This document shows, piece by piece, positions 1 to 64,000 of a stretch of DNA of 64,000 nucleotides. Position 1 is the first letter of the stretch. Each line of letters begins with the position of its first letter. Below the pieces are notes generated by a model. The model was not told where the DNA came from and made no database searches. It was given only the letters and a program-made list of their open reading frames with translations. The translations under genes were made by a program, and so were the position numbers. Source of the stretch: Cyanobacteria bacterium auto_48_18 (lineage in GTDB: Bacteria > Cyanobacteriota > Vampirovibrionia > Obscuribacterales > Obscuribacteraceae). The stretch spans positions 32,001-96,000 of the forward strand of contig JAVHQC010000032.1 in assembly GCA_036170915.1 (NCBI GenBank). Reading direction: 5' to 3'.

Positions 1-395
1 TCACGAAAAATCATTACATCTTGCGCTTGCCCGTGATTGCGCCGCAACACTGCGCGCACGCGCGCGGCCAGCTCTTTCAATAAAAATGGCTTGGTCATAT
101 AATCGTCGGCGCCTGAATCAAGACCGGTCTCTTTATCATCAACATGCCCCTTGGCTGTAACCATAATAATTCCGGCGGACCCACCGGCCTTACGATAACG
201 TTTGCAAATCTCCATACCGTTTAATGACGGCAGCATGATATCGAGAATAACAACGTCATAGTTGTTAGTCTCCATGCGAATCAGAGCCTCTAACCCATCA
301 TCAGCTATTTCGACAAGATGATGCTCCTTAACCAGCCAGTTCTTTACAAGCTCCGCCAGATCGGCCTCGTCTTCAACAATGAGAATTTTTGCCAT
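1..395 (-). CDS. OmpR/PhoB-family response regulator (receiver domain visible; runs off the left edge)
   Basis: Not in the ORF track. Manual translation from ATG at 395 gives MAKILIVEDEADLAELVKNWL...YDVVILDIMLPSLNGMEICKRYR...IIMVTAKGHVDDKETGLDSGADDYMTKPFLLKELAARVRAVLRR, a canonical receiver motif set (ED, phospho-Asp in LDIMLP, T, KPF). Confidence 0.92.
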   Translation of the reverse strand, partial: MAKILIVEDEADLAELVKNWLVKEHHLVEIADDGLEALIRMETNNYDVVILDIMLPSLNGMEICKRYRKAGGSAGIIMVTAKGHVDDKETGLDSGADDYMTKPFLLKELAARVRAVLRRNHGQAQDVMIFR

Positions 396-412
396 AGTTC
401 AATAATACTATC

Positions 413-2047
413 TCAGCGTGCTGCCGCCGCCTGTTTGCGGCAAGATGTGGGATGAGGCGAAACGCTTTGATGCAATTCCAGGCCGGTAAAGGCCACAGAG
501 CCGCCACTATTGGCCTGGTCTTGGGCAAAATCATGTAAGTGTTCCATGACAGTGTGATCGATAAAAGTGGCATGGCTCAGATCGAAAATTATTTTCTTGT
601 TGCGGCCAATGCCAGACAGATATTCTGTAATAGAAAGGTAATTAGAAAAAATCGCAGCGTCGGCAATTTTGACAACTACCGTATCTGGCGCAGCTGAGAA
701 TACCTCCACATTGGCTTTGAAGAGCTGATTGAGATGCACACCGCGCAGAATATGCAAGAGAAACTTCACGGCAACGCCGGCCGCTACACCAATTAGCAAA
801 TCGGTGGCAAGCGTCACGGCAATAGTGGTGACAAAAAGCAAAGTCTGTTCCCAACCGATGGCATGGGTCTCCTTAAAAACTCGTGGTGCCGCCAGTCGGT
901 AACCGGTGAAAACTAAAAGTGCGGCTAAAGAAGCAAGGGGAATAGTATTGATCAATGAGGCCGCCAGCAGAACAAAACTGAAAACGAATAGCCCATGAAA
1001 AAAATTGGACCAGCGAGTTTTGGCACCACTAGTGACATTGGCAGTACTTCTAACAATCTCGGCAATTACCGGCAAGCCACCGATCATTCCTGAAACAGCA
1101 CTGCCCAGGCCCACTGCAGAAAGATCGCGGCTTAAATTTGCATGCCTTTTGTATGGATCTAATTTGTCGACAGCGGCACAACTGAGCACTGTTTCAATGC
1201 CCTGCACCAGAGTGATGGAGAGCACTGAGAGCCAAAAGCCATTTAATTTAATGGCTGAAAAGTCGGGAAAGGCAAAGGCGCTAACCATGTTGGTCGGCAC
1301 CTGTACAAGGCATTTGGCTGGATTGATATCGAAACTCTGGCCGCAAAATGCATAAGAATGCTTGGTAGTTATGTGAAAGGCAATGCCTAATGCGCAAGCG
1401 CAAAGCACCACAATAATTGGTGCGGGAATTTTGCGGAGGATGCCACCTCTAACAAATGTCAGGCCAATTAAAATAATCATGCTCACTATGCCGATAGCGG
1501 CGATTTCAGGATTGGCATGGGCAATTGTGGTTGGCAGTTCCAAGAACAAATGTATTGGTTCTTTTGCCGTGGTCGCAGCACCCAGCATTACAGGAAATTG
1601 TTTGAGCATAATGACGATGCCGATTGATGCCAGCATGCCATGAACAACCGAAGCAGGGAAAAACTTGCCGATTTCGCCGGCTTTTAGTAAACCCATGATG
1701 AACAGTAAAACACCTGATATAACAATGGCCGCCAGGGTCGCTTGGTAGCCCTGTGAACCACCACCCAGTCTCTCAACAGACGAGACTATGACCACAATTA
1801 AACCAGCCGCAGGCCCGTTAATGGTGACGTGCGAACCGCTAATTTGCGAAACGAGAATGCCACCTACCATAGCCGCGATAATGCCCGCCATGGGTGGCAT
1901 CCCGGATGCCATGGCGATGCCCAGAGAAAGCGGCAAGGCAATCAAGAAAAGAATAAAACCGGAAACTATGTCTGTTTTCCAGTTTTGCTTCAGTCCGGCC
2001 AATCTATCTAAAGGAACGGGCACAGCTGAAAGTGGATCTGATGACAT
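413..2047 (-). CDS. SulP/SLC26-family anion (sulfate/bicarbonate) permease with C-terminal STAS domain
   Basis: [32 protein letters not shown] and [28 protein letters not shown] motifs; STAS-like [14 protein letters not shown]. Start placed at ATG 2047 (the ORF track extends to 2065). Confidence 0.93.
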   Translation of the reverse strand: [544 protein letters not shown]

Positions 2048-2204
2048 TGAAGGGCTCCGAAACAAACTGCTGTGGCTTAGATTCGACCATAACAGGCAAA
2101 AGTGATGAACATGTGATCAATTCTTGAAGCAAACGCAACACATGGCGAAATCGGCTGACCAGGCCAACACACTTCGATCACATTTGGCTGTTAGCGTACT
2201 ATTA

Positions 2205-4211
2205 ATGTTCAACGACTTAGCTCAAATATCAGCTGCTCACTTGTTCACCGGCGCCAGCGCCTTATGGCTCGCAGGCATTTGCATTAGCGCCATAGGACGA
2301 GAGCGGGACAAAGACATCCAGCTGGCAGCAATTATGCTCATCGGTTGTTTGCTGGCTTTAACCGGTGCTGCACTTTCGTGGAATCATGCAATTGAATACA
2401 ATCAGTTACACTTTATCTCTTTTGGCCTGGCTCAGGCCGATGCTCGAGTAGATTCACTCAGCGTTCCTTTTATCTCTTTGCTCGGTCTACTGGGCTCAGC
2501 CGCAGCGGTAGCCAGCCCCAGTCATCTCGCCAGCTTTAAAGATCGAGGCAAAAAAGGTCATTACTGGAAGCTGACATTCATATTTATGATTGGCATGCTG
2601 CAGGTTTTACTAGCCGCCAATGCCATTGCGTTCTTAGTGTTCTGGGAAATTATGTCGCTTTCATCGGCCGCCCTGGTAGCCGCTGATCACGTGCGCCATC
2701 GGGCCCAGCGGGCCGCTTTTGCCTACCTTACCGCTACCCGCATTTCGACTGCATTTATTACTGCCGCCTTTTTGTTTATGCATCAAAACACCGGCAGTTG
2801 GTCGCTGGCCGCCTGGCATTTCGACACGCCTGACAGCCTGTGTGCCGCGGTTTTATTGCTGATTGGCGTGTGCACCAAAGCTGGTGTCTGGCCCATGCAT
2901 GTCTGGTTACCGTTGGCTTATCCTGAGCCGCCGGCTCCTACTTCCGCCCTGTTTAGCGGCCTAGTGGGCAATATGGCCATCTTTTTGCTCATGCGCCTGC
3001 TGCTGGCAGGATCATGCAATCACCTGGCCATTGCTTACATCGCCATGGCTCTCGGTACAGTCTCAGCCGTATGGGGAGTGCTTTTTGCTCTGATGGAACG
3101 AGACCTGAAAAAACTTTTGGCTTATTCTTCCGTAGAGAATATGGGCATCATAATCACCACCATTGGTGTTGCGGTTCTAGCCCACAGCCACGGTCTCAAT
3201 GACGTGGCGGCGCTAGCAGCAGCCGGTGCGCTCTTCCATTCACTCAATCACGGTCTTGTTAAAGCGCTCTTATTCTTAGGTGCTGCTTCAGTCGAACGCG
3301 CTGCGCACACAAGAGTGCTCTCAGCTCTCGGTGGGCTTTCGAAAAGCATGCCCTGGACTATGCTCTGCTTTTTTGTCGGCTCACTTTCAATTTGCGCAAT
3401 GCCGCCAATGAATTGTTTTGCCAGCAAATGGCTGGTTTATCAAAGCTTTTTCCACTTATCGTTCGCGCACGTGCCCATTCTCGAGAGAGCCATAGCACTG
3501 GCAATGGTAGGTGTTTTAGCATTCGTAGGCGCGCTGTCGCTGGCATGCTTCACCAAAGCGGTTGGCATTGCCTTTCTCGGCAGACCGCGTACTAATGCAG
3601 CTGCCAAAGCTAAAGAATCTCCCACAGGTAGTCCAGATGGTCTGATTCTCGCGCAACTTATACTTACTGTGGCCTGCGTCATGGTAGGCACCTCGGTGCC
3701 AATTGTCCTCGAGGGCCTCACACCTGCAATTCAGCAGCTGACAAATAATCACATTATAGAGGGCCCAGCTCTTTTCTCTCTGCCCATCGGGCAGCTGACT
3801 CTAGTAGGTGCCGCTCTCGTATCGGGCATTTATATTTTTGTGCTGGGCGGAAAGTCAGCCACGGTGAAAAACTACATCACCTGGGATTGCGGATTCGGCC
3901 CCCTTTCTACGCGAACAGAAGAAACCGGTTCAAGCTTTTCGCACCCCATTGGTCGCATTTTTTCTCAAGTTCTGCAAATGAAAGTAAGCACTGAAATATC
4001 AGGAAAAGACAGGCGACACTTCCCCGAAATTGTGAAAGTAGAAACTTTTATGACACCAATTCTGGAAACCAAAATTTATCAACCGCTAATCAATGCCTTT
4101 AACTGGCTCTCCAGCTCACTGGTGCGCCTGCAAACCGGCAGCATTCACATTCACTTACTCTATGTATTTTTGACCATGATTCTTCTGGTTTTCCTTGGTA
4201 CTAATATATGA
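2205..4211 (+). CDS. hyfB: Hydrogenase-4 component B-like proton-translocating antiporter subunit (NuoL/MrpA-D superfamily)
   Basis: FLVFWEIMSL, KAGVWPMHVWLP, ERDLKKLLAYSSVENMG, NHGLVKALLFL, AFLGRPR and TWDCGF motifs; first gene of a tight operon. ATG 2205 preferred over TTG 2124. Confidence 0.88.
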   Translation: MFNDLAQISAAHLFTGASALWLAGICISAIGRERDKDIQLAAIMLIGCLLALTGAALSWNHAIEYNQLHFISFGLAQADARVDSLSVPFISLLGLLGSAAAVASPSHLASFKDRGKKGHYWKLTFIFMIGMLQVLLAANAIAFLVFWEIMSLSSAALVAADHVRHRAQRAAFAYLTATRISTAFITAAFLFMHQNTGSWSLAAWHFDTPDSLCAAVLLLIGVCTKAGVWPMHVWLPLAYPEPPAPTSALFSGLVGNMAIFLLMRLLLAGSCNHLAIAYIAMALGTVSAVWGVLFALMERDLKKLLAYSSVENMGIIITTIGVAVLAHSHGLNDVAALAAAGALFHSLNHGLVKALLFLGAASVERAAHTRVLSALGGLSKSMPWTMLCFFVGSLSICAMPPMNCFASKWLVYQSFFHLSFAHVPILERAIALAMVGVLAFVGALSLACFTKAVGIAFLGRPRTNAAAKAKESPTGSPDGLILAQLILTVACVMVGTSVPIVLEGLTPAIQQLTNNHIIEGPALFSLPIGQLTLVGAALVSGIYIFVLGGKSATVKNYITWDCGFGPLSTRTEETGSSFSHPIGRIFSQVLQMKVSTEISGKDRRHFPEIVKVETFMTPILETKIYQPLINAFNWLSSSLVRLQTGSIHIHLLYVFLTMILLVFLGTNI

Positions 4212-5155
4212 ATCTTGCTCTACATACTATGCTGGAAACATTGGGCTTCACCGCCACATTCTTGTTATTGCCGCCACTGATTGTCGGTGTGATTCGCAAG
4301 ACCAAAGCGCGTTTTCAAAATCGCATGGGTGCGCCATTATTGCAACCATATTATGACCTGCTCAAACTTTTGAGCAAAAGCGAAACCATAAGCAAACACA
4401 CCAGCTGGATATTTCGCAGCACAGCAGCAGTGAATTTATCAATGTTGATTATTCTTGCATATCTTGCACCATGGACATCATTTAGACCTTTTGCAATGGG
4501 CAGCGATCTTTTTCTTGTAATTTACTTACTGGCTCTGACCCGCTTTTTCACAGTGCTCTCTGCTCTTGATGCAGGCTCTGCTTTTGGTGGTTTTGGTGCC
4601 AGCCGTGAAGTCACTCTAGCCCTTCTAGTGGAACCCTCTGTGATTCTTTGCCTGGCGTCGCTGGGTTCAATTAGCCAATCGAGCGACCTGGCTTTTGTCT
4701 TTTCATTTAAGAACACAGAACTGCTCAACCAACCAGGTCTGTGGTTCATCGCCGGTTGCGGTCTATTTCTTGCCAGCCTGGTGGAATTGTCGCGTATGCC
4801 CGCAGACGATCCCACAACTCACCTGGAATTGACCATGGTGCACGAAGCCATGATTCTCGAAAACTCTGCTGCAAATCTGGCTCTGGTTGAATACGCGCAC
4901 TTTCTCAAAATTCTAATTTTGCTTGGTATATCAAGCCAGTGCTTGCTTCATGCCGTACCTTTTTTCTGGCACACCACAGAGCTTATTCGCGCCTCTGCTT
5001 CAATCGGCTGCATTCTTCTGATGGCCATTAGCATCGCTGTGATTGAGAGCGTGGCAGTTAAATTGCGCTGGACCAAACTGCCTGAGTTCATTGCTTACTC
5101 TGTGGCCATGAGCATCTTTTGCGTTTTCATAGCCCTGGGCAAGAACCTGAACTGA
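4208..5155 (+). CDS. hyfC: HyfC/HycD (NuoH-like) membrane subunit
   Basis: KTKARFQNRMGAPLLQPYYDLLKLL, GGFGASRE and RMPADDPTTHLELTMVHEAMILE motifs; 4-bp overlap with the upstream gene. Confidence 0.9.
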   Translation: MNLALHTMLETLGFTATFLLLPPLIVGVIRKTKARFQNRMGAPLLQPYYDLLKLLSKSETISKHTSWIFRSTAAVNLSMLIILAYLAPWTSFRPFAMGSDLFLVIYLLALTRFFTVLSALDAGSAFGGFGASREVTLALLVEPSVILCLASLGSISQSSDLAFVFSFKNTELLNQPGLWFIAGCGLFLASLVELSRMPADDPTTHLELTMVHEAMILENSAANLALVEYAHFLKILILLGISSQCLLHAVPFFWHTTELIRASASIGCILLMAISIAVIESVAVKLRWTKLPEFIAYSVAMSIFCVFIALGKNLN

Positions 5156-5166
5156 GGATTAAAAAA

Positions 5167-5817
5167 ATGGTTCTCAATACATTTGAAGCACTGACAATGT
5201 TAGCAGCCATTCTTGCAATTCTCATTCTTGGCACCACTCATTTGCGCACCAATCTGTCTTTCTATTCGCTGCACACCACAGCCCTTGCGGCAGTAACAGC
5301 CTGGATCGCCAACATTACACATGACTCGCATTTATATGTAGTTGCAGCGGCAGTTTTTGCTATCAAAGGCTGGGTAATTCCTTACTTTCTCAATAGTGTA
5401 ATTAAAAAAATTGGTATCGGCACCGACACTGGTGCTTTCATCGCCGCCCCACTTTCAATGCATCTAGGCGCTCTGCTGCTTGGTTTATCGTATGTAATCA
5501 GCCAGCAAATTCCTGGCCTGATTGGCGACCTTGATTCGCGCATAGGATCTACGGCCGCCATGTCGATTTTGTTCTCCGGGGTGCTGCTAATGCTCACAAG
5601 GCGAGCGGCTATCAGTCAAATTGTTGGTTTTCTCGTGATTGAAAACGGCGTCTATCTGTTTGCCATTACGCAAACTCACGGCATGCCGCTAATGGTAGAA
5701 ATGGGTCTGCTTCTGGAAGTACTAGTGGCGGTAATGGTGGCAGGCTTGCTGCTCTTTAATATCAAAAAGAGCTTTGAGCATATCGATGTCAGCCAGCTTA
5801 CAGAATTAAAGGACTGA
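5167..5817 (+). CDS. hyfE: HyfE-like membrane subunit
   Basis: SQIVGFLVIENG, GMPLMVEMG and C-terminal IDVSQLTELKD typical of HyfE; ATG 5167 follows GAGGA. Confidence 0.88.
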   Translation: MVLNTFEALTMLAAILAILILGTTHLRTNLSFYSLHTTALAAVTAWIANITHDSHLYVVAAAVFAIKGWVIPYFLNSVIKKIGIGTDTGAFIAAPLSMHLGALLLGLSYVISQQIPGLIGDLDSRIGSTAAMSILFSGVLLMLTRRAAISQIVGFLVIENGVYLFAITQTHGMPLMVEMGLLLEVLVAVMVAGLLLFNIKKSFEHIDVSQLTELKD

Positions 5818-5822
5818 GGCCA

Positions 5823-7262
5823 ATGAACGACCTGCTCCACTTAATTGTATTGCCCGCGGCCCTGGCCCTGATCAGCTTATTTCTAGAAGTAAAATTGACA
5901 CGCAAACTTGTGCCCATCATGCTCTGGTGGCAACTGGCTATCGTTGTTTTTGTGCTGCATCCTTGCTTACAAGGCGCTGAACGGATGCAATTTTCCAGCG
6001 GGCTAGCCGTGGATAAAATGGGCACTTACTTCATTTTACTGACCACCTTCGTTGTCTCGTGCTGCGTCACTCACGCCGACTACTATTTTGCCGCAGCTGA
6101 AGCAAACGGAGATGGATACGCAGCGCGATCGCTGCGCCTTTTCTATGCATCTGTCAACCTATTTTTACTGGCCATGACCACAGTTTTTGTTTGCGACAAT
6201 CTTGCTTATTTATGGATTGCCATTGAAGCCACTACTCTTTCATCAGCACCGCTGGTCTATTTTGAACGCAACAAATTTGCCCTGGAGGCCACCTGGAAAT
6301 ATTTGATGGTCTGCTCAGTGGGCATCGCTTTTGCCTTGCTGGGCACCGTATTTATTTTTGCCGCCAGTCAACGCGGCACGTTAGTGGAGCCCACCCTCAA
6401 TATTTCAGAGTTAATTACCAATGCTCAGCTGTTGAATTTTCCACTATTACGTCTTGGTTTCATTTTTTGCTTAATCGGCTACGGCACCAAGGCTGGTATC
6501 TTCCCGCTGCACACCTGGCTGCCGGATGCTCACGCTGAATCACCAGCACCCGCATCAGCAATGCTTTCTGGAGCGCTCTTAAACTGCGCTTTGTTCGGCA
6601 TCTGGAAAGTAGCAAGTATTATTAACGCCGCCCAACCCCACTCTCACGTGCATCAGTTGGTGGCGATTATTGGCACCATCACTGTTGTCGCTGCCAGTTT
6701 ATTACTATTGCGCCAGCACAACTTCAAAAGACTATGGGCCTACTCGAGCATTGAAAACGTAGGTCTGATGCTATTTGCCATCGGACTGGGATCAGGGCCC
6801 CTATTTTTCTTACAGGCTCTCAATCATAGCCTGGCAAAAGTGGCATTGTTTCTATTGACCGGTAATATCATTCAGGCCTCGGGCACAAAAAAATTGAATA
6901 AAATGCATGGTGTTATTGAAGACTGTCCTATTTGGGCCGGATTGCTGGCTCTGGCAGCCTTCGCTGTCACCGGTGCACCTCCCTTTGGTGCCTTTGTGGC
7001 CGAGATGTCTATGCTCAGTTTAAGTATGTCGGATGGCCGCTGGATACTGGCTCTAATTATGACTGGCGCCATCGCTATCAGTTTTGTGGCCATTCTCGCG
7101 CACGTGGGCAAAGTAATTCTCGGCAGCGGCAAACAAGGTTTTAAAAGCTTCCAACCGACGCGTGCATCAATTATTCCGGCGATTCTTGTGATTGGCACCC
7201 TGTTCCTTGGAGTGTGCGTCAACACCGAAGCCTGGTCAGGCTCATGGAGCGTAATTAGATGA
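5823..7262 (+). CDS. hyfF: HyfF-like proton-translocating antiporter subunit
   Basis: WIAIEATTL, ALEATWKY, GYGTKAGIFPLHTWLPDAHAESPAP and KRLWAYSSIEN motifs. Confidence 0.9.
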   Translation: MNDLLHLIVLPAALALISLFLEVKLTRKLVPIMLWWQLAIVVFVLHPCLQGAERMQFSSGLAVDKMGTYFILLTTFVVSCCVTHADYYFAAAEANGDGYAARSLRLFYASVNLFLLAMTTVFVCDNLAYLWIAIEATTLSSAPLVYFERNKFALEATWKYLMVCSVGIAFALLGTVFIFAASQRGTLVEPTLNISELITNAQLLNFPLLRLGFIFCLIGYGTKAGIFPLHTWLPDAHAESPAPASAMLSGALLNCALFGIWKVASIINAAQPHSHVHQLVAIIGTITVVAASLLLLRQHNFKRLWAYSSIENVGLMLFAIGLGSGPLFFLQALNHSLAKVALFLLTGNIIQASGTKKLNKMHGVIEDCPIWAGLLALAAFAVTGAPPFGAFVAEMSMLSLSMSDGRWILALIMTGAIAISFVAILAHVGKVILGSGKQGFKSFQPTRASIIPAILVIGTLFLGVCVNTEAWSGSWSVIR

Positions 7263-8752
7263 AATTAGAACGCCTAGAGATGCCCGTGGATCAGTTGCAT
7301 GACAAGCTGGCTCGCACCCTGACAAAAGATTCGACCAAGCGTCTTGGTTTACTTACATCCATCGATGGTGGGCAACTGGTTACACTTTTGCTCAACCCAA
7401 AAGATGGCACCGCAGAACTTTTAATTAGCCCTCTGGAATTGGAGCGTAACAACTATCGCTCGTTGACGCCAAAGCTGGCTCAACTTCACTGGTTCGAAAG
7501 AGCGCTTTTTGACTCTTTCGGTATCGTGCCTGATGGCCATCCGCGCTTTAAGCATCTAATTTTGCATGAACAGTATGAAGCTGATTTTTTCCCGCTGCGC
7601 AAAATTGCCTTGCCTGAAAACTTTGAGAATGTTCTGCCCCGTCGCTATGAATTTCTTGAGGTCAAAGGTGAGGGCGTCTATGAGTTGCCTGTAGGCCCGA
7701 TTCACGCAGGGGTCATTGAGCCCGGTCACTTCCGCTTTAGTTGCTTTGGCGAGACCATCGTTAATCTGGAAATCAGACTGGGTTGGGTGCATCGCGGTGT
7801 GGAAAAACGTCTCACTGAAGTACCGTGGCAGAAGGCTCACTTTGTCGCCGAAGCGGCCGCCAGCGACACCGCCTGCGCTAATGCTTTTGCACACGCCATT
7901 GCCATCGAATCTATTTTAGGAGTGACAGTTAGCGAACGGGCTCAATATTTACGTTCTATCGCATTGGAAATAGAACGATTGGCCATGCACATAATTGATG
8001 TAGGCGGCATCGGTACCGACATTGGCCTGCTCGGTGTAGCCAGTGCTATGGGCCGTCTTCGCGGCAAAGCGCTGGGGCTCGCTGATTTGCTTTCAGGCTC
8101 GCGCTTTCTGCGTGGTTTTATTTTTCCTGGTGGTGTGCGATCGGTGAATGAGAGAAAACTCTCTGAAATTAAAGCCGGAGTGACAGACTTGCGCAAAGAA
8201 CTAGCGCCGGTGATTCAGATACTTTCAGAAAATCAAATGGCTACAGAAAGAATGAAAGATATCGGCAAACTGTCACGCTCGCTGGCCCATGAATTTGGCA
8301 TGGTGGGCGTCATGGCACGAGCCTGCGGTATCGAATACGACAGCAGATTATCGTTTAAACAGGGCAAATTTCCCGAGCTAGCACCATCAATAGTGACCGA
8401 ACTAGGCGGCGACATTCTTGCTCGCACTAGAGTGCGCATCGGCGAGATTGCCACCACTCTCGATACTATTGAAAAGTTAGTGGACGGCTGCCCTCATGGC
8501 GAAGAAAAAATGGCATTGCCAGAAAAATTACCGGCAAATGCCACTGGTTTAGGTATTGTTGAAGCCTTTCGCGGTGAGTTGATTCACCTTATATTTACTG
8601 ACGAAGCGGGCAAAATTTCACGCTATGCCATCAAAGACCCAAGTTTTGAAAACTGGACGGCAATATCGATTGCCATTCGTGAAAATCTCATTGCTGATTT
8701 TCCACTCTGCAACAAAAGCATGGCCCTTTCATACAGCGGTAACGACCTCTAA
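7259..8752 (+). CDS. hyfG: HyfG/HycE-like large subunit (NuoC+NuoD fusion) lacking the Ni-Fe CxxC ligands (Ehr type)
   Basis: WFERALFDSFGIVPDGHP, VGPIHAGVIEPGHFRF, LGWVHRGVEK and EAFRGE motifs. The L1 site reads EAAASDTACANA and the C-terminus reads DFPLCNKSMALSYSGNDL, instead of RxCGxC and DPCxSC. Confidence 0.9.
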   Translation: MKLERLEMPVDQLHDKLARTLTKDSTKRLGLLTSIDGGQLVTLLLNPKDGTAELLISPLELERNNYRSLTPKLAQLHWFERALFDSFGIVPDGHPRFKHLILHEQYEADFFPLRKIALPENFENVLPRRYEFLEVKGEGVYELPVGPIHAGVIEPGHFRFSCFGETIVNLEIRLGWVHRGVEKRLTEVPWQKAHFVAEAAASDTACANAFAHAIAIESILGVTVSERAQYLRSIALEIERLAMHIIDVGGIGTDIGLLGVASAMGRLRGKALGLADLLSGSRFLRGFIFPGGVRSVNERKLSEIKAGVTDLRKELAPVIQILSENQMATERMKDIGKLSRSLAHEFGMVGVMARACGIEYDSRLSFKQGKFPELAPSIVTELGGDILARTRVRIGEIATTLDTIEKLVDGCPHGEEKMALPEKLPANATGLGIVEAFRGELIHLIFTDEAGKISRYAIKDPSFENWTAISIAIRENLIADFPLCNKSMALSYSGNDL

Positions 8753-8771
8753 TTTTAAAGCGGAAAGCATA

Positions 8772-9611
8772 ATGTTGAAACTCATTTCTTATCTACTGCA
8801 GCAAGGCATCGTTACCAACAAAAATATTTGTCCGGACCTGGCGGAAGGCGTGCGCGGGCTACCCATGATTACCGATGTACCTTGCAGTATCGGCTGCACA
8901 GCTTGCGTAGAGGCCTGTCCCACCGATGCAATTTCTGTCTTTAAAATCGAAGAGAGCGGTCACATCAAGCTTGATTTAGGCCTCTGCATCAGCTGCGGCT
9001 ATTGTGTCGATGCATGCCCCACAGGCACCATTACTAATAACCCCAGTACGCGCGTGGCAGTGAGCAGGCGTGAAGATTTGATTTTAACGACATCAGGTCA
9101 GCCGCGTGAGAATCAACTTTTGGCCGCATCAACGATCGTGGCCGCCCCGGATTCTCTCAGAAAAGCACACTGGTTTAAGCGCTCAGTAGCCGCACGAGTA
9201 GTTTCGACAGGGTGCTCTGCCTGCGATATGGAACTCGGCGCAGCCGGAAACCCCATATTTGATATGGAAAGATTCGGTGTACACATCGTCGCTTCACCAA
9301 GGTTTGCCGACGCTTTAATTGTCACCGGGCCTATTTCAAAGGGCATGCAAGAAGCACTCAAAAGTTGTTATGGTGCCATGTCTAGCCCGCGAATCGTGAT
9401 TGCGCTCGGCACCTGTGCAATATCTGGCGGTGTTCACCGTGGCGGATATGCTAGCGCCAATGGCATCGCGGACCTGTTGCCCGTCAATGTCTATATTCCT
9501 GGTTGCCCGCCACATCCGTGGAGTATTATTCACGGCATGCTAGTGGCCATGGGTAAAGAACATTTGGCCCCACGGCCGGTGTCGAGGCTTTCATTGCGCA
9601 TCGAAAAATAG
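8772..9611 (+). CDS. hyfI: Fused 2x[4Fe-4S] ferredoxin (HyfH/NuoI-like) and NuoB/HyfI-like small subunit
   Basis: CIGCTACVEACP-type and CISCGYCVDACP cluster motifs, followed by GCSACDME, ASPRFADALIVTGP, GTCAISGG and IPGCPPHP; ATG at 8772. Confidence 0.88.
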   Translation: MLKLISYLLQQGIVTNKNICPDLAEGVRGLPMITDVPCSIGCTACVEACPTDAISVFKIEESGHIKLDLGLCISCGYCVDACPTGTITNNPSTRVAVSRREDLILTTSGQPRENQLLAASTIVAAPDSLRKAHWFKRSVAARVVSTGCSACDMELGAAGNPIFDMERFGVHIVASPRFADALIVTGPISKGMQEALKSCYGAMSSPRIVIALGTCAISGGVHRGGYASANGIADLLPVNVYIPGCPPHPWSIIHGMLVAMGKEHLAPRPVSRLSLRIEK

Positions 9612-9618
9612 ACATGCT

Positions 9619-9657
9619 AAAACGCAGAGAAATTTTCGGAAAATTTCTCTGCGTTTT
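9619..9657. terminator. Probable bidirectional intrinsic terminator
   Basis: AAAACGCAGAGAAATTTT-CGG-AAAATTTCTCTGCGTTTT is a perfect 18-bp inverted repeat between convergent genes. Confidence 0.8.
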
Positions 9658-9697
9658 GGAATGTTGTGAAAGAGATAGCAATGACCGATTCACATAA

Positions 9698-11770
9698 TTA
9701 ATCTAAATCAAAATGCCGATTAACGATGCGACCCACAGTTGTATCAGCCAGCTTGGCAAAGGTCATAGTGTCTTCGCCCTTAGCCATTCTTGCTTGCAAC
9801 ACTTTAGTGTATGCCTGCACAGTGGGATCGGTTGCCGGATCAACAATGGTAGCGTGGGCATTATGCAGAAGCTTCATGTAATCTTGAGTCGGCATCTTGC
9901 TGCCCGAAAGATTTTTGCCATCAAGGGAAATCAAAGCCAGAGTTAAATAGTTAACGGCTTCCTGACCATCCATGGCGGGCTGGGCATAGGGTGCTACTTT
10001 GCCATCGTTAAAGTGCAATATATTCAAGCCTTTGTTGGCAAATCTTCCCCAGATTATTTCTCTTGCCTCAGTAGGTAAACCACCTTTGGCGTCAACAATC
10101 ATCTCTTGCAAAGACATTTTCGCTCTATCATTGAATTCCATGAAAGCGACCTGACTGCCAGTAGCTCTAAATCTATCAGCGGCCACACTCATCAAACCAC
10201 GGAAGTTAGGGAAAGAACGAGCATCAGGACTGAGCCAGATGTGTTCTCCCCAGACTGCACTTTTAATTTCACGACCGCCAACTGGTATTACTTGCGATTG
10301 GATGCCACCAATTACCTGGCCATTACTGCCTCGCAGTGCCACTGCGTCCCAGGTGCCGTTCTTATCGAGCAAATAGTCAATGTAAGTCGAGCGTTTTTCA
10401 TATTCTGATTTATCAGGAAATGCTTGTTTCAGCTTCGGATAATACTCACTCATAACCGCTTTCATGGCTTTAGGATTTTCAGCGCCGATTTCGCGCATGC
10501 TTTCTACACCAACTATAGTGGGCACTTCACGGAAATCTATTTCGCTGACGACACGACCATCAGTGGCTTTGAATTTTTCAAACTCACGACGAAACTGTTC
10601 GTCGTAGGTAATACCTTGAGGCGTTTTCAGTTGTCCGACTTTTTCCAGACTGACTTCCACATTGCGTGTATCACCAACTTCTGCCGCTACTTTAGCTTCA
10701 GCTTTGTGAGCAAAATTCTCACCCGCGCGGCGCAATTGCAAATATTCCTGAAAAGCTTTGACTTCATCGCCATTGCGAAGTAGCTTGGCCGCTCCTTCAA
10801 ATTCAGCTTTATGCGATTTCAAAAACCACTCATGGGCAAATTCATGAGCCCGGTCAGGAGCATTGCCACGACCTTCCAGGCTGACTGTTTTGCCCTGCAA
10901 ATTAGTTGAATCTTGACCGGTTTTAACACGCAGAGTGGCGACCCTACCGGCCAATTCATCCAAAGTTTCAGACTTGCCACTGAGGCCATTAAGCTGCATG
11001 TCACTTAAAACTGGGTTGCCGCGGCCCATTTTGTCATTAATATGACCAAGGCCCATGCTCGAAAGTTTTTGCATTCCAGGAAGGGCCATATTCATGGCAC
11101 CACCGGCGGCCATAGTCATGGCCAGCTCACTACCGGTAGTGGCATGGCCCGAGATGCCATCGGCAACTAGTTTGGCCGCACCAGCTCCAGTACTACCAAG
11201 CAGAGCATAGCCACCGATCTTACTGCCCAGTGAAAGCGCTGCCAGTTTTGGATTGAATTTTTCATACATACCAAAAGCAACAAGACTGCCTGCCATGTTG
11301 CCCAAGTGCGACTCGCCCTTATTTAAATCGCGCAAGCCATCGTAAGCGGTGGCGCCTAAAATTTGAGAAGCCTTATCACCAACCATAGTTTTAGTAACAG
11401 CCGCAGCCTTTTCAGCCCCCATCACTGAAGCCAGCTTGCTTTCGCCGGCCAGCGCTCGCTCACCGAGACGAATTATGCCGCCCACAGATTTTCCGGCAGC
11501 CACATAAACTAGTGCCATGCCTACGCCGGTAGCAGCTACCTGCATGACAGTTTCTTTCGATAATCCCTCGGTCTCGGCAACTTTCTTGCGCTCGGCGCGA
11601 CCAATCAAGTCTTTGTCTGCAATGGCCTGAGAAGCAGTGTTGGCAGCTTTACCAATGGTGTTATAAAACAAGGCGTTATACGCATCTGCAGCAGTATTAG
11701 CCAAAGGATTAATAACATTACCTTCAACCCAACTTTGCTTTCCGCTTTCAGCCGACTCAGTCTTTGCCAT
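9698..11770 (-). CDS. Hypothetical multidomain protein: Gly/Ala-rich hydrophobic N-terminus, HExxH motif, GNAT-like C-terminal domain
   Basis: 690-aa ORF with AAGGA RBS; RAHEFAHEW; C-terminal VWGEHIWLSPDARS...VAFMEFND resembles a GNAT core. Confidence 0.7.
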   Translation of the reverse strand: MAKTESAESGKQSWVEGNVINPLANTAADAYNALFYNTIGKAANTASQAIADKDLIGRAERKKVAETEGLSKETVMQVAATGVGMALVYVAAGKSVGGIIRLGERALAGESKLASVMGAEKAAAVTKTMVGDKASQILGATAYDGLRDLNKGESHLGNMAGSLVAFGMYEKFNPKLAALSLGSKIGGYALLGSTGAGAAKLVADGISGHATTGSELAMTMAAGGAMNMALPGMQKLSSMGLGHINDKMGRGNPVLSDMQLNGLSGKSETLDELAGRVATLRVKTGQDSTNLQGKTVSLEGRGNAPDRAHEFAHEWFLKSHKAEFEGAAKLLRNGDEVKAFQEYLQLRRAGENFAHKAEAKVAAEVGDTRNVEVSLEKVGQLKTPQGITYDEQFRREFEKFKATDGRVVSEIDFREVPTIVGVESMREIGAENPKAMKAVMSEYYPKLKQAFPDKSEYEKRSTYIDYLLDKNGTWDAVALRGSNGQVIGGIQSQVIPVGGREIKSAVWGEHIWLSPDARSFPNFRGLMSVAADRFRATGSQVAFMEFNDRAKMSLQEMIVDAKGGLPTEAREIIWGRFANKGLNILHFNDGKVAPYAQPAMDGQEAVNYLTLALISLDGKNLSGSKMPTQDYMKLLHNAHATIVDPATDPTVQAYTKVLQARMAKGEDTMTFAKLADTTVGRIVNRHFDLD

Positions 11771-11908
11771 TTCTTATCCTTAATATATTTGCTGCACTGG
11801 CGTTCAGTGAAAGCATTCTAATGGTTGGAGTTTGGCATTTTGTTGGCGAAGTCACAATTCTGGGTATGTTCACCTGATAGACATTCAGCTCGCACAGGTG
11901 AAGGCACT

Positions 11909-13951
11909 ATGTCTGAAACCTCAGGAGACTCGGAAGCTCAAAGTAATACGCGCGGCCCTCTCGTGGAACTGAAGGCACACACCTGCTCAGTGTGCGGCAG
12001 GCTGCCCAGCAATGGCTCATTAACAGCCTGGATTTTCCAAACTAATCGCTGTCAATGCCCCTCTAGGGTTCAAACAACTGAAACGGATAAAGCCCAGGAG
12101 CCGCTCCCTGCAAGGGAAATCGCCGCTAACTTAACAACAATCGAGCAGCCGGAATCACTACCCGAAATAAGTCTAGGGGAGCGTTATGAGGTTCTGGCGC
12201 GTATAGGCGAAGGTGGTTCCGGACAAGTTTATCGTGTATTTGATAAGGAATTAAAACTACCGTTTGCCGTTAAGCTGTTGCGACCTGAAGTAGCGCGAGA
12301 TCCGGTGATGAAGCAGCGCTTCCTTCAGGAATCGAAGCTAGCAATGACTCTGACACACGAAAATCTTGTGGGCATGTATGGACAGAACGAAACCCCAGAC
12401 GGAACGCCATTTATCGTTATGGATTACCTTGAAGGTCGTTCACTCGAAGCCATTCTTAAAGAGGAGGGCCCTCTCAGCGAAGATCGCTTCATGTCAATCT
12501 TCTCGCAAACGCTGGAGGGGCTCTCTCATGCCCACATGAAAGGTCTGATTCACAGGGACCTGAAACCAGCCAATATTCTCATTGTCGAGCCCCAACCAGG
12601 GGTGGAAATCGTCAAATTGATTGACTTTGGTATTGCCAAACTGACTGAGACGTCCCTGCGCACCACGCACAATTTAACCCAGACCGGTGAAGTGTTCGGC
12701 ACACCAGCCTATATGAGCCCAGAACAATGCCTGGGCTTTGAAGTTGACCAACGTTCTGATATTTATTCCCTTGGTTGTTTGATGTATGAAGCGCTTTCAG
12801 GCAGTGCCCCTTTTAGCGGCAAGAATGCGGTGCAAATTATTTCGAAGCATCTGGGGGCGGAACCATTTATGCCCAAAGGCGACAACTACCAGCTGAACAA
12901 TCTGATTGTTTCGTGCCTTGCCAAAGAAGTAAGCGAACGGCCACAGTCGGCAGAAAAATTGCTGGCAAAACTGCGCCTGATTGAATCGGGTTCGCTCCGT
13001 TCTCCTGTCTTGTTCAACGTCAGCAGGCAATTAAAAAATTTATTGAGGTCCAAGAACAACAATATTCTGCCGAATATGCGTTTCTATTATGGTGCATCAG
13101 GCATTGCTATGTGGGCCACTTTAATAACAGGCATTGCCGCAGCCCTTCCATCTGCAGTCCGTAATGCGCCCGATCCATTAGTCTATTTTTGCTGTTCCGC
13201 TGTAGTGCTGTTAACTCATTTTGCACTTGTCGAGTTTCGAGCACGCATCAGATATGTTTCTCAGGTTGTTGAAACGACTAAGCCTCAAGCGAGAGAATTA
13301 GACTTGATCAACAAGACGCGATCAGGGTATGCAATTAAGTTTAGCGGTCTACCAATAGAAGATTACACCGCTGATGGTGTCAACTTAGAAGATCTTACTC
13401 TACCTTTTACCTGTGATGTCTGGTCAGATGAAACCGACAAAGTAGTGGCGGTGCAGGTAAACAATGCTCTTCTGCTAAGAAACATATGGCCGTACGCCAT
13501 TAGGCATATCAGCTGGTGGAAGATCTTGCTCACAATTTGCCTTTTGAGCATTTCCTGCCAGCCTCTATCAAGTTCGCCTGTTCTCCTCGTCCTATCAGAG
13601 GTTTCGCTGGTTCTTCTGATAGTAGGCGGTTTGCTCAGAGGCTGGGCCCGCCGCGACTGGCTCCTTACCGGGGCATGTTTCCTCTCTCTGCCCATAGTCG
13701 TTTCAATCGTCGGTAATATACTGCAGCCGTTCTTGTCCAGCTCAGTTCAACTATTGGTGATACAGACACTCAACCTACCCCATAGTTACCCTGCCGTTCT
13801 TGCGCTCAGTATGATGGTGATGTGGTCGTTCGTGGGCCTATTTAAACTGCTGGAGTATACAGGCCTGCTTAAAGTTGGAGGGTTACGGTCTTCAATCGGC
13901 AAAAATACAGAGCGGAGTAAATCTTCGGCCTTCATCTCAAAGGCCAAGTAG
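11909..13951 (+). CDS. Hanks-type Ser/Thr protein kinase with N-terminal Cys motif and C-terminal multi-pass membrane region
   Basis: IGEGGSGQVY, FAVKLL, IHRDLKPANIL, DFGIAK, GTPAYMSPEQ and DIYSLG motifs; N-terminal CSVC...CQC; hydrophobic C-terminus. Start at ATG 11909 (the track starts at 11825). Confidence 0.95.
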   Translation: MSETSGDSEAQSNTRGPLVELKAHTCSVCGRLPSNGSLTAWIFQTNRCQCPSRVQTTETDKAQEPLPAREIAANLTTIEQPESLPEISLGERYEVLARIGEGGSGQVYRVFDKELKLPFAVKLLRPEVARDPVMKQRFLQESKLAMTLTHENLVGMYGQNETPDGTPFIVMDYLEGRSLEAILKEEGPLSEDRFMSIFSQTLEGLSHAHMKGLIHRDLKPANILIVEPQPGVEIVKLIDFGIAKLTETSLRTTHNLTQTGEVFGTPAYMSPEQCLGFEVDQRSDIYSLGCLMYEALSGSAPFSGKNAVQIISKHLGAEPFMPKGDNYQLNNLIVSCLAKEVSERPQSAEKLLAKLRLIESGSLRSPVLFNVSRQLKNLLRSKNNNILPNMRFYYGASGIAMWATLITGIAAALPSAVRNAPDPLVYFCCSAVVLLTHFALVEFRARIRYVSQVVETTKPQARELDLINKTRSGYAIKFSGLPIEDYTADGVNLEDLTLPFTCDVWSDETDKVVAVQVNNALLLRNIWPYAIRHISWWKILLTICLLSISCQPLSSSPVLLVLSEVSLVLLIVGGLLRGWARRDWLLTGACFLSLPIVVSIVGNILQPFLSSSVQLLVIQTLNLPHSYPAVLALSMMVMWSFVGLFKLLEYTGLLKVGGLRSSIGKNTERSKSSAFISKAK

Positions 13952-13959
13952 AGTAGTGT

Positions 13960-14331
13960 CTACTCAGCCACCGCTGCCAGTATTTGCTTCAACTGCTCTA
14001 CCGTTTCACATTTCTCAGGCACATAACTACTTTCTACCAGCTCAGCTTTATTGCCGCTCAACTTATAGTGGCGCACAGAATAAAGGTGGGCAAAACCACC
14101 GCTCTCAAAATGAACGTAGCATTCCGCACCATCACCGGCGCCTGAACATGCTCCAAATATTAGGCGAGAAAGCGGCAGTGGTTCTGGGCCGCTCACACAG
14201 CCCACTTGATACGACTCGCCGCTATCGGCCATGGGATAATTTTGTAAATCAATTTGCACAGGCAGCGGCAACTGATCTACTTTTTTGACAATTTTAAAAT
14301 CCATATTTTCCTGATCATTCGATGCTGACAT
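13960..14331 (-). CDS. Hypothetical protein
   Basis: ORF with globular composition (PMADSGESYQ...RLIFGA...HFESGGFAHLY). Start is uncertain (14331 or 14400). Confidence 0.6.
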   Translation of the reverse strand: MSASNDQENMDFKIVKKVDQLPLPVQIDLQNYPMADSGESYQVGCVSGPEPLPLSRLIFGACSGAGDGAECYVHFESGGFAHLYSVRHYKLSGNKAELVESSYVPEKCETVEQLKQILAAVAE

Positions 14332-14382
14332 AATATATTCGCCGCCATTACACACCAACAATATATTCCATAAAAATATCAA

Positions 14383-14682
14383 ATGCAAAAAGTCTGGCAA
14401 TCTCCGCTAATACCTCTACTGGTGGCACTTTTTCTGCTAGCGAAATCGCTGTCTGCGGCCAGGGTAGTGAGCGGGCCAATAGCCCCCCTGAAACACTATA
14501 AGTTGGCCGCAGAAAATGCCAAACTAATTTCTCTACGCAGGCAGGCCGATAGCTTAGCCACTCGCTTGCGTAAGTATATGAGCGGCATTTGCCCTGGCAA
14601 CTGTCTAAAACCAAGCATGCCCGGCTGGGTCAAAAAGACCGTACCAGGCACTACTGGAGTAACGATCACATGGGAGAAGTGA
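14383..14682 (+). CDS. Small secreted hypothetical protein
   Basis: Signal-peptide-like N-terminus (MQKVWQSPLIPLLVALFLLAKSLSA); CPGNC motif. Confidence 0.5.
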   Translation: MQKVWQSPLIPLLVALFLLAKSLSAARVVSGPIAPLKHYKLAAENAKLISLRRQADSLATRLRKYMSGICPGNCLKPSMPGWVKKTVPGTTGVTITWEK

Positions 14683-14789
14683 TTGAATATGTCAACGGCC
14701 GGCCAGTCAATAGAGGTCGCTGCCCTATTTGTCAGGGCACGGGTAAAGTAGCGCTGCCCTGAGGGCAACTCACTTTCTAAAGAGGCAGT

Positions 14790-15137
14790 ATGATTAAAGA
14801 CAACAAAGAAAATATCACAAATTCTGCATTTCTAATTGATCTAGTATCAAATCAGAAAATTCCTGTCATTACACCTAAATGTCGTGTCGGCAGCGACGCT
14901 CTCAATGACATCGTCATCAAAGGTGACCAGTCGATTTCAAGATTTCATTTCATCATCAGCTATGCAGATGAAAAATTTAGTTTACAAGACTCGAGTAGTG
15001 GTGGCGGCACATTTCTAAACGGCAACCGAATCGCTCAACCTGAAAACATTAAAGACGGTGATGTGTTAAAAATTGGCTTTTCACTTTTTTGGTTTGCGGT
15101 TGAAAACGGTACTGGCCCAGCAGTTAAGCCGGCTTAA
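14790..15137 (+). CDS. Stand-alone FHA-domain protein (degenerate phosphothreonine site)
   Basis: CRVGSD-LNDIVI-GDQSISRFH...QDSSSGGGTFLNG...IKDGDVLKIG; close paralog of the N-terminus of 19968..22103. Confidence 0.88.
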   Translation: MIKDNKENITNSAFLIDLVSNQKIPVITPKCRVGSDALNDIVIKGDQSISRFHFIISYADEKFSLQDSSSGGGTFLNGNRIAQPENIKDGDVLKIGFSLFWFAVENGTGPAVKPA

Positions 15138-15138
15138 A

Positions 15139-16612
15139 TCATTGACTTGAGCAGGTCTTCAAGTTCGTCTCCATCTGATCCAGTGCCTTCAATTTCTCGG
15201 CGAGAATCTGCGTGGGAAGCTCACCACGTTCGCGTAATCTCTTGCGACTGATCTCATCCAGTAATCGTAATCTGAGGTTATCACCCACAGCAAAATATGA
15301 ACCAGAACCATAGGCAATTATTCCAGGAATCAAAATCGCATTAGCCCGGTGAGGAAATTTGCTGAACTCCCAGCCGGCAATGATATTGGTTACACCAAAC
15401 GTTATTTTTGAGCCGCCGACAATTAGGCCCGAGCCGATATTCTGTGTTGCTGAGCGTGTTCCAGAGCGAATTTCCCTCGTCGCCAGCGCAAATTGTTTAC
15501 GACGTTGCCCGGTTTCTTCGTCATAAGCGGTGAGAAGAGCAAGAGACTTAGCTGAGCAATTCTTAGAATCAGCTGATAGCCGAGCATCCTCCAATTTACC
15601 AAGAAGCACTTTATGCTTTTCGAGTTCATCAACGGTGGTTTTGGAAATGCCGGCAGTCACAGGTCGCAGGGCACGATCGTGAGAAGCCGCCACCACTTTA
15701 CTGATGCCTCGACTGAGGAGAGGACCAAGCATATACAAAGCACCAGATGTGGTGGTAACGACACCGGCGCCGCCCGGGCCGCGGGGGGTCGCGGTTATGC
15801 GTGGCAAGCAAGTTCAATAAGCTGCCTACTGCACCTGTACTGCTTTTCAAAATATCAAAAGTATATTGAGAATCTTGAAAGGCTCTAAAGCGCCTGGCCT
15901 GTAAATGATAATTAGCATATTCTTGCAAGCTCAAATCAGTCAGGTCATGCAAGACTTGTTCTTCCGCGCTGGCGATTGCCAGCTCCTCCACAGTTAGGCC
16001 GGCAGCGGCAATAGCCTGACGACGTTCCTCAAACAATCTTTCGATTTCAGCTCGCAGTGAAAGAACATGTTTAATTGAAGCTTTCGATCCGAAGCCTTTC
16101 TTAATAGCCTGTCGCTGGTGATGAATATTTATTCCCAGTTCTATGCCTGAGCCCACCGCGCCAATAGATTGCCCAACCATTTGCAAAATTTGGCCGGTCT
16201 CGAGGGCGCCTCGATTGTTTACACTCGATACGAAGGTCGGCTGGCCATCTTTAGTAAAAGACAGGATATCCGGGTGTTTGAGTACCCTTAACCGATCACG
16301 CAGCTGCACGGTTAAACCGGAGGCGGTGCAGGCGGCGCTGGCCTCCTGCGAGAGAAAGTAACGCCATCCACGCCAGCGGCCTTGGACGTTATTGTTTTTG
16401 CGAAAATTGATACTAAAACGCTCCAGCTCTATTTCTTTTAAAATTATGCGGCGATTATACTCTTCAATATTACTGACACCGGCCTTAAGAGCGACACCAC
16501 TGGTAGTATCACCAACTTGGCAATAAGCGCTCGGCACGCAACAAATCAAGGCAGCCAGAGCACAGCTCAAGCTTCGAACCTTTAAATCAAAAATATTTTG
16601 GTACCTGAACAA
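15139..16612 (-). pseudogene. Secreted hypothetical protein split by a 1-nt frameshift (real mutation or sequence error)
   Basis: ORFs 15698..16612 and 15139..15807 join into one 490-aa frame if one G is removed from the G6 run at 15783-15788 (...HNRDP-RGPGGAGVVTTTSG...). Confidence 0.7.
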
Positions 16613-16629
16613 TGATAATCCTGCAGAAA

Positions 16630-17172
16630 TTATTGTGCCTCCAGCTGCTGCAAGAGCGTTGCCGCCCGCGCCACCCCTGAAGCTTCCGCCCGCCGAAACC
16701 AGAAAATCGCCTGCTCGCGATTGGCAGCAACAAATCTACCATGTTGATAGCAGCAGGCCAGGTCAAATTGAGCACGAGGTGAGCCATTTTCAGCAGCAAG
16801 GCTGTACCACTTGAAAGCATTTTCATCGCTGATCTCCACACCCCAACCGCGATCGTACATATATGCAATCGTGAATTGAGCGTCGCAATCGTTTTGTTCG
16901 GCAGCACGTAGAAACCAGACCATGGCCATTTCATAGTCGCGGGCCAGGCCGTTACCACTTAAATAAAGGCAACCAAGATTGTATTGGGCGATGGCAAAAC
17001 CACCTTCAGCTGCCTTTCTATAGTATTTTTCAGCCTGAGCAAAGTCGGCCACCACTCCTTCACCCTTAGCCAGCATCAAACCGGCCTGCGTCATGGCGCT
17101 CAGGTCACCGGCTTCAGCTTTAACCACAATGTCTGCAAATTTGAGCAGTGCTTGCTCGCTATCATTTTTCAT
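16630..17172 (-). CDS. Sel1-like repeat protein
   Basis: Four repeats of the AQYNLGCLYLSGNGLARDYEMAMVWFLRAAEQ type. Confidence 0.93.
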   Translation of the reverse strand: MKNDSEQALLKFADIVVKAEAGDLSAMTQAGLMLAKGEGVVADFAQAEKYYRKAAEGGFAIAQYNLGCLYLSGNGLARDYEMAMVWFLRAAEQNDCDAQFTIAYMYDRGWGVEISDENAFKWYSLAAENGSPRAQFDLACCYQHGRFVAANREQAIFWFRRAEASGVARAATLLQQLEAQ

Positions 17173-17295
17173 TTATTGCTTTCTTTTCATTTAGTTAAGC
17201 CGAAAAATAATTCTAAGCGAAGTTCAGGGTAATTACTGAGGTGATCAAACTGCGGCGGTGATTTAATCAAAGCACAGTGTTTTGAGGCAGCCTAC

Positions 17296-19128
17296 ATGAT
17301 CAAGCAAACCATCAGGTGGCAGATTTGCGCTATCAGCGCTCTGAGTGCCCTCAGTTTAGCCATCACTTTTAGTCACTGCCAAACAGCTTATGCCGCACCT
17401 GACGGTGAAATTGCATCCTCCAGCAGCCTTACACGCATGCCCGTGAAAGAAATCACGGTTTTTAAAGATGGTCACGCTTTACTTGTCCACGAGGGTGAAA
17501 TGCCCCTCACCACCAGTGGTGATGTAATTTTAGAAGATCTGCCGAAGCCTGTGCTGGGCACCTTTTTTCCCTACAGCCTAGAAACGCGCGCTAGACTGAA
17601 TTCGGTAACAGCTGGAAGACGCAAAATTCAAAACAGTCAGACAGCCCTAACAATCCCGGAGTTGATTGCTGCCAATGTCGGTGCCCTGGTGCATATAGAT
17701 GAGTTGATTGGTCATGACAGCCAAAGTAAACTGCTTTCTTATGACGCCAAAATTATAGGCATACCGACAAGATCGGCAGAAGAACTTGCGGCCGCCAGTG
17801 GTGAAACCAGTGCGTCTTTGACTCTGCCTGTTAAAAGCAATCTGGTAGAACTTGAGACTGCCGATGGGCACTCATTTGTGGCCATCGATCACATTCAGAA
17901 GCTTGCATTCAAAAGCACCCCTAGAGCTAAAGTAAGTGATGAAAATTTGCGCAATGTTTTGACTATGGCCCTTGATTGGGAAAAGTCGGCGCGAAACAAT
18001 ACTCAAGAGCGCAGCGCCAGGGTAGGCATGATGTACGTGGAAAGAGGCATTCGCTGGATTCCTAATTACAAAGTTACCATTGATGGCCAGGGCCACGCTC
18101 GCGTTAAACTGCAAGCTACGCTGGTTAACGATCTGACCGATCTTAAAGACGTCAATTGTAATCTAGTTGTTGGTGTTCCTTCTTTTGCCTTTAAAGGAGA
18201 AACCGATCCCATTTCTTTAAGTCAGTCTCTGGCCAGAATAGCGTCGTATGCCGGCAACGAATCGCGCATGCGTAACAATTTGAGTAACGCCATCATGACC
18301 CAATCGCAGGCCTACGAAGCAGACGACAGCAGGGTCGGCGCAGCAGGGCCCGGCGAACGTGAGACCACTAAAAACGAGGACCTTTTTGTTTTTTCAGTTA
18401 AGCATCTAACTTTAAAAAAGGGCGAGCGCATGGTGGTACCAGTAGAAGAGTATGCGGTCGAATACAAAGACATCTACACGCTAGAATTAGCGGTACTGCC
18501 ACCACCTGAGGTGCAATCGCAACGCAGCGGCAGCCAAATGGACGAGCAAAACAAACTGGTTGATTTGAATAAAGTCATGCATAAAATTCGCTTATTCAAC
18601 ACTACCAAACAACCGTTTACCACCGCACCGGCACTGGTAGTAGTGGCAAACCCTCGCGACAACGACCCCGGCAATACGGAAGTACTGGCGCAAGGCATGA
18701 TGACTTATGCATCTCCGGGCAGTAACACTGAGTTGACCCTGACCAATGCAGTAGATATCAAAACAAAAAAAGAAGAGAAAGAAACAGGACGCACGCCCGA
18801 CGCAGTCAATTGGCAAGACAACAAATACGCTCGCGTCGATTTATCTGGTGTAATTACACTGACAAATTATATGGACAAGCCGATCACAATTGAAATTAAG
18901 CGCAAAGTTTTAGGCCGTCTTGACACCATCAGTGATGGCGGCAAAATGAAGATGGTCAACACCATGGACGAACTTAAAGAACGCGAACTTCCGCCCTGGT
19001 GGGGCTACTACAGCTGGCCCGGCTGGTGGTCATACATGAACGGAATCGGCGAATTCAGTTGGACGAAAACAATTCAACCCGGCAAATCAGCTGACGCTAA
19101 TTACACCTGGCACTATTTCTGGCGCTAA
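17296..19128 (+). CDS. Secreted DUF4139-like protein
   Basis: Signal peptide; ITVFKDGHA at the N-terminus; MYVERGIRWIPNYKVTID...KLQATLVN resembles the DUF4139 signature. Confidence 0.7.
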   Translation: MIKQTIRWQICAISALSALSLAITFSHCQTAYAAPDGEIASSSSLTRMPVKEITVFKDGHALLVHEGEMPLTTSGDVILEDLPKPVLGTFFPYSLETRARLNSVTAGRRKIQNSQTALTIPELIAANVGALVHIDELIGHDSQSKLLSYDAKIIGIPTRSAEELAAASGETSASLTLPVKSNLVELETADGHSFVAIDHIQKLAFKSTPRAKVSDENLRNVLTMALDWEKSARNNTQERSARVGMMYVERGIRWIPNYKVTIDGQGHARVKLQATLVNDLTDLKDVNCNLVVGVPSFAFKGETDPISLSQSLARIASYAGNESRMRNNLSNAIMTQSQAYEADDSRVGAAGPGERETTKNEDLFVFSVKHLTLKKGERMVVPVEEYAVEYKDIYTLELAVLPPPEVQSQRSGSQMDEQNKLVDLNKVMHKIRLFNTTKQPFTTAPALVVVANPRDNDPGNTEVLAQGMMTYASPGSNTELTLTNAVDIKTKKEEKETGRTPDAVNWQDNKYARVDLSGVITLTNYMDKPITIEIKRKVLGRLDTISDGGKMKMVNTMDELKERELPPWWGYYSWPGWWSYMNGIGEFSWTKTIQPGKSADANYTWHYFWR

Positions 19129-19589
19129 TATGGTGGAATCATGGCCGGGCATTCTTTCGCTTTGCCTTCCATATCTTTGTGTGTGGCAGCGGCAGAAGCA
19201 CCTAATTTTTCGTTGGGCACAAAAGCTTTCTCTCTTTCAATGCCAAGAGCGGCGGCGTCGGTCCAGGTGTCGTACGGAAAATCGCTGCTTTTCTGACGAC
19301 GGAACCAGATTTCTAAACCCTCAGCCTTCCATACCAGCACAGCAGGCAACGGTTGCTCATCATCGCTGCTCTTTTGCAGACCCATTAAAACTGAACGCGG
19401 TAGCTTGACGACCAGGCCACCAGGATAGATCTTGACTTCGCTCTCGCGCACAACTTCAATCACCTCTGACGTCAACTTATAAACGGCCACCAGAGTACCG
19501 TTTTCTTGTTTGCACCAGGGTAAATTTTTCAGATATTCGAGAAAGCTTTCGGCGCCCACTGCGGCTTGTGGTTCAACAGATTCGGTCAT
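19125..19589 (-). CDS. Hypothetical protein
   Basis: 154-aa ORF with GAGGAG upstream; no recognisable motif. Confidence 0.55.
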   Translation of the reverse strand: MTESVEPQAAVGAESFLEYLKNLPWCKQENGTLVAVYKLTSEVIEVVRESEVKIYPGGLVVKLPRSVLMGLQKSSDDEQPLPAVLVWKAEGLEIWFRRQKSSDFPYDTWTDAAALGIEREKAFVPNEKLGASAAATHKDMEGKAKECPAMIPPY

Positions 19590-19967
19590 CTAAAGGTTAT
19601 GCTCCTCAGAATGCTTGTCCTAACGGGTCACTCTAATTTACCCACATCGTCGCTCGTAAAGATTAGAAATGATAGCGATTAATAAATTTCCCGACTACTT
19701 GCCATCATCCTAAATGCTTCCACTACCACAGATGGCACATCGAAGAGCACAAAGGCAGAGCAATTCGATTGAAAAATGACCGCAGAGCTAAGGTATTTCC
19801 GGCTGATAATCAAAGTAAATTGTGGCAAGTGTAATAAGCGGATGCGATTCGGCGTTAATATTCTCCTGTGTGTGGAACATCATTGTAGTGACACGCAAAT
19901 TTACTGCAGTTTACGCTCCAGAAGAGCTGAATGGCTCAGGCATCCTCTAATTCCCTAAGAAAGCAGC

Positions 19968-22103
19968 ATGATGGAAAACGAAGAAGGAAACAACACTCCA
20001 ACTGCATTTTTAGTTGATCTGGTCTCCAATCGGAAGATCCCAGTCGCTACACCCAGATGTCGAGTCGGCCGCGACGATCTCAATGACATCGTCATAAGCG
20101 GCGATCAGTCTATATCAAGATTTCATTTCATCATCAGCTACGAAAATGATGAGTTTACCGTTCAGGATGCTAAGAGCCGTCACGGCACATTCTTGAATGG
20201 CAATCAGATTACGACACCCGAAAATATTAAAGACGGTGACGTTCTAAAAGTAGGCGTGTCACTGTTCTGGTTTGTCGTCGAAGGCGTACAAGTTCCAGGG
20301 TCCGAGCCGGTCAGCCAACCAACCGTTTCAGCCATCAGCGGCGAGCGCTCAGACGGTGTAGGCATCACAGTCAAATCGCATTCTTCGGTCAGCAGCGACC
20401 TAACGTCACCCATGACCGAAACCAGCGTCCATCTCAAAGCTCTGGAAGATCCAAATTCAAAAAAAGAAACGCAAGAGATGGCCAAGATAGATGCCAACGT
20501 TCTGGACAAGCTCGAAGAAGCGGCTAACTCTATTCAAATAGAGCCTAAACCAGATGGCCCGAAAGCCTCACTGGCATCGCTTTTACAGCCGCTGGCAACT
20601 GAGGTTGTGCAAAGCAATGAAGACGCGGTCAAAGCCAAGATAGCCGCTCAAGATAAGGAATTGCTCAGCGATCTTGAAGGTAGCGATAGCGATGCTGCAG
20701 CCGAGCCAATAAGTGAGTCGCCAGCAGCAGTTACAGCTGGGGCTGCAGACGCAGCGGCGTCTGAACTGGCCACTTCATCTTTTGAACCACAAACTGACGA
20801 TTCCGAAAGTGGGGCTGAGCTGAGTACTCCACCCGCCAAAATATTGAACAAACCCAGTGACACTGTCACACTCGAGGCTCTGCAGCCGACTGGGCTGGCA
20901 TCTTCTTTAAAATCGTCACCACAAGAAGATGGGGCTGGCCTGAACAACAAATCAGAACTTTCTGAAGCAAAGAGTACGAATTCATACAGTTCTGGCCCAG
21001 ATGCTGGAATAATTGATACGTCTTCGGAAACTACCAGCTTTGAGCCGGAAGACAAGGTGTCTAGTCCTAAACAAGGTTTAGGCAACCTTCTCAATAATTA
21101 TGTTGAGGAGCAGCCCGCCGAATCATTAAAGTCTGAACCCGCGCTTGAATCTGAAAGCAAAGTAGAAGCCACCGTGGCCGAAGCGCAGCCAGAACCTGCC
21201 GAAGCGGAAAAGGCTACTGAACCAGTAGCACTCGCAGAAAAAAATGAGGAAGCAAGCGATTCAGTACAAGCTGAGCCAACGGTCTCAACAGCCGAAAGCT
21301 CGTCTGCAAGTGCTGAGATCATGAAAGAATCTGGTTCTAATGGCTCAGGACTGAGCGGTTCTTTAAAATTAGATGATGCAATTTCACAACGAGCGGGGGC
21401 TACTAACGTGCCGGACTGGACAAAACGATATTTCTCAGATGAAATCGCTAAGCTCAACACTGAGCTCGATGAACTGAATGAACAAGTAAAACTCGCACAA
21501 CAAAAAATCCGCGACGTCGAAACTCGCGTGGCGTTGACCAAAGGCGTACGCAATACTTTGCTTACCACCACCGGTGATGAACTGGTTGAAGCCTGCGGTA
21601 AAGTGCTGAGCTTAATCGGTTGGAAAGTCACAATCGCTGCGGATGATAAACACGAATTGCGTCTTGAAGTCGATGACAAACAGGTTTGCATCGCTCGAGT
21701 AATATGGACCACAACGCAAGCCGAACGTTCACACTTAGGGCAACTGTCTATTTCACAGACCCGTTACTGGTGCGAAAAAGGCACCGAGCCTAAAGGCATT
21801 TTGATCGTCAGCAAGATTAGCGATCAACCACCTACAGGTATTGGTTCTTCAACAGAAGAAGCCGAACTGGCCGAATATGCAGCTAAGAAAAATGTCTGCT
21901 TAATGACCACCATGCAACTGCTCTCTCTCTACAAAGAAGTAGCGCTAGACGACGCCAAACCTGATTCATTGCGAACCGCAATTATCGCGGCAAGCGGCTG
22001 GCTATCAGGGCACGACCTTGAACCAGGCAGCAGTGAATCAGTAGAAAAAGATGAGACCAGTTCGAATCAATCGAATAAACTCAGCTCACTTTTATCTGCC
22101 TGA
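19968..22103 (+). CDS. FHA-domain protein with a long acidic disordered linker, coiled coil and C-terminal alpha/beta domain
   Basis: N-terminal FHA (CRVGRD...SISRFH...SRHGTFLNG); ~370 aa of S/E/A/P-rich sequence; coiled coil IAKLNTELDELNEQVKLAQQKIRDVE; globular C-terminus. Confidence 0.9.
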   Translation: MMENEEGNNTPTAFLVDLVSNRKIPVATPRCRVGRDDLNDIVISGDQSISRFHFIISYENDEFTVQDAKSRHGTFLNGNQITTPENIKDGDVLKVGVSLFWFVVEGVQVPGSEPVSQPTVSAISGERSDGVGITVKSHSSVSSDLTSPMTETSVHLKALEDPNSKKETQEMAKIDANVLDKLEEAANSIQIEPKPDGPKASLASLLQPLATEVVQSNEDAVKAKIAAQDKELLSDLEGSDSDAAAEPISESPAAVTAGAADAAASELATSSFEPQTDDSESGAELSTPPAKILNKPSDTVTLEALQPTGLASSLKSSPQEDGAGLNNKSELSEAKSTNSYSSGPDAGIIDTSSETTSFEPEDKVSSPKQGLGNLLNNYVEEQPAESLKSEPALESESKVEATVAEAQPEPAEAEKATEPVALAEKNEEASDSVQAEPTVSTAESSSASAEIMKESGSNGSGLSGSLKLDDAISQRAGATNVPDWTKRYFSDEIAKLNTELDELNEQVKLAQQKIRDVETRVALTKGVRNTLLTTTGDELVEACGKVLSLIGWKVTIAADDKHELRLEVDDKQVCIARVIWTTTQAERSHLGQLSISQTRYWCEKGTEPKGILIVSKISDQPPTGIGSSTEEAELAEYAAKKNVCLMTTMQLLSLYKEVALDDAKPDSLRTAIIAASGWLSGHDLEPGSSESVEKDETSSNQSNKLSSLLSA

Positions 22104-22136
22104 CGCAGTATAGAAGCCAATTGATGCATCAACTTT

Positions 22137-22173
22137 AAAGAAACCGGTGCTCATTCTGGCGCCGGTTTCTTTT
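22137..22173 (+). terminator. Intrinsic terminator after the FHA gene
   Basis: AAAGAAACCGGTGC-N8-GCGCCGGTTTCTTT hairpin with a T-rich tail. Confidence 0.75.
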
Positions 22174-22214
22174 GCGTTTATTTTAGCGACTGTCATTTAT
22201 AGGTATCCTCAGTC

Positions 22215-23210
22215 TTGCAGCCCGCCAAAATCAATATTATTCTTGGCTTTCTCACCATCTACCTGATTTGGGGCTCCACATACATAGCAATTAAATTTGC
22301 CCTGGAAAGTTTTCCACCTTTTCTGCTTGGCGCCAGCCGCTTCACCATTGCCGGGCTTTTGATGTGCATTTGGATGCTAATGCGCGGTGCGCCAAGACCG
22401 CTAGCCAGTCACATTCTGCCCTCGTTGGTGCTCGGTTTATTGTTACTTGTTTTTGGCAGCATGGGAGTAGTGTTGGCGGAGAAAACCGTGCCCTCAGGCA
22501 TGGTATCGCTTTTGGTGGCAATGGTGCCGGTTGATATTGTACTTCTGCAATGGCTGACAGGCGGGCCGAAACCCACAGCCAAAGTTATTGCCGGTTTGAT
22601 TATTGGTGTCGCCGGCCTAACGGTTTTGCTTGAACCAGCAAAAATCGCTGGCGGAGCCGGTATAGATTTTACTGGAGTGACTTATGTGCTCCTCGGCTGC
22701 CTGGGATCTGCCGCCGGCGCCATTTATTCGAGACGGGCTAACCTTCCGCAATCGCAACAGCTTGCTGCCGGCATGGAAATGTTATTCGCCGGTTTGATTT
22801 TGTTTGCCATCGCAGCTGGTGCCGGTGAGTTTTCGCAGCTCGCTAATATTCACATCTCACTAAAATCTTTTCTCGCCTGGCTTTATCTACTTGTTTTTGG
22901 TTCCATGCTGGCTTTCTCCGTCTACATCTGGCTTCTGAAGCATGTTAATCCTGCTCACGTTTCGACCTACGCTTATGTTAATCCGGTGGTGGCAATTTTT
23001 CTCGGCTGCACTCTGGCAGATGAAACAATTTCGCCACAGACTTTCATCGGTGCTGCCATCATTCTTCTAGCGGTATGGCTTATTACTCAGTCAAATTCCA
23101 AAGCGCCAGAACTGGCTCTTCCACTGGCCGGAGACGCGACTGCACTGGAAGCCTGCGCTCTGAGCTCCAGCGATCATCCAGTCAAAACCACACAACATAG
23201 TGAGGAATAA
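22215..23210 (+). CDS. EamA/DMT-family transporter (YedA-like)
   Basis: IYLIWGSTYIAIK, PPFLLGASRF, YLLVFGS and STYAYVNPVVAIFLG motifs; about 10 TM segments; TTG start. Confidence 0.92.
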   Translation: MQPAKINIILGFLTIYLIWGSTYIAIKFALESFPPFLLGASRFTIAGLLMCIWMLMRGAPRPLASHILPSLVLGLLLLVFGSMGVVLAEKTVPSGMVSLLVAMVPVDIVLLQWLTGGPKPTAKVIAGLIIGVAGLTVLLEPAKIAGGAGIDFTGVTYVLLGCLGSAAGAIYSRRANLPQSQQLAAGMEMLFAGLILFAIAAGAGEFSQLANIHISLKSFLAWLYLLVFGSMLAFSVYIWLLKHVNPAHVSTYAYVNPVVAIFLGCTLADETISPQTFIGAAIILLAVWLITQSNSKAPELALPLAGDATALEACALSSSDHPVKTTQHSEE

Positions 23211-23231
23211 ACAGAGCTCTGTCCGGTAAGC

Positions 23232-26200
23232 TTACACCGGCTGATCTACTGGTTCAGCCCGTGACTCCCGATTACGCATCAATCTTGTCTGCAAGCGATC
23301 CAGATAAATATAAAACACAGGGGTGATATAGAGCGTCACCACCTGCGATACCAGCAGACCACCCACTACAGTTAAACCTAGAGGCTGCCTTGACTCCGAA
23401 CCGGCGCCCAGACCCACGGCAATAGGCACAGCCCCCATCAGGGCCGCCATAGTGGTCATCATAATCGGCCTGAAGCGAGTCAGGCAGGCTTCATAAATTG
23501 CCTGCTCGGGAGGTTTGCCGTGTTCGCGTTCGGCATCGAGGGCAAAGTCAATCATCATAATGGCATTTTTCTTGACGATGCCAATAAGCATGATCAGGCC
23601 GAGAAAACCATAGATATCCAGATCATGGTGCGTCACCATCAGCACAATCAGCGCGCCTAAACCGGCAGACGGCAAACCAGAGAGAATCGTAATAGGATGC
23701 ACAAAGCTTTCATAAAGAATGCCGAGCACAATATAAATTACCAAAATGGCAATCAGAAGCAAAACCCAGAGATTGGCAAATGAGTCTTCAAAGGCCGCGG
23801 CAGTGCCCTGAAAGGCGGTTGTAACAGATTTAGGCACCACTTGAGCGGCTATTTGATTGATGGCAGTGACAGCGTCTCCCAACGACGTGCCCTGCTTCAA
23901 ATTGAAAGAAATAGTGACCGACGAGAATTGCCCCAGATGGTTAACCAAAAGCGGACCTACGCCTGTTTCTATCTGAGCGATGGTATCAAGAGGCACTAAT
24001 TTGCCTGTGCTGGACCGCAAAAACAATTGCTTGAGCACAGCCGGATCTCGATAGAAGCGAGGCATTACCTCAATAATCACCCAGTATTGATTTGACGGAG
24101 TGTACATGGTTGAAATCTGACGAGTGGCGTAGGCGCTGGAAAGCGCGTCCTCCACTTGTTGCATGGTCAAGCCTAACTCAGAACACTTATCGCGATTGAC
24201 AGTGAGGTGAATTTCTGGATTATCCACCTGCATGTCGCTGGCTACGTCGGCCACTCCCGGCAGCTCTTTCACTTTCTCAAGTAGTGCTTTGCTGGCTTTG
24301 TAGAGTTCTTCACGATTGGGACTCGACAAAGTAAATTGGTACAGCGATTTTGTTACCTGGCCGCCGATTGTGACAGTGGGTGGATTTTGCAAAAATGAAT
24401 TGATACCAGGAACGGTGGCTAGCTTATCCGACAGCTCGCCGATTACTTCGTGAATTGACTTCTTGCGCACATCTTTAGGCTTAAGCACGATAAGAATGCG
24501 CCCCTGATTGAGAGCAATGTTGGGGCTGCCGTTGCCAACTCCTAAACTTGACATATAGCTTTTGACATTGGCATCTTTAGCAATAATTTCAGTCAAGCTT
24601 TTATGCAGCCTCACCATGGCATCATATGAGGTGCCCTGTTCGGCCTCAGTCATACAAACTATTTGTGAGGTGTCTTCCGTAGGCATAAATCCTTTAGGAA
24701 TAACGACAAACAGATAAGCAGTGGCGACAAACATCATGGTGAAAATAACCATCACCGATGGCTTATTGCTCAAAGCTATAGAAAGCGACCAATCATATAA
24801 AGCCAACCCTCGCTTAAACACGCTCTCTGCGGCGCGTACCAGCAGGCCCTGTTCTTCTTTCTTCTCGGCTTTAAGAAAACGGCTGCAGAGCATGGGCGTA
24901 AGGCTGATGGAAATAAATCCTGAAATCAAAATGGCAATTGAGATAGTTACGGCAAATTCATTGAAAAGACGGCCCACAATGCCGGGTAAAAGCAAAACCG
25001 GAATGAACACCGCCACCAGAGATAGAGTCATAGATAGAATGGTAAAGCCAATTTCTCTTGAGCCATTTAGCGCAGCCTCCATGGGCGTCTCGCCCAGCTC
25101 CAGGTGGCGCACTATGTTTTCCAGCATGACGATGGCATCGTCAACAACAAAACCGACAGAAAGAGACAGGGCCATGAGCGACAAATTATCGAGACTGAAA
25201 CCGAGCAATTTCATCGCCGCAAAAGTACCGACAACAGAAATAGGCAGAGCCAAACTGGGAATAACGGTAGCCGACAGATTGCCGAGAAAAACGAAAATCA
25301 CCATGACCACAAGAGCCACGGTCAAAAGCAGCGTAAACTGCACATCTTGAACCGATTCGCGAATAGTCTGCGACTGGTCGTAAAGCACATCTAAATGAAC
25401 AGACTCTGGTGTGATTGATTTAAAGGTGGGCAACAATTTCTGAATGCTGTCTACAACCTGAATCGTATTGGCACCAGGCTGCTTTAGCACGGCCAAAATT
25501 ACTGCAGGCTTGCCGTTAAACTCGCCGCCTGATTTATCATTTTGCACACTGTCAATTACACGGCCAAGGTTCGAAAGCCTGATTGGAGCGTTGTTCTGAT
25601 AAGCAACAATGACCGGTTTATAAGCCTCGGCATCAAGCAATTGGCCATTTGATTGAATGGTAAAAGCCTGATGCTTACCCCAGAGCGTGCCGGTGGGCTG
25701 GTTTTGATTAGCCGACATCACAGCGCTCATGACGTCATTGATGCCCAGTCCATAAGTGGCGAGCCTCTGTGGATTAACTTGCACACGCACAGCGTATGCC
25801 TGCGAGCCATTAACTTGTACCTGAGCCACTCCGCTTATGCGGGAGATGCGCTGAGCAATTAAAGTTTCAGCAAAATAATCGACTTTATGCAAAGGCAAAC
25901 TATCAGAACTGACCGCCAGATAAATGACCGGCTGGCTGGCCGGATTGACTTTGGCAAAAGTGGGAGGCATGGTCATCTGCGGCGGCAACTGTTTAGAAGC
26001 GGCTGTGATTGCCGCTTGAACGTCAAGCGAAGCGCCATCCATATCGCGACTGGGATCAAACTGCAAAGTAATTAGTGATTGGCTGAGCGTGCTGGTGGAA
26101 GTCATCTGCGTTAAACCGGCAATGGTGGCAAATTGTTTTTCCAGGGGCATCGATACCGCCGAAGCCATGGTTTCTGCGCTGGCACCAGGCAGAGTACCGG

Positions 26201-26342
26201 TTATCTGCAGGGTGGGAAAATCGACGTTAGGCAAGTCACTAATAGGCAGCGTTCGATAGCCCATCAAACCAAAAAATAGAATTGCCACCATCACCAGTGT
26301 GGTCATTACCGGCCTTTTGATAAAAATGGCGCTAAGATTCAT
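23232..26342 (-). CDS. RND efflux permease, MdtB/MdtC (MuxB/C)-like, second copy
   Basis: FIKRPVMTTL, LPNVDFPT, GFVVDDAIVMLENI, GIVKKNAIMMIDFA and RFRPIMMTT motifs. Confidence 0.95.
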   Translation of the reverse strand: MNLSAIFIKRPVMTTLVMVAILFFGLMGYRTLPISDLPNVDFPTLQITGTLPGASAETMASAVSMPLEKQFATIAGLTQMTSTSTLSQSLITLQFDPSRDMDGASLDVQAAITAASKQLPPQMTMPPTFAKVNPASQPVIYLAVSSDSLPLHKVDYFAETLIAQRISRISGVAQVQVNGSQAYAVRVQVNPQRLATYGLGINDVMSAVMSANQNQPTGTLWGKHQAFTIQSNGQLLDAEAYKPVIVAYQNNAPIRLSNLGRVIDSVQNDKSGGEFNGKPAVILAVLKQPGANTIQVVDSIQKLLPTFKSITPESVHLDVLYDQSQTIRESVQDVQFTLLLTVALVVMVIFVFLGNLSATVIPSLALPISVVGTFAAMKLLGFSLDNLSLMALSLSVGFVVDDAIVMLENIVRHLELGETPMEAALNGSREIGFTILSMTLSLVAVFIPVLLLPGIVGRLFNEFAVTISIAILISGFISISLTPMLCSRFLKAEKKEEQGLLVRAAESVFKRGLALYDWSLSIALSNKPSVMVIFTMMFVATAYLFVVIPKGFMPTEDTSQIVCMTEAEQGTSYDAMVRLHKSLTEIIAKDANVKSYMSSLGVGNGSPNIALNQGRILIVLKPKDVRKKSIHEVIGELSDKLATVPGINSFLQNPPTVTIGGQVTKSLYQFTLSSPNREELYKASKALLEKVKELPGVADVASDMQVDNPEIHLTVNRDKCSELGLTMQQVEDALSSAYATRQISTMYTPSNQYWVIIEVMPRFYRDPAVLKQLFLRSSTGKLVPLDTIAQIETGVGPLLVNHLGQFSSVTISFNLKQGTSLGDAVTAINQIAAQVVPKSVTTAFQGTAAAFEDSFANLWVLLLIAILVIYIVLGILYESFVHPITILSGLPSAGLGALIVLMVTHHDLDIYGFLGLIMLIGIVKKNAIMMIDFALDAEREHGKPPEQAIYEACLTRFRPIMMTTMAALMGAVPIAVGLGAGSESRQPLGLTVVGGLLVSQVVTLYITPVFYIYLDRLQTRLMRNRESRAEPVDQPV

Positions 26343-29300
26343 CTGGCTTCCTCAAAATTTTCTTGTTCACTTTCACTGCCGTCGGCTTTGCGAAACCGGC
26401 GCAAGCGTGGCATTCTAAAGGCGGTGCGGCTATTGACAAAGTGCTGAAAGCGGTCCAAATAAATGTAAAACACTGGAGTGATATAAAGTGTCACCAGCTG
26501 CGAAACTAATAATCCGCCCACAATGGTCAAACCTAAAGTTTGCCTAGATTCGGCACCTTCACCAAGGCCGATGGCAATAGGCAGACTGCCGAGAATGGCT
26601 GCCAGCGTGGTCATCATGATTGGCCTGAACCTAACCAAACAGGCTTCATATATTGCTTCTTCAGCAGTCAAATTGCGCTGACGCTTAACGTCTATAGCAA
26701 AATCAATCATCATGATGGCATTTTTCTTGACGATACCAACCAGTAAAATTAAGCCTAGAAAACCATAAACGTCTAAACTCAAATTGAAAATCAACAAGAT
26801 CAAAAGAGCTCCCAGCCCGGCGGAAGGCAGACCCGAGAGAATAGTGAGAGGGTGAATGAAACTCTCATATAAAATTCCCAGCACCAGATAAATGATGATG
26901 ATAGAGATCAGCAATAGTATGCCGAGATTTTTTGTTGAACTCTCAAAGGCTTGAGCGGTGCCCTGAAAGCTTCCGGTCACGTCTTCAGGCAAGCCCTTCG
27001 CCACCAGTTCTTTGACGGGCCCCACAGCGTCGCTGAGTGCCACTCCTGGCTTAAGATTGAATGAAACAGTGACCGATGGGAATTGACCCAAATGGTTAAC
27101 CAATAGCGGGCCGGCACCGCGCTCGAGCCTGGCCACAGTATCGAGTGGTATCAATTGACCCGCGGCTGTGCGCACATTAAACCAGTGCAACATCGAAGGG
27201 TCTTCCATGTACCTGGGCTCCACTTCTAGAATTACCCAGTACTGGTTGGTGGGTGTATAAATAACCGAAACCTGTCTGGCGGAATAGGCGCTATTGAGCG
27301 CATCTTGCACCGATTGGACACTGATACCAAGTCTGGCACATTTATCTCTATCGATTTCGACATTGAGCTGCAAATTCTTCACTTGCAAATCGCTGTTTAC
27401 GTCTTGCAAGTCAGGCATGGCCTTGAGCTTGGCTTCAAAGTCACGAGCGGCTTTGTAGAGCTCCGGCAACTCAGAACCAGACAAGGCCACTTGATACTGT
27501 GCTTTAGTGAGCTGCCCGCCGATGCGAATGCCCCCCAAATTTTGCATAAATAAACTAATGCCTGGCACATTGGCAGTTTTTTGCCGCAGCTCTTGAATGA
27601 CTTGATCGATTGTGGCGTGGCCAGGGCGCTCTGACCTCATTTTTAAGACCATAAAAATGCGGCCTTGATTGACGGCGGCATTGGGGCCACTTGCCCCCAC
27701 CGACGACATGGCACCACGCACGCTACCATTTTCTCTGACGATATCGGCAAGCATAATCTGATGGCGCTTCATTTCTTCAAACGACACGCCTTCAATAGCC
27801 TGAGTCATACCAAATATTTGCCCAGAATCTTCACTGGCCATGAAACCTTTAGGAATCACTGCCAGAAGATAACCGGTGGCACCAAGCATAACAGCGAAGC
27901 TTACCAGCACCATCACCTTGTGCCTTAATGCCGGCTTCAACGTGAAATCATAGAAGCTCAGCAGACGCCCAAAGACTCCCTCAGAAAAATCGTACAGCCA
28001 ACCTTTCTTTTCTTGCGGTCGCAGAAACCGGCTACAGAGCATGGGTGTAAGAGAAAGCGAAACAAAACCGGAAATTAAAATAGCCACTGAAATAGTGACG
28101 GCAAATTCAAAAAACAATCGGCCGATGATACCGCCGAGCAATAATATTGGAATAAATACAGCGATGAGCGATACGGTCATTGATACCACTGTAAAACCAA
28201 TTTCGCGCGAACCATTAACGGCAGCCAATAGTGGCGGCTCGCCGGCTTCGATATGGCGCACTATGTTTTCTAGAACAACAATGGCGTCATCTACCACAAA
28301 GCCCACCGACAGAGTTAGAGCCATGAGCGAAATATTGTTGAGCGTAAAGCCAAACAATTTCATAGCGGCAAAAGTACCGATCAGTGCGATGGGCAGCGTG
28401 ACGCTGGCAATGAGAGTGGTTGAGAGACTTCCCAGCGCGAGAATAATCACGAGAATAACGAGAAAAACGGTAATCAAAAGCGTTAGTTTTACATCGCCTA
28501 CAGAGCGCCTGATGGACAAACTACGATCATAAAAAACATTGAGATTAACAGCACCAGGCAAAACCGCTCTAAAATTAGGCATCATCTTTTTGATGGCGTC
28601 CACAATCTCTATGGTGTTGGTGCCCGGTTGGCGCTGGACGGCTAAAATAATGGCGCGACTGCCGTTGTACCAGCTGGCCACTTTGTCGGTCTGCACGCTA
28701 TCAATGACGGTGCCCACATCTCTTATGCGCACCGGGGCACCATTTTTATGGGTGATAATCAAGGGCATAAAAGCAGCTGCATTGTACAGCTGCCCGTTTA
28801 CCCTGATGTTGTATGCGGTATCAGGTCCCGACAATGTGCCCGTGGGCAAATTGACATTGGCCTGGCGAATGGCCGTGGCTACTTCATCAATGCCGATACC
28901 GTAAGCTGCAAGTTTTCGCGGGTCTACCTGCACATGCGGGGCATAAATTTGCGAGCCCATCACTTGCACCTGAGCCACCCCACTGGTCATGGAAATGCGC
29001 GGAGCAATGACGTTCTCTGCATACTCATCAACTGTATAAAGTGGAAGAGTGGTGGAATTCAAAGCAATATAAAGAATCGGTGCATCAGACGGATTGACCT
29101 TGCGAAAAGTTGGCGGGCTAGGCATACTGGCCGGCAGCCAGGCCCTTGCGGCAACAATGGCAGCCTGTACATCTTGAGCGGCACCATCGATGCTGCGGTC
29201 AAGCGCAAACTGTAAAGTGATGGCCGTAGTACCAGTGGCCGAAGTCGAGTTCATTGATTCGAGGCCGGCAATGCCACTGAATTGTTTCTCTAAAGGAGTG

Positions 29301-29491
29301 GCCACAGCAGAAGCCATGGTTTCTGCGTTTGCCCCTGGTAAACCAGCGCTGACACTGATGGTAGGGAAATCTACTGCCGGTAAATCGTTTACAGGCAATG
29401 TGAAATAAGCAATTAGCCCGAATACGATCAGTGCCACCATAGTTAGTGTGGTCATCACCGGACGCATAATAAAGGGCAGAGAAATATTCAA
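26339..29491 (-). CDS. RND efflux permease, MdtB/MdtC (MuxB/C)-like, first copy
   Basis: Same motif set (GFVVDDAIVVLENI, KKNAIMMIDFA, RFRPIMMTT). Probable TTG start at 29491 after GAGGA; 4-bp overlap with the next gene. Confidence 0.95.
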   Translation of the reverse strand: MNISLPFIMRPVMTTLTMVALIVFGLIAYFTLPVNDLPAVDFPTISVSAGLPGANAETMASAVATPLEKQFSGIAGLESMNSTSATGTTAITLQFALDRSIDGAAQDVQAAIVAARAWLPASMPSPPTFRKVNPSDAPILYIALNSTTLPLYTVDEYAENVIAPRISMTSGVAQVQVMGSQIYAPHVQVDPRKLAAYGIGIDEVATAIRQANVNLPTGTLSGPDTAYNIRVNGQLYNAAAFMPLIITHKNGAPVRIRDVGTVIDSVQTDKVASWYNGSRAIILAVQRQPGTNTIEIVDAIKKMMPNFRAVLPGAVNLNVFYDRSLSIRRSVGDVKLTLLITVFLVILVIILALGSLSTTLIASVTLPIALIGTFAAMKLFGFTLNNISLMALTLSVGFVVDDAIVVLENIVRHIEAGEPPLLAAVNGSREIGFTVVSMTVSLIAVFIPILLLGGIIGRLFFEFAVTISVAILISGFVSLSLTPMLCSRFLRPQEKKGWLYDFSEGVFGRLLSFYDFTLKPALRHKVMVLVSFAVMLGATGYLLAVIPKGFMASEDSGQIFGMTQAIEGVSFEEMKRHQIMLADIVRENGSVRGAMSSVGASGPNAAVNQGRIFMVLKMRSERPGHATIDQVIQELRQKTANVPGISLFMQNLGGIRIGGQLTKAQYQVALSGSELPELYKAARDFEAKLKAMPDLQDVNSDLQVKNLQLNVEIDRDKCARLGISVQSVQDALNSAYSARQVSVIYTPTNQYWVILEVEPRYMEDPSMLHWFNVRTAAGQLIPLDTVARLERGAGPLLVNHLGQFPSVTVSFNLKPGVALSDAVGPVKELVAKGLPEDVTGSFQGTAQAFESSTKNLGILLLISIIIIYLVLGILYESFIHPLTILSGLPSAGLGALLILLIFNLSLDVYGFLGLILLVGIVKKNAIMMIDFAIDVKRQRNLTAEEAIYEACLVRFRPIMMTTLAAILGSLPIAIGLGEGAESRQTLGLTIVGGLLVSQLVTLYITPVFYIYLDRFQHFVNSRTAFRMPRLRRFRKADGSESEQENFEEAR

Positions 29492-29531
29492 AAACAATTC
29501 CTCACCGCACAGCAAAGTTGATTTGATTTAC

Positions 29532-31064
29532 TTAGCGGCGCACTGAATCAGTTACCTTTTGCACTGGGGTCTCTTCTTTAACAGTGCCGTCACTCTTAAT
29601 TGACGTTTCCACTTCACTATCGTTATCGGCAGCTCTTTCTTTTTGCACTTTCACTTTTGAGCCGGGGCTGAGTTGCAATTGCCCGTCAACAACCACGCTC
29701 TCGCCAACTTTAATGCCACTGGTGATGGCCACCATTTCTCCAGAACTCTGACCGAGTTTTACTTTAACTAGTTGAACCGTACTATCTGGCTTTAACACGT
29801 AGATAGCGTTGCCCTGCTGCGTTGTTTGCACTGCCCGCGATGGCACTACAACCGACTGCCCTGCGGGAGGCATAGATATTAAGACATCCACAAATTGGCC
29901 AGGAAAGAGCTTCTGCCCTTCATTGGCAAAACTAGCGCGCAACAAAATCGTGCCTGTATTAGTGTTGACAGTATTTTCCATAAAGGAAATATGGCCCTTG
30001 ACCGCTTCAGCCTTGCGCCCTTCAACCAGTGCCTGCAACTTCAATGTGCCGTTTGCCTGCGACCGTCTTAAATCGTTGAGATACTGCTCAGGCACGGTGA
30101 CGGTAACGTAAATAGGATTTACTTGAGCGATGGTCACCAGCGGTTGAGTGGAAGTATTCGAAACTACGTTGCCCTCATAGACATTGAGGCTGCCGGTGCG
30201 ACCAGTAATTGGAGAATAAATTTTGGTCCAACTAAGTTGCAGGCGAGCTTGATCTACCAGACCCTGATCTGCGCGCAACGTGCCTCGAGCGGTCTCGATA
30301 GCTGCGCGGTCGCCCCTGGTGACCGCTTTAGCATTCTCGATTACTTTCAGGTCGGCTTCAATGGTGGCTTCAGCCTGAGTAGCGCTGGTCAATACTTGAT
30401 CGCTTTGTTCTTTAGAAACAGCGCCCTCGCGAACAAGCTCAGCGTAACGTGTCATCTGCGTATCGGTGTATTTAGCCTGCGCTTTGTCTCTGCGCAAATT
30501 AGCGTGATACTGACCGATCATAGCCTGGTCACGAGCCAGGTTGGCTTGGGCTGCCTCGACCTGTGCACGGTCACGAGCCACGTGACCTTCTGCTTGAGCT
30601 AAGGCTGCCTCATACGATCTCGGATCGATCTGGAAGAGCAAAGCACCCTTTTTCACCGTTTCACCTTGAGTGAAATGCACTTTCAAAAGCTGACCGCTCA
30701 CCTGCGGCGTAATATTAACTACTGAAAAAGGCGTGACATTACCGATACTTCTGAGTTCAATGGGCAATGCTTTCTGAGTGGCCACCGCTACAACCACCGG
30801 CACAATTTTGTCTTTGCCACTCTTTTCGCCTTTGCCAGAGGTGCCCTGACCGCCTCTTTCGCCAGCCATCTGTTTATTCTCATGATGGCTTAAAGGGCTT
30901 AGTGTATAGGCACCATATGCGCCACCGGCCAGCAGCAAAGCAATCAAACCAAATAGAACCACTTTATTTTGTTTAGGCTTAGGTGAATCATGACGCGCAG
31001 GCACACCCGGAAAATCAGGATTTTCGCGTTTAGTACTGGTACTGGTGTCAAGTTCTTCTTTCAT
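29532..31064 (-). CDS. RND periplasmic adaptor (MFP), MdtA-like
   Basis: N-terminal TM anchor; ITPQVSGQLLKVHFTQGETVKKG; long helical hairpin; IYSPITGRTG; LFPGQFV. Confidence 0.93.
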   Translation of the reverse strand: MKEELDTSTSTKRENPDFPGVPARHDSPKPKQNKVVLFGLIALLLAGGAYGAYTLSPLSHHENKQMAGERGGQGTSGKGEKSGKDKIVPVVVAVATQKALPIELRSIGNVTPFSVVNITPQVSGQLLKVHFTQGETVKKGALLFQIDPRSYEAALAQAEGHVARDRAQVEAAQANLARDQAMIGQYHANLRRDKAQAKYTDTQMTRYAELVREGAVSKEQSDQVLTSATQAEATIEADLKVIENAKAVTRGDRAAIETARGTLRADQGLVDQARLQLSWTKIYSPITGRTGSLNVYEGNVVSNTSTQPLVTIAQVNPIYVTVTVPEQYLNDLRRSQANGTLKLQALVEGRKAEAVKGHISFMENTVNTNTGTILLRASFANEGQKLFPGQFVDVLISMPPAGQSVVVPSRAVQTTQQGNAIYVLKPDSTVQLVKVKLGQSSGEMVAITSGIKVGESVVVDGQLQLSPGSKVKVQKERAADNDSEVETSIKSDGTVKEETPVQKVTDSVRR

Positions 31065-31083
31065 TTTCTCTGCCTGATGTCAG

Positions 31084-31581
31084 TTAAATTTTGGCATTCG
31101 CTTCGGTAAAAATCCCTTTCAAAAGAGACAAGCTTTCTTCAATTGAGTCTAATTTATCGGCAGGCAATTGATCTATTATGCGGGCGATTTCGGCTTGAGC
31201 GATGGCGCGGGTTCCCTGCAAGTGGTTGACACCCTCTTCGCTCAGGCTGAGAATAACATTGCGACGACTGGCCGGATCGCTGTTTCTTAAAACCAGTCCA
31301 GCCTTAACAAGCTTTTCCACCATAATCGACGCGGTGGCATTGGCCACACCAATAGACTCTGCCAGACGGCTCAAGCTTGAGCCCGGACAATTATTGATGA
31401 ATGCCATAACGCGCAACTGTGGCAGTGACGCTGGAGTTTCTGCCTGGCGCAAAACATTGCTGCGCAGGTAATACATTATGTATGGAACGGTTTCCATGAG
31501 CCTGGTAGCTACAAGGTCAGACTTTGCTTTATCAGCCGCAAATTGCGCCTGTGCCCTTTCGGGACGTATTGCTGCTTTCAC
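31084..31581 (-). CDS. MarR-family transcriptional regulator
   Basis: SLPQLRVM...SLSRLAESIGVANATASIMVEKLVKAGLVLRNSDPASRRNVILSLSEEG winged helix; heads the efflux operon. Confidence 0.92.
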   Translation of the reverse strand: MKAAIRPERAQAQFAADKAKSDLVATRLMETVPYIMYYLRSNVLRQAETPASLPQLRVMAFINNCPGSSLSRLAESIGVANATASIMVEKLVKAGLVLRNSDPASRRNVILSLSEEGVNHLQGTRAIAQAEIARIIDQLPADKLDSIEESLSLLKGIFTEANAKI

Positions 31582-31602
31582 TCCACCCCTCCATATCTAT
31601 AT

Positions 31603-31631
31603 TTAGTATAGCTAACAATTAGATAGACTAA
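31603..31631. promoter_or_regulatory. Tandem TTAG-N5-CTAA palindromes, probable MarR operator
   Basis: TTAGtatagCTAA (31603-31615) and TTAGatagaCTAA (31619-31631) in the divergent intergenic region directly upstream of the MarR gene. Confidence 0.65.
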
Positions 31632-31702
31632 GTGAGTATTAATTGGTTCCAGCTCTTCGGTGGGCCAATCGAGTAAAATTACACAGCTAAGAGGAATCAG
31701 AA

Positions 31703-32677
31703 GTGCACTCTGCACATCGTTTGCTGCCAGTTTTGGGCATTCTCTGTATCACCAGCCTGCCTTGGCTGATAGAAACGCCGGCTCTGGCCAGCGGTGATAT
31801 TTTGCCGGCTTTAAAGCCTTCCATTACCCCCAGGCGCTCAAATGCAGCCCCCGCCACTCAACCTGCGCTCACGGCTGAGGGCCTTTCTGCTGAAGCGCGG
31901 AAGCTGGCGCAAGAATTGGGCATCGATGAAAAATTAGCCAGACTGAAGGCCATCCAGTCAGTTCAAAACGACAGCAGTCTGTTGCGCGCTTTGCTGCTCA
32001 AACAATCGCTGACCGAAATCATTGTTTCTGAGAGTTTTGAGGTGCGCAGCTGCCTGAGCAATCTCGAAACAGAAATTGCCCAGGCCGATGATTTGCAAGC
32101 CTTTTTAGAAGAGCGTCGCGACAAGGCTATTCGCCTCAACACCATTGCCAACTTTCTTTCTGGTGGCATAACCGGTATCGTTGGTGGTGGTCTCAAACTT
32201 GGTGGCGCCAACGAGCAAAGCGCCAACGGCATTGATACAGGTGAAGGCATTACTCAGACAACTCTGGCACTGTGGGCCCTTAAGCAGCAGGCGGGTGAGA
32301 AAAAAATTGTCGAAGGAACACCCAACATGTTGGCGAAATTGTTCGATAAAGACGCCGCGCATACAGAGCGCGATTACCCACCTACGGTCTGGCACTACCT
32401 CAATAGCGTGCCTGAGAACAGTCAAACCGGATTGACCAGGCAGCAAGAGCTGCTCAAGCGCTGGTACAAGCTCAAAGTAATCAGCAATAAAAAACAAAAC
32501 GTCAGCAACAAAGAAGTTGTAGGCCACATTACAGGCACCCACCCGCAGACTATCGTTAGCATTGACTTGCTAGACGCCCGCTCGGCTATGCTGCACGACG
32601 TCAGAGCTCTGGTTTCTGAAATGGACCACCCCCTGCTGGAGCTGATGCAGGCCGTCAAACTTACCAGACTGGAATAA
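31703..32677 (+). CDS. Secreted alpha-helical hypothetical protein with a Gly-rich hydrophobic hairpin
   Basis: Signal peptide ending PALA; GAGGA RBS; NFLSGGITGIVGGGLKLGG segment; divergent from the RND operon. Confidence 0.8.
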   Translation: MHSAHRLLPVLGILCITSLPWLIETPALASGDILPALKPSITPRRSNAAPATQPALTAEGLSAEARKLAQELGIDEKLARLKAIQSVQNDSSLLRALLLKQSLTEIIVSESFEVRSCLSNLETEIAQADDLQAFLEERRDKAIRLNTIANFLSGGITGIVGGGLKLGGANEQSANGIDTGEGITQTTLALWALKQQAGEKKIVEGTPNMLAKLFDKDAAHTERDYPPTVWHYLNSVPENSQTGLTRQQELLKRWYKLKVISNKKQNVSNKEVVGHITGTHPQTIVSIDLLDARSAMLHDVRALVSEMDHPLLELMQAVKLTRLE

Positions 32678-32735
32678 CGGGTTCAAATAGATAGCGCCGC
32701 CGCCTTCTGGTGCGGGGTGTCAAATTTTGATTATT

Positions 32736-32789
32736 CCGCCATATAACACTGTAATTACGCCGTAATTACATTGTTATATGGCGGTTTTT
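32736..32789 (+). terminator. Long palindrome with T-tail (terminator-like)
   Basis: 24-bp arms 32736-32759 and 32761-32784 with one mismatch, followed by TTTTT. Confidence 0.55.
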
Positions 32790-32970
32790 CGCAAAAAAAA
32801 CAATTCGCTCTAGCCGGGGGCCCACCTGTGCATAACTCTATATACGAATGGATATATCAAAGGTGAGCTGATGGTTCACGAGCTTGGCTACCGCCTTAAA
32901 TATAAAGAACAGCCCTGAAGTGCAACCTTGAAATTGTCAGCAGATATGCAAAGTATTTTCAACGGGGGAC

Positions 32971-32998
32971 TTCTCAGCGCCGGCAGTTTCGCTATAAT
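32971..32998 (+). promoter_or_regulatory. Putative sigma70-type promoter
   Basis: Perfect TATAAT at 32993-32998; TTCTCA (4/6 match to the -35 consensus) 16 bp upstream. Confidence 0.5.
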
Positions 32999-33004
32999 TA
33001 CATG

Positions 33005-33215
33005 CATAAACGGTGAGCACTCACCAATCAATAAGTTGAGTGCTTTGAGCCGAGGGGTTAAGTGGAAACACCAGGTCTGCGCAGACCAGAAACTGTAGCG
33101 ATAACCCGCTTACTGTGGATTCTGACTTGAAGCAGTGAGAAATATCGAGTCTACGCAATAGACTGTCAGACGATAGTAAAAAGACCACCGCAGATTTATC
33201 TGGGTGGTCTTTTTA
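33005..33215 (+). ncRNA. Candidate structured ncRNA or riboswitch-like leader (family not recognised)
   Basis: At least seven nested helices between a TATAAT box and an intrinsic terminator; no ORF of 60 aa or more in the track (details under findings). Confidence 0.55.
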
Positions 33216-33219
33216 TTTT
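33178..33219 (+). terminator. Intrinsic terminator about 40 nt upstream of the flavin reductase start
   Basis: AAAAAGACCACC-g-CAGAT-TT-ATCTG-GGTGGTCTTTTT followed by ATTTT. Confidence 0.8.
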
Positions 33220-33254
33220 GCAAATTTGGATTTTAAGTAAGCAAGAAAGTATAT

Positions 33255-33872
33255 ATGTTCATCAATTGTAGCGAAACAAAAACCGATCAACTTTATCGCC
33301 TCTTAATTGGATCTGTGGTGCCACGGCCCATAGCCTGGGTTTCAAGCGTCAATGACGACGGCATCAACAACCTGGCACCATTTTCTTTTTTCAATATCTT
33401 TAGCGTTAGACCACCACTGCTTGGTTTTGCCCCTGGCTACAAAAGACCGGCAGCAGGCTCGTCTCTGCCAGTGGCAAAAGACACTTTAGTAAACGTGCGC
33501 GCCAGCGGAGAATTTGTCGTCAATGTTGTCAGCCAATCACTGGTTGAACAAATGAATCAATCGAGCGGCGAATTTGCAGCAGATGTGAGCGAATTTGCAG
33601 TGACAGGATTGACACCACAGGCCAGCACTATGGTTAGGCCGCCACGCATTGCCGAAGCTCTCATTGCTATGGAATGCAAGGTTTTTCATATACATGAACT
33701 CGGTGGCTCAGCTCTGGTACTGGGCGAAATTCTTTGTTTGCATTATGCCGATGGTGTGATTGGAACGGACGGCTTAGTTGATCTCGACGTGCTGCAGCCA
33801 ATCGGAAGATTGGGCGGCATATCTTATAGCACTGTGAAAGATCGATTTGATATCGAGCGACCTGAAATCTAG
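33255..33872 (+). CDS. Flavin reductase-like (FMN-binding split barrel) protein
   Basis: YRLLIGSVVPRPIAWVSS, NLAPFSFF, KDTLVNVRASGEFVVN and IGRLGG motifs. Confidence 0.93.
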   Translation: MFINCSETKTDQLYRLLIGSVVPRPIAWVSSVNDDGINNLAPFSFFNIFSVRPPLLGFAPGYKRPAAGSSLPVAKDTLVNVRASGEFVVNVVSQSLVEQMNQSSGEFAADVSEFAVTGLTPQASTMVRPPRIAEALIAMECKVFHIHELGGSALVLGEILCLHYADGVIGTDGLVDLDVLQPIGRLGGISYSTVKDRFDIERPEI

Positions 33873-33879
33873 ATTCGTC

Positions 33880-35319
33880 TTAAACAGTCTCAGCCTCAAT
33901 GCGGCCTTCTTTAATAGCCTGCAGAAGCTTACCGTGATCAAGCCGGTTCTGCTCTCTGTAAGAATCGGCAAACTCAGCGATGGCACTGGGCAAGACATTG
34001 CCCTTGCCAATATAGCCAGCAATCACAGCTGGATCGCCAGAACGAGCATGAGCCCGAGCCAGAGCCCAACCACAGTTGCGGGCGAAGCCAAGCATATTCT
34101 GTGGACTGAAAATCTCAATCATTGGCTTAACTTTGACATCTCGCAGTTGCCTGACATAAAAATGCTTGCCCTTCTCACTAATGTAGTGACCAAGAAAGAC
34201 ATCGGTGGCAGCTTGCATTAAGCGCTGACCAGTGACAACCCGTTCGCCATTACACTCATGATTGATGAAATGCGAATAGGGCTCAAGCACTGACTTGCGA
34301 GCCTCCTTAACCTGCAAGAAGAGCGGATCATTTTCTGCAGCAAAAAACAAAGCAATACCACAGACGGTGCCAACGCTACCTACTCCGACTACTTTTAATG
34401 CGTTATCTACAAACTCATAGCGATCAAATAATATGCGCCGCTCAACACTGAGAGACTCGCGGTACATCTTAACTGCTTGCATCATGCGCTCTTTGTATAG
34501 CGGATTATCGCTGTTTTCTTCATGAAAAATAAGCGGTGGTTGGTCTTTAATACGGGGAGTGCCTCCAACTACAGTAGCTAATTTGACGAAATCTTCGGCA
34601 TGATCGCGGTCCAATGCCTTCTTCAATACCTTCTTGCGCCTTTTCTTCAGCACTTTATCATCGGTAAGCTCAATCAATTCCTCATAATCAAGATACGAAT
34701 ACCAGGAATCCAGACAGGTCATTTTGGAAAGCTCGTACATGCGGTCGCGATAGCATTCCACCACCCGGGCTGCTGCTGCCATACCCTCTGAACGCTTGTG
34801 GCCATTGTGGGCCGAGGCTATGGCAAAGCTGGCCGCGAGTCTTTTTAAATCCCACTCCCACGAGCAAGGGAAAGTTTCATCGAAATCATTAATATCAAAA
34901 ATAATGTTGCGCTCTGGTGTGGCAAAGGCACCAAAGTTGGCGAGGTGGCAGTCACCGCAAGATTGCACGGCATAATCGGTGGCCCTAGTGACGGACAAAT
35001 CAGCGGCCATGATTACCGCTGCACCACGATAGAAAGCGAAAGGCGAAGCCACCATACGACCATAGCGCAGGGGCAAAAGACTTTCAATGCGCTCGTGACT
35101 GGAAGCGATTAATAAATCCATGGGGTCTTCGCGACCCTGTCGGTCAATAACAAACTCAGAGTGGGCTTCACGGGAGCATTTAACCCTGAGAGCCTGACCA
35201 AACTCATAGCGCTCTTTGGTGGTCTGCAAGTGCATAGGCTTGGTTAAATATTCAGCCTCAATAGCCGGCTGTTTGGCTTGCATGACAGGGTGCGGAAGAC
35301 TTTTTGGATTTTTTTTCAT
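33880..35319 (-). CDS. DUF2252 family protein
   Basis: LRYGRMVASPFAFYRGAA, CGDCHLANFG, FDINDFDE, WEWDLKRLAAS, KVVGVGSVGT and LARAHARSGD motifs. Confidence 0.92.
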   Translation of the reverse strand: MKKNPKSLPHPVMQAKQPAIEAEYLTKPMHLQTTKERYEFGQALRVKCSREAHSEFVIDRQGREDPMDLLIASSHERIESLLPLRYGRMVASPFAFYRGAAVIMAADLSVTRATDYAVQSCGDCHLANFGAFATPERNIIFDINDFDETFPCSWEWDLKRLAASFAIASAHNGHKRSEGMAAAARVVECYRDRMYELSKMTCLDSWYSYLDYEELIELTDDKVLKKRRKKVLKKALDRDHAEDFVKLATVVGGTPRIKDQPPLIFHEENSDNPLYKERMMQAVKMYRESLSVERRILFDRYEFVDNALKVVGVGSVGTVCGIALFFAAENDPLFLQVKEARKSVLEPYSHFINHECNGERVVTGQRLMQAATDVFLGHYISEKGKHFYVRQLRDVKVKPMIEIFSPQNMLGFARNCGWALARAHARSGDPAVIAGYIGKGNVLPSAIAEFADSYREQNRLDHGKLLQAIKEGRIEAETV

Positions 35320-35365
35320 TGATAATTATGGGTTCTGGAATTCGAAGCGATCACGTTTGACTGTT

Positions 35366-36175
35366 CTAGCGGCTTCTCAATGTATTCGCGCTGCCTGCAT
35401 TGGCAACGCTCGGATTCGAAGTGCGAATCCACTTCACATCGTTAGCACTTCCATTTACTTGAACATGGCGTACGGTATCGCAGGTGATGTCATTTCCACT
35501 ACCGTTTAAAATCAGAGCGTTGATTGGACCGGTAAATTTGATATTACAAGAACTCGCGTTAAGAACTACATTGCCACCATTGCATGCAACGGTTCCGTCA
35601 AAGTTACTGTTATCGAGGACAATATCAGCGCCTACGCCGATAGCATCCATTTTTACAGCGGTTCGTGGACCGTTAACTTCAATTGAAGGCCTCTCTTCAG
35701 AGACATGTACAGATTTGACGACTACTGTTTTATCTGTAGATTCGCTCGTGTCAAGGATGTTTGCTAGCTTCGAAACGCGTAGACTGATTGATCCGGTTCC
35801 CACCGCTCCAATAGTATCTAACTCAAGTTTTTCGACTCTGGTAATAAGTGGAATACTCTGATTCTCTTTACCATACGCTTGTTTTTCCAGCTTGGCTACA
35901 CGCTGAGGCAGCGAAAGTCCACTCACCGAATTGGTTCTAACCCGCGTTGAGACAGTGCCATTTTTCTTCGAAGAACGAACATTGACGGCTTGATGTGGCT
36001 TTCTAACAGAAATTCCGCCCGAGTTGATCTTTACGGTCTCTCCGCCGTGCCTGACATTTATGCCATCACCGCCTATAGTCACCGTGCCTTCGTCTGTTTG
36101 AATATTGAATTGGGCTTGTGAAGCTTGAGCCGATGTCATCATGGCCAGAACCAAAAGCAACTGGTAACTCCTCAT
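35366..36175 (-). CDS. Secreted protein with C-terminal beta-repeat (DUF3060-like) region
   Basis: ATG 36175 after GGAGG; signal peptide; repeated LNGSGNDI/VNGSANDV units; central RVAKLE...RVEKLE motif. Confidence 0.7.
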   Translation of the reverse strand: MRSYQLLLVLAMMTSAQASQAQFNIQTDEGTVTIGGDGINVRHGGETVKINSGGISVRKPHQAVNVRSSKKNGTVSTRVRTNSVSGLSLPQRVAKLEKQAYGKENQSIPLITRVEKLELDTIGAVGTGSISLRVSKLANILDTSESTDKTVVVKSVHVSEERPSIEVNGPRTAVKMDAIGVGADIVLDNSNFDGTVACNGGNVVLNASSCNIKFTGPINALILNGSGNDITCDTVRHVQVNGSANDVKWIRTSNPSVANAGSANTLRSR

Positions 36176-36330
36176 ACGCACCTCCAGCAAATATCCGTTT
36201 CCGAACCTGCATATGATAGCATCGCCTCGGACCTTAGATTCAGCGAACGGCTCAGCGCTGCCACGTATCCTTGCCGACCTCCTTGTAATTCCCAGTGATG
36301 GTGGCATCGAGCGCAAAACACAAGAACTAA

Positions 36331-36888
36331 TTAACTAGCCTGCCGCAAATCTTCGAAAACTTCAGTGGCCGACTCCGCACCGCTGTTTTGAATAGCTAAA
36401 GCAAATATCGACATCTCGCGGCTCTCTGAAACCAGGTCAACTTTTCCGTAGCGCATCAGGTCTGATAGCGCCTGTAAAAACATAATCCGCGATTCTTCTT
36501 CGTTCTCATCACTACAATCGGAGCCACCGAGTGCAAACTTTCTAAATTGCACAAATTCGCCTTGTGGGCTGTGAATCTTATAAATACGCCCTTCTAGTTT
36601 TAACTGTTTCAGCAGAGCATCTTTGGCTCCTGCCAGAGTTGAAATCTGAATCGGCTGCTTCAGCTCAAATAGATCCAAGTACTCATTAGTTAGCACAAGC
36701 TCGGTAGCGCCCTCTTCTACAAGTGCATCGAGGGCACGCAAATAAAGCACTCTTGTCTCTTCAGGATGGTCGAAGGCATGTTTGCACTTCACAAATTCAG
36801 TCCCATCAACCTTCACTTTGCTAATCGTGTTCATAGTATTCGATGCTTCACGCAGCAAAGCTATTTTTGTTTGTTCTAGTTGATTCAT
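36331..36888 (-). CDS. Hypothetical protein with an internal two-domain duplication
   Basis: GAGGT RBS; two similar halves (EFVK...EETRVLYLRALDALVEEG and EFVQ...EESRIMFLQALSDLMRYG). Confidence 0.7.
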   Translation of the reverse strand: MNQLEQTKIALLREASNTMNTISKVKVDGTEFVKCKHAFDHPEETRVLYLRALDALVEEGATELVLTNEYLDLFELKQPIQISTLAGAKDALLKQLKLEGRIYKIHSPQGEFVQFRKFALGGSDCSDENEEESRIMFLQALSDLMRYGKVDLVSESREMSIFALAIQNSGAESATEVFEDLRQAS

Positions 36889-37013
36889 AGCCAGCTACCT
36901 CGAGAAACAGCCTTTCAGATAGTCATGACATCTAAAATCGGCTTGAGTTCCATATATTTGACCGGCGAAGTTAAATAGTGCATTCCCGCGGCCTGTCTAC
37001 CGGTACCAATATT

Positions 37014-37295
37014 TCAACAGGAGCGATCAATATCTGGACGCGGACCCGAGTAGCTACAAGCGTTGCATTTCACCGTGTTTTCGAAAACGGTCCAGTCGCA
37101 TGCAGAGATACACGTTCTCGACGACCGACGCTTTTCTTCTATTTCAAAAGGCTCTTCGATTACTGTTCGAAAAATTTGTTCGCAGAACGAACATCTCATC
37201 ACCTGGACGTTGCCCTCAACACCGAGCACTGGTCCGTAATGCTTGCTGCCGCACAATTTTAATTCGAAATCATCCATAAGGTCCACAGGGTCCAT
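37014..37295 (-). CDS. Small Cys-rich putative metal-binding protein
   Basis: 93 aa with CGSKH, CSFC, CISAC and CNAC motifs. Confidence 0.45.
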   Translation of the reverse strand: MDPVDLMDDFELKLCGSKHYGPVLGVEGNVQVMRCSFCEQIFRTVIEEPFEIEEKRRSSRTCISACDWTVFENTVKCNACSYSGPRPDIDRSC

Positions 37296-37460
37296 AGGTA
37301 GGCTTGGATTGTCTCAAGCACAGTTAAAAATTAATTGTATTGGGATAGAGTGGCGAAAGCGATGCTCCGCCGAGTACATCAAGTTTAACAAGGAAGACAG
37401 GGCGGGTAAATATCTCTGGAAAGAGTTGCTGAGCGAAACGACCATTAGGCAAAGAATCCA

Positions 37461-38159
37461 GTGAATATTTTCGGCGAACTATTCGACAAAGGCAAGCAAT
37501 CACCGCCCATCAGCTGGGTCAAGTTTGACAATGGCGACTTCCAACTATTGGTGGATGAGCCTTCTAAGATATTCTGGAAAAACCCGTCCGGAATAGTTCA
37601 ATTGATACAGTATGAGGGTAGAGCCGACTGGCTCTTTGACCTGGACGATATGGACGCCGCGCGTCTTTTTTACGGCGATCAATGTATTTCGTTCGGTGGC
37701 GTCATGCTCTGTCTCGACAAAACAACAATATCCGGTGTCGACATTTTGCACGGCATATTTAAATATCGTGCCGTTGATATGGGCATGGCGATGCATTTTA
37801 TCGGCATTATCTGGATTCCATTTGAGGACCGTATCTGGCAGCTGAATATCGAGTCAATTGAGCATGGCACGACTGGTCTGCGTGAGGCGCTAGTCTTCAA
37901 CATGCATCCTGAGCTTGAGCGAGAGGTCAGGCAAATACCTGAAGAAATAAGCAGCAAATTCACGTGCCAGGAAGATGTTCACGCTTATATCAAAGCTCAG
38001 CCGCTTCATGTTCTGGCCTCTGATGAAGAGCGTTTTGACAGTATCGTGGAGGTGCATCCGCTGACACTTGTGCGCAGACGTCTGCGCCGAGTGCTTGAGA
38101 CAATGGAGTTTGCGCCCGAAGTGCCGCAGCTAAAAAAATTCAAAGTACAGAATATGTGA
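37461..38159 (+). CDS. Hypothetical protein
   Basis: 232-aa ORF with EHGTTGLREA and ASDEERFD...HPLTLVRR motifs, which I recall from an uncharacterised family. Confidence 0.7.
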   Translation: MNIFGELFDKGKQSPPISWVKFDNGDFQLLVDEPSKIFWKNPSGIVQLIQYEGRADWLFDLDDMDAARLFYGDQCISFGGVMLCLDKTTISGVDILHGIFKYRAVDMGMAMHFIGIIWIPFEDRIWQLNIESIEHGTTGLREALVFNMHPELEREVRQIPEEISSKFTCQEDVHAYIKAQPLHVLASDEERFDSIVEVHPLTLVRRRLRRVLETMEFAPEVPQLKKFKVQNM

Positions 38160-38469
38160 CGACAATTATCAGCTTCGGTTTGACCAGAACACCACATCTG
38201 GTGCCAGTAACCTAGTATTCTCCCCGACAACATTCCGCGCCTACTCCGTCTGCTTCGTCAGTCAAAAGTCACAGCAATGCTGATCCCGATATTTATTCCG
38301 ACATTGGCCGGGATTTCGAAGGCAAAACGCATTGACCAACCAGGGCTCTCAGGAAGTTGTTGAACAGCGCGAATGCCCTACAACTATTTATCCGCTCAGT
38401 CATTTATAATTGAATTTCGCTGCTCTCCTTGTAGCCAAAGCAAATGCAATACTCTGACGAATTTTCTGA

Positions 38470-39414
38470 ATGAATGTTTGGCGGTACAATTTAAGAGTAT
38501 TAGGACCATCGAGTATGTGGCTGGCATTGCTGCTCTTCATTATGAGTTGCGCGGGTTCACACGGTGCTCATTGCAGCGAAGAAGCAAAAACTAAGCCTTC
38601 CCCTGATTCGACAGTGCTCACGGATGTTCTGGTATTCCACCAGGATTCCGGTGCCTTAGGAAAGACCGCTCTTTTCTTAGGCAAAGATGGCGGTCGATTT
38701 GAAATTCACAATGGCAACATCATAGCCAGTTGCTGCGCGCCAAAATGGGATATCTTCTATTATTCAAAGTCGAAAAAAATGGCGTACGTCAAGTCGACGG
38801 TAAACCTAAGAGGAGACAGGCTCCAATTCTTCGATACTCCGATCGAGTTGAGTGTTGGAAAGGTTTCAAGAAAAAAGAATCCAACCCTTCATCTGGATTA
38901 CAGAGAATTTTTTGTGGATGGATCAAAGATAGCAAATCCAGTGAGCGACCCGGTCTTCTTCCAACAGCGTTCTCGCCGCGTTGTTAGAGATGTAATTTAT
39001 GAAGTTGCTGATATTGGCCAAATCAAGCCGGAATTGCAAAATTTCATCTGGTTTGTATTCGGTCATCGAAACTTGCCTGGAGTTCCGCTAGACCTGAAGA
39101 TAAGCTTCACCAACAGCAAAATCGATAATTCCTTGAGCACACTTTCTGTGGAGAAAGTGCGCAAGGCGAACTCATTTTTCGCGCCCCCTAAAGATTTTGG
39201 TAGAACCAATGATAAAAAAGAAATTTCATACTCTGACGACTATAAGTCCACAATTGATGACCTTTTTAGTACGTCGGCACCGCTTAAAATAGTTAGAGAT
39301 TTACAGCTTACAGTGGGGCTAATTTCGAGATCTAGATGCAGTAGCATACGCTTGGGATGCCCCTGCTGCAGCGCCATAGCCGGCATGTGCCAATATCTCG
39401 AGCGAAAGATTTGA
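38470..39414 (+). CDS. Secreted hypothetical protein
   Basis: Hydrophobic signal-like N-terminus; beta-rich body ending SFFAPPKDF; C-terminal tail looks uncertain. Confidence 0.6.
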   Translation: MNVWRYNLRVLGPSSMWLALLLFIMSCAGSHGAHCSEEAKTKPSPDSTVLTDVLVFHQDSGALGKTALFLGKDGGRFEIHNGNIIASCCAPKWDIFYYSKSKKMAYVKSTVNLRGDRLQFFDTPIELSVGKVSRKKNPTLHLDYREFFVDGSKIANPVSDPVFFQQRSRRVVRDVIYEVADIGQIKPELQNFIWFVFGHRNLPGVPLDLKISFTNSKIDNSLSTLSVEKVRKANSFFAPPKDFGRTNDKKEISYSDDYKSTIDDLFSTSAPLKIVRDLQLTVGLISRSRCSSIRLGCPCCSAIAGMCQYLERKI

Positions 39415-39458
39415 TCAAAAGCTAACATTGAAAACGAGGGCTTCATAAGGGGCAAATT

Positions 39459-40886
39459 ATGAAAGTAAAGATGATTCTGTCGGCTCTGACTGAGGCTAAA
39501 AGTCCATTTTTTCGGCCAATTAAATATTCGCTTTTCCCACCATTGGGTTTAGCGACCTTGGCTGCTTATTTAAATAACGATGACGAAATCTCCATCGTCG
39601 ACGAGCATGTCGAAGAGCTAACTCTAGATGATGAGCCAGATCTTGTGGTGATCCAGGCCTACATTACTTCTGCTTATCGCTCTTATCAGATTGCAGATCA
39701 CTACAGAAAAAAGGGCTGCTACGTAGTGATGGGTGGTTTGCATGTTACATCTTTACCAGATGAAGCGGCGCAGCATGCTGACACCATTATTCTCGGACCA
39801 GCCGGCGACGCATGGACGCGGTTTCTTACTGACTTTCGCGCAAAGTGCCCGGAGAAGCAATACGTTGCAACAGTGCGTACTTTAGATGGCAAACCGCCCA
39901 TTCGTCGAGACTTAATCAAAAGAGAGCGCTACTTGTGCCCCAATTCAATTGTGGTATCTAGGGGCTGCCCTCATACTTGCGACTTTTGCTATAAAGAAGC
40001 TTTCTACAGCGGTGGCCGCTCATTTTACACTCAGCTAGTTGATGAAGCTCTGGCCGAAATTGATCGGTTGCCTGGCAGACACATCTACTTTTTAGATGAC
40101 CACTTGCTTGGTAATGAACGATTTGCTAACGCACTATTTGACGGCATGATAGGAATGGGAAAAGTGTTTCAGGCGGCATCTACGGTGCAGGCCATTCTCA
40201 AACCCAACTTACTTGAAAAAGCAGCCAGAGCTGGTCTGCGCAGTGTGTTTGTCGGTTTCGAAACTCTCGATTCTACTAATTTAAGCGACCATGATAAATA
40301 TCAGAATTTGAATCGTGATTATGGTGTGGCCATCAAACGAGTGCATGATTGTGGCGTCATGGTGAACGGCAGCTTTGTATTTGGCATGGATAACGATGAT
40401 GAAACTGTCTTCGATCGCACCGTCGACTGGGCGGTGGCTAATAGTGTCGAAACCGCTACCTTTCACATAATGACACCTTATCCAAGCACCGAACTGTATA
40501 AGCGTATGGTGGCAGAAAACAGAATGCTGCATCAGCAGTGGGATCTTTATGACACCAGGCACGTTGTTTACAAGCCGGCCAAACTCACCGCTGAGACTTT
40601 AGAGCGCGGCTACTGGCACGCCTACAAAGAGTTTTACAGCTGGAATAATCTTTTCAAAAGTGCCACCAAGAAAAGCGATGTGCATGCACAGCTGCGCCAT
40701 CTATCTTATGCCGGCGGTTGGAAAAAATTCGAGCCTGTCTGGGACCTTTTAATTCGTACGCGTCAAGTTACACGAATGTTGCCCATGCTGGAATCGGTGC
40801 TGGCAGCCTACGGCCGTTTTCAATCGCCGCAGCATGATAATTCGCCAAAGCGTGCTGAAGTGGTGGCAACCTCAGGAATTCACTGA
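39459..40886 (+). CDS. B12-binding-domain radical SAM protein
   Basis: FPPLGLATLAA and VVMGGLHVT (cobalamin-binding domain); SRGCPHTCDFC (CxxxCxxC); VGFET; TPYPSTELY. Confidence 0.95.
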   Translation: MKVKMILSALTEAKSPFFRPIKYSLFPPLGLATLAAYLNNDDEISIVDEHVEELTLDDEPDLVVIQAYITSAYRSYQIADHYRKKGCYVVMGGLHVTSLPDEAAQHADTIILGPAGDAWTRFLTDFRAKCPEKQYVATVRTLDGKPPIRRDLIKRERYLCPNSIVVSRGCPHTCDFCYKEAFYSGGRSFYTQLVDEALAEIDRLPGRHIYFLDDHLLGNERFANALFDGMIGMGKVFQAASTVQAILKPNLLEKAARAGLRSVFVGFETLDSTNLSDHDKYQNLNRDYGVAIKRVHDCGVMVNGSFVFGMDNDDETVFDRTVDWAVANSVETATFHIMTPYPSTELYKRMVAENRMLHQQWDLYDTRHVVYKPAKLTAETLERGYWHAYKEFYSWNNLFKSATKKSDVHAQLRHLSYAGGWKKFEPVWDLLIRTRQVTRMLPMLESVLAAYGRFQSPQHDNSPKRAEVVATSGIH

Positions 40887-40906
40887 GCCAATCAACTCAA
40901 TTACGC

Positions 40907-41383
40907 TTGGTCGCCGTTGCCAAAGACGCTGAACTCGATAGAAGTGAAATTAGAGCAGGCTTGAAGAGCGGTGATACCAGTATCTACGACAAGTTGATGC
41001 TTAACAGCCTCGAACTCAACTACGATTTGATTAAAGCCAGTCATGAAGATGGCGCTGAAAAAGCCTGGTTTGGTCAGGAGCCTGATCTCGACGTGATTAC
41101 ACGAGGCGATGCTGAAGCGTACTTAGCGAAAAGTGAAGATGAGCGCTTGAATTCGCAGTACCGAGAATTGGTACTGCCATTGATCGAAGGTATAAACCCA
41201 CTGGATAAGCAGCTAAGTGTCGATGGCAAAGGCGAGAATTTGTCACTATTTCGGCTTCTTCAATATCAGCAAACCCATCCAGAGGTTACTCGAAGATCTG
41301 AGGCCGTCAAAAACATTCTTGATGCATACTACGATGTAAATCACCCACTGCATCCTGGAATCAGTCGTGTTATCCGTCAGTGA
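40907..41383 (+). CDS. Hypothetical protein, possibly a gene fragment
   Basis: 158-aa ORF with a TTG start and no obvious RBS. Confidence 0.4.
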   Translation: MVAVAKDAELDRSEIRAGLKSGDTSIYDKLMLNSLELNYDLIKASHEDGAEKAWFGQEPDLDVITRGDAEAYLAKSEDERLNSQYRELVLPLIEGINPLDKQLSVDGKGENLSLFRLLQYQQTHPEVTRRSEAVKNILDAYYDVNHPLHPGISRVIRQ

Positions 41384-41463
41384 CAGACAAAATCAGTTTG
41401 TTTAATTTAGCTTGAACATCTTGAAGCACTGCAAGCCGATATTTGTTGCCGTCAGCGGCAGTT

Positions 41464-41799
41464 TCAAGCTGATGCAGCGGACTCAATTACGCTGGCAATC
41501 CACTCATTCAGGCTTTTATTTTCAGCTGCTGCTGCAATTACTGCTGCTTCGTGCATCTTGGGATCAAGCCTGACGTTGAAGCGTCCTGAATATTCACGGA
41601 AGGGCTCAATATTTTTTTCTTTGCAGATGTCCAAAAAGACCTTTAATGACTTGCGACCTTCAGTCATCAGCCCGTCAAGACTCGTTGCATAAAAGTCAGC
41701 ACCACCAGCTAAACCTAGAAACTCGCCACGAATCATCCCAATTTCTGGGTCGACCGAAAGAACAGCCTTGTGTCCATCAATTTCAATCACGTTCTTCAT
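41464..41799 (-). CDS. hicB: HicB-family antitoxin (RNase H-like fold plus RHH)
   Basis: IRGEFLGLAGGADFYA...EGRKSLKVFL...YSGRFNVRLDPKMHEAAVIAAAAENKSLNEWI. Confidence 0.93.
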   Translation of the reverse strand: MKNVIEIDGHKAVLSVDPEIGMIRGEFLGLAGGADFYATSLDGLMTEGRKSLKVFLDICKEKNIEPFREYSGRFNVRLDPKMHEAAVIAAAAENKSLNEWIASVIESAASA

Positions 41800-41902
41800 G
41801 GCTTAACTCCGTGGCTTTCCAGCCATTTTTTGACCACCGAATTGCTCCGCTTACAGGGCGAGCGAATAATTTGGACAAAGTCGCATGGTGCTTTTTGTTC
41901 AT
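41796..41902 (-). pseudogene. hicA: hicA toxin remnant with an internal deletion
   Basis: ATG 41902 gives MNKKHHATLSKLFARPVSGAIRWS (HicA N-terminus). A different frame gives VKKWLESHGVKP-stop (HicA C-terminus), overlapping the hicB start as ATGA. Total length is only 107 bp. Confidence 0.88.
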
Positions 41903-41908
41903 TTAACA

Positions 41909-41931
41909 GTAGTACCATTAATTGGTACTAC
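41909..41931. promoter_or_regulatory. Probable HicB operator
   Basis: Perfect inverted repeat GTAGTACCA-ttaat-TGGTACTAC, 6 bp upstream of the hicA ATG. Confidence 0.75.
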
Positions 41932-42004
41932 CAGCAAACCGCACTTAATGCCGGCGGTTGGACAGATTGAGCCTGGTGGCAACGGCCGGAACTCACTCTG
42001 CCAA

Positions 42005-43402
42005 TCAGGCGTCATTAATATTGGCCATAAACTGCCTTTCCAGTTGATCAAACTTAGATTGGTCCCTGTCAGCTTCAGTCTCATGGCCTGCACAACGATG
42101 CGCTTCTGCGCGCAGTTGATACGAAAATCTGTAATGCGGATCTGCGGCTAGACCAGTGTCGAGACTTGTGATCGCTTGGTCAAATTGCTCTCTCTTGAAA
42201 TATACGTTGGCCAGAGCGTACCATGCAAGTGCTTCCAAATCATGCAATTCAGTTGCTTTGACTGCTTCTTCCTTTGCTTCATCAATACGCCCCAGGCCCG
42301 CTAGGGCCAGGCTGTGAAGAGCGTGTACGTATGCCGATTTGGGTGACTTTGCAATTTCAGGCTGGGTGCATTCGAGCATCTCTGCAAACTCTCCAAGGCG
42401 AAAGCGGACATACGCTTCAGCCTTGCGAGACGATGATTTATTGCCGAGAACTTGGCCTCGCTTGCATCCAGTGAGAGCTTGATTAAACAGCCCGGCATCA
42501 GCTAGAACGAGCGCTCTTTCCTTATAGCAGCGCGACTGGTCAGGGAGAATTGCGATCGATCGAGAGATTGATTCGAGTGCCAATGCCCCTTCATTCAAAC
42601 GATTATACGATGCTGCCTGCATATTCAAGAACCAATCGGCTGCTCGTTGAGCATCGGGAATCTGGCCACAAATGATCAGAACCTCACTAAACTGATTTTG
42701 GCTAAACTTAAAGAACGCTAGAGCCGCAGCATCGTTAGAGCCGGGTTCAAAACGTTTGGGAATCCGGTCTATAACTTCTCTGGCCGCTTGAAAGTTGGCT
42801 GCTTCAATGTGCACGCGGCTGCTGAGCATGCGCGATGTGCCACTGGCCTTGCCCAGTTGCTGGAGACGCGCGCAATCTTCGAGACAGCCCTGCGGATCAT
42901 CTTTCGATCGAGCAGCTGCGCGCGCCGCTAGGCAATATGAATTGCAAGGCGCAAGTTCCATCGCTTTCGCGGCGCTAGCGGCCGCGCCCTTGTAATCGTT
43001 CATCCACAGGGCCGCTAAAGCGCTGCCATACCACGTTAGCCACACTTTTGGAGCAATCTCTGCTGCCCGGTCTGCACAGGTTTTGGCTTCCTCGTAACGT
43101 TTCAAGGCCATAAGGGCATAATGTTTCTCAAGCAAAATATTGTAATTGCCAGGCATAAGAGCGTGCGCCTGGTCGCAAATAATTAGCACCTCCTCGTCTT
43201 TTTGCCGTGAATGGAAATACCTGGCAAGCAAGACAACAGCTTCGTTTGAAAGACAGAGGAAGGTCATGGCAGTCATGATCAAAGCTGGCAACACACGCGA
43301 TGGCAGGTCTATGTTTGGTCCAAAATATGCATAAACTAAGCTCATACTGAGAAATATGGGCCAACGCACCCAGATCGGCAGGTTGAGGAAAATCTTGATC
43401 AC
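42005..43402 (-). CDS. Membrane-anchored TPR protein
   Basis: Two N-terminal hydrophobic segments followed by multiple TPR repeats (e.g. AWYALANVYFKREQFDQAITSLDTGLAADP). Confidence 0.85.
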   Translation of the reverse strand: MIKIFLNLPIWVRWPIFLSMSLVYAYFGPNIDLPSRVLPALIMTAMTFLCLSNEAVVLLARYFHSRQKDEEVLIICDQAHALMPGNYNILLEKHYALMALKRYEEAKTCADRAAEIAPKVWLTWYGSALAALWMNDYKGAAASAAKAMELAPCNSYCLAARAAARSKDDPQGCLEDCARLQQLGKASGTSRMLSSRVHIEAANFQAAREVIDRIPKRFEPGSNDAAALAFFKFSQNQFSEVLIICGQIPDAQRAADWFLNMQAASYNRLNEGALALESISRSIAILPDQSRCYKERALVLADAGLFNQALTGCKRGQVLGNKSSSRKAEAYVRFRLGEFAEMLECTQPEIAKSPKSAYVHALHSLALAGLGRIDEAKEEAVKATELHDLEALAWYALANVYFKREQFDQAITSLDTGLAADPHYRFSYQLRAEAHRCAGHETEADRDQSKFDQLERQFMANINDA

Positions 43403-45540
43403 AAAACTTCCATTGGACTTGAAGCCATCAAGCTAGACCCGTGTTCCATCTCTATGAAAGCATTATAGGCAAGAAACGGCAGGCGCTGCTCGAATGGCAA
43501 TTCTTTGTCCACACGATGAAAACCACGGGCAAAAACGGGCTCACCTTCAGTCAGGCAACCCTTCAATATTTCAGCAAAATCGGCGGTATCAAGGCTGTAC
43601 AGTTTTGCCACTAGCGCTTCGAGCATCGGGCGCTTGTTTTGACTAGACGCATGCGGGTTTAGCGAGAGCTGGCCAGAAATTTCACTAACTAAATCCAGTA
43701 TACGACATGCTTCTTGTGGCAGGTCTTCAATCCGGCTGCGCACTAGAACTTCAGGAATTAAACATTGATCAAGCAAAAAATAGCTGAGATTGTTGCCACT
43801 AAGTCTGGTGCGTAAAAAATAATCGAAACAAACTGAATTTAAGACGGCCGTTAGAATCGGCGCATAATAATTTGCCCGCTGTCCCGACAAAATCATAGTC
43901 GGTACAGAATTTCCTGCAGGATATTGAGGCAAAATAGATGCGATCATCGAACGGCAATTACTGGGGCTAGTAACCGATACGAAGCCTATACGCAATCCAG
44001 GACAGACAAAATCTTCAGATCTAACAAGATACTGAGGGCCAATTTCAGCATTACCAATTTCAGCCTGCCGCCACAAAGCTTGACGCCCGTTTCCAGAAAT
44101 CCAACGTTTGGCAGTGATCGAATACTGACCCAACATTCGACCTTCGATCAAAGGCAATAAAATTTCTTCTTTATCCGCTGACTTTCTCAGATAACATCCG
44201 CTGCCATCAGGACAAAACCCGTCTACCTTAGCGCTTTCAACTGTAATGAAGCGCTCGCGATCAATAGACATATCAAAGTCACGAGCAAAGCGAAAACTCC
44301 ACAGAGAAGTGTCTCTCTCGACTTTTGGCTGCATATGCTTGCCCCGGTCCATCTGTGGCAAACCGTCAGCATGAAGCTGGTGCAAGCGTGCGTTCTTGCT
44401 CACAGCGGCAGCCAAAAAGTCCAATTGTTTTTGACTTTCACAAGGCAACAAAGTAAGCGTAGACGGGCTCAGGCGCTCAATCAATGCTCGGTCATAGGTG
44501 AGCCACTCGCCATCGGCAACTAAATTGCCATCTGCGTTCAAGCCAAAACGGGCTTTGAGACCATCAGCCGGTGAATTTTTCGAAAAAACTGAAAGCGCAT
44601 ATTCATACTCTGGATGAACAGCAAAAGCTGTATCGTCATTAACGAAACCTTCGAGGCTCTGCCAACAATGCTGCTCTAGCAATAGCTTTCGCAGTGGGCC
44701 AGTACCCTGGTCACAGTAGATACCGGCCGGTGTTAGCGCAGCAGCATGACCACTATCAGCGAGCAATTCACAGGCGCGTTGCACAAATAATTTATATGCA
44801 GATTCACTCCAGGGTGGATTCATCAACACAAATTGACACGGCTCGATTGCCGCAGTCAGGCCGTCAGCTTGTAAAAAATTACTGGCCGGCAGCACTCGCA
44901 CCTCGACTCTACATGCCATAGCCAGTGCGGCTTTGCAAGTGCGAAGAGTGAGCGGGTCAATTTCAATGGCAGAAATATGGGCTTCTAAAAGTTGCAGTCG
45001 AGTACGCTTATCATCATGTTGAACAAACTCTTGTTGAGCTAAATATTCGAGAGCTGCAATTAGTAGTGCACCGCTGCCTGCACAAAAATCCAGCACACGT
45101 AAGCGAGTAAAATCTAAGGCCTGTCCGACAAAAACGCTGCGCACCATGTAATAAGAAAGAGCAGTGGGTGTGTAATACGCGGCGTCTTTGCGTTTTTTAA
45201 AGCCTCTTACCTGGTCTGGCTGATGGCGCACTTTTTCAAAAAGCTGGCAAAAAAAGAAAGCGATCAAACCATCTCTAGTAGCAAAGTCATAACCAAGTGC
45301 GTTAAGCCTTTCGACCTGTTGGTCGGCATAAGCATGGGCAAAATCTACCACCTGCTGCTCTTCGAATGAATCATTACCTGTGGGTCCAGATATCAAAATC
45401 TTCGCTGACTCTTCAATAAATTCCACCAGCTTTGCAGTGCGTGCCGTACCGCTAAATTGAGCCAGATGCCGCGTTAATAACTGACCTGCCGCCGCCAGTG
45501 ACGGGTCTGTAGCAGATCTTTTGCGGCGTGGTCTGGCCAT
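43399..45540 (-). CDS. N6-adenine DNA methyltransferase (gamma class, Eco57I/type IIG-like) with C-terminal specificity region
   Basis: AAYYTP, motif I VLDFCAGSGALL, motif IV MNPPW; C-terminal PLIEGRM...RSMIASILP...GNS...VLNSVCFDYFLR. Confidence 0.85.
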   Translation of the reverse strand: MARPRRKRSATDPSLAAAGQLLTRHLAQFSGTARTAKLVEFIEESAKILISGPTGNDSFEEQQVVDFAHAYADQQVERLNALGYDFATRDGLIAFFFCQLFEKVRHQPDQVRGFKKRKDAAYYTPTALSYYMVRSVFVGQALDFTRLRVLDFCAGSGALLIAALEYLAQQEFVQHDDKRTRLQLLEAHISAIEIDPLTLRTCKAALAMACRVEVRVLPASNFLQADGLTAAIEPCQFVLMNPPWSESAYKLFVQRACELLADSGHAAALTPAGIYCDQGTGPLRKLLLEQHCWQSLEGFVNDDTAFAVHPEYEYALSVFSKNSPADGLKARFGLNADGNLVADGEWLTYDRALIERLSPSTLTLLPCESQKQLDFLAAAVSKNARLHQLHADGLPQMDRGKHMQPKVERDTSLWSFRFARDFDMSIDRERFITVESAKVDGFCPDGSGCYLRKSADKEEILLPLIEGRMLGQYSITAKRWISGNGRQALWRQAEIGNAEIGPQYLVRSEDFVCPGLRIGFVSVTSPSNCRSMIASILPQYPAGNSVPTMILSGQRANYYAPILTAVLNSVCFDYFLRTRLSGNNLSYFLLDQCLIPEVLVRSRIEDLPQEACRILDLVSEISGQLSLNPHASSQNKRPMLEALVAKLYSLDTADFAEILKGCLTEGEPVFARGFHRVDKELPFEQRLPFLAYNAFIEMEHGSSLMASSPMEVL

Positions 45541-45546
45541 ACTTGC

Positions 45547-45828
45547 TTAGCTCTTGCGACTGATTCTCTGAAATAAACGCGCAATCAAATACATCGCAAA
45601 AATAAAGATGGCTGAGCCCACGATGGCCGGAATAAGCGGCACGCCTTCAACACTCGGGCCCACAGGGCCGATAATCATTTCACCGATCCAGGCACCGACG
45701 ATTCCGACTAATGCAGCAGCAAAGAAACCATTGCGTCCAATCCCAGGAACAATGCGCGATGCTAAACCGGCACAGACAGCCGAAACCAAAAGGAAAAGAA
45801 GGAAGTGAATGATATCGATGACCGTCAC
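45547..45828 (-). CDS. GlsB/YeaQ/YmgE (transglycosylase-associated) small membrane protein
   Basis: Three TM segments; LASRIVPG...LVGIVGAWIG...IPAIVGSAI. Confidence 0.85.
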   Translation of the reverse strand: MTVIDIIHFLLFLLVSAVCAGLASRIVPGIGRNGFFAAALVGIVGAWIGEMIIGPVGPSVEGVPLIPAIVGSAIFIFAMYLIARLFQRISRKS

Positions 45829-45974
45829 CCGATTGCGAGCAATAATTATATGCCGCGTCGCTCACAAACTGTAGACCAGCAGAACTGACATTACAATGAT
45901 AAATTGAATCAAGAAAGGGAATAGTCGTAACTGTATTACCAGTAAACACGGCATCATCGAGCGAGGCGTCCCTC

Positions 45975-46391
45975 ATGTCTTATAAATTATTTTTGACTGG
46001 AGCAGCGGTGATTTGCTTGACCGGAAATAATGGGGCTTACGGTAATTCAGGCACACTGATCGCGGCTCAGCCACATGCTCCGGTGGCGAAAGAATTTAAG
46101 GGCAATGTTTCGTGGTATGGCGTACCGTTTCACGGCAGAAAAACAGCCTCGGGCGAAATCTTTAATATGAATAAACTCACTGCTGCTCATCTGCGCCTGC
46201 CATTTAATACTAAAGTGATGGTCGAAGATCCCAAAAGCGGCAAAAGCGTCGTTGTCAAAGTCAACGACCGTGGGCCCTTCCACTGCAAGCGGGTAATGGA
46301 CTTATCAAAGCAGGCGGCCACAAATCTCGGCACTATTTCAAGAGGCGTAGCCTATGTGGAATGCACCGTGCTGGATCAAGACGACAAGTAA
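45975..46391 (+). CDS. rlpA: RlpA-family septal lytic transglycosylase (DPBB domain)
   Basis: SWYGVPFHGRKTASGEIFNMNKLTAAHLRLPFNTKV...VVVKVNDRGPF...RVMDLSKQAA. Confidence 0.93.
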   Translation: MSYKLFLTGAAVICLTGNNGAYGNSGTLIAAQPHAPVAKEFKGNVSWYGVPFHGRKTASGEIFNMNKLTAAHLRLPFNTKVMVEDPKSGKSVVVKVNDRGPFHCKRVMDLSKQAATNLGTISRGVAYVECTVLDQDDK

Positions 46392-46447
46392 TAACAAGCA
46401 GCAAGTCAACTGTATAATGATGCTCTAATCTTCATTTGGTGGAGCAA

Positions 46448-47926
46448 ATGCGTCGTCGGCTCAAAACTTGGTTGTCACTTGCTCTCCTTGCTCAGTGTGC
46501 CGGCGGCATTTTCATTCCATGCGCCAGTGCAGCTGACAACGGGGCCGCTTCGTGGCAAACAAATTTTGCTAGCGGCCAAACCGCTCTCAATGAGCAGAAT
46601 CTGCCGGAGGCCGAAAGACTTTTTCGCCTGGCTCTGACCGCCGTGCAAAAACAAAACCACAAGGCCGACGATCTGGCTAAATGTCTCAATCGTCTGGCCG
46701 ACACGCTGGCTCTGCGCAATAAAACGGCAGAAGCTCAAAGCATTTATCAAAGAATGCTCTCGGTCCTGGAAGCCAAATATGGCAAAAATTCGAGTCGCAT
46801 TGCCCCTGCACTAATTGCTATCGGCTCGGTGCAAGAATCCGAAGGCGATCCGGCGGCTGCCATGCCTTATTATCAGCGGGCCTTTCAGCTCAATGAAAAA
46901 AATTACGGACCGTATAGCCCTGAAATTGTTTCAAGTTTGCATAGACTGGCGCGCTCAACTTATAAAGCCGGATTTCGCGAGCCTGCGGCAAAACACTACA
47001 AGCGCGCCATGTCGATTTTGATGAATGAGCCCAGTCTGGAAGCCAGCAATCAGCTACCAGGGCTAATTGGCGAGTACAAAGATTTGATCAAAGGCGAAGA
47101 TCAATCAAATCAAGAATTGCTCAAAGATTTTCGCCATGACGTAGGTCAGGACAAAATCAAAAGTCCACTTTCTACAAGCGAAACAAATCAAACCGCCATT
47201 TCGAGCTGGCAGAGTGAAAACACTAATCAACTCAATGCCGGTCACAATAATCGAACTGATCAAGAGCCGCAAATTTTACTGCGTGGTCTCAATCAAAATT
47301 ACACGGCGCAAGCTTTGTCGCCAGCCTATAACACTATGAGTGAAGCCATTTTTGATCAAAATCACTATGGCAAGGGCGAAGCTTTCTATCAGCGAAAAAT
47401 TGCTGCTGATGTGCAATCACTGGGAAATACTCACCCCTCAGTAGCCAACGATTTGAGTGGCCTCGCTCTCTTTTACATAGCCAATAAGCGATACGACGAT
47501 GCCGATGCGCTGCTCACCAGGGCCCTAACAATCTACAAAAACACTTATGGCATGAGCAACATTCTTACCATTCGCACCATGGCCACACTGGCATCGGTCA
47601 AGTCGCGTCAGAGCAAGTGGTCGGAAGCAGAAGAGCTATATCGTACGGCCTTGAGCCAGAGCCAAACCGCTCTGGGCCCCAACAATATTGAAACCGCCAG
47701 AGTGCTGAACGATCTGGCATTTCTCTATTATTCGCAAGACAAACTGAAAGACGCTCGCACATTTTACAAGTGGGCCGTTGCCAGTACTGAAGGCGCTTTG
47801 GGTGACCATGATCCACTACTGGCGGCCTGCCTGAAAGACTACGCTCAAGTTCTGCGTAGCCTTGGAGACGAGACCGAATCAAGTGCCGCGCAAGCGCGAG
47901 CAGAGCAAATTTTGACAACAAAGTGA
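46448..47926 (+). CDS. Secreted TPR protein (kinesin-light-chain type)
   Basis: Signal peptide; repeats such as HPSVANDLSGLALFYIANKRYDDADALLTRAL; ATG 46448 after GGAG. Confidence 0.9.
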   Translation: MRRRLKTWLSLALLAQCAGGIFIPCASAADNGAASWQTNFASGQTALNEQNLPEAERLFRLALTAVQKQNHKADDLAKCLNRLADTLALRNKTAEAQSIYQRMLSVLEAKYGKNSSRIAPALIAIGSVQESEGDPAAAMPYYQRAFQLNEKNYGPYSPEIVSSLHRLARSTYKAGFREPAAKHYKRAMSILMNEPSLEASNQLPGLIGEYKDLIKGEDQSNQELLKDFRHDVGQDKIKSPLSTSETNQTAISSWQSENTNQLNAGHNNRTDQEPQILLRGLNQNYTAQALSPAYNTMSEAIFDQNHYGKGEAFYQRKIAADVQSLGNTHPSVANDLSGLALFYIANKRYDDADALLTRALTIYKNTYGMSNILTIRTMATLASVKSRQSKWSEAEELYRTALSQSQTALGPNNIETARVLNDLAFLYYSQDKLKDARTFYKWAVASTEGALGDHDPLLAACLKDYAQVLRSLGDETESSAAQARAEQILTTK

Positions 47927-48435
47927 GGAGGTTTCTTTTGCGTTCTTTTCTGGCCATGGCCTTAGTTTTATCGGCACTTTTTTGCCTGCAACCGGCAATG
48001 GCAAAACCACATGCTGGTAAAGCCGCGGCGCCGGCAGAACAGACCCAGACAGCACAACCGGTCGATAGCGAACAACCAGAGTTCAATTCAGAAAAATCAG
48101 AGTCGAATTCAGAAAAACCAGAGTTGAATTCAGAAAAACCGAGTGGCGATAATTATCCACACAGTCCAGGAACAGTGAGAGTAAATAATCTCGCCAATCT
48201 TGAAGCCCTTTTAAATATCATCGCCAACGGCGTCGAAATTTTAGGACTGGCATGTGGCATGCCCGCCTGTTTGCTGGTACCGGTGGGTATCGTGCTTCTC
48301 GTTTTTAAAGGCAAAAGAATTTGGGGTTGGGCCATGATTCTAACCGGCCCAATCGTTGTCATCGTAGCCCTGGCTGTGCCGGGAGTAATCAACTGGCTGG
48401 TATCATCTGCCCGTGATGCGGCATTGTTTAATTGA
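47923..48435 (+). CDS. Small membrane protein with signal peptide, repeat linker and two C-terminal TM helices
   Basis: Signal peptide ending PAMA; (PEFNSEK)x3-type repeat; LLNIIANGVEILG...AVPGVINWLVSSARDAALFN. Confidence 0.75.
   Translation: MRRFLLRSFLAMALVLSALFCLQPAMAKPHAGKAAAPAEQTQTAQPVDSEQPEFNSEKSESNSEKPELNSEKPSGDNYPHSPGTVRVNNLANLEALLNIIANGVEILGLACGMPACLLVPVGIVLLVFKGKRIWGWAMILTGPIVVIVALAVPGVINWLVSSARDAALFN
48076..48138 (+). repeat. Three tandem 21-bp in-frame repeats
   Basis: CCAGAGTTCAATTCAGAAAAA / TCAGAGTCGAATTCAGAAAAA / CCAGAGTTGAATTCAGAAAAA. Confidence 0.9.
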
Positions 48436-48488
48436 AAAAAACCTGCGCAGGTTTTTTTCTGAAAAAAATACCTTTAAAGGTATTTTTT
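48434..48488. terminator. Two adjacent perfect 26-bp palindromes between convergent genes (probable bidirectional terminators)
   Basis: GAAAAAAACCTGCGCAGGTTTTTTTC (48434-48459) and AAAAAATACCTTTAAAGGTATTTTTT (48463-48488). Confidence 0.65.
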
Positions 48489-48496
48489 CTCAAAAC

Positions 48497-49789
48497 CTAC
48501 TGCGACATACTGGCCGGAGCTTTGCTATTGAGCGACTGCACCGAGCTTATAGGCTCAGCAATTACTTTTGATTCGTTTTGCAATTCTTCACTGGCTTTTT
48601 GTGCCACCATATCTCCAGCCTGAACATTGCCGAAAATTTCTACGTTGCCATCCATCGTCTGACCCTTGCGCACTGTCACCCATTCCACCACGCCGTCCTT
48701 AACCTTGCAAACAAAAGTATTGAGCGGAGTTGATACCACTGCTTCAAGCGGTACAAAAAGCGATGTTTGTTTGCGACGGGTGGGCCAATAAATATTGCAG
48801 AACATGCCAGGCAAGACATCAAAATCAGGATTGAAATAGTTGAGTTCAACAGGCATGGTGCGGGTATCTTTGTCGAGATTGTTGCTGATGCGAGCAACAG
48901 TGCCCATAAATTTACGACCAGGAAAAGCCGAGACTGAAAATGCCACCTGCGAACCGACAACGACACCAGCAGTGTCAACTTCGGGCACTGGTGCAATTAC
49001 TCTCAACAAATCCATTTGTTTCACCCGACAAATTGGAGGATAGGCGCCGCTGCCATCAGGACCAACATAACTGCCCACGTGCATTTTGCGCTCAGTAACA
49101 TAACCGTTGAACGGGGCGGTGATTTCCAGATAAGAGGCGAAATCAGAATAGTTTTCAAAACCTTTTATGCGTGCGGCCAACTCTTGTTTGCGCATAGTCA
49201 CTTCGTGAGCTTTTGCATTGATGCGCTTGATGAAAGTATTGACTTCCTGTCTGTCTGCTTCAACTGACTGCGACCATTGCACAACGTCATTGTCGGCCAC
49301 CACTCCTGGTACCAGCGATGCTGCATAAACTCGTTGATAAGTAGATTGATCAGCCAATAAATTGGCCTGGCGTTTTTTCAAGTCGGCCTGCAGGTCTTGC
49401 AAATCTGATTCTTCTGAAGCAACAGCAGCTTTAGCCGCGGCCACGCGAGCCAGGGCTTCGTTGCGCGATGCCAAATATTCAGGCGCGTACATGGTGGCCA
49501 TTACTTCGCCTTTTTTAACCACTGAGCCTCGGTCAACGTTAATGGTTTTGATAAATCCTCTAATTTTGGGATAGATGAGCACGTCTTGATAGGCGTCAAT
49601 TTCACCTGGTAACTTATCTTCCCTGAAAAGAGTCTTGGCGGTTACCGGCACAGTTGGCACCGAAACCAGCACCGGAGCCGACGGAGCTTCAACTTTGGCC
49701 GGCTGAAAATATTGATAGGCATAGTAGCCGCCGGCAGCTACCACTGCCGCTATCGCCACCGTCAATCCGATTTTCTTTGCCGACGCCAT
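48497..49789 (-). CDS. RND periplasmic adaptor (MFP)
   Basis: TM anchor; IYPKIRGFIKTINVDRGSVVKKG, ITAPFNGYVTER and LPGMF motifs. Confidence 0.93.
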   Translation of the reverse strand: MASAKKIGLTVAIAAVVAAGGYYAYQYFQPAKVEAPSAPVLVSVPTVPVTAKTLFREDKLPGEIDAYQDVLIYPKIRGFIKTINVDRGSVVKKGEVMATMYAPEYLASRNEALARVAAAKAAVASEESDLQDLQADLKKRQANLLADQSTYQRVYAASLVPGVVADNDVVQWSQSVEADRQEVNTFIKRINAKAHEVTMRKQELAARIKGFENYSDFASYLEITAPFNGYVTERKMHVGSYVGPDGSGAYPPICRVKQMDLLRVIAPVPEVDTAGVVVGSQVAFSVSAFPGRKFMGTVARISNNLDKDTRTMPVELNYFNPDFDVLPGMFCNIYWPTRRKQTSLFVPLEAVVSTPLNTFVCKVKDGVVEWVTVRKGQTMDGNVEIFGNVQAGDMVAQKASEELQNESKVIAEPISSVQSLNSKAPASMSQ

Positions 49790-49804
49790 AAGTTTTTTCC
49801 TTAG

Positions 49805-52800
49805 TTAATGACCATGATCTTCAGGATGGAGCGAGCGAGTGCCTCTTCTGGCGGTGGCTTGAATAATGCAAAATACCAGGGGCAAAAGTGTTAGAACAGA
49901 TGTGGTAGACATCATCAGGCCGCCAATAACAGCGCGACCCAGAGACGCGCTTTGCCCGGTTGAAATGGCCATAGGCACCATGCCTGCAATCATAGCAATC
50001 GACGTCATCAGAATTGGCCGCATACGCATTTGTGCCGCATGCACCGCAGATTCTTCAGCACTCTTGCCCTCTTCTTCGCGAGTTTTCTCGGCAAAAACCA
50101 CAAGCAAAATAGCATTGGCGATGCCCACACCAGTAGACATAATGGCACCCATGAATGATTGAATATTCAGAGTGGTGCCGGTCAAGTGCAGCATGGTCAG
50201 CACTCCCAGTAAAATTGCCGGCGTAGTAGACATCACCACAAATACAATGCGAGCGGCCTGGAAGTAGGCCAGCAACATCAGAGCAATTACTCCTACTGCC
50301 AGCACCAGGCCGCCCAGCAGGTGATTGAAAGTGTCTTTCAGTAGAGGCACCTGACCGGTGACGTCCACAAAAACACCGGCAGGTGGTTTGCCTGCCCGCG
50401 CCACAGCACGCTTAATTTCTTCGCCCACGCTGCCAAGGTCACCACCAGAGACGTTGGCTGTGAGTGAAACCATACGCATCATGTTGTAGCGATCGAACTC
50501 ACCATTGGTGACACCATAGCTGACTTTCGCCACATCAGAAATGAGCGGATGTTGTTCTCTGCGCGTTTTACTGCCAGGATAAATCTTGTCTATCTCAGAA
50601 TTTTCCAGCAAGTCTTTGACGGCCATCTGGTCTTTCCGTCTGCTGCTCATAGTGGGGAACGTTTCAATGTCTTCTTTTGACCGAATTTGATCCTGCGGCA
50701 CCTGTACCTGCACCTGATAAGAAAAACCGCTTTCAGGGTCGCGCCATAGGCTCAAGTGAACGAATCTACTGGAGAAGAAAGCGGGTTGCAGTGACATACC
50801 GATTTCAGCAGGAGTAATGCCCAGCTGACCAGCGAGCTCGCGATCAATATCAATTTCGCAAGACGGATAATCTAGTGCCTGTCCCCATTGTAAATCGCGC
50901 AGACTTTTGACTTTAGCCATCTCTTGCAAAACTTTAGCGGCAAAAATTTTATTGGCAATTAAATTGTGACCGGCAACTTGCACGCAGATTGGTGTCGGCG
51001 AACCAAGGTTCATAATCTGGCTAACAAGGTCGCCTGGCTCAAATGAATATTTAGTGTCGGGAACAGCCTTGGCCAGGCGTTTACGCAAATTGTCTTTGAA
51101 GCGCGCCATATTGATGTGCGCACTTTCTTTAAGTTGCACATCCATCACTGCCTGGTGCGGGCCACTGGTCCATAAGAAAGCTGAGCTGATGGGAAACATC
51201 GGCGGCTGCTGACCGGCGTAACCAAGGCTTTTCTCTACATTCTCAGGACCGGCTTCGGCTTTAATCAACTCAAGTGTTTTGAGGACACGCTGTTCCAGTG
51301 CCTCAACCCGCATACCGGTCGGCGCCGTAATTCGCATACGAAACTGGCTGCTGCCCGAATCAGGAAACAACTCTTTGCCGATGGTGCTGTAGAGCACCAG
51401 CACAAGCGTTACGCTAGCCGCTAAATAACCGCCGACCACAAGATAACGCAGGGGCATCATCACGTGCAACAAGTCAGCCAGCCGGTCTTTCATTTTGTCG
51501 ACAAGATCTGGTTTATGCTCTTTTTTATCTTTGCGGCGGCCAATTTTCTCAGCGTGCTCATCATATTCTTCGTCGCCTTCACCATCTGCCACTCCTTCAT
51601 GCTCATCTTTGAGCAACCAGATGGCCATAATCGGCACCAGGGTTGATGCAAGAGTGGTGGAAGCCACCATGGCAAAACCCACAGCTAGAGACAATGGAAT
51701 GAACAACTCGCGTGTGATGCCCACCATAAAGAACGATGGAATAAATACTGCCACCACTGAAAGCATGGCGAGCAGTCGAGGCACCATTGTCTCCACACAG
51801 GCCTGATAAACGGCGCGCGTTTTTTCCACACCATTGGCCAGGTGGGTGTGCATATTCTCAATGCAAACTGTGGCCTCGTCGACGAGAATGCCGATAGATA
51901 GGGCCAAACCGCTAAGAGTTTGAATGTTGATGGTTTGACCAGTGAGCCACAAACCGACGATGGCAGACATTAAGGACAGTGGAATAGTTGTGACTACAAT
52001 AGCCGTGCTGCGCAGGTCGCGCAGAAAGAGCAAAATCATCAAACCCGGAAGAATTGTCCCGAGCACGCCCTCGTGAAAGACGTCGGTAATGGCCTCGCGC
52101 ACATACTTGCTCTGGTCAAATTCATAGCTGATTTTGACGTCGGCGGGCAAGACAGCCTGCATGCGCGGAAGAGAGGCAGTCAGTGCGTCAACAACCGATA
52201 CAGTAGACGCGTCACCCCTCTTTACAGCTGGAATGTAAACAGTGCGGCGGCCTTGATAAAGAGCGTAGCCTGCCAAAATATCTGAGGCGTCCTCAACTTT
52301 GCCTATGTCTTTGACAAAAATTTGAGGGCCGTGACCAGTGCGAATCGGCAAATAATCAAGCTGGTGAATATCAGGCAAATCGGTATTAACTGGCGCAATG
52401 CGCAAATAATCACCGGTGCGCACGTTACCAGATGGCATGACTTTGTTGCCGGTGGCCAGCGCTTCGACAATTTCATCGCCTGAAATGTTGTAGCGCCTCA
52501 GCTTATCGGCATCGACACTGAGTACGATAGAGCGAATATTGCCGCCAAAGGGCGGCGGCGCTTCAGCACCAGGAACGGTGGCAAGCAGTGGTCTTATTCG
52601 AGTGTAAGCTAAATCTTCGAGCTCTTTGACGCCCTTGGTCTCTGACGACAAAACCAGCTGCCCCACAGGCAAACTGCCCGCGTCAAATCTGAGCACAAAA
52701 GGGTTATAGGTGCCGTGCGGCATGAGGCTGGTGGCACGACTGGCCATGGCGACAATGGTAGCCATAGCGCTAGCCATATCTGTGTCAGGCTGGAAGAATA

Positions 52801-53077
52801 CTTTAATTACCGAGACGTTTTGAATAGTCTTCGACTCAATGTGCTCGATACCAGGTACGTAGAGAAAATACAATTCATAGGTGGAGGTGATGTAGCCCTC
52901 CATCTGCTCCGGCGACATGCCACCATAACCCTGAATAACATAAATGGCCGGAATTTTTAAATCTGGAAAAATGTCGCGCTTCATTGAACTGACAGCCAAA
53001 AACGCCACGCAGACAATGCTTATCACCGCAGCGATAATAGTAATTGGACGCCTCAGGGCAAAACTAATAATCCACAT
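49805..53077 (-). CDS. RND efflux permease (AcrB/CzcA superfamily)
   Basis: FALRRPITI, DIFPDLKIP, GILVDEATVCIEN, ANAILLV and RMRPILMT motifs; ATG at 53077. Confidence 0.95.
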   Translation of the reverse strand: MWIISFALRRPITIIAAVISIVCVAFLAVSSMKRDIFPDLKIPAIYVIQGYGGMSPEQMEGYITSTYELYFLYVPGIEHIESKTIQNVSVIKVFFQPDTDMASAMATIVAMASRATSLMPHGTYNPFVLRFDAGSLPVGQLVLSSETKGVKELEDLAYTRIRPLLATVPGAEAPPPFGGNIRSIVLSVDADKLRRYNISGDEIVEALATGNKVMPSGNVRTGDYLRIAPVNTDLPDIHQLDYLPIRTGHGPQIFVKDIGKVEDASDILAGYALYQGRRTVYIPAVKRGDASTVSVVDALTASLPRMQAVLPADVKISYEFDQSKYVREAITDVFHEGVLGTILPGLMILLFLRDLRSTAIVVTTIPLSLMSAIVGLWLTGQTINIQTLSGLALSIGILVDEATVCIENMHTHLANGVEKTRAVYQACVETMVPRLLAMLSVVAVFIPSFFMVGITRELFIPLSLAVGFAMVASTTLASTLVPIMAIWLLKDEHEGVADGEGDEEYDEHAEKIGRRKDKKEHKPDLVDKMKDRLADLLHVMMPLRYLVVGGYLAASVTLVLVLYSTIGKELFPDSGSSQFRMRITAPTGMRVEALEQRVLKTLELIKAEAGPENVEKSLGYAGQQPPMFPISSAFLWTSGPHQAVMDVQLKESAHINMARFKDNLRKRLAKAVPDTKYSFEPGDLVSQIMNLGSPTPICVQVAGHNLIANKIFAAKVLQEMAKVKSLRDLQWGQALDYPSCEIDIDRELAGQLGITPAEIGMSLQPAFFSSRFVHLSLWRDPESGFSYQVQVQVPQDQIRSKEDIETFPTMSSRRKDQMAVKDLLENSEIDKIYPGSKTRREQHPLISDVAKVSYGVTNGEFDRYNMMRMVSLTANVSGGDLGSVGEEIKRAVARAGKPPAGVFVDVTGQVPLLKDTFNHLLGGLVLAVGVIALMLLAYFQAARIVFVVMSTTPAILLGVLTMLHLTGTTLNIQSFMGAIMSTGVGIANAILLVVFAEKTREEEGKSAEESAVHAAQMRMRPILMTSIAMIAGMVPMAISTGQSASLGRAVIGGLMMSTTSVLTLLPLVFCIIQATARRGTRSLHPEDHGH

Positions 53078-53081
53078 ACTA

Positions 53082-54581
53082 TTACCTGGTTTTCCCCGAC
53101 TTGCCTTCGACGATATCGACAATTTCAAGGAAAGGTTTTAAATCACCCTGGGCGTAAGATAAAAGTAAAATCGCTCGCCATACTTCAACCTGCGCCACTG
53201 CGTCTTCCACTTCTGCCTCAGCCAGCGCCTTTTCAGCTTGCGCCAGGCTAACCATATCAGTCAGACCTGTGCTGTACCGTTTACTAACTTTGAGTTCTCG
53301 CACTTTAGCCGCTTCAACAAGAGCAGGAGTTTCGTCAGCTACTTTGCGCGCCTGCCTGAGCATGACGCGGGCTCGTGCATCTTTCTTTTCTAGAATTTGC
53401 ATGGCCAGGTCTAAATCAGCTCTGGCCGCCATTTCGTTGTTAACGGCAATGCGCTTCTGGGCCTTTAATGGAAAATATTCCATCACTGGAAAACTAAAGG
53501 AAGCGCCCACCATATAATTAAACACTTGAGGCAATGCGCCACCACCCACGGGGCGAATCGGATTAACTCCATCGCTGCTGCCTTTGCCCCAGACCGACGA
53601 GTTAAACCACAAGTGTGGTCTGTAGGCTTTATCAAGCACTATTTTCTTTGCTTGCCATCTTTGAATTTCAGCCGACTTGAGTAAAGCCAGTGGGTGCGAC
53701 GAAAGATCAATCGGTCGCATTGCTTGAATTTGAGAAGGGCTGCGCACCAGCGGATTGGAAACAATATCAATATCAGTGGTGGCGGTGCCCATTTTTTCGG
53801 CCAGAGCGACCAGTGCCAATTGCGCATTCTTCTCAGATTTAATTACGTTGATTCTGGCTTTTGCTACTTCGTAATCCCAATCAGCTGCTTCCACACCCGG
53901 TTTTAAACCTTCAGCAACAAGTGTTTTGGCTCGCACATTAGCGGCTTTCATATGCGATAACGCAGCTTCTGTGGCGTAAATTATTTGCTTGGCGGCCACT
54001 GCTTCAAGAAAGGCTTCAGCAGCATCATATGCAACATCTAACTGAGTGAGGTTGACGTCGGCACGCGCAGTGCGAGCGTCTGCATAAGCAAAATTATCGT
54101 TGGCGTGGCGCAGGCCAAAATCAACCAGCAGCCAGTTTAAGTTGACACCTTGAAGGTTGTTGACCAGTGGACGCATACTCGATCTTTGTGACACCGGCCC
54201 CGAATCAATTGGCACTGTGTCAAAACCAGACACGTTGTTCATAACCGTGCTGGCCACGCGGTTGCCGGTGATAGCAGACTCTTGAATATCGATATTGAGG
54301 TTGGGCAAATATTGAGTCTTAGCCAGGGTGACATTGGCCATGGATGCCTTAAGTTTGAATCTTTTTGAAGCTATGCTTGGATAGTTGCGCACCGCCACAT
54401 CAACAGCTTCACGAATGGTGATGGCCGATGTCGGACGAATGGGCTGAAATTGAAAATCAATCACGGCAGTTTCGCGGCCGGCGGCCCAGGCCGCGTTAAT
54501 ACAAAACAACAGGCAAAAAAATGCCAGTGAAATGCAGGTGATTTTCTCGATTACCAGGCTGTTTCTAATCAAAGCTTCCAT
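53082..54581 (-). CDS. TolC-family outer membrane factor
   Basis: Signal peptide; ITIREAVDVAVRNYPSI, YLPNL, LNWLLVDFG and RYSTGL motifs; first gene of the OMF-RND-MFP operon. Confidence 0.9.
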   Translation of the reverse strand: MEALIRNSLVIEKITCISLAFFCLLFCINAAWAAGRETAVIDFQFQPIRPTSAITIREAVDVAVRNYPSIASKRFKLKASMANVTLAKTQYLPNLNIDIQESAITGNRVASTVMNNVSGFDTVPIDSGPVSQRSSMRPLVNNLQGVNLNWLLVDFGLRHANDNFAYADARTARADVNLTQLDVAYDAAEAFLEAVAAKQIIYATEAALSHMKAANVRAKTLVAEGLKPGVEAADWDYEVAKARINVIKSEKNAQLALVALAEKMGTATTDIDIVSNPLVRSPSQIQAMRPIDLSSHPLALLKSAEIQRWQAKKIVLDKAYRPHLWFNSSVWGKGSSDGVNPIRPVGGGALPQVFNYMVGASFSFPVMEYFPLKAQKRIAVNNEMAARADLDLAMQILEKKDARARVMLRQARKVADETPALVEAAKVRELKVSKRYSTGLTDMVSLAQAEKALAEAEVEDAVAQVEVWRAILLLSYAQGDLKPFLEIVDIVEGKSGKTR

Positions 54582-54702
54582 CGAATAAAATTCGCTTTGC
54601 CTGCGAAAAAATACAATTAGCCGCAGTCAAAACACTTGACAGGGCCGTGTAAACTGCGAACGTTCTATTCGCAGAAAGAAGTGATAACCTGGCAATTATA
54701 TA

Positions 54703-55470
54703 ATGCTCGAGCTGGTGCCTTATTTGTCAAAACTCTTTGTCTTATTAATCTTATCTGGCTTATTCGCCGCGTCAGGGGCTGGATTTTCAGCGCCGGCACT
54801 GGCACAGAATCAAGATGCTGTAGGCAAAATGTTTGGCGAATTTGACGGCCAAGCTTTTCGCAATTCGTTTTTCTCGCAACATGGGCGGCCAGACCAGCCT
54901 GGCGACGACGAACTTGAGTACGAAGAGCTGAGTAAAAGACGCCTCGAAAGACAGGAGAGAAAAGAGGCAGACGAAATAAATGAAGAAAAAGATAAGTTAA
55001 AAAGACAAGCGCGTTTGAAAGCTATTTCTGATGGCGATTCGCTGCTTTTAGACCATAAATATGTCACGCCACTTTTTGAAAAAGACTTCCGCATAAGAGT
55101 GTTGCCGCCCGATTTATTCTCCGACGATAGACCACAGTCTGTTTTTGGCTTTGCACAATTAGACTCGCATGACGACGACGACAGTGACAAAGGCGACACC
55201 TTAGATGACTGGAAGAAAGTACGACGGGCGAGTCCTGGACTCTTCCCCCGGGCCCGTGAGCTCGACGAAAGAGACGACCTCAAACGCCGAGATCTGGCCA
55301 AACTGGCTGGTCCAGTGCGTGAAGTGACCGGTGATTGGGTGCCAAGCAAGTTGGATCCTCTTTCAAACGGCGGCTTCACCATCGCACCTGACAACGGCTC
55401 ACCTGTGCCGTATAAGTTAAATGGTCACGTCGACATTCAAAGGGGCCGCCCCTGGAATGATAATGACTGA
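54703..55470 (+). CDS. Secreted, highly charged hypothetical protein
   Basis: Signal peptide ending PALA; D/E/R-rich body; TATAAT overlapping the start region. Confidence 0.65.
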   Translation: MLELVPYLSKLFVLLILSGLFAASGAGFSAPALAQNQDAVGKMFGEFDGQAFRNSFFSQHGRPDQPGDDELEYEELSKRRLERQERKEADEINEEKDKLKRQARLKAISDGDSLLLDHKYVTPLFEKDFRIRVLPPDLFSDDRPQSVFGFAQLDSHDDDDSDKGDTLDDWKKVRRASPGLFPRARELDERDDLKRRDLAKLAGPVREVTGDWVPSKLDPLSNGGFTIAPDNGSPVPYKLNGHVDIQRGRPWNDND

Positions 55471-55485
55471 CAAGTCAGTCGCCAG

Positions 55486-57021
55486 CTATTTGTAAGTCTG
55501 CAGCAATTGCGCCGACAAGGCATCAGCCAGAATGCTCTTAGCTAGAGCCTGCATTCTGTTAGCTTCTTCAACTTTTCCACTGCTGCGCATCACCTGCAAA
55601 TAGTCTTGCAAGCACGCAGCAACAAAAACACTTCTGCTGCCGGTGGCATCGTCGGTGCTGGCCAGAGCCCAGGCGTAAGCGGCTCTGGCATCTTCAAGCT
55701 TGCCCTGACAGTAAGACATGAAGGCAAGCTCGTTTAAACGCTGTGCTACTTCAAAAGTTTGAGCTTGCAGTGGAATCTTTGCCGCATCGGTAACCAGTGG
55801 CGATGCACCACTAGTAGTATCAGCGTTATCGCTAATCAGACGCAAGAGAATTTTCAAATGCTTGATGGAAAGATCGTCGGCGGAATAAACTGATTGATAG
55901 ATGGAAACTGCGCGCTCAAGCAAGGGCCTAGCTTCAGCATAACGGTGTTGTGAGACATAAATCGCTGCCAGACCTTTTAAATCCCGAGCCACACTAGGAT
56001 GATTCGGCCCTAGAGTTTTTGTGTCAATGGCGACCATGCGCTCGTAATAATCGATGCCCTCTCCAGGTGCAGCCGATGAAGATGATGACCCTGGTGATGA
56101 CGAATCTACTTTTTCTGACGGCCCCAGAGATGCCAGAAGCTGTGCTGCTGTGGTAAACGTTTCAAAATTGTTGGGCGGTAGAGAATTATCTGGGGGAGAA
56201 ATTCTTTCTAAAGCAGGTGAAGCACCGGCGTTTTGAATGTCACCACTTGCTGTCAAACGCGTTTGCATAGCCTGCTGCCAGGCTGATTGAGGCACGGCTC
56301 GGGTACGACCTAATAACTGCACTTCGTCTTTAAGCAATTCTTGCTCAAATTTTGAAGCAAGAATTTTAGAGGGCCCATTATACTTGTGCATCAAATCGAG
56401 ATAATCGCTTAAAAGCTCAAGCGCCACATCTCGAGATGGCAAATCTTTCTGACCCATCAAAATTGCAAGCGCGCTGCGATAATGCTCTTCAGCCTCTTTA
56501 GCTAAACCCTGGTGAAATTGAGCATGACCCAGCTTGTGCAGAGCAGTTGCCAGCTCCATACTATTCGCGCCTGATTTAGCGTGAGCAATCGCCTCCGCAC
56601 GGGCGTAGAACACCCCGGCCTTTTTATATTCACCCTCAATTTCAGTGACACTACCCATGGTGATCAGAACAGGCAGTAACTTAACACTTTCCTTTCCATA
56701 CTGCCGCTCCAGAATCTTCAAAGCTTTTCTATAAAGCGACCAAGATTCTTCTTTGTAATTTTCCAACTGCAACAAATCAGCCAGCGCGAGTGTGCAGAGC
56801 ACGAGCTCATCTTCAGTGTGTGCAGAGCGTTTCACCTCTCGAAGAGCTTGCCTGAAAGATACTTCAGCAGCTGTGTACGACTTTGAGAGAAGCTGGTTTT
56901 GGCCCTGGTCATAAAATGTGTGCCAATAATCAGTCGATGCCGCAACAGCAACTAATGGCAGCAATGTCAGACAACAGGCAGCGCTAAACTTCTGAACGAA
57001 ATTAAGGCGCACTTTTGGCAT
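55486..57021 (-). CDS. Secreted TPR protein, paralog of 46448..47926
   Basis: Signal peptide from ATG 57021; LGPNHPSVARDLKGLAAIYVSQHRYAEARPLLERA. Confidence 0.88.
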   Translation of the reverse strand: MPKVRLNFVQKFSAACCLTLLPLVAVAASTDYWHTFYDQGQNQLLSKSYTAAEVSFRQALREVKRSAHTEDELVLCTLALADLLQLENYKEESWSLYRKALKILERQYGKESVKLLPVLITMGSVTEIEGEYKKAGVFYARAEAIAHAKSGANSMELATALHKLGHAQFHQGLAKEAEEHYRSALAILMGQKDLPSRDVALELLSDYLDLMHKYNGPSKILASKFEQELLKDEVQLLGRTRAVPQSAWQQAMQTRLTASGDIQNAGASPALERISPPDNSLPPNNFETFTTAAQLLASLGPSEKVDSSSPGSSSSSAAPGEGIDYYERMVAIDTKTLGPNHPSVARDLKGLAAIYVSQHRYAEARPLLERAVSIYQSVYSADDLSIKHLKILLRLISDNADTTSGASPLVTDAAKIPLQAQTFEVAQRLNELAFMSYCQGKLEDARAAYAWALASTDDATGSRSVFVAACLQDYLQVMRSSGKVEEANRMQALAKSILADALSAQLLQTYK

Positions 57022-58585
57022 TCTCAATTTTTCGAGCCCTGAGATCGAGTAACTTGGCTTCATCTGCCCTGTTCAATGCGCGCAACAGAATTGCGTAGTT
57101 ACGCAATACCGCGCCCACGCTGTCATCATCCGGACCAAAAGTTTTCTCGCGAATCGCCAATGCCTTTTTATAAAGCGGCTCAGCTTCGGCGTAACGTTTC
57201 TGATCCCGGTATATGCGGGCCAAATTATTGAGTGCTGTGGCTAAATCAGCTGAATCAGGTGCTGTTTCCCGAATGCGCACGGCGTCTTGGAAGTAAGTTA
57301 ATGCTTGGGCTGATTTACCCTGCTGTTTGTAGAGAATAGCGAGATCTGTTGTGGTGGTGGCCACCGCCGGATTATCTTTACCAAGGGTAGTCTTGCGAAT
57401 ATCGAGAGCACGAAGCAAAAGGGGTTCGGCCTGCTCAAACTTTTCTTGCTCGCGATAGACTTCTTCTAAGTTTGTCAGCGCCACCGCCACATCTGGACCA
57501 TTGGCACCTTGCGCTTTTTCATACAAAGCCAGCGACTCTTTGAAAAGTTTTTCGGCCTCTTCAAACTTTCCTTGCGGCATTAGCGACAGCGCAAGATTTT
57601 GCATGCGCAAAGCCAGAACAACTGGTTTAGCACCATCCGTGGTTCTAGCGATTGTGAGAGCTTTGCGATATTGCTCTTCGGCTCCAAGATAATCCCCAGA
57701 CTCTTTGTTAACCATGGCCAGATTATCCATGGCAATGATTACATCACCGGGCTTGGTATTTTTGTCTTTCGACAATTCAGATACTGCTTGCTTTAAAAGC
57801 GGCTCAGCCTTGTCGAATTGACCCTTTTCTCGATAAGTGCGGGCCAAATTACTTAATGCAGCTGCTTTGTTATGGGCCGCATTCTCGGTATTTCCGCTAC
57901 TCTCGCCTGCTAGCTCGGCCACCTGTTTGTAAATCGCTTCAGCTTCTGCTGTTTTGCCTTGCTTGCGCAGAGTCACTGCCAGATTGTTCATGGCGACAGT
58001 CTGTCCATCTTTATTATTGGCCTGTTGCATCAGCGCGACCACACGCTTCAACGCGCTCTCAGCCTCGACAAACTGAGCTTTGTCAGTAAACAACGAAGCT
58101 ATGCCGGTAAGAAAAGGGGCAAGACGGGGATCGCTCTGTCCGGATTTCTTTTCAATGATAGCGATGGCTCGCTCGTACTGTACTTGAGCCTGATCAAATT
58201 TACCTTCCCTGCGGTAAAGTGCGGCTAGATTGCCGAGACTCGACGTAAAGCTGACATCCTCTTTATCTACTAGTTTTTCCTTTATGGCCAGGGCTCGAAT
58301 CAAGTATGTTTCGGCTTCGGCTAGCTTACCCTGGGCTTCATACACCAGAGCGAGATCGTTATAAGTCTTGGCTAAATACTTGTCTTCCAGCTTAGAGCTC
58401 TGGCACTCTGCGGCAGCTTCGTTGTAAAGCTTAATGGCATCTTCATACTCTTTGCCACGGGCAGCTTCCTGGGCCTTATTTAAAAGCTTTTCCCAATCGG
58501 CGGCGCCAGCTTGAGCCGGCAGACAGCTGCTTGCAAAAACGGCTAAAACGCCCAAAACAGCAATAGAAATTTTACGGCCGCGCAC
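57002..58585 (-). CDS. Secreted TPR protein (kinesin-light-chain type, about 11 repeats)
   Basis: Signal peptide; many LNNLARIYRDQKRYAEAEPLYKKALAIREK-type repeats; GAGGAG RBS. Confidence 0.92.
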   Translation of the reverse strand: MRGRKISIAVLGVLAVFASSCLPAQAGAADWEKLLNKAQEAARGKEYEDAIKLYNEAAAECQSSKLEDKYLAKTYNDLALVYEAQGKLAEAETYLIRALAIKEKLVDKEDVSFTSSLGNLAALYRREGKFDQAQVQYERAIAIIEKKSGQSDPRLAPFLTGIASLFTDKAQFVEAESALKRVVALMQQANNKDGQTVAMNNLAVTLRKQGKTAEAEAIYKQVAELAGESSGNTENAAHNKAAALSNLARTYREKGQFDKAEPLLKQAVSELSKDKNTKPGDVIIAMDNLAMVNKESGDYLGAEEQYRKALTIARTTDGAKPVVLALRMQNLALSLMPQGKFEEAEKLFKESLALYEKAQGANGPDVAVALTNLEEVYREQEKFEQAEPLLLRALDIRKTTLGKDNPAVATTTTDLAILYKQQGKSAQALTYFQDAVRIRETAPDSADLATALNNLARIYRDQKRYAEAEPLYKKALAIREKTFGPDDDSVGAVLRNYAILLRALNRADEAKLLDLRARKIENAKSAP

Positions 58586-58702
58586 AGATTGCTCCTCATC
58601 AATTGTGACTACTATAGCAGCGCTGCACTTCCAAAATATCTACAAACTTTTATCTAAAAAAGCTATTTGGCACTATGGGCAGTACCATTTAACAAAACCG
58701 CT

Positions 58703-59512
58703 CTAACGCAACAAAACGGTGCGCACTAATCTAAATACGGCACGATCCGGCAACAATTTTCTTAACGACAACATGGCTTCAGCATTGATCGGATAACGCA
58801 TACGAGAAGAGTTATCAGTGGCCGCCTCCCACACAGTATAAGCCACTCCATTGGGGCCGGGTGCGTTATGCCCTTCTTTTTGCATGTGGGGCAAAGCACG
58901 GGCCACAAATGTGTCGTACGCTGCCAGCCCTTCTTTGGTTACCATATCTTGACTGCGGTCGTAAAACGGGGTTCTAATTGGGCCCGGCTCAATCAGCTTG
59001 ACTTTGATATTAAATTGGCGCAATTCATACTGCAACGACTCCGAAAAACCCTCAACAGCAAACTTTGTAGCGTGATAAACGCTGTAAAGAGGAAAAGTAA
59101 TTCGACCGCCTACAGATGACATATTAATGATTGTGCCAGAGCGGTTTTCTCGCATATGCGGCAAAATTTCACGGGTTACATTCATTAAGCCAAAAACATT
59201 AGTATCGAACTGCCGCTGTACCTTCTCAGGAGTCGTGGCCTCAAAAGCGCCAACCATGCCGTATCCGGCGTTGTTCACCACCGCGTCAATCACCGAGTGT
59301 CGAGTCAGTCCTTCTGCAATGGCCGACCTAATCGAATCGAGGTCTGTGACGTCAAGACGTAAAATCGAGACGCCTGGCAAAGTGGCCAGATCGCCTGCCT
59401 TTTCTGGCGAGCGCATAGTAGCCAGCACATTCCATTTTTTTCGCGAAAAGAGCCGCACGGTTGCTTCGCCAATGCCGCTTGATGCGCCAGTTACAAGGAT
59501 AGTTTTAGCCAT
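58703..59512 (-). CDS. Classical short-chain dehydrogenase/reductase
   Basis: TGASSGIG, VNNAGYG and catalytic S...YHATK motifs. Confidence 0.95.
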   Translation of the reverse strand: MAKTILVTGASSGIGEATVRLFSRKKWNVLATMRSPEKAGDLATLPGVSILRLDVTDLDSIRSAIAEGLTRHSVIDAVVNNAGYGMVGAFEATTPEKVQRQFDTNVFGLMNVTREILPHMRENRSGTIINMSSVGGRITFPLYSVYHATKFAVEGFSESLQYELRQFNIKVKLIEPGPIRTPFYDRSQDMVTKEGLAAYDTFVARALPHMQKEGHNAPGPNGVAYTVWEAATDNSSRMRYPINAEAMLSLRKLLPDRAVFRLVRTVLLR

Positions 59513-59688
59513 TTGTCCGCCTACGTTGTTATCACCACAATATCAAGGACTCCGCTCCCTTGTGAAAGCTCCAATCAATTGCAATCCATTCCATTAAATT
59601 ACTGCCCAATGACATAGCAAAAATTAGCATATGTTATCTTTTCAACGACGCGAAGTAGCCGAAGTGCTGCAACCGAACTGGAGGAAAA

Positions 59689-60177
59689 ATGACTGAAACG
59701 AAAGCTGGCGAAGCCGAAATGCTAATCAAACCTGACAAATTTGACCGCGGCAATCATTATAAGGCCGTCCACTGCGGATCGTTTGCAGAACTGGCGCAAT
59801 ACGAAATGAAACATCCACGTTTTGGCGTGGTCAAACCAGGCAAAGTTTTTCTGCAAGAGCTGGTGAACAGCACCGGTATGGAAGTGTCTATTAACACTAT
59901 GCCTCCCGGTAAAGAAGTGCCGTTCAGCCACGCTCACAAAACTAACGAAGAAATGTATATTTTCATCAGCGGTGAAGGCCAAATGGCTATTGACGGCGAA
60001 GTTTTGGTCGTTTCAGAAGGCACCTGCGTACGCCTGGCGCCAGCCGCCGCCCGCTGCGTTAAAAATAGTGGAAGCGAAAATCTTTGCTTTATCGTTATTC
60101 AAGCTAAAGAAAATTCGCTGGGTAAACACACTTTCGATGACGGTATCGAAGTACAGCAAACACTGCGGTGGAAATAA
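59689..60177 (+). CDS. Cupin-domain protein
   Basis: PFSHAHKTNEEMYIFISGEGQMAIDG cupin motif; GGAGG RBS. Confidence 0.9.
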   Translation: MTETKAGEAEMLIKPDKFDRGNHYKAVHCGSFAELAQYEMKHPRFGVVKPGKVFLQELVNSTGMEVSINTMPPGKEVPFSHAHKTNEEMYIFISGEGQMAIDGEVLVVSEGTCVRLAPAAARCVKNSGSENLCFIVIQAKENSLGKHTFDDGIEVQQTLRWK

Positions 60178-60178
60178 A

Positions 60179-61594
60179 TTAGTGCGGCGGCATGCCAATG
60201 AAAACAGGCGGCTTTTCGGCAAACTTTAATTTCTTTGATATGGTCGCGTCATCAATATTGTGAGGCTTCAGGTAGACGTAGTAACTATCGTTGCGCTCCA
60301 CCAGGTCATCTTTCGGTTGACTGCTTGCGCTCACCAGCATGTCGTTGCTTATTCGAGCATGCAAATAGTAAGGAATAAGTTGCGTGTAACCAGGTACGTT
60401 AGGCTTAAAGGCATATTTGAGCAGTCGCTCACCAGTCAAAGCCGAAACAACTGCTGGTGAGTTATTGAGCGCCTTGAGGTCAATCTCCTGCCAACTATTA
60501 CCCACTTGAATAAAAAGACGCACCACAGGTTTCATTAAAAACATAGCTTTTTCTGGCTTAGTATTTTTGAGAAAAAGAGTTAAAACATATCCACCGTCTG
60601 CAGTCATCTCGATATCGCGAACGCCCGCTTTTAAGTCGCTGTTCGCCAGGTCTTCCAGGGCCTGCCGCTGATCGAGCCTGGCATTAACAACGCTTTGCTG
60701 ATAACTTGCTACGGCCAAATTGGCAATATAGAGCAAAGACAGCAGCGGTACCAACAGCAATACCATGCGGCCAACATACTTATCAAAGCCTATGCCCAGT
60801 TTGACATTCTCTTGCGCCGATTGACTAGCAGAAATAGCGAAAATGCTTTTAACTGTGTCGCCGACATCGAGTAGCTGCGGTGATCTAGTCGAAGTCTCTG
60901 TACCTGGCTGTTGCGAATGAGTCAACATTTCAGCTCGACCAGCAGTCATGGTCAAAACCCTGTCGGCTAAAGAGGCAATATCCTGGTTGTGAGTAACCAC
61001 AATCAAAGTGAGACTGAAAGCTTTGCGAATATCAACAAGAAGCTGCAATATTTCGCCTTCAGTTTCGCCATCGAGGTCGGCTGTAGGCTCATCGGCCAAT
61101 AAAACACTGGGCGAATTGATGAGCGCGCGAGCGATGGCCACACGCCTTTGCTCACCGCCAGACAGCTCACCCGGATAGGAATCAATACGCTCGGCTAAAC
61201 CAACTCGCACCAGTAATGCTCTGGCTCGAGCATAGGCCTCCTTTTCTGTAAGAGCGCCGCTAACGAGTGCAGGCAAAGCAACATTGTCTATGGCACGCAA
61301 AGCGCTTAGCAAACCAGCAAATTGAAAAACATAACCAATGGTGCCGTTGCGAAAACCAGCCAACTGATTAGCATTTTGTTGCCAAACGACCGTATCGCCA
61401 ATTTGAATGGAGCCGCTACTTGGGCGGCAGATGCCACCAGCCATGGCCAGCAGCGTAGATTTGCCAGACCCGGAGCGCCCCACTATTGCTAGAAATTCGC
61501 CCGGTTGCGCTTCAAAATTGACATCAATGACAGCATTAACCTGAGCGTGGCCTGAATATTGCTTTGTCAGTTGCGAAACAGAAACTGTGCTCAT
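60179..61594 (-). CDS. LolD/MacB-type ABC ATPase fused to a TM helix and a ~170-aa extracytoplasmic domain
   Basis: Walker A GRSGSGKST, signature LSGGEQRR, LLADEPT and VVTH; then a hydrophobic helix and a beta-rich domain ending IGMPPH. Confidence 0.9.
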   Translation of the reverse strand: MSTVSVSQLTKQYSGHAQVNAVIDVNFEAQPGEFLAIVGRSGSGKSTLLAMAGGICRPSSGSIQIGDTVVWQQNANQLAGFRNGTIGYVFQFAGLLSALRAIDNVALPALVSGALTEKEAYARARALLVRVGLAERIDSYPGELSGGEQRRVAIARALINSPSVLLADEPTADLDGETEGEILQLLVDIRKAFSLTLIVVTHNQDIASLADRVLTMTAGRAEMLTHSQQPGTETSTRSPQLLDVGDTVKSIFAISASQSAQENVKLGIGFDKYVGRMVLLLVPLLSLLYIANLAVASYQQSVVNARLDQRQALEDLANSDLKAGVRDIEMTADGGYVLTLFLKNTKPEKAMFLMKPVVRLFIQVGNSWQEIDLKALNNSPAVVSALTGERLLKYAFKPNVPGYTQLIPYYLHARISNDMLVSASSQPKDDLVERNDSYYVYLKPHNIDDATISKKLKFAEKPPVFIGMPPH

Positions 61595-62802
61595 TAACCA
61601 CCGTCCTGCATCATACGGTAAGGCTCTTCAGCGCTAGCGCGCAAGGCCGGAATCAGAGCGCCCAGCAGTCCGCCGAGCATGGCTAGCACCGCACAAGCTG
61701 CGCCGCCATATGCCATTTCGCTCAGGGCAGGCCAGATAAAATCAATATGCAAAGTTTCGAGGTAATAGACCAGAGAGCGTTGAAAAATCAACAGAAGCAC
61801 CGCACCAAATATGATACCAGCCACACCTCCCAGACCTGTGGTAAAACAGGCCTCGGCTAAAAGCATTTTGACAATATCAGCTTGCTTTGATCCGATTGCC
61901 GAAAGCACGCCTATTTCGCGGCGCCTTTCGCCAATGATGGCAGAAAAAAGCAGACCTACCACAATTAAGGAGCCGAGCAGTATGAGCGTAGCAAACACAA
62001 GCATGGCGCTCAGTAAAGCGCTTGTGGTCTGCCTTGTGGAAGTAACAATAGTAGCACCAGTAATTACTTTCACTCCTGCAATTTGCGAAATGGCAAAGCG
62101 CATCTGCTCTGGAGTGGTGCCAAAAGCTAAGCGCACAAATATGGCCGAACAACGCTGGCGATCAAATGTTGGAATGGTCGAAACGCCAGCGATTTTTCCT
62201 TGCGCCAAATACGCGGCGGTATCATAAGTGGCAAACAAAGAATCATCAAGTGGCCCCACTCCGCTTCTAGCAAGCTTACCGTAAACAGTAGCAGTGGTGG
62301 CACATGGTTCTAACTCTTCGCCAATGGCTTCATCACGCCGAGCGCCGGCAATCAGGTCTCCCGCTTTCATTACTCTAGGTAATTTTGTTTGCAGCCACGG
62401 CATCACAGTAAAATCGCTGGCCGGGTCAAAAGCAATTAAATTTGCCTTGTGCTCAGGCATGTGCACCATCATCGGTATGCGATAAATTGTTTGAGCAGCT
62501 ATTTTTTCTACTCCATGCAGACTGCCAATCTGCTTCAGTAAATTAGTGCTCAAAGTTGAGTCGGTAGGTTGCACCGTAAGCAATGCGCTGGTGATATTAA
62601 CCATAGCATCAGCCGGCACCACTACCAGATCTGCACCCATCTGCGCAAAGCTGCGCTCCATGCTGGCTTGAATGCCGCGGCCAACAATAAACGAGGCAAA
62701 GATAGCGCCGCTGACTAAAGCCACAGCCAAAATTAGCATTAGTGTGCGCGTTGGCCTGCGCAAAATATTCTGGCAGGCCAGGCGCAAGAAAATACTGATC
62801 AT
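61594..62802 (-). CDS. FtsX/MacB-type ABC transporter permease
   Basis: QNILRRPTRTL, MGADLVVVP, ERRREIGVLSAIGS and LIPALRAS motifs; 4-TM layout. Confidence 0.92.
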   Translation of the reverse strand: MISIFLRLACQNILRRPTRTLMLILAVALVSGAIFASFIVGRGIQASMERSFAQMGADLVVVPADAMVNITSALLTVQPTDSTLSTNLLKQIGSLHGVEKIAAQTIYRIPMMVHMPEHKANLIAFDPASDFTVMPWLQTKLPRVMKAGDLIAGARRDEAIGEELEPCATTATVYGKLARSGVGPLDDSLFATYDTAAYLAQGKIAGVSTIPTFDRQRCSAIFVRLAFGTTPEQMRFAISQIAGVKVITGATIVTSTRQTTSALLSAMLVFATLILLGSLIVVGLLFSAIIGERRREIGVLSAIGSKQADIVKMLLAEACFTTGLGGVAGIIFGAVLLLIFQRSLVYYLETLHIDFIWPALSEMAYGGAACAVLAMLGGLLGALIPALRASAEEPYRMMQDGG

Positions 62803-62803
62803 A

Positions 62804-64000
62804 TTAGAGGGTAGTGCAACGACTATTTCTTAAGTGTTCTTTCTTGGTCGGGATAATCACGCAGTCATGGTGCCCACCATAATTGGGCAGGTATCCCAGC
62901 GGACGAAGTGAATCATCTTGGGTAAAGATAAAAGCACCACTCTCCTGTCGTTGAAAACCACTAAAGATTTGAACAACAAATTTGCCATCATAAGAAACCG
63001 CCATGGTCTGGCAATCAACACCAATGTTTTTAAATTTCTTGATAATCTTCCATGTCTTCGTATCAACCACACAGCACCCGCTTTTGGCAGGCTTTGCATT
63101 CATCACCGAAACAAACATTTTGCTGCCGTCCATAGAGAAGCAGAGATGGAACGGGCTGGGAAAGTCGCCTACCCATTCTGGATCTTTCACATAAGTAATC
63201 TTTTTCCAATTGCGCGGATCAGCATCAGTTGTGTCAAACACAGCCATATTATTCTGTTCGATATTATTCATCATGGTGAAGAATTTGCCGTCTGGCGAAA
63301 AACCGGCTTCATGGCCGACGCATTTAACGTCTTCAAAATCAATTTCCCATGTATTAGGATTCTCGTGCAACTTAGTAACCGCCAGATTACCAGGCGATCC
63401 TTCCGGATTATGCAGGCAGGCTACAGGCTCCCACGTCTCGCGATCGACAATGACTGCACAAGAAAGCATGCGAATAATTAGAGCAGAATATTTGTTTCCC
63501 GGATGATGCACCACCGCATCTAGACCAGAGAGCCCCTTCATATTGTCTCCCGGTATTTCACCGTTCGAAACACGATTCTCGGCCATCGGAACCATTTCCC
63601 AGTCGATCTTATTGCCCTTAGTGCCTTGCAAATCATACTTGCCGATTTCTGGGGAAATTCTCAATTCTTCTATTCGCAGCTTGCCACCTTTGCGCCAGTT
63701 ATCTTTCAAATTCTTATCCGGCTCTCGACCAATCCAATCGGCGCGGAAAGCCTTAAGCGCCGTCGTCTTAGCCGTGCCCGAAACACGATTGAAAAATGCA
63801 GCAATATCTTTTTGACCATCAGCGGCAGCAAAGCCATTAGCATCAGGGAAGATTGTGATGTGTACGCCCAAACCGATACCGGTTGTCTCTGCCACATCCT
63901 CCATTTTGTTCATTTCGGTGCCATCAAATTCAACTCTGTAAATATGATTACCCTGACCCCACTTACCAAGCATGCCGTGGTCTTCTATTGAAGTAGGTAA
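62804..64000 (-). CDS. Thiocyanate dehydrogenase (TcDH)-like copper beta-propeller protein; 5' end beyond the window
   Basis: Frame is open to position 64000 (LPTSIEDHGMLGKW...). Motifs match TcDH as I recall it: IYRVEFDGTEMN, GLGVHITI, DGQKDI, YDLQGTKGNKIDWEMVP, GHEAGFSPDG, PSPFH, YDGKFVV, GHHDCVIIP, LRNSRCTTL. Confidence 0.85.
   Translation of the reverse strand, partial: LPTSIEDHGMLGKWGQGNHIYRVEFDGTEMNKMEDVAETTGIGLGVHITIFPDANGFAAADGQKDIAAFFNRVSGTAKTTALKAFRADWIGREPDKNLKDNWRKGGKLRIEELRISPEIGKYDLQGTKGNKIDWEMVPMAENRVSNGEIPGDNMKGLSGLDAVVHHPGNKYSALIIRMLSCAVIVDRETWEPVACLHNPEGSPGNLAVTKLHENPNTWEIDFEDVKCVGHEAGFSPDGKFFTMMNNIEQNNMAVFDTTDADPRNWKKITYVKDPEWVGDFPSPFHLCFSMDGSKMFVSVMNAKPAKSGCCVVDTKTWKIIKKFKNIGVDCQTMAVSYDGKFVVQIFSGFQRQESGAFIFTQDDSLRPLGYLPNYGGHHDCVIIPTKKEHLRNSRCTTL

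Follow-up and report, generated by a model that had tools for sequence, protein, structure and literature searches.

A gene related to thiocyanate dehydrogenase (TcDH), which runs off the edge of the 64,000-nucleotide stretch of DNA analysed here (the window), encodes an intact member of the TcDH family that is under selection, and the one published active-site residue that it has exchanged, His482 for glutamine, is exchanged in the same way throughout a large branch of relatives. To our knowledge, TcDH has been described from a few sulfur-oxidisers, and its centre of three copper ions is regarded as unique. The Gln branch seems to make up the larger and more widely distributed share of the family, and it is tentatively proposed to be a distinct copper enzyme with two coppers, or two and a weak third, which in bacteria of lakes, soils, groundwater and the sea would catalyse a periplasmic reaction, so far undescribed, on an N-C-S compound common in nature. 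According to this proposal, the enzyme would be served by an ATP-driven, MacB-type copper loader whose metal loop changed along with it and, in the present lineage, would carry a captured transposase domain as a cytoplasmic handle before its Tat signal.

Gene, protein and fold

Within the window, the gene is a minus-strand open reading frame of 398 residues plus a stop codon, in agreement with the 399 codons open to the window edge that had been described in a sequence-only reading. Completion from the host genome gave a protein of 592 residues, the Met start codon of which lies at C32:96582 on genome contig C32, 582 bases outside the window, with GGAGAG four bases upstream. The N-terminal lysine, the His-His ligands and a twin-arginine (Tat) motif, which the same reading had placed upstream of the window, were all recovered in the completed gene (Table 1).

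The search of PDB sequences matched nine sequences, all of them TcDHs, with 413-446 bits over residues 114-591, and nothing else; the E-values were 5e-124 to 5F75 and 8.5e-132 to 8Q9X. The AlphaFold model of residues 115-592 (pLDDT 80.4) matched twelve TcDH entries with Z 51.4-53.2 and an rmsd of 2.0-2.3 over 453-459 residues, whereas the next propeller fold reached Z 31.1, and the identity to solved TcDHs was 39-43% in the structural alignment. The family membership first proposed from motifs is thus borne out by both bit scores and fold. It had also been foreseen that annotation pipelines would miss the enzyme, and indeed it is named by neither Pfam nor NCBIfam, with a share of its homologues labelled 'thiocyanate desulfurase' in JGI annotations.

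Table 1. Positions of the enzyme gene, its parts and the downstream operon (window numbering unless a residue range or another record is given)
Feature	Position	Strand	Basis
ABC ATPase (1-221), membrane helix (277-295) and predicted periplasmic Ig-like domain ending Met-Pro-Pro-His	60179..61594	-	
MacB/FtsX-type ABC permease, 402 aa, four core membrane helices	61594..62802	-	Pfam FtsX, MacB_PCD
Met/His-rich periplasmic loop of the permease, residues 111-118	62472-62449	-	
TcDH-family seven-bladed beta-propeller, C-terminal 398 residues (195-592)	62804..64000	-	ORF, PDB alignment and fold match
Gln525 codon CAG, His482 equivalent of T. paradoxus TcDH	63008..63010	-	Alignment to 5F75
His424-Glu425: His381 equivalent, then Glu (Gln382 in Tp/Pm-like enzymes)	63308..63313	-	Alignment
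N-terminal part of the enzyme gene, outside the window	G000:C32:96001-96582 = L001:6001-6582	-	Completed from genome
Acidic three-helix domain, IS3-family transposase OrfA-like	Residues 2-64		Pfam HTH_Tnp_1
Internal twin-arginine motif FTRREML and weakly hydrophobic stretch	Residues 69-75		Predicted Tat signal or anchor
Lys103, His135, His136, Gln156 and Tyr164 equivalents, outside the window	K132, H164, H165, Q185, Y193		Alignment to 5F75

The active site

Thirteen active-site residues of TcDH are listed in the available text of PMC6504805, and twelve of them are identical in the enzyme when it is aligned to PDB 5F75. In this alignment, K132, H164, H165, Q185, H241 and E329 correspond to Lys103, His135, His136, Gln156, His206 and Glu288, and D355, H424, H479, H572, D573 and R588 correspond to Asp314, His381, His437, His528, Asp529 and Arg544; Tyr164, Pro291 and Phe436 of TcDH are likewise kept. 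All motifs named in the sequence-only reading are present as written, its residue mapping holds against 5F75, and the glutamine that it had noticed at the His482 equivalent is Gln525. The enzyme motif aligns residue for residue with the mutant chains H482Q and H447Q, which were deposited under the titles 'His 482 replaced by Gln' (6SJI) and 'H447Q' (8YU5/8YU6), and all solved wild-type TcDH sequences compared carry His at this position.

In TcDH, Cu1 is held by His206, Asp314 and His381, Cu2 by Lys103, His135 and His528, and Cu3 by His437 and His482. His482 is reportedly a ligand of the third copper, His136 and Glu288 are said to activate water, and the H482Q mutant of TpTcDH is said to be inactive. 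Measured against the residues of EC 1.8.2.7, the enzyme has twelve and not His482; as judged from the alignment, it is without one defining active-site feature of that class, and therefore it should not be filed as EC 1.8.2.7 on sequence alone.

The cysteine beside Gln525, to which attention had been drawn as well, was rejected as a replacement copper ligand, because the residue varies among homologues. Although 113 of the 121 top homologues (the query with its best 120 of 596) have Cys, 37 of the 81 locus proteins covering the site have Leu, Ala or Val, and Met and Thr are also seen among near-full-length homologues, so that Cys524 is unlikely to be a ligand and no role could be upheld for it.

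The remaining active site is TcDH-like, which would fit an unchanged substrate. A real though minority possibility is that the protein is still a thiocyanate dehydrogenase, in which Gln525 (with Glu425 or a water) would hold a looser third copper, or Cu2 alone would take both electrons, and which a heterotroph would use for detoxification or for some energy, nitrogen or sulfur. The twelve retained residues together with Phe436, Pro291 and Tyr164 speak for it, and so does the single cyanobacterial member with Glu, a possible metal ligand, at the site; it has against it the His of every solved wild-type sequence compared and the activity reportedly abolished in H482Q. Nine alignment columns separate 35 Gln proteins from 18 His proteins resembling the TcDHs of Thioalkalivibrio paradoxus and Pelomicrobium methylotrophicum (Tp/Pm-like), and all nine fall within residues 425-545, the blades around His437 and His482. 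Glu382 and Pro435 are also present in the His-type TcDH of Thiohalobacter; Glu425 was hence rejected as a proven compensation for the glutamine, and the coexistence of Glu382 with His482 in that protein counts against retained thiocyanate oxidation by way of a specific compensation.

In the portions of PMC9456337 at hand, thiocyanate is placed with its nitrogen on Cu1 and its sulfur on Cu2 and Cu3, its carbon is attacked by water, and the modelled electron route leads from Cu2 through Lys103 or His528 to Tyr164; the activity given for TpTcDH is 7-12 micromol per min per mg (thiocyanate:cytochrome c). The three electron-path residues Lys103, His528 and Tyr164 are conserved in the enzyme, and this argues against a non-redox hydrolase, an improbable alternative in which the protein, without a third copper, would cleave the C-S bond of thiocyanate and release cyanate and sulfide for sulfur supply. 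Such a hydrolase would be consistent with intact water-activating and nitrogen-binding residues next to a changed sulfur-side residue, and with a locus that holds no cytochrome or flavocytochrome gene. It is disfavoured, in addition, by the tight binding of copper by sulfide, which is established chemistry, and by the commonest gene clusters of 81 loci, among which no conserved sulfur-assimilation neighbour was found.

Spread and history of the Gln branch

Glutamine occupies the site in 121 of 121 proteins (the query and the best 120 of 596 matches) and in 81 of 82 locus frames, the remaining one being a fragment that ends before the site; these two sets share members. Of 149 representatives at 50% identity, 39 extend over the site (Gln in 32, His in 6, Arg in 1), and 246 near-full-length proteins comprise 223 with Gln and 23 with His, although the Gln share is overstated in these samples because all were retrieved with Gln-type queries. 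Each of 14 close genes encodes the Gln with CAG or CAA. That the Gln is an artefact of sequencing or alignment, or a mutation private to this genome, was practically discounted by the alignment to the mutant chains, the 223 of 246 proteins and the use of two codons. Since Gln is fixed across a large, multi-phylum branch, it is not a quirk of the host.

By record title, the branch includes Obscuribacterales, Methylococcales, planctomycetes, an acidobacterium, Nitrospirota, Reyranella, a Methylocella plasmid and picocyanobacteria, and the titles Flavobacterium, Planktothrix and Drouetiella among the homologues look like mislabelled bins. In cyanobacteria, the Gln-type enzyme with a fused ABC module is patchy, being found in 2 of 61 genomes of one genus (L112:5848-10254 in G472), and Cyanobium and Vulcanococcus records carry the same combination (cluster of P0122). 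In one cyanobacterial genome, G387, the His482 position is occupied by Glu (L113:8361-10034), and the permease and fused ATPase follow about 5 kb downstream. On the Methylocella tundrae plasmid (L089:81-13261), the Gln-type operon lies near cytochrome c peroxidase and cytochrome b genes, and the gene just 5' of it resembles by eye the gene in the corresponding place in Reyranella, for which a weak Pam16 match, below the cut-off, was obtained. No relative was found in the viral contigs searched. The exact His-type motif pattern had no match in metagenomes, and His-type loci were instead retrieved with a His-type protein query.

For the history of the site, trees were built without the trait columns, with P0358 (852 bits to 8Q9X) standing in for the solved sequences. 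The quick tree of 57 rows needed two His/Gln changes, yet the data are compatible with a single Gln clade (p-AU 0.507), and the careful tree of 35 rows (34 of the 57 and the Glu protein) needed one change, with support 63/34 and recovery in 65% of bootstrap trees. The derivation of His-type enzymes from a Gln ancestor, as in the quick tree, was set aside on the p-AU of 0.507 and the weak recovery of the single clade in the careful tree. When the tree is rooted on the distant His-type proteins, His is probably the ancestral state, and a single origin of Gln is likely. Identity is 43.6% between the query and Tp/Pm-like proteins and 37.7% between the latter and the Thiohalobacter TcDH; the Gln branch is hence well inside the TcDH family, a position that also favours retained thiocyanate oxidation.

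The N-terminal domain and the Tat motif

Residues 2-64 match Pfam HTH_Tnp_1 (PF01527) with an E-value of 1.3e-9, above the cut-off, and this domain resembles the genome's own IS3 orfA on contig C10, where an IS3-like element near the contig end (G000:C10:232266 onwards) has orfA and then an orfB-like frame. In the enzyme gene, no orfB frame follows the OrfA-like stretch, which is in frame with the enzyme, and the arrangement is thus not that of an IS3 insertion sequence. Of 309 proteins examined, 20 have the fused domain, namely the query and the 19 clusters nearest to it (67-88% identity); among locus proteins, it is present in 14 of 74. It has 4-7 Lys/Arg against 7-12 Asp/Glu in the 20 proteins, compared with 9 against 6 in the orfA, and its dN/dS is 0.09 (22 of 91 pairs). 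Because the domain is acidic and conserved, it is likely a domesticated piece that has lost DNA binding.

The Tat motif is at the same place in 20 of the 20 closest proteins and TatC is encoded in the genome, and Tat export of the enzyme is predicted from the motif. The N-terminal extensions of other branch members are unrelated and vary from almost none to over 200 residues, so the OrfA-like domain would not be needed for catalysis; its use as a cytoplasmic handle, on an anchor that is not cleaved off, is conjecture. Long extensions before the twin-arginine motif, in which no Pfam match was obtained, were also observed in L039:7215-9461, P0075, P0078 and P0316 (600-750 aa). No publication on a transposase domain preceding a Tat signal was found in a search of the openly accessible literature.

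A helix-turn-helix-like domain on the cytoplasmic side of a Tat motif could suggest a non-catalytic protein, either one for copper binding, storage or sensing whose N-terminal domain relays a signal, or a decaying pseudo-enzyme. Two loci do have broken copies, a split gene in Methylotetracoccus oryzae (L031:7776-9419) and an altered C-terminus in an Actinomycetota bin (L052:7593-9335), which may be real or assembly errors. Such a protein is nevertheless very unlikely, given that all 121 proteins compared (the query and the best 120 of 596 homologues) have the equivalents of His136 and Glu288, that the catalytic part has a pooled dN/dS of 0.023 (26 unsaturated of 91 pairs, 14 genes), and that the helix-turn-helix is acidic and confined to the 20 proteins mentioned above.

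The downstream ABC operon

The permease starts one base after the enzyme stop, and the ATPase start overlaps the permease stop. In place of the CopC or cytochrome partner once envisaged for the locus, the neighbours are thus an ABC permease and an ATPase, and CopC is among the genes not found in the host genome (see below). The domain ending in Met-Pro-Pro-His was modelled as an Ig-like sandwich (pLDDT 91.7) and gave no specific relative by sequence, Atlas features or fold, where generic beta-sandwiches were matched with a best Z of 8.4; Met-Pro-Pro-His is invariant in 37 aligned sequences, all of which were selected by that ending. At least 3 kb of downstream sequence is available for 72 of 80 related loci, and 64 of these carry the permease with the ATPase and anchored domain (34 fused, 30 with the domain separate), whereas 8 have neither permease nor ATPase module, six of the 8 being methanotrophs. 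In the methanotroph and Nitrospirota Gln-type loci L028, L031-L034, L038 and L042, the ABC module is not within reach and may sit elsewhere in the genome.

Each of the 11 His-type loci in which the permease is full-length shows His-Cys or Cys-Cys in the permease loop, in contrast with 0 of 69 Gln-branch loci, whose loops are rich in Met or His and contain His, Met or Cys in 67 of 69. This difference would fit a metal-delivery role that changed along with the enzyme; the changes in permease and enzyme may be one evolutionary event and hence not independent support. The His-type query fetched 19 loci, 18 of which show the His motif while L104 ends before it. A permease homologue was located downstream in 12 of the 19, while 5 have a homologue of the anchored domain close by and 4 have a second permease; seven have no permease within the available DNA, and one has an SCO gene upstream. 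At the His-type loci L097:5710-6333 and L102:4668-5474, a paralogue of the anchored domain has a different end, without the Met-Pro-Pro-His tail.

The association of TcDH with ABC genes has been published with the ABC function unassigned, as far as the accessible parts of PMC5328954 and PMC5744179 go, and in the latter the thiocyanate-induced TcDH clusters contain such ABC genes. The operon described here is of the same kind, which is a further point in favour of retained thiocyanate oxidation. Promoter and terminator scans gave results at chance level. The locus further includes a cupin gene, an SDR gene and one for queuosine salvage, and no neighbouring gene gives a clue to the substrate, which counts against the preferred reading. 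The queuosine salvage gene (PF10343; L001:6494-7750, plus strand) is divergent from the enzyme gene and is not among the commonest neighbours of related loci.

The host genome

The host genome, 86% complete, contains 14 cytochrome c domain matches, two COX1-family (heme-copper) oxidase genes and 14 rhodanese-domain matches; the last are a possible internal source of thiocyanate and would suit retained thiocyanate oxidation. No photosynthetic reaction centre was found in it, and most of the closest homologues have record titles of Ca. Obscuribacter, Obscuribacterales or Melainabacteria, so the host is likely a non-photosynthetic cyanobacterial relative, as it had been described. It appears a less unexpected host than was first thought: the gene was found in 12 of the 13 further genomes of its genus, in 39 of 96 genomes from the family as a whole and in 0 of 204 from the remaining families of its class. 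The retention in 12 of 13 congeners, together with the low dN/dS of the catalytic part, which indicates strong purifying selection, suggests a function that is routinely used.

Cyanase, CopC, SoxY, SCO and PCuAC were not found in this 86%-complete genome, and the SoxY result agrees with the earlier remark that no sulfur-oxidation genes were in view. The use of thiocyanate for nitrogen or energy is weakened by the missing cyanase, SoxY, CopC and SCO, and the missing cyanase and SoxY likewise count against retained thiocyanate oxidation. Of the uses suggested earlier, nitrogen scavenging in particular loses ground, since cyanase was found in none of 61 genomes from the host and related bacteria. 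Cyanase is often absent or silent in true TcDH users according to the available parts of PMC6934394, PMC6504805 and PMC5744179, and its absence is therefore weak evidence; an Afipia homologue is described with Sox and cyanase in the accessible text of PMC8061750. Among 41 chosen Gln-branch hosts (40 Gln, 1 Glu), SoxY was detected in 17 and cyanase in 11; the downstream routes are thus missing from most of these hosts, which speaks for the preferred reading.

Elsewhere in the window, five plus-strand genes at 2124-8752, beside a sulfate/bicarbonate transporter-like gene, form what we take by eye to be a membrane-bound hydrogenase-4/Ech-type cluster. Two RND efflux-type gene clusters (23232-31581 and 48497-54581, minus strand) were recognised by eye from the translations.

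Proposed mechanism

Because the active-site His is Gln throughout the branch, a rebuilt copper centre and a different substrate are considered likely. The reading that we prefer, and to which we give an even chance, is a Tat-exported periplasmic copper dehydrogenase with probably two firm coppers, a rebuilt sulfur-side site and probably another thiocyanate-like substrate. The folded protein would be exported by Tat and may stay anchored, with the acidic transposase-derived domain left in the cytoplasm. The Met/His loop of the permease and the Met-Pro-Pro-His domain might then load copper or remodel the enzyme using ATP. The nitrogen-binding copper, the water pair of His136 and Glu288 and the electron exit from Cu2 through His528 to Tyr164 all appear to be kept, and it is proposed, because those sites are kept, that water still attacks the carbon of an N-C-S group and that electrons pass to cytochrome c and a terminal oxidase. 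The loss of one His from the sulfur-side copper pair would make space for a substituted sulfur, and candidate substrates are an organic thiocyanate, an isothiocyanate or a thiourea-type compound.

Implications

Most of the relatives retrieved with Gln-type queries carry in nature a substitution that was engineered as a laboratory mutant. If the Gln-type enzymes do not oxidise thiocyanate, the 'thiocyanate desulfurase' labels misstate the spread of thiocyanate metabolism, and a hidden reaction would exist in Obscuribacterales, methanotrophs, planctomycetes, Reyranella and picocyanobacteria. If thiocyanate is oxidised, the His of the third copper is dispensable and the mechanism needs revision. 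In either case, the Gln branch offers a minimal three-gene system for probing the TcDH-linked ABC machine. No publication on the Gln-type branch or on TcDH in Obscuribacterales was found by a search of the openly accessible literature.

Comparison with known systems

With the IS3 OrfA N-terminal domain (HTH_Tnp_1), the protein shares the match of residues 2-64, whereas its domain is acidic (that of OrfA is basic), is followed by no orfB and is fused to an exported enzyme. The TcDH of Thiohalobacter thiocyanaticus (BAZ92945.1, P0412), which was used as outgroup, belongs to the same family and shares Glu382 and Pro435 with the Gln branch, but it is 33% identical and has His at 482. The isolated Thiohalobacter protein of FOKN1 did not oxidise thiocyanate, as stated in the accessible part of PMC6934394.

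The TcDH operon of Thioalkalivibrio (Berben et al. 2017, PMC5328954, PMC5744179), as far as the available parts of these sources describe it, has in common with the present one the enzyme gene and, directly after it, a four-helix permease, an ATPase and a membrane-anchored protein; homologues of these three are also located beside His-type genes. The present operon is a compact three-gene form, in which the ATPase is fused to the anchored domain and the permease has no His-Cys, and the second permease/ATPase pair, copCD, fccAB, tatA and the regulator of the Thioalkalivibrio operon are absent from the locus.

The TcDHs (EC 1.8.2.7) of Pelomicrobium methylotrophicum (8Q9X, 8Z75) and Thioalkalivibrio paradoxus (5F75, 5OEX) share with the enzyme the propeller, the Tat motif, 12 of the 13 active-site residues, Phe436, Pro291, Tyr164 and downstream ABC genes. 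The enzyme differs from them in Gln at 482 and eight more diagnostic changes on neighbouring blades, in an N-terminal IS3-OrfA-like domain, in a host in which SoxY, cyanase, CopC and SCO were not found, and in one permease and one fused ATPase where they have two pairs. The mutants 6SJI and 8YU5/8YU6 have the same substitution at the same site; it is a single change in a His-type background there, whereas in the natural branch it is accompanied by co-fixed changes and maintained under selection.
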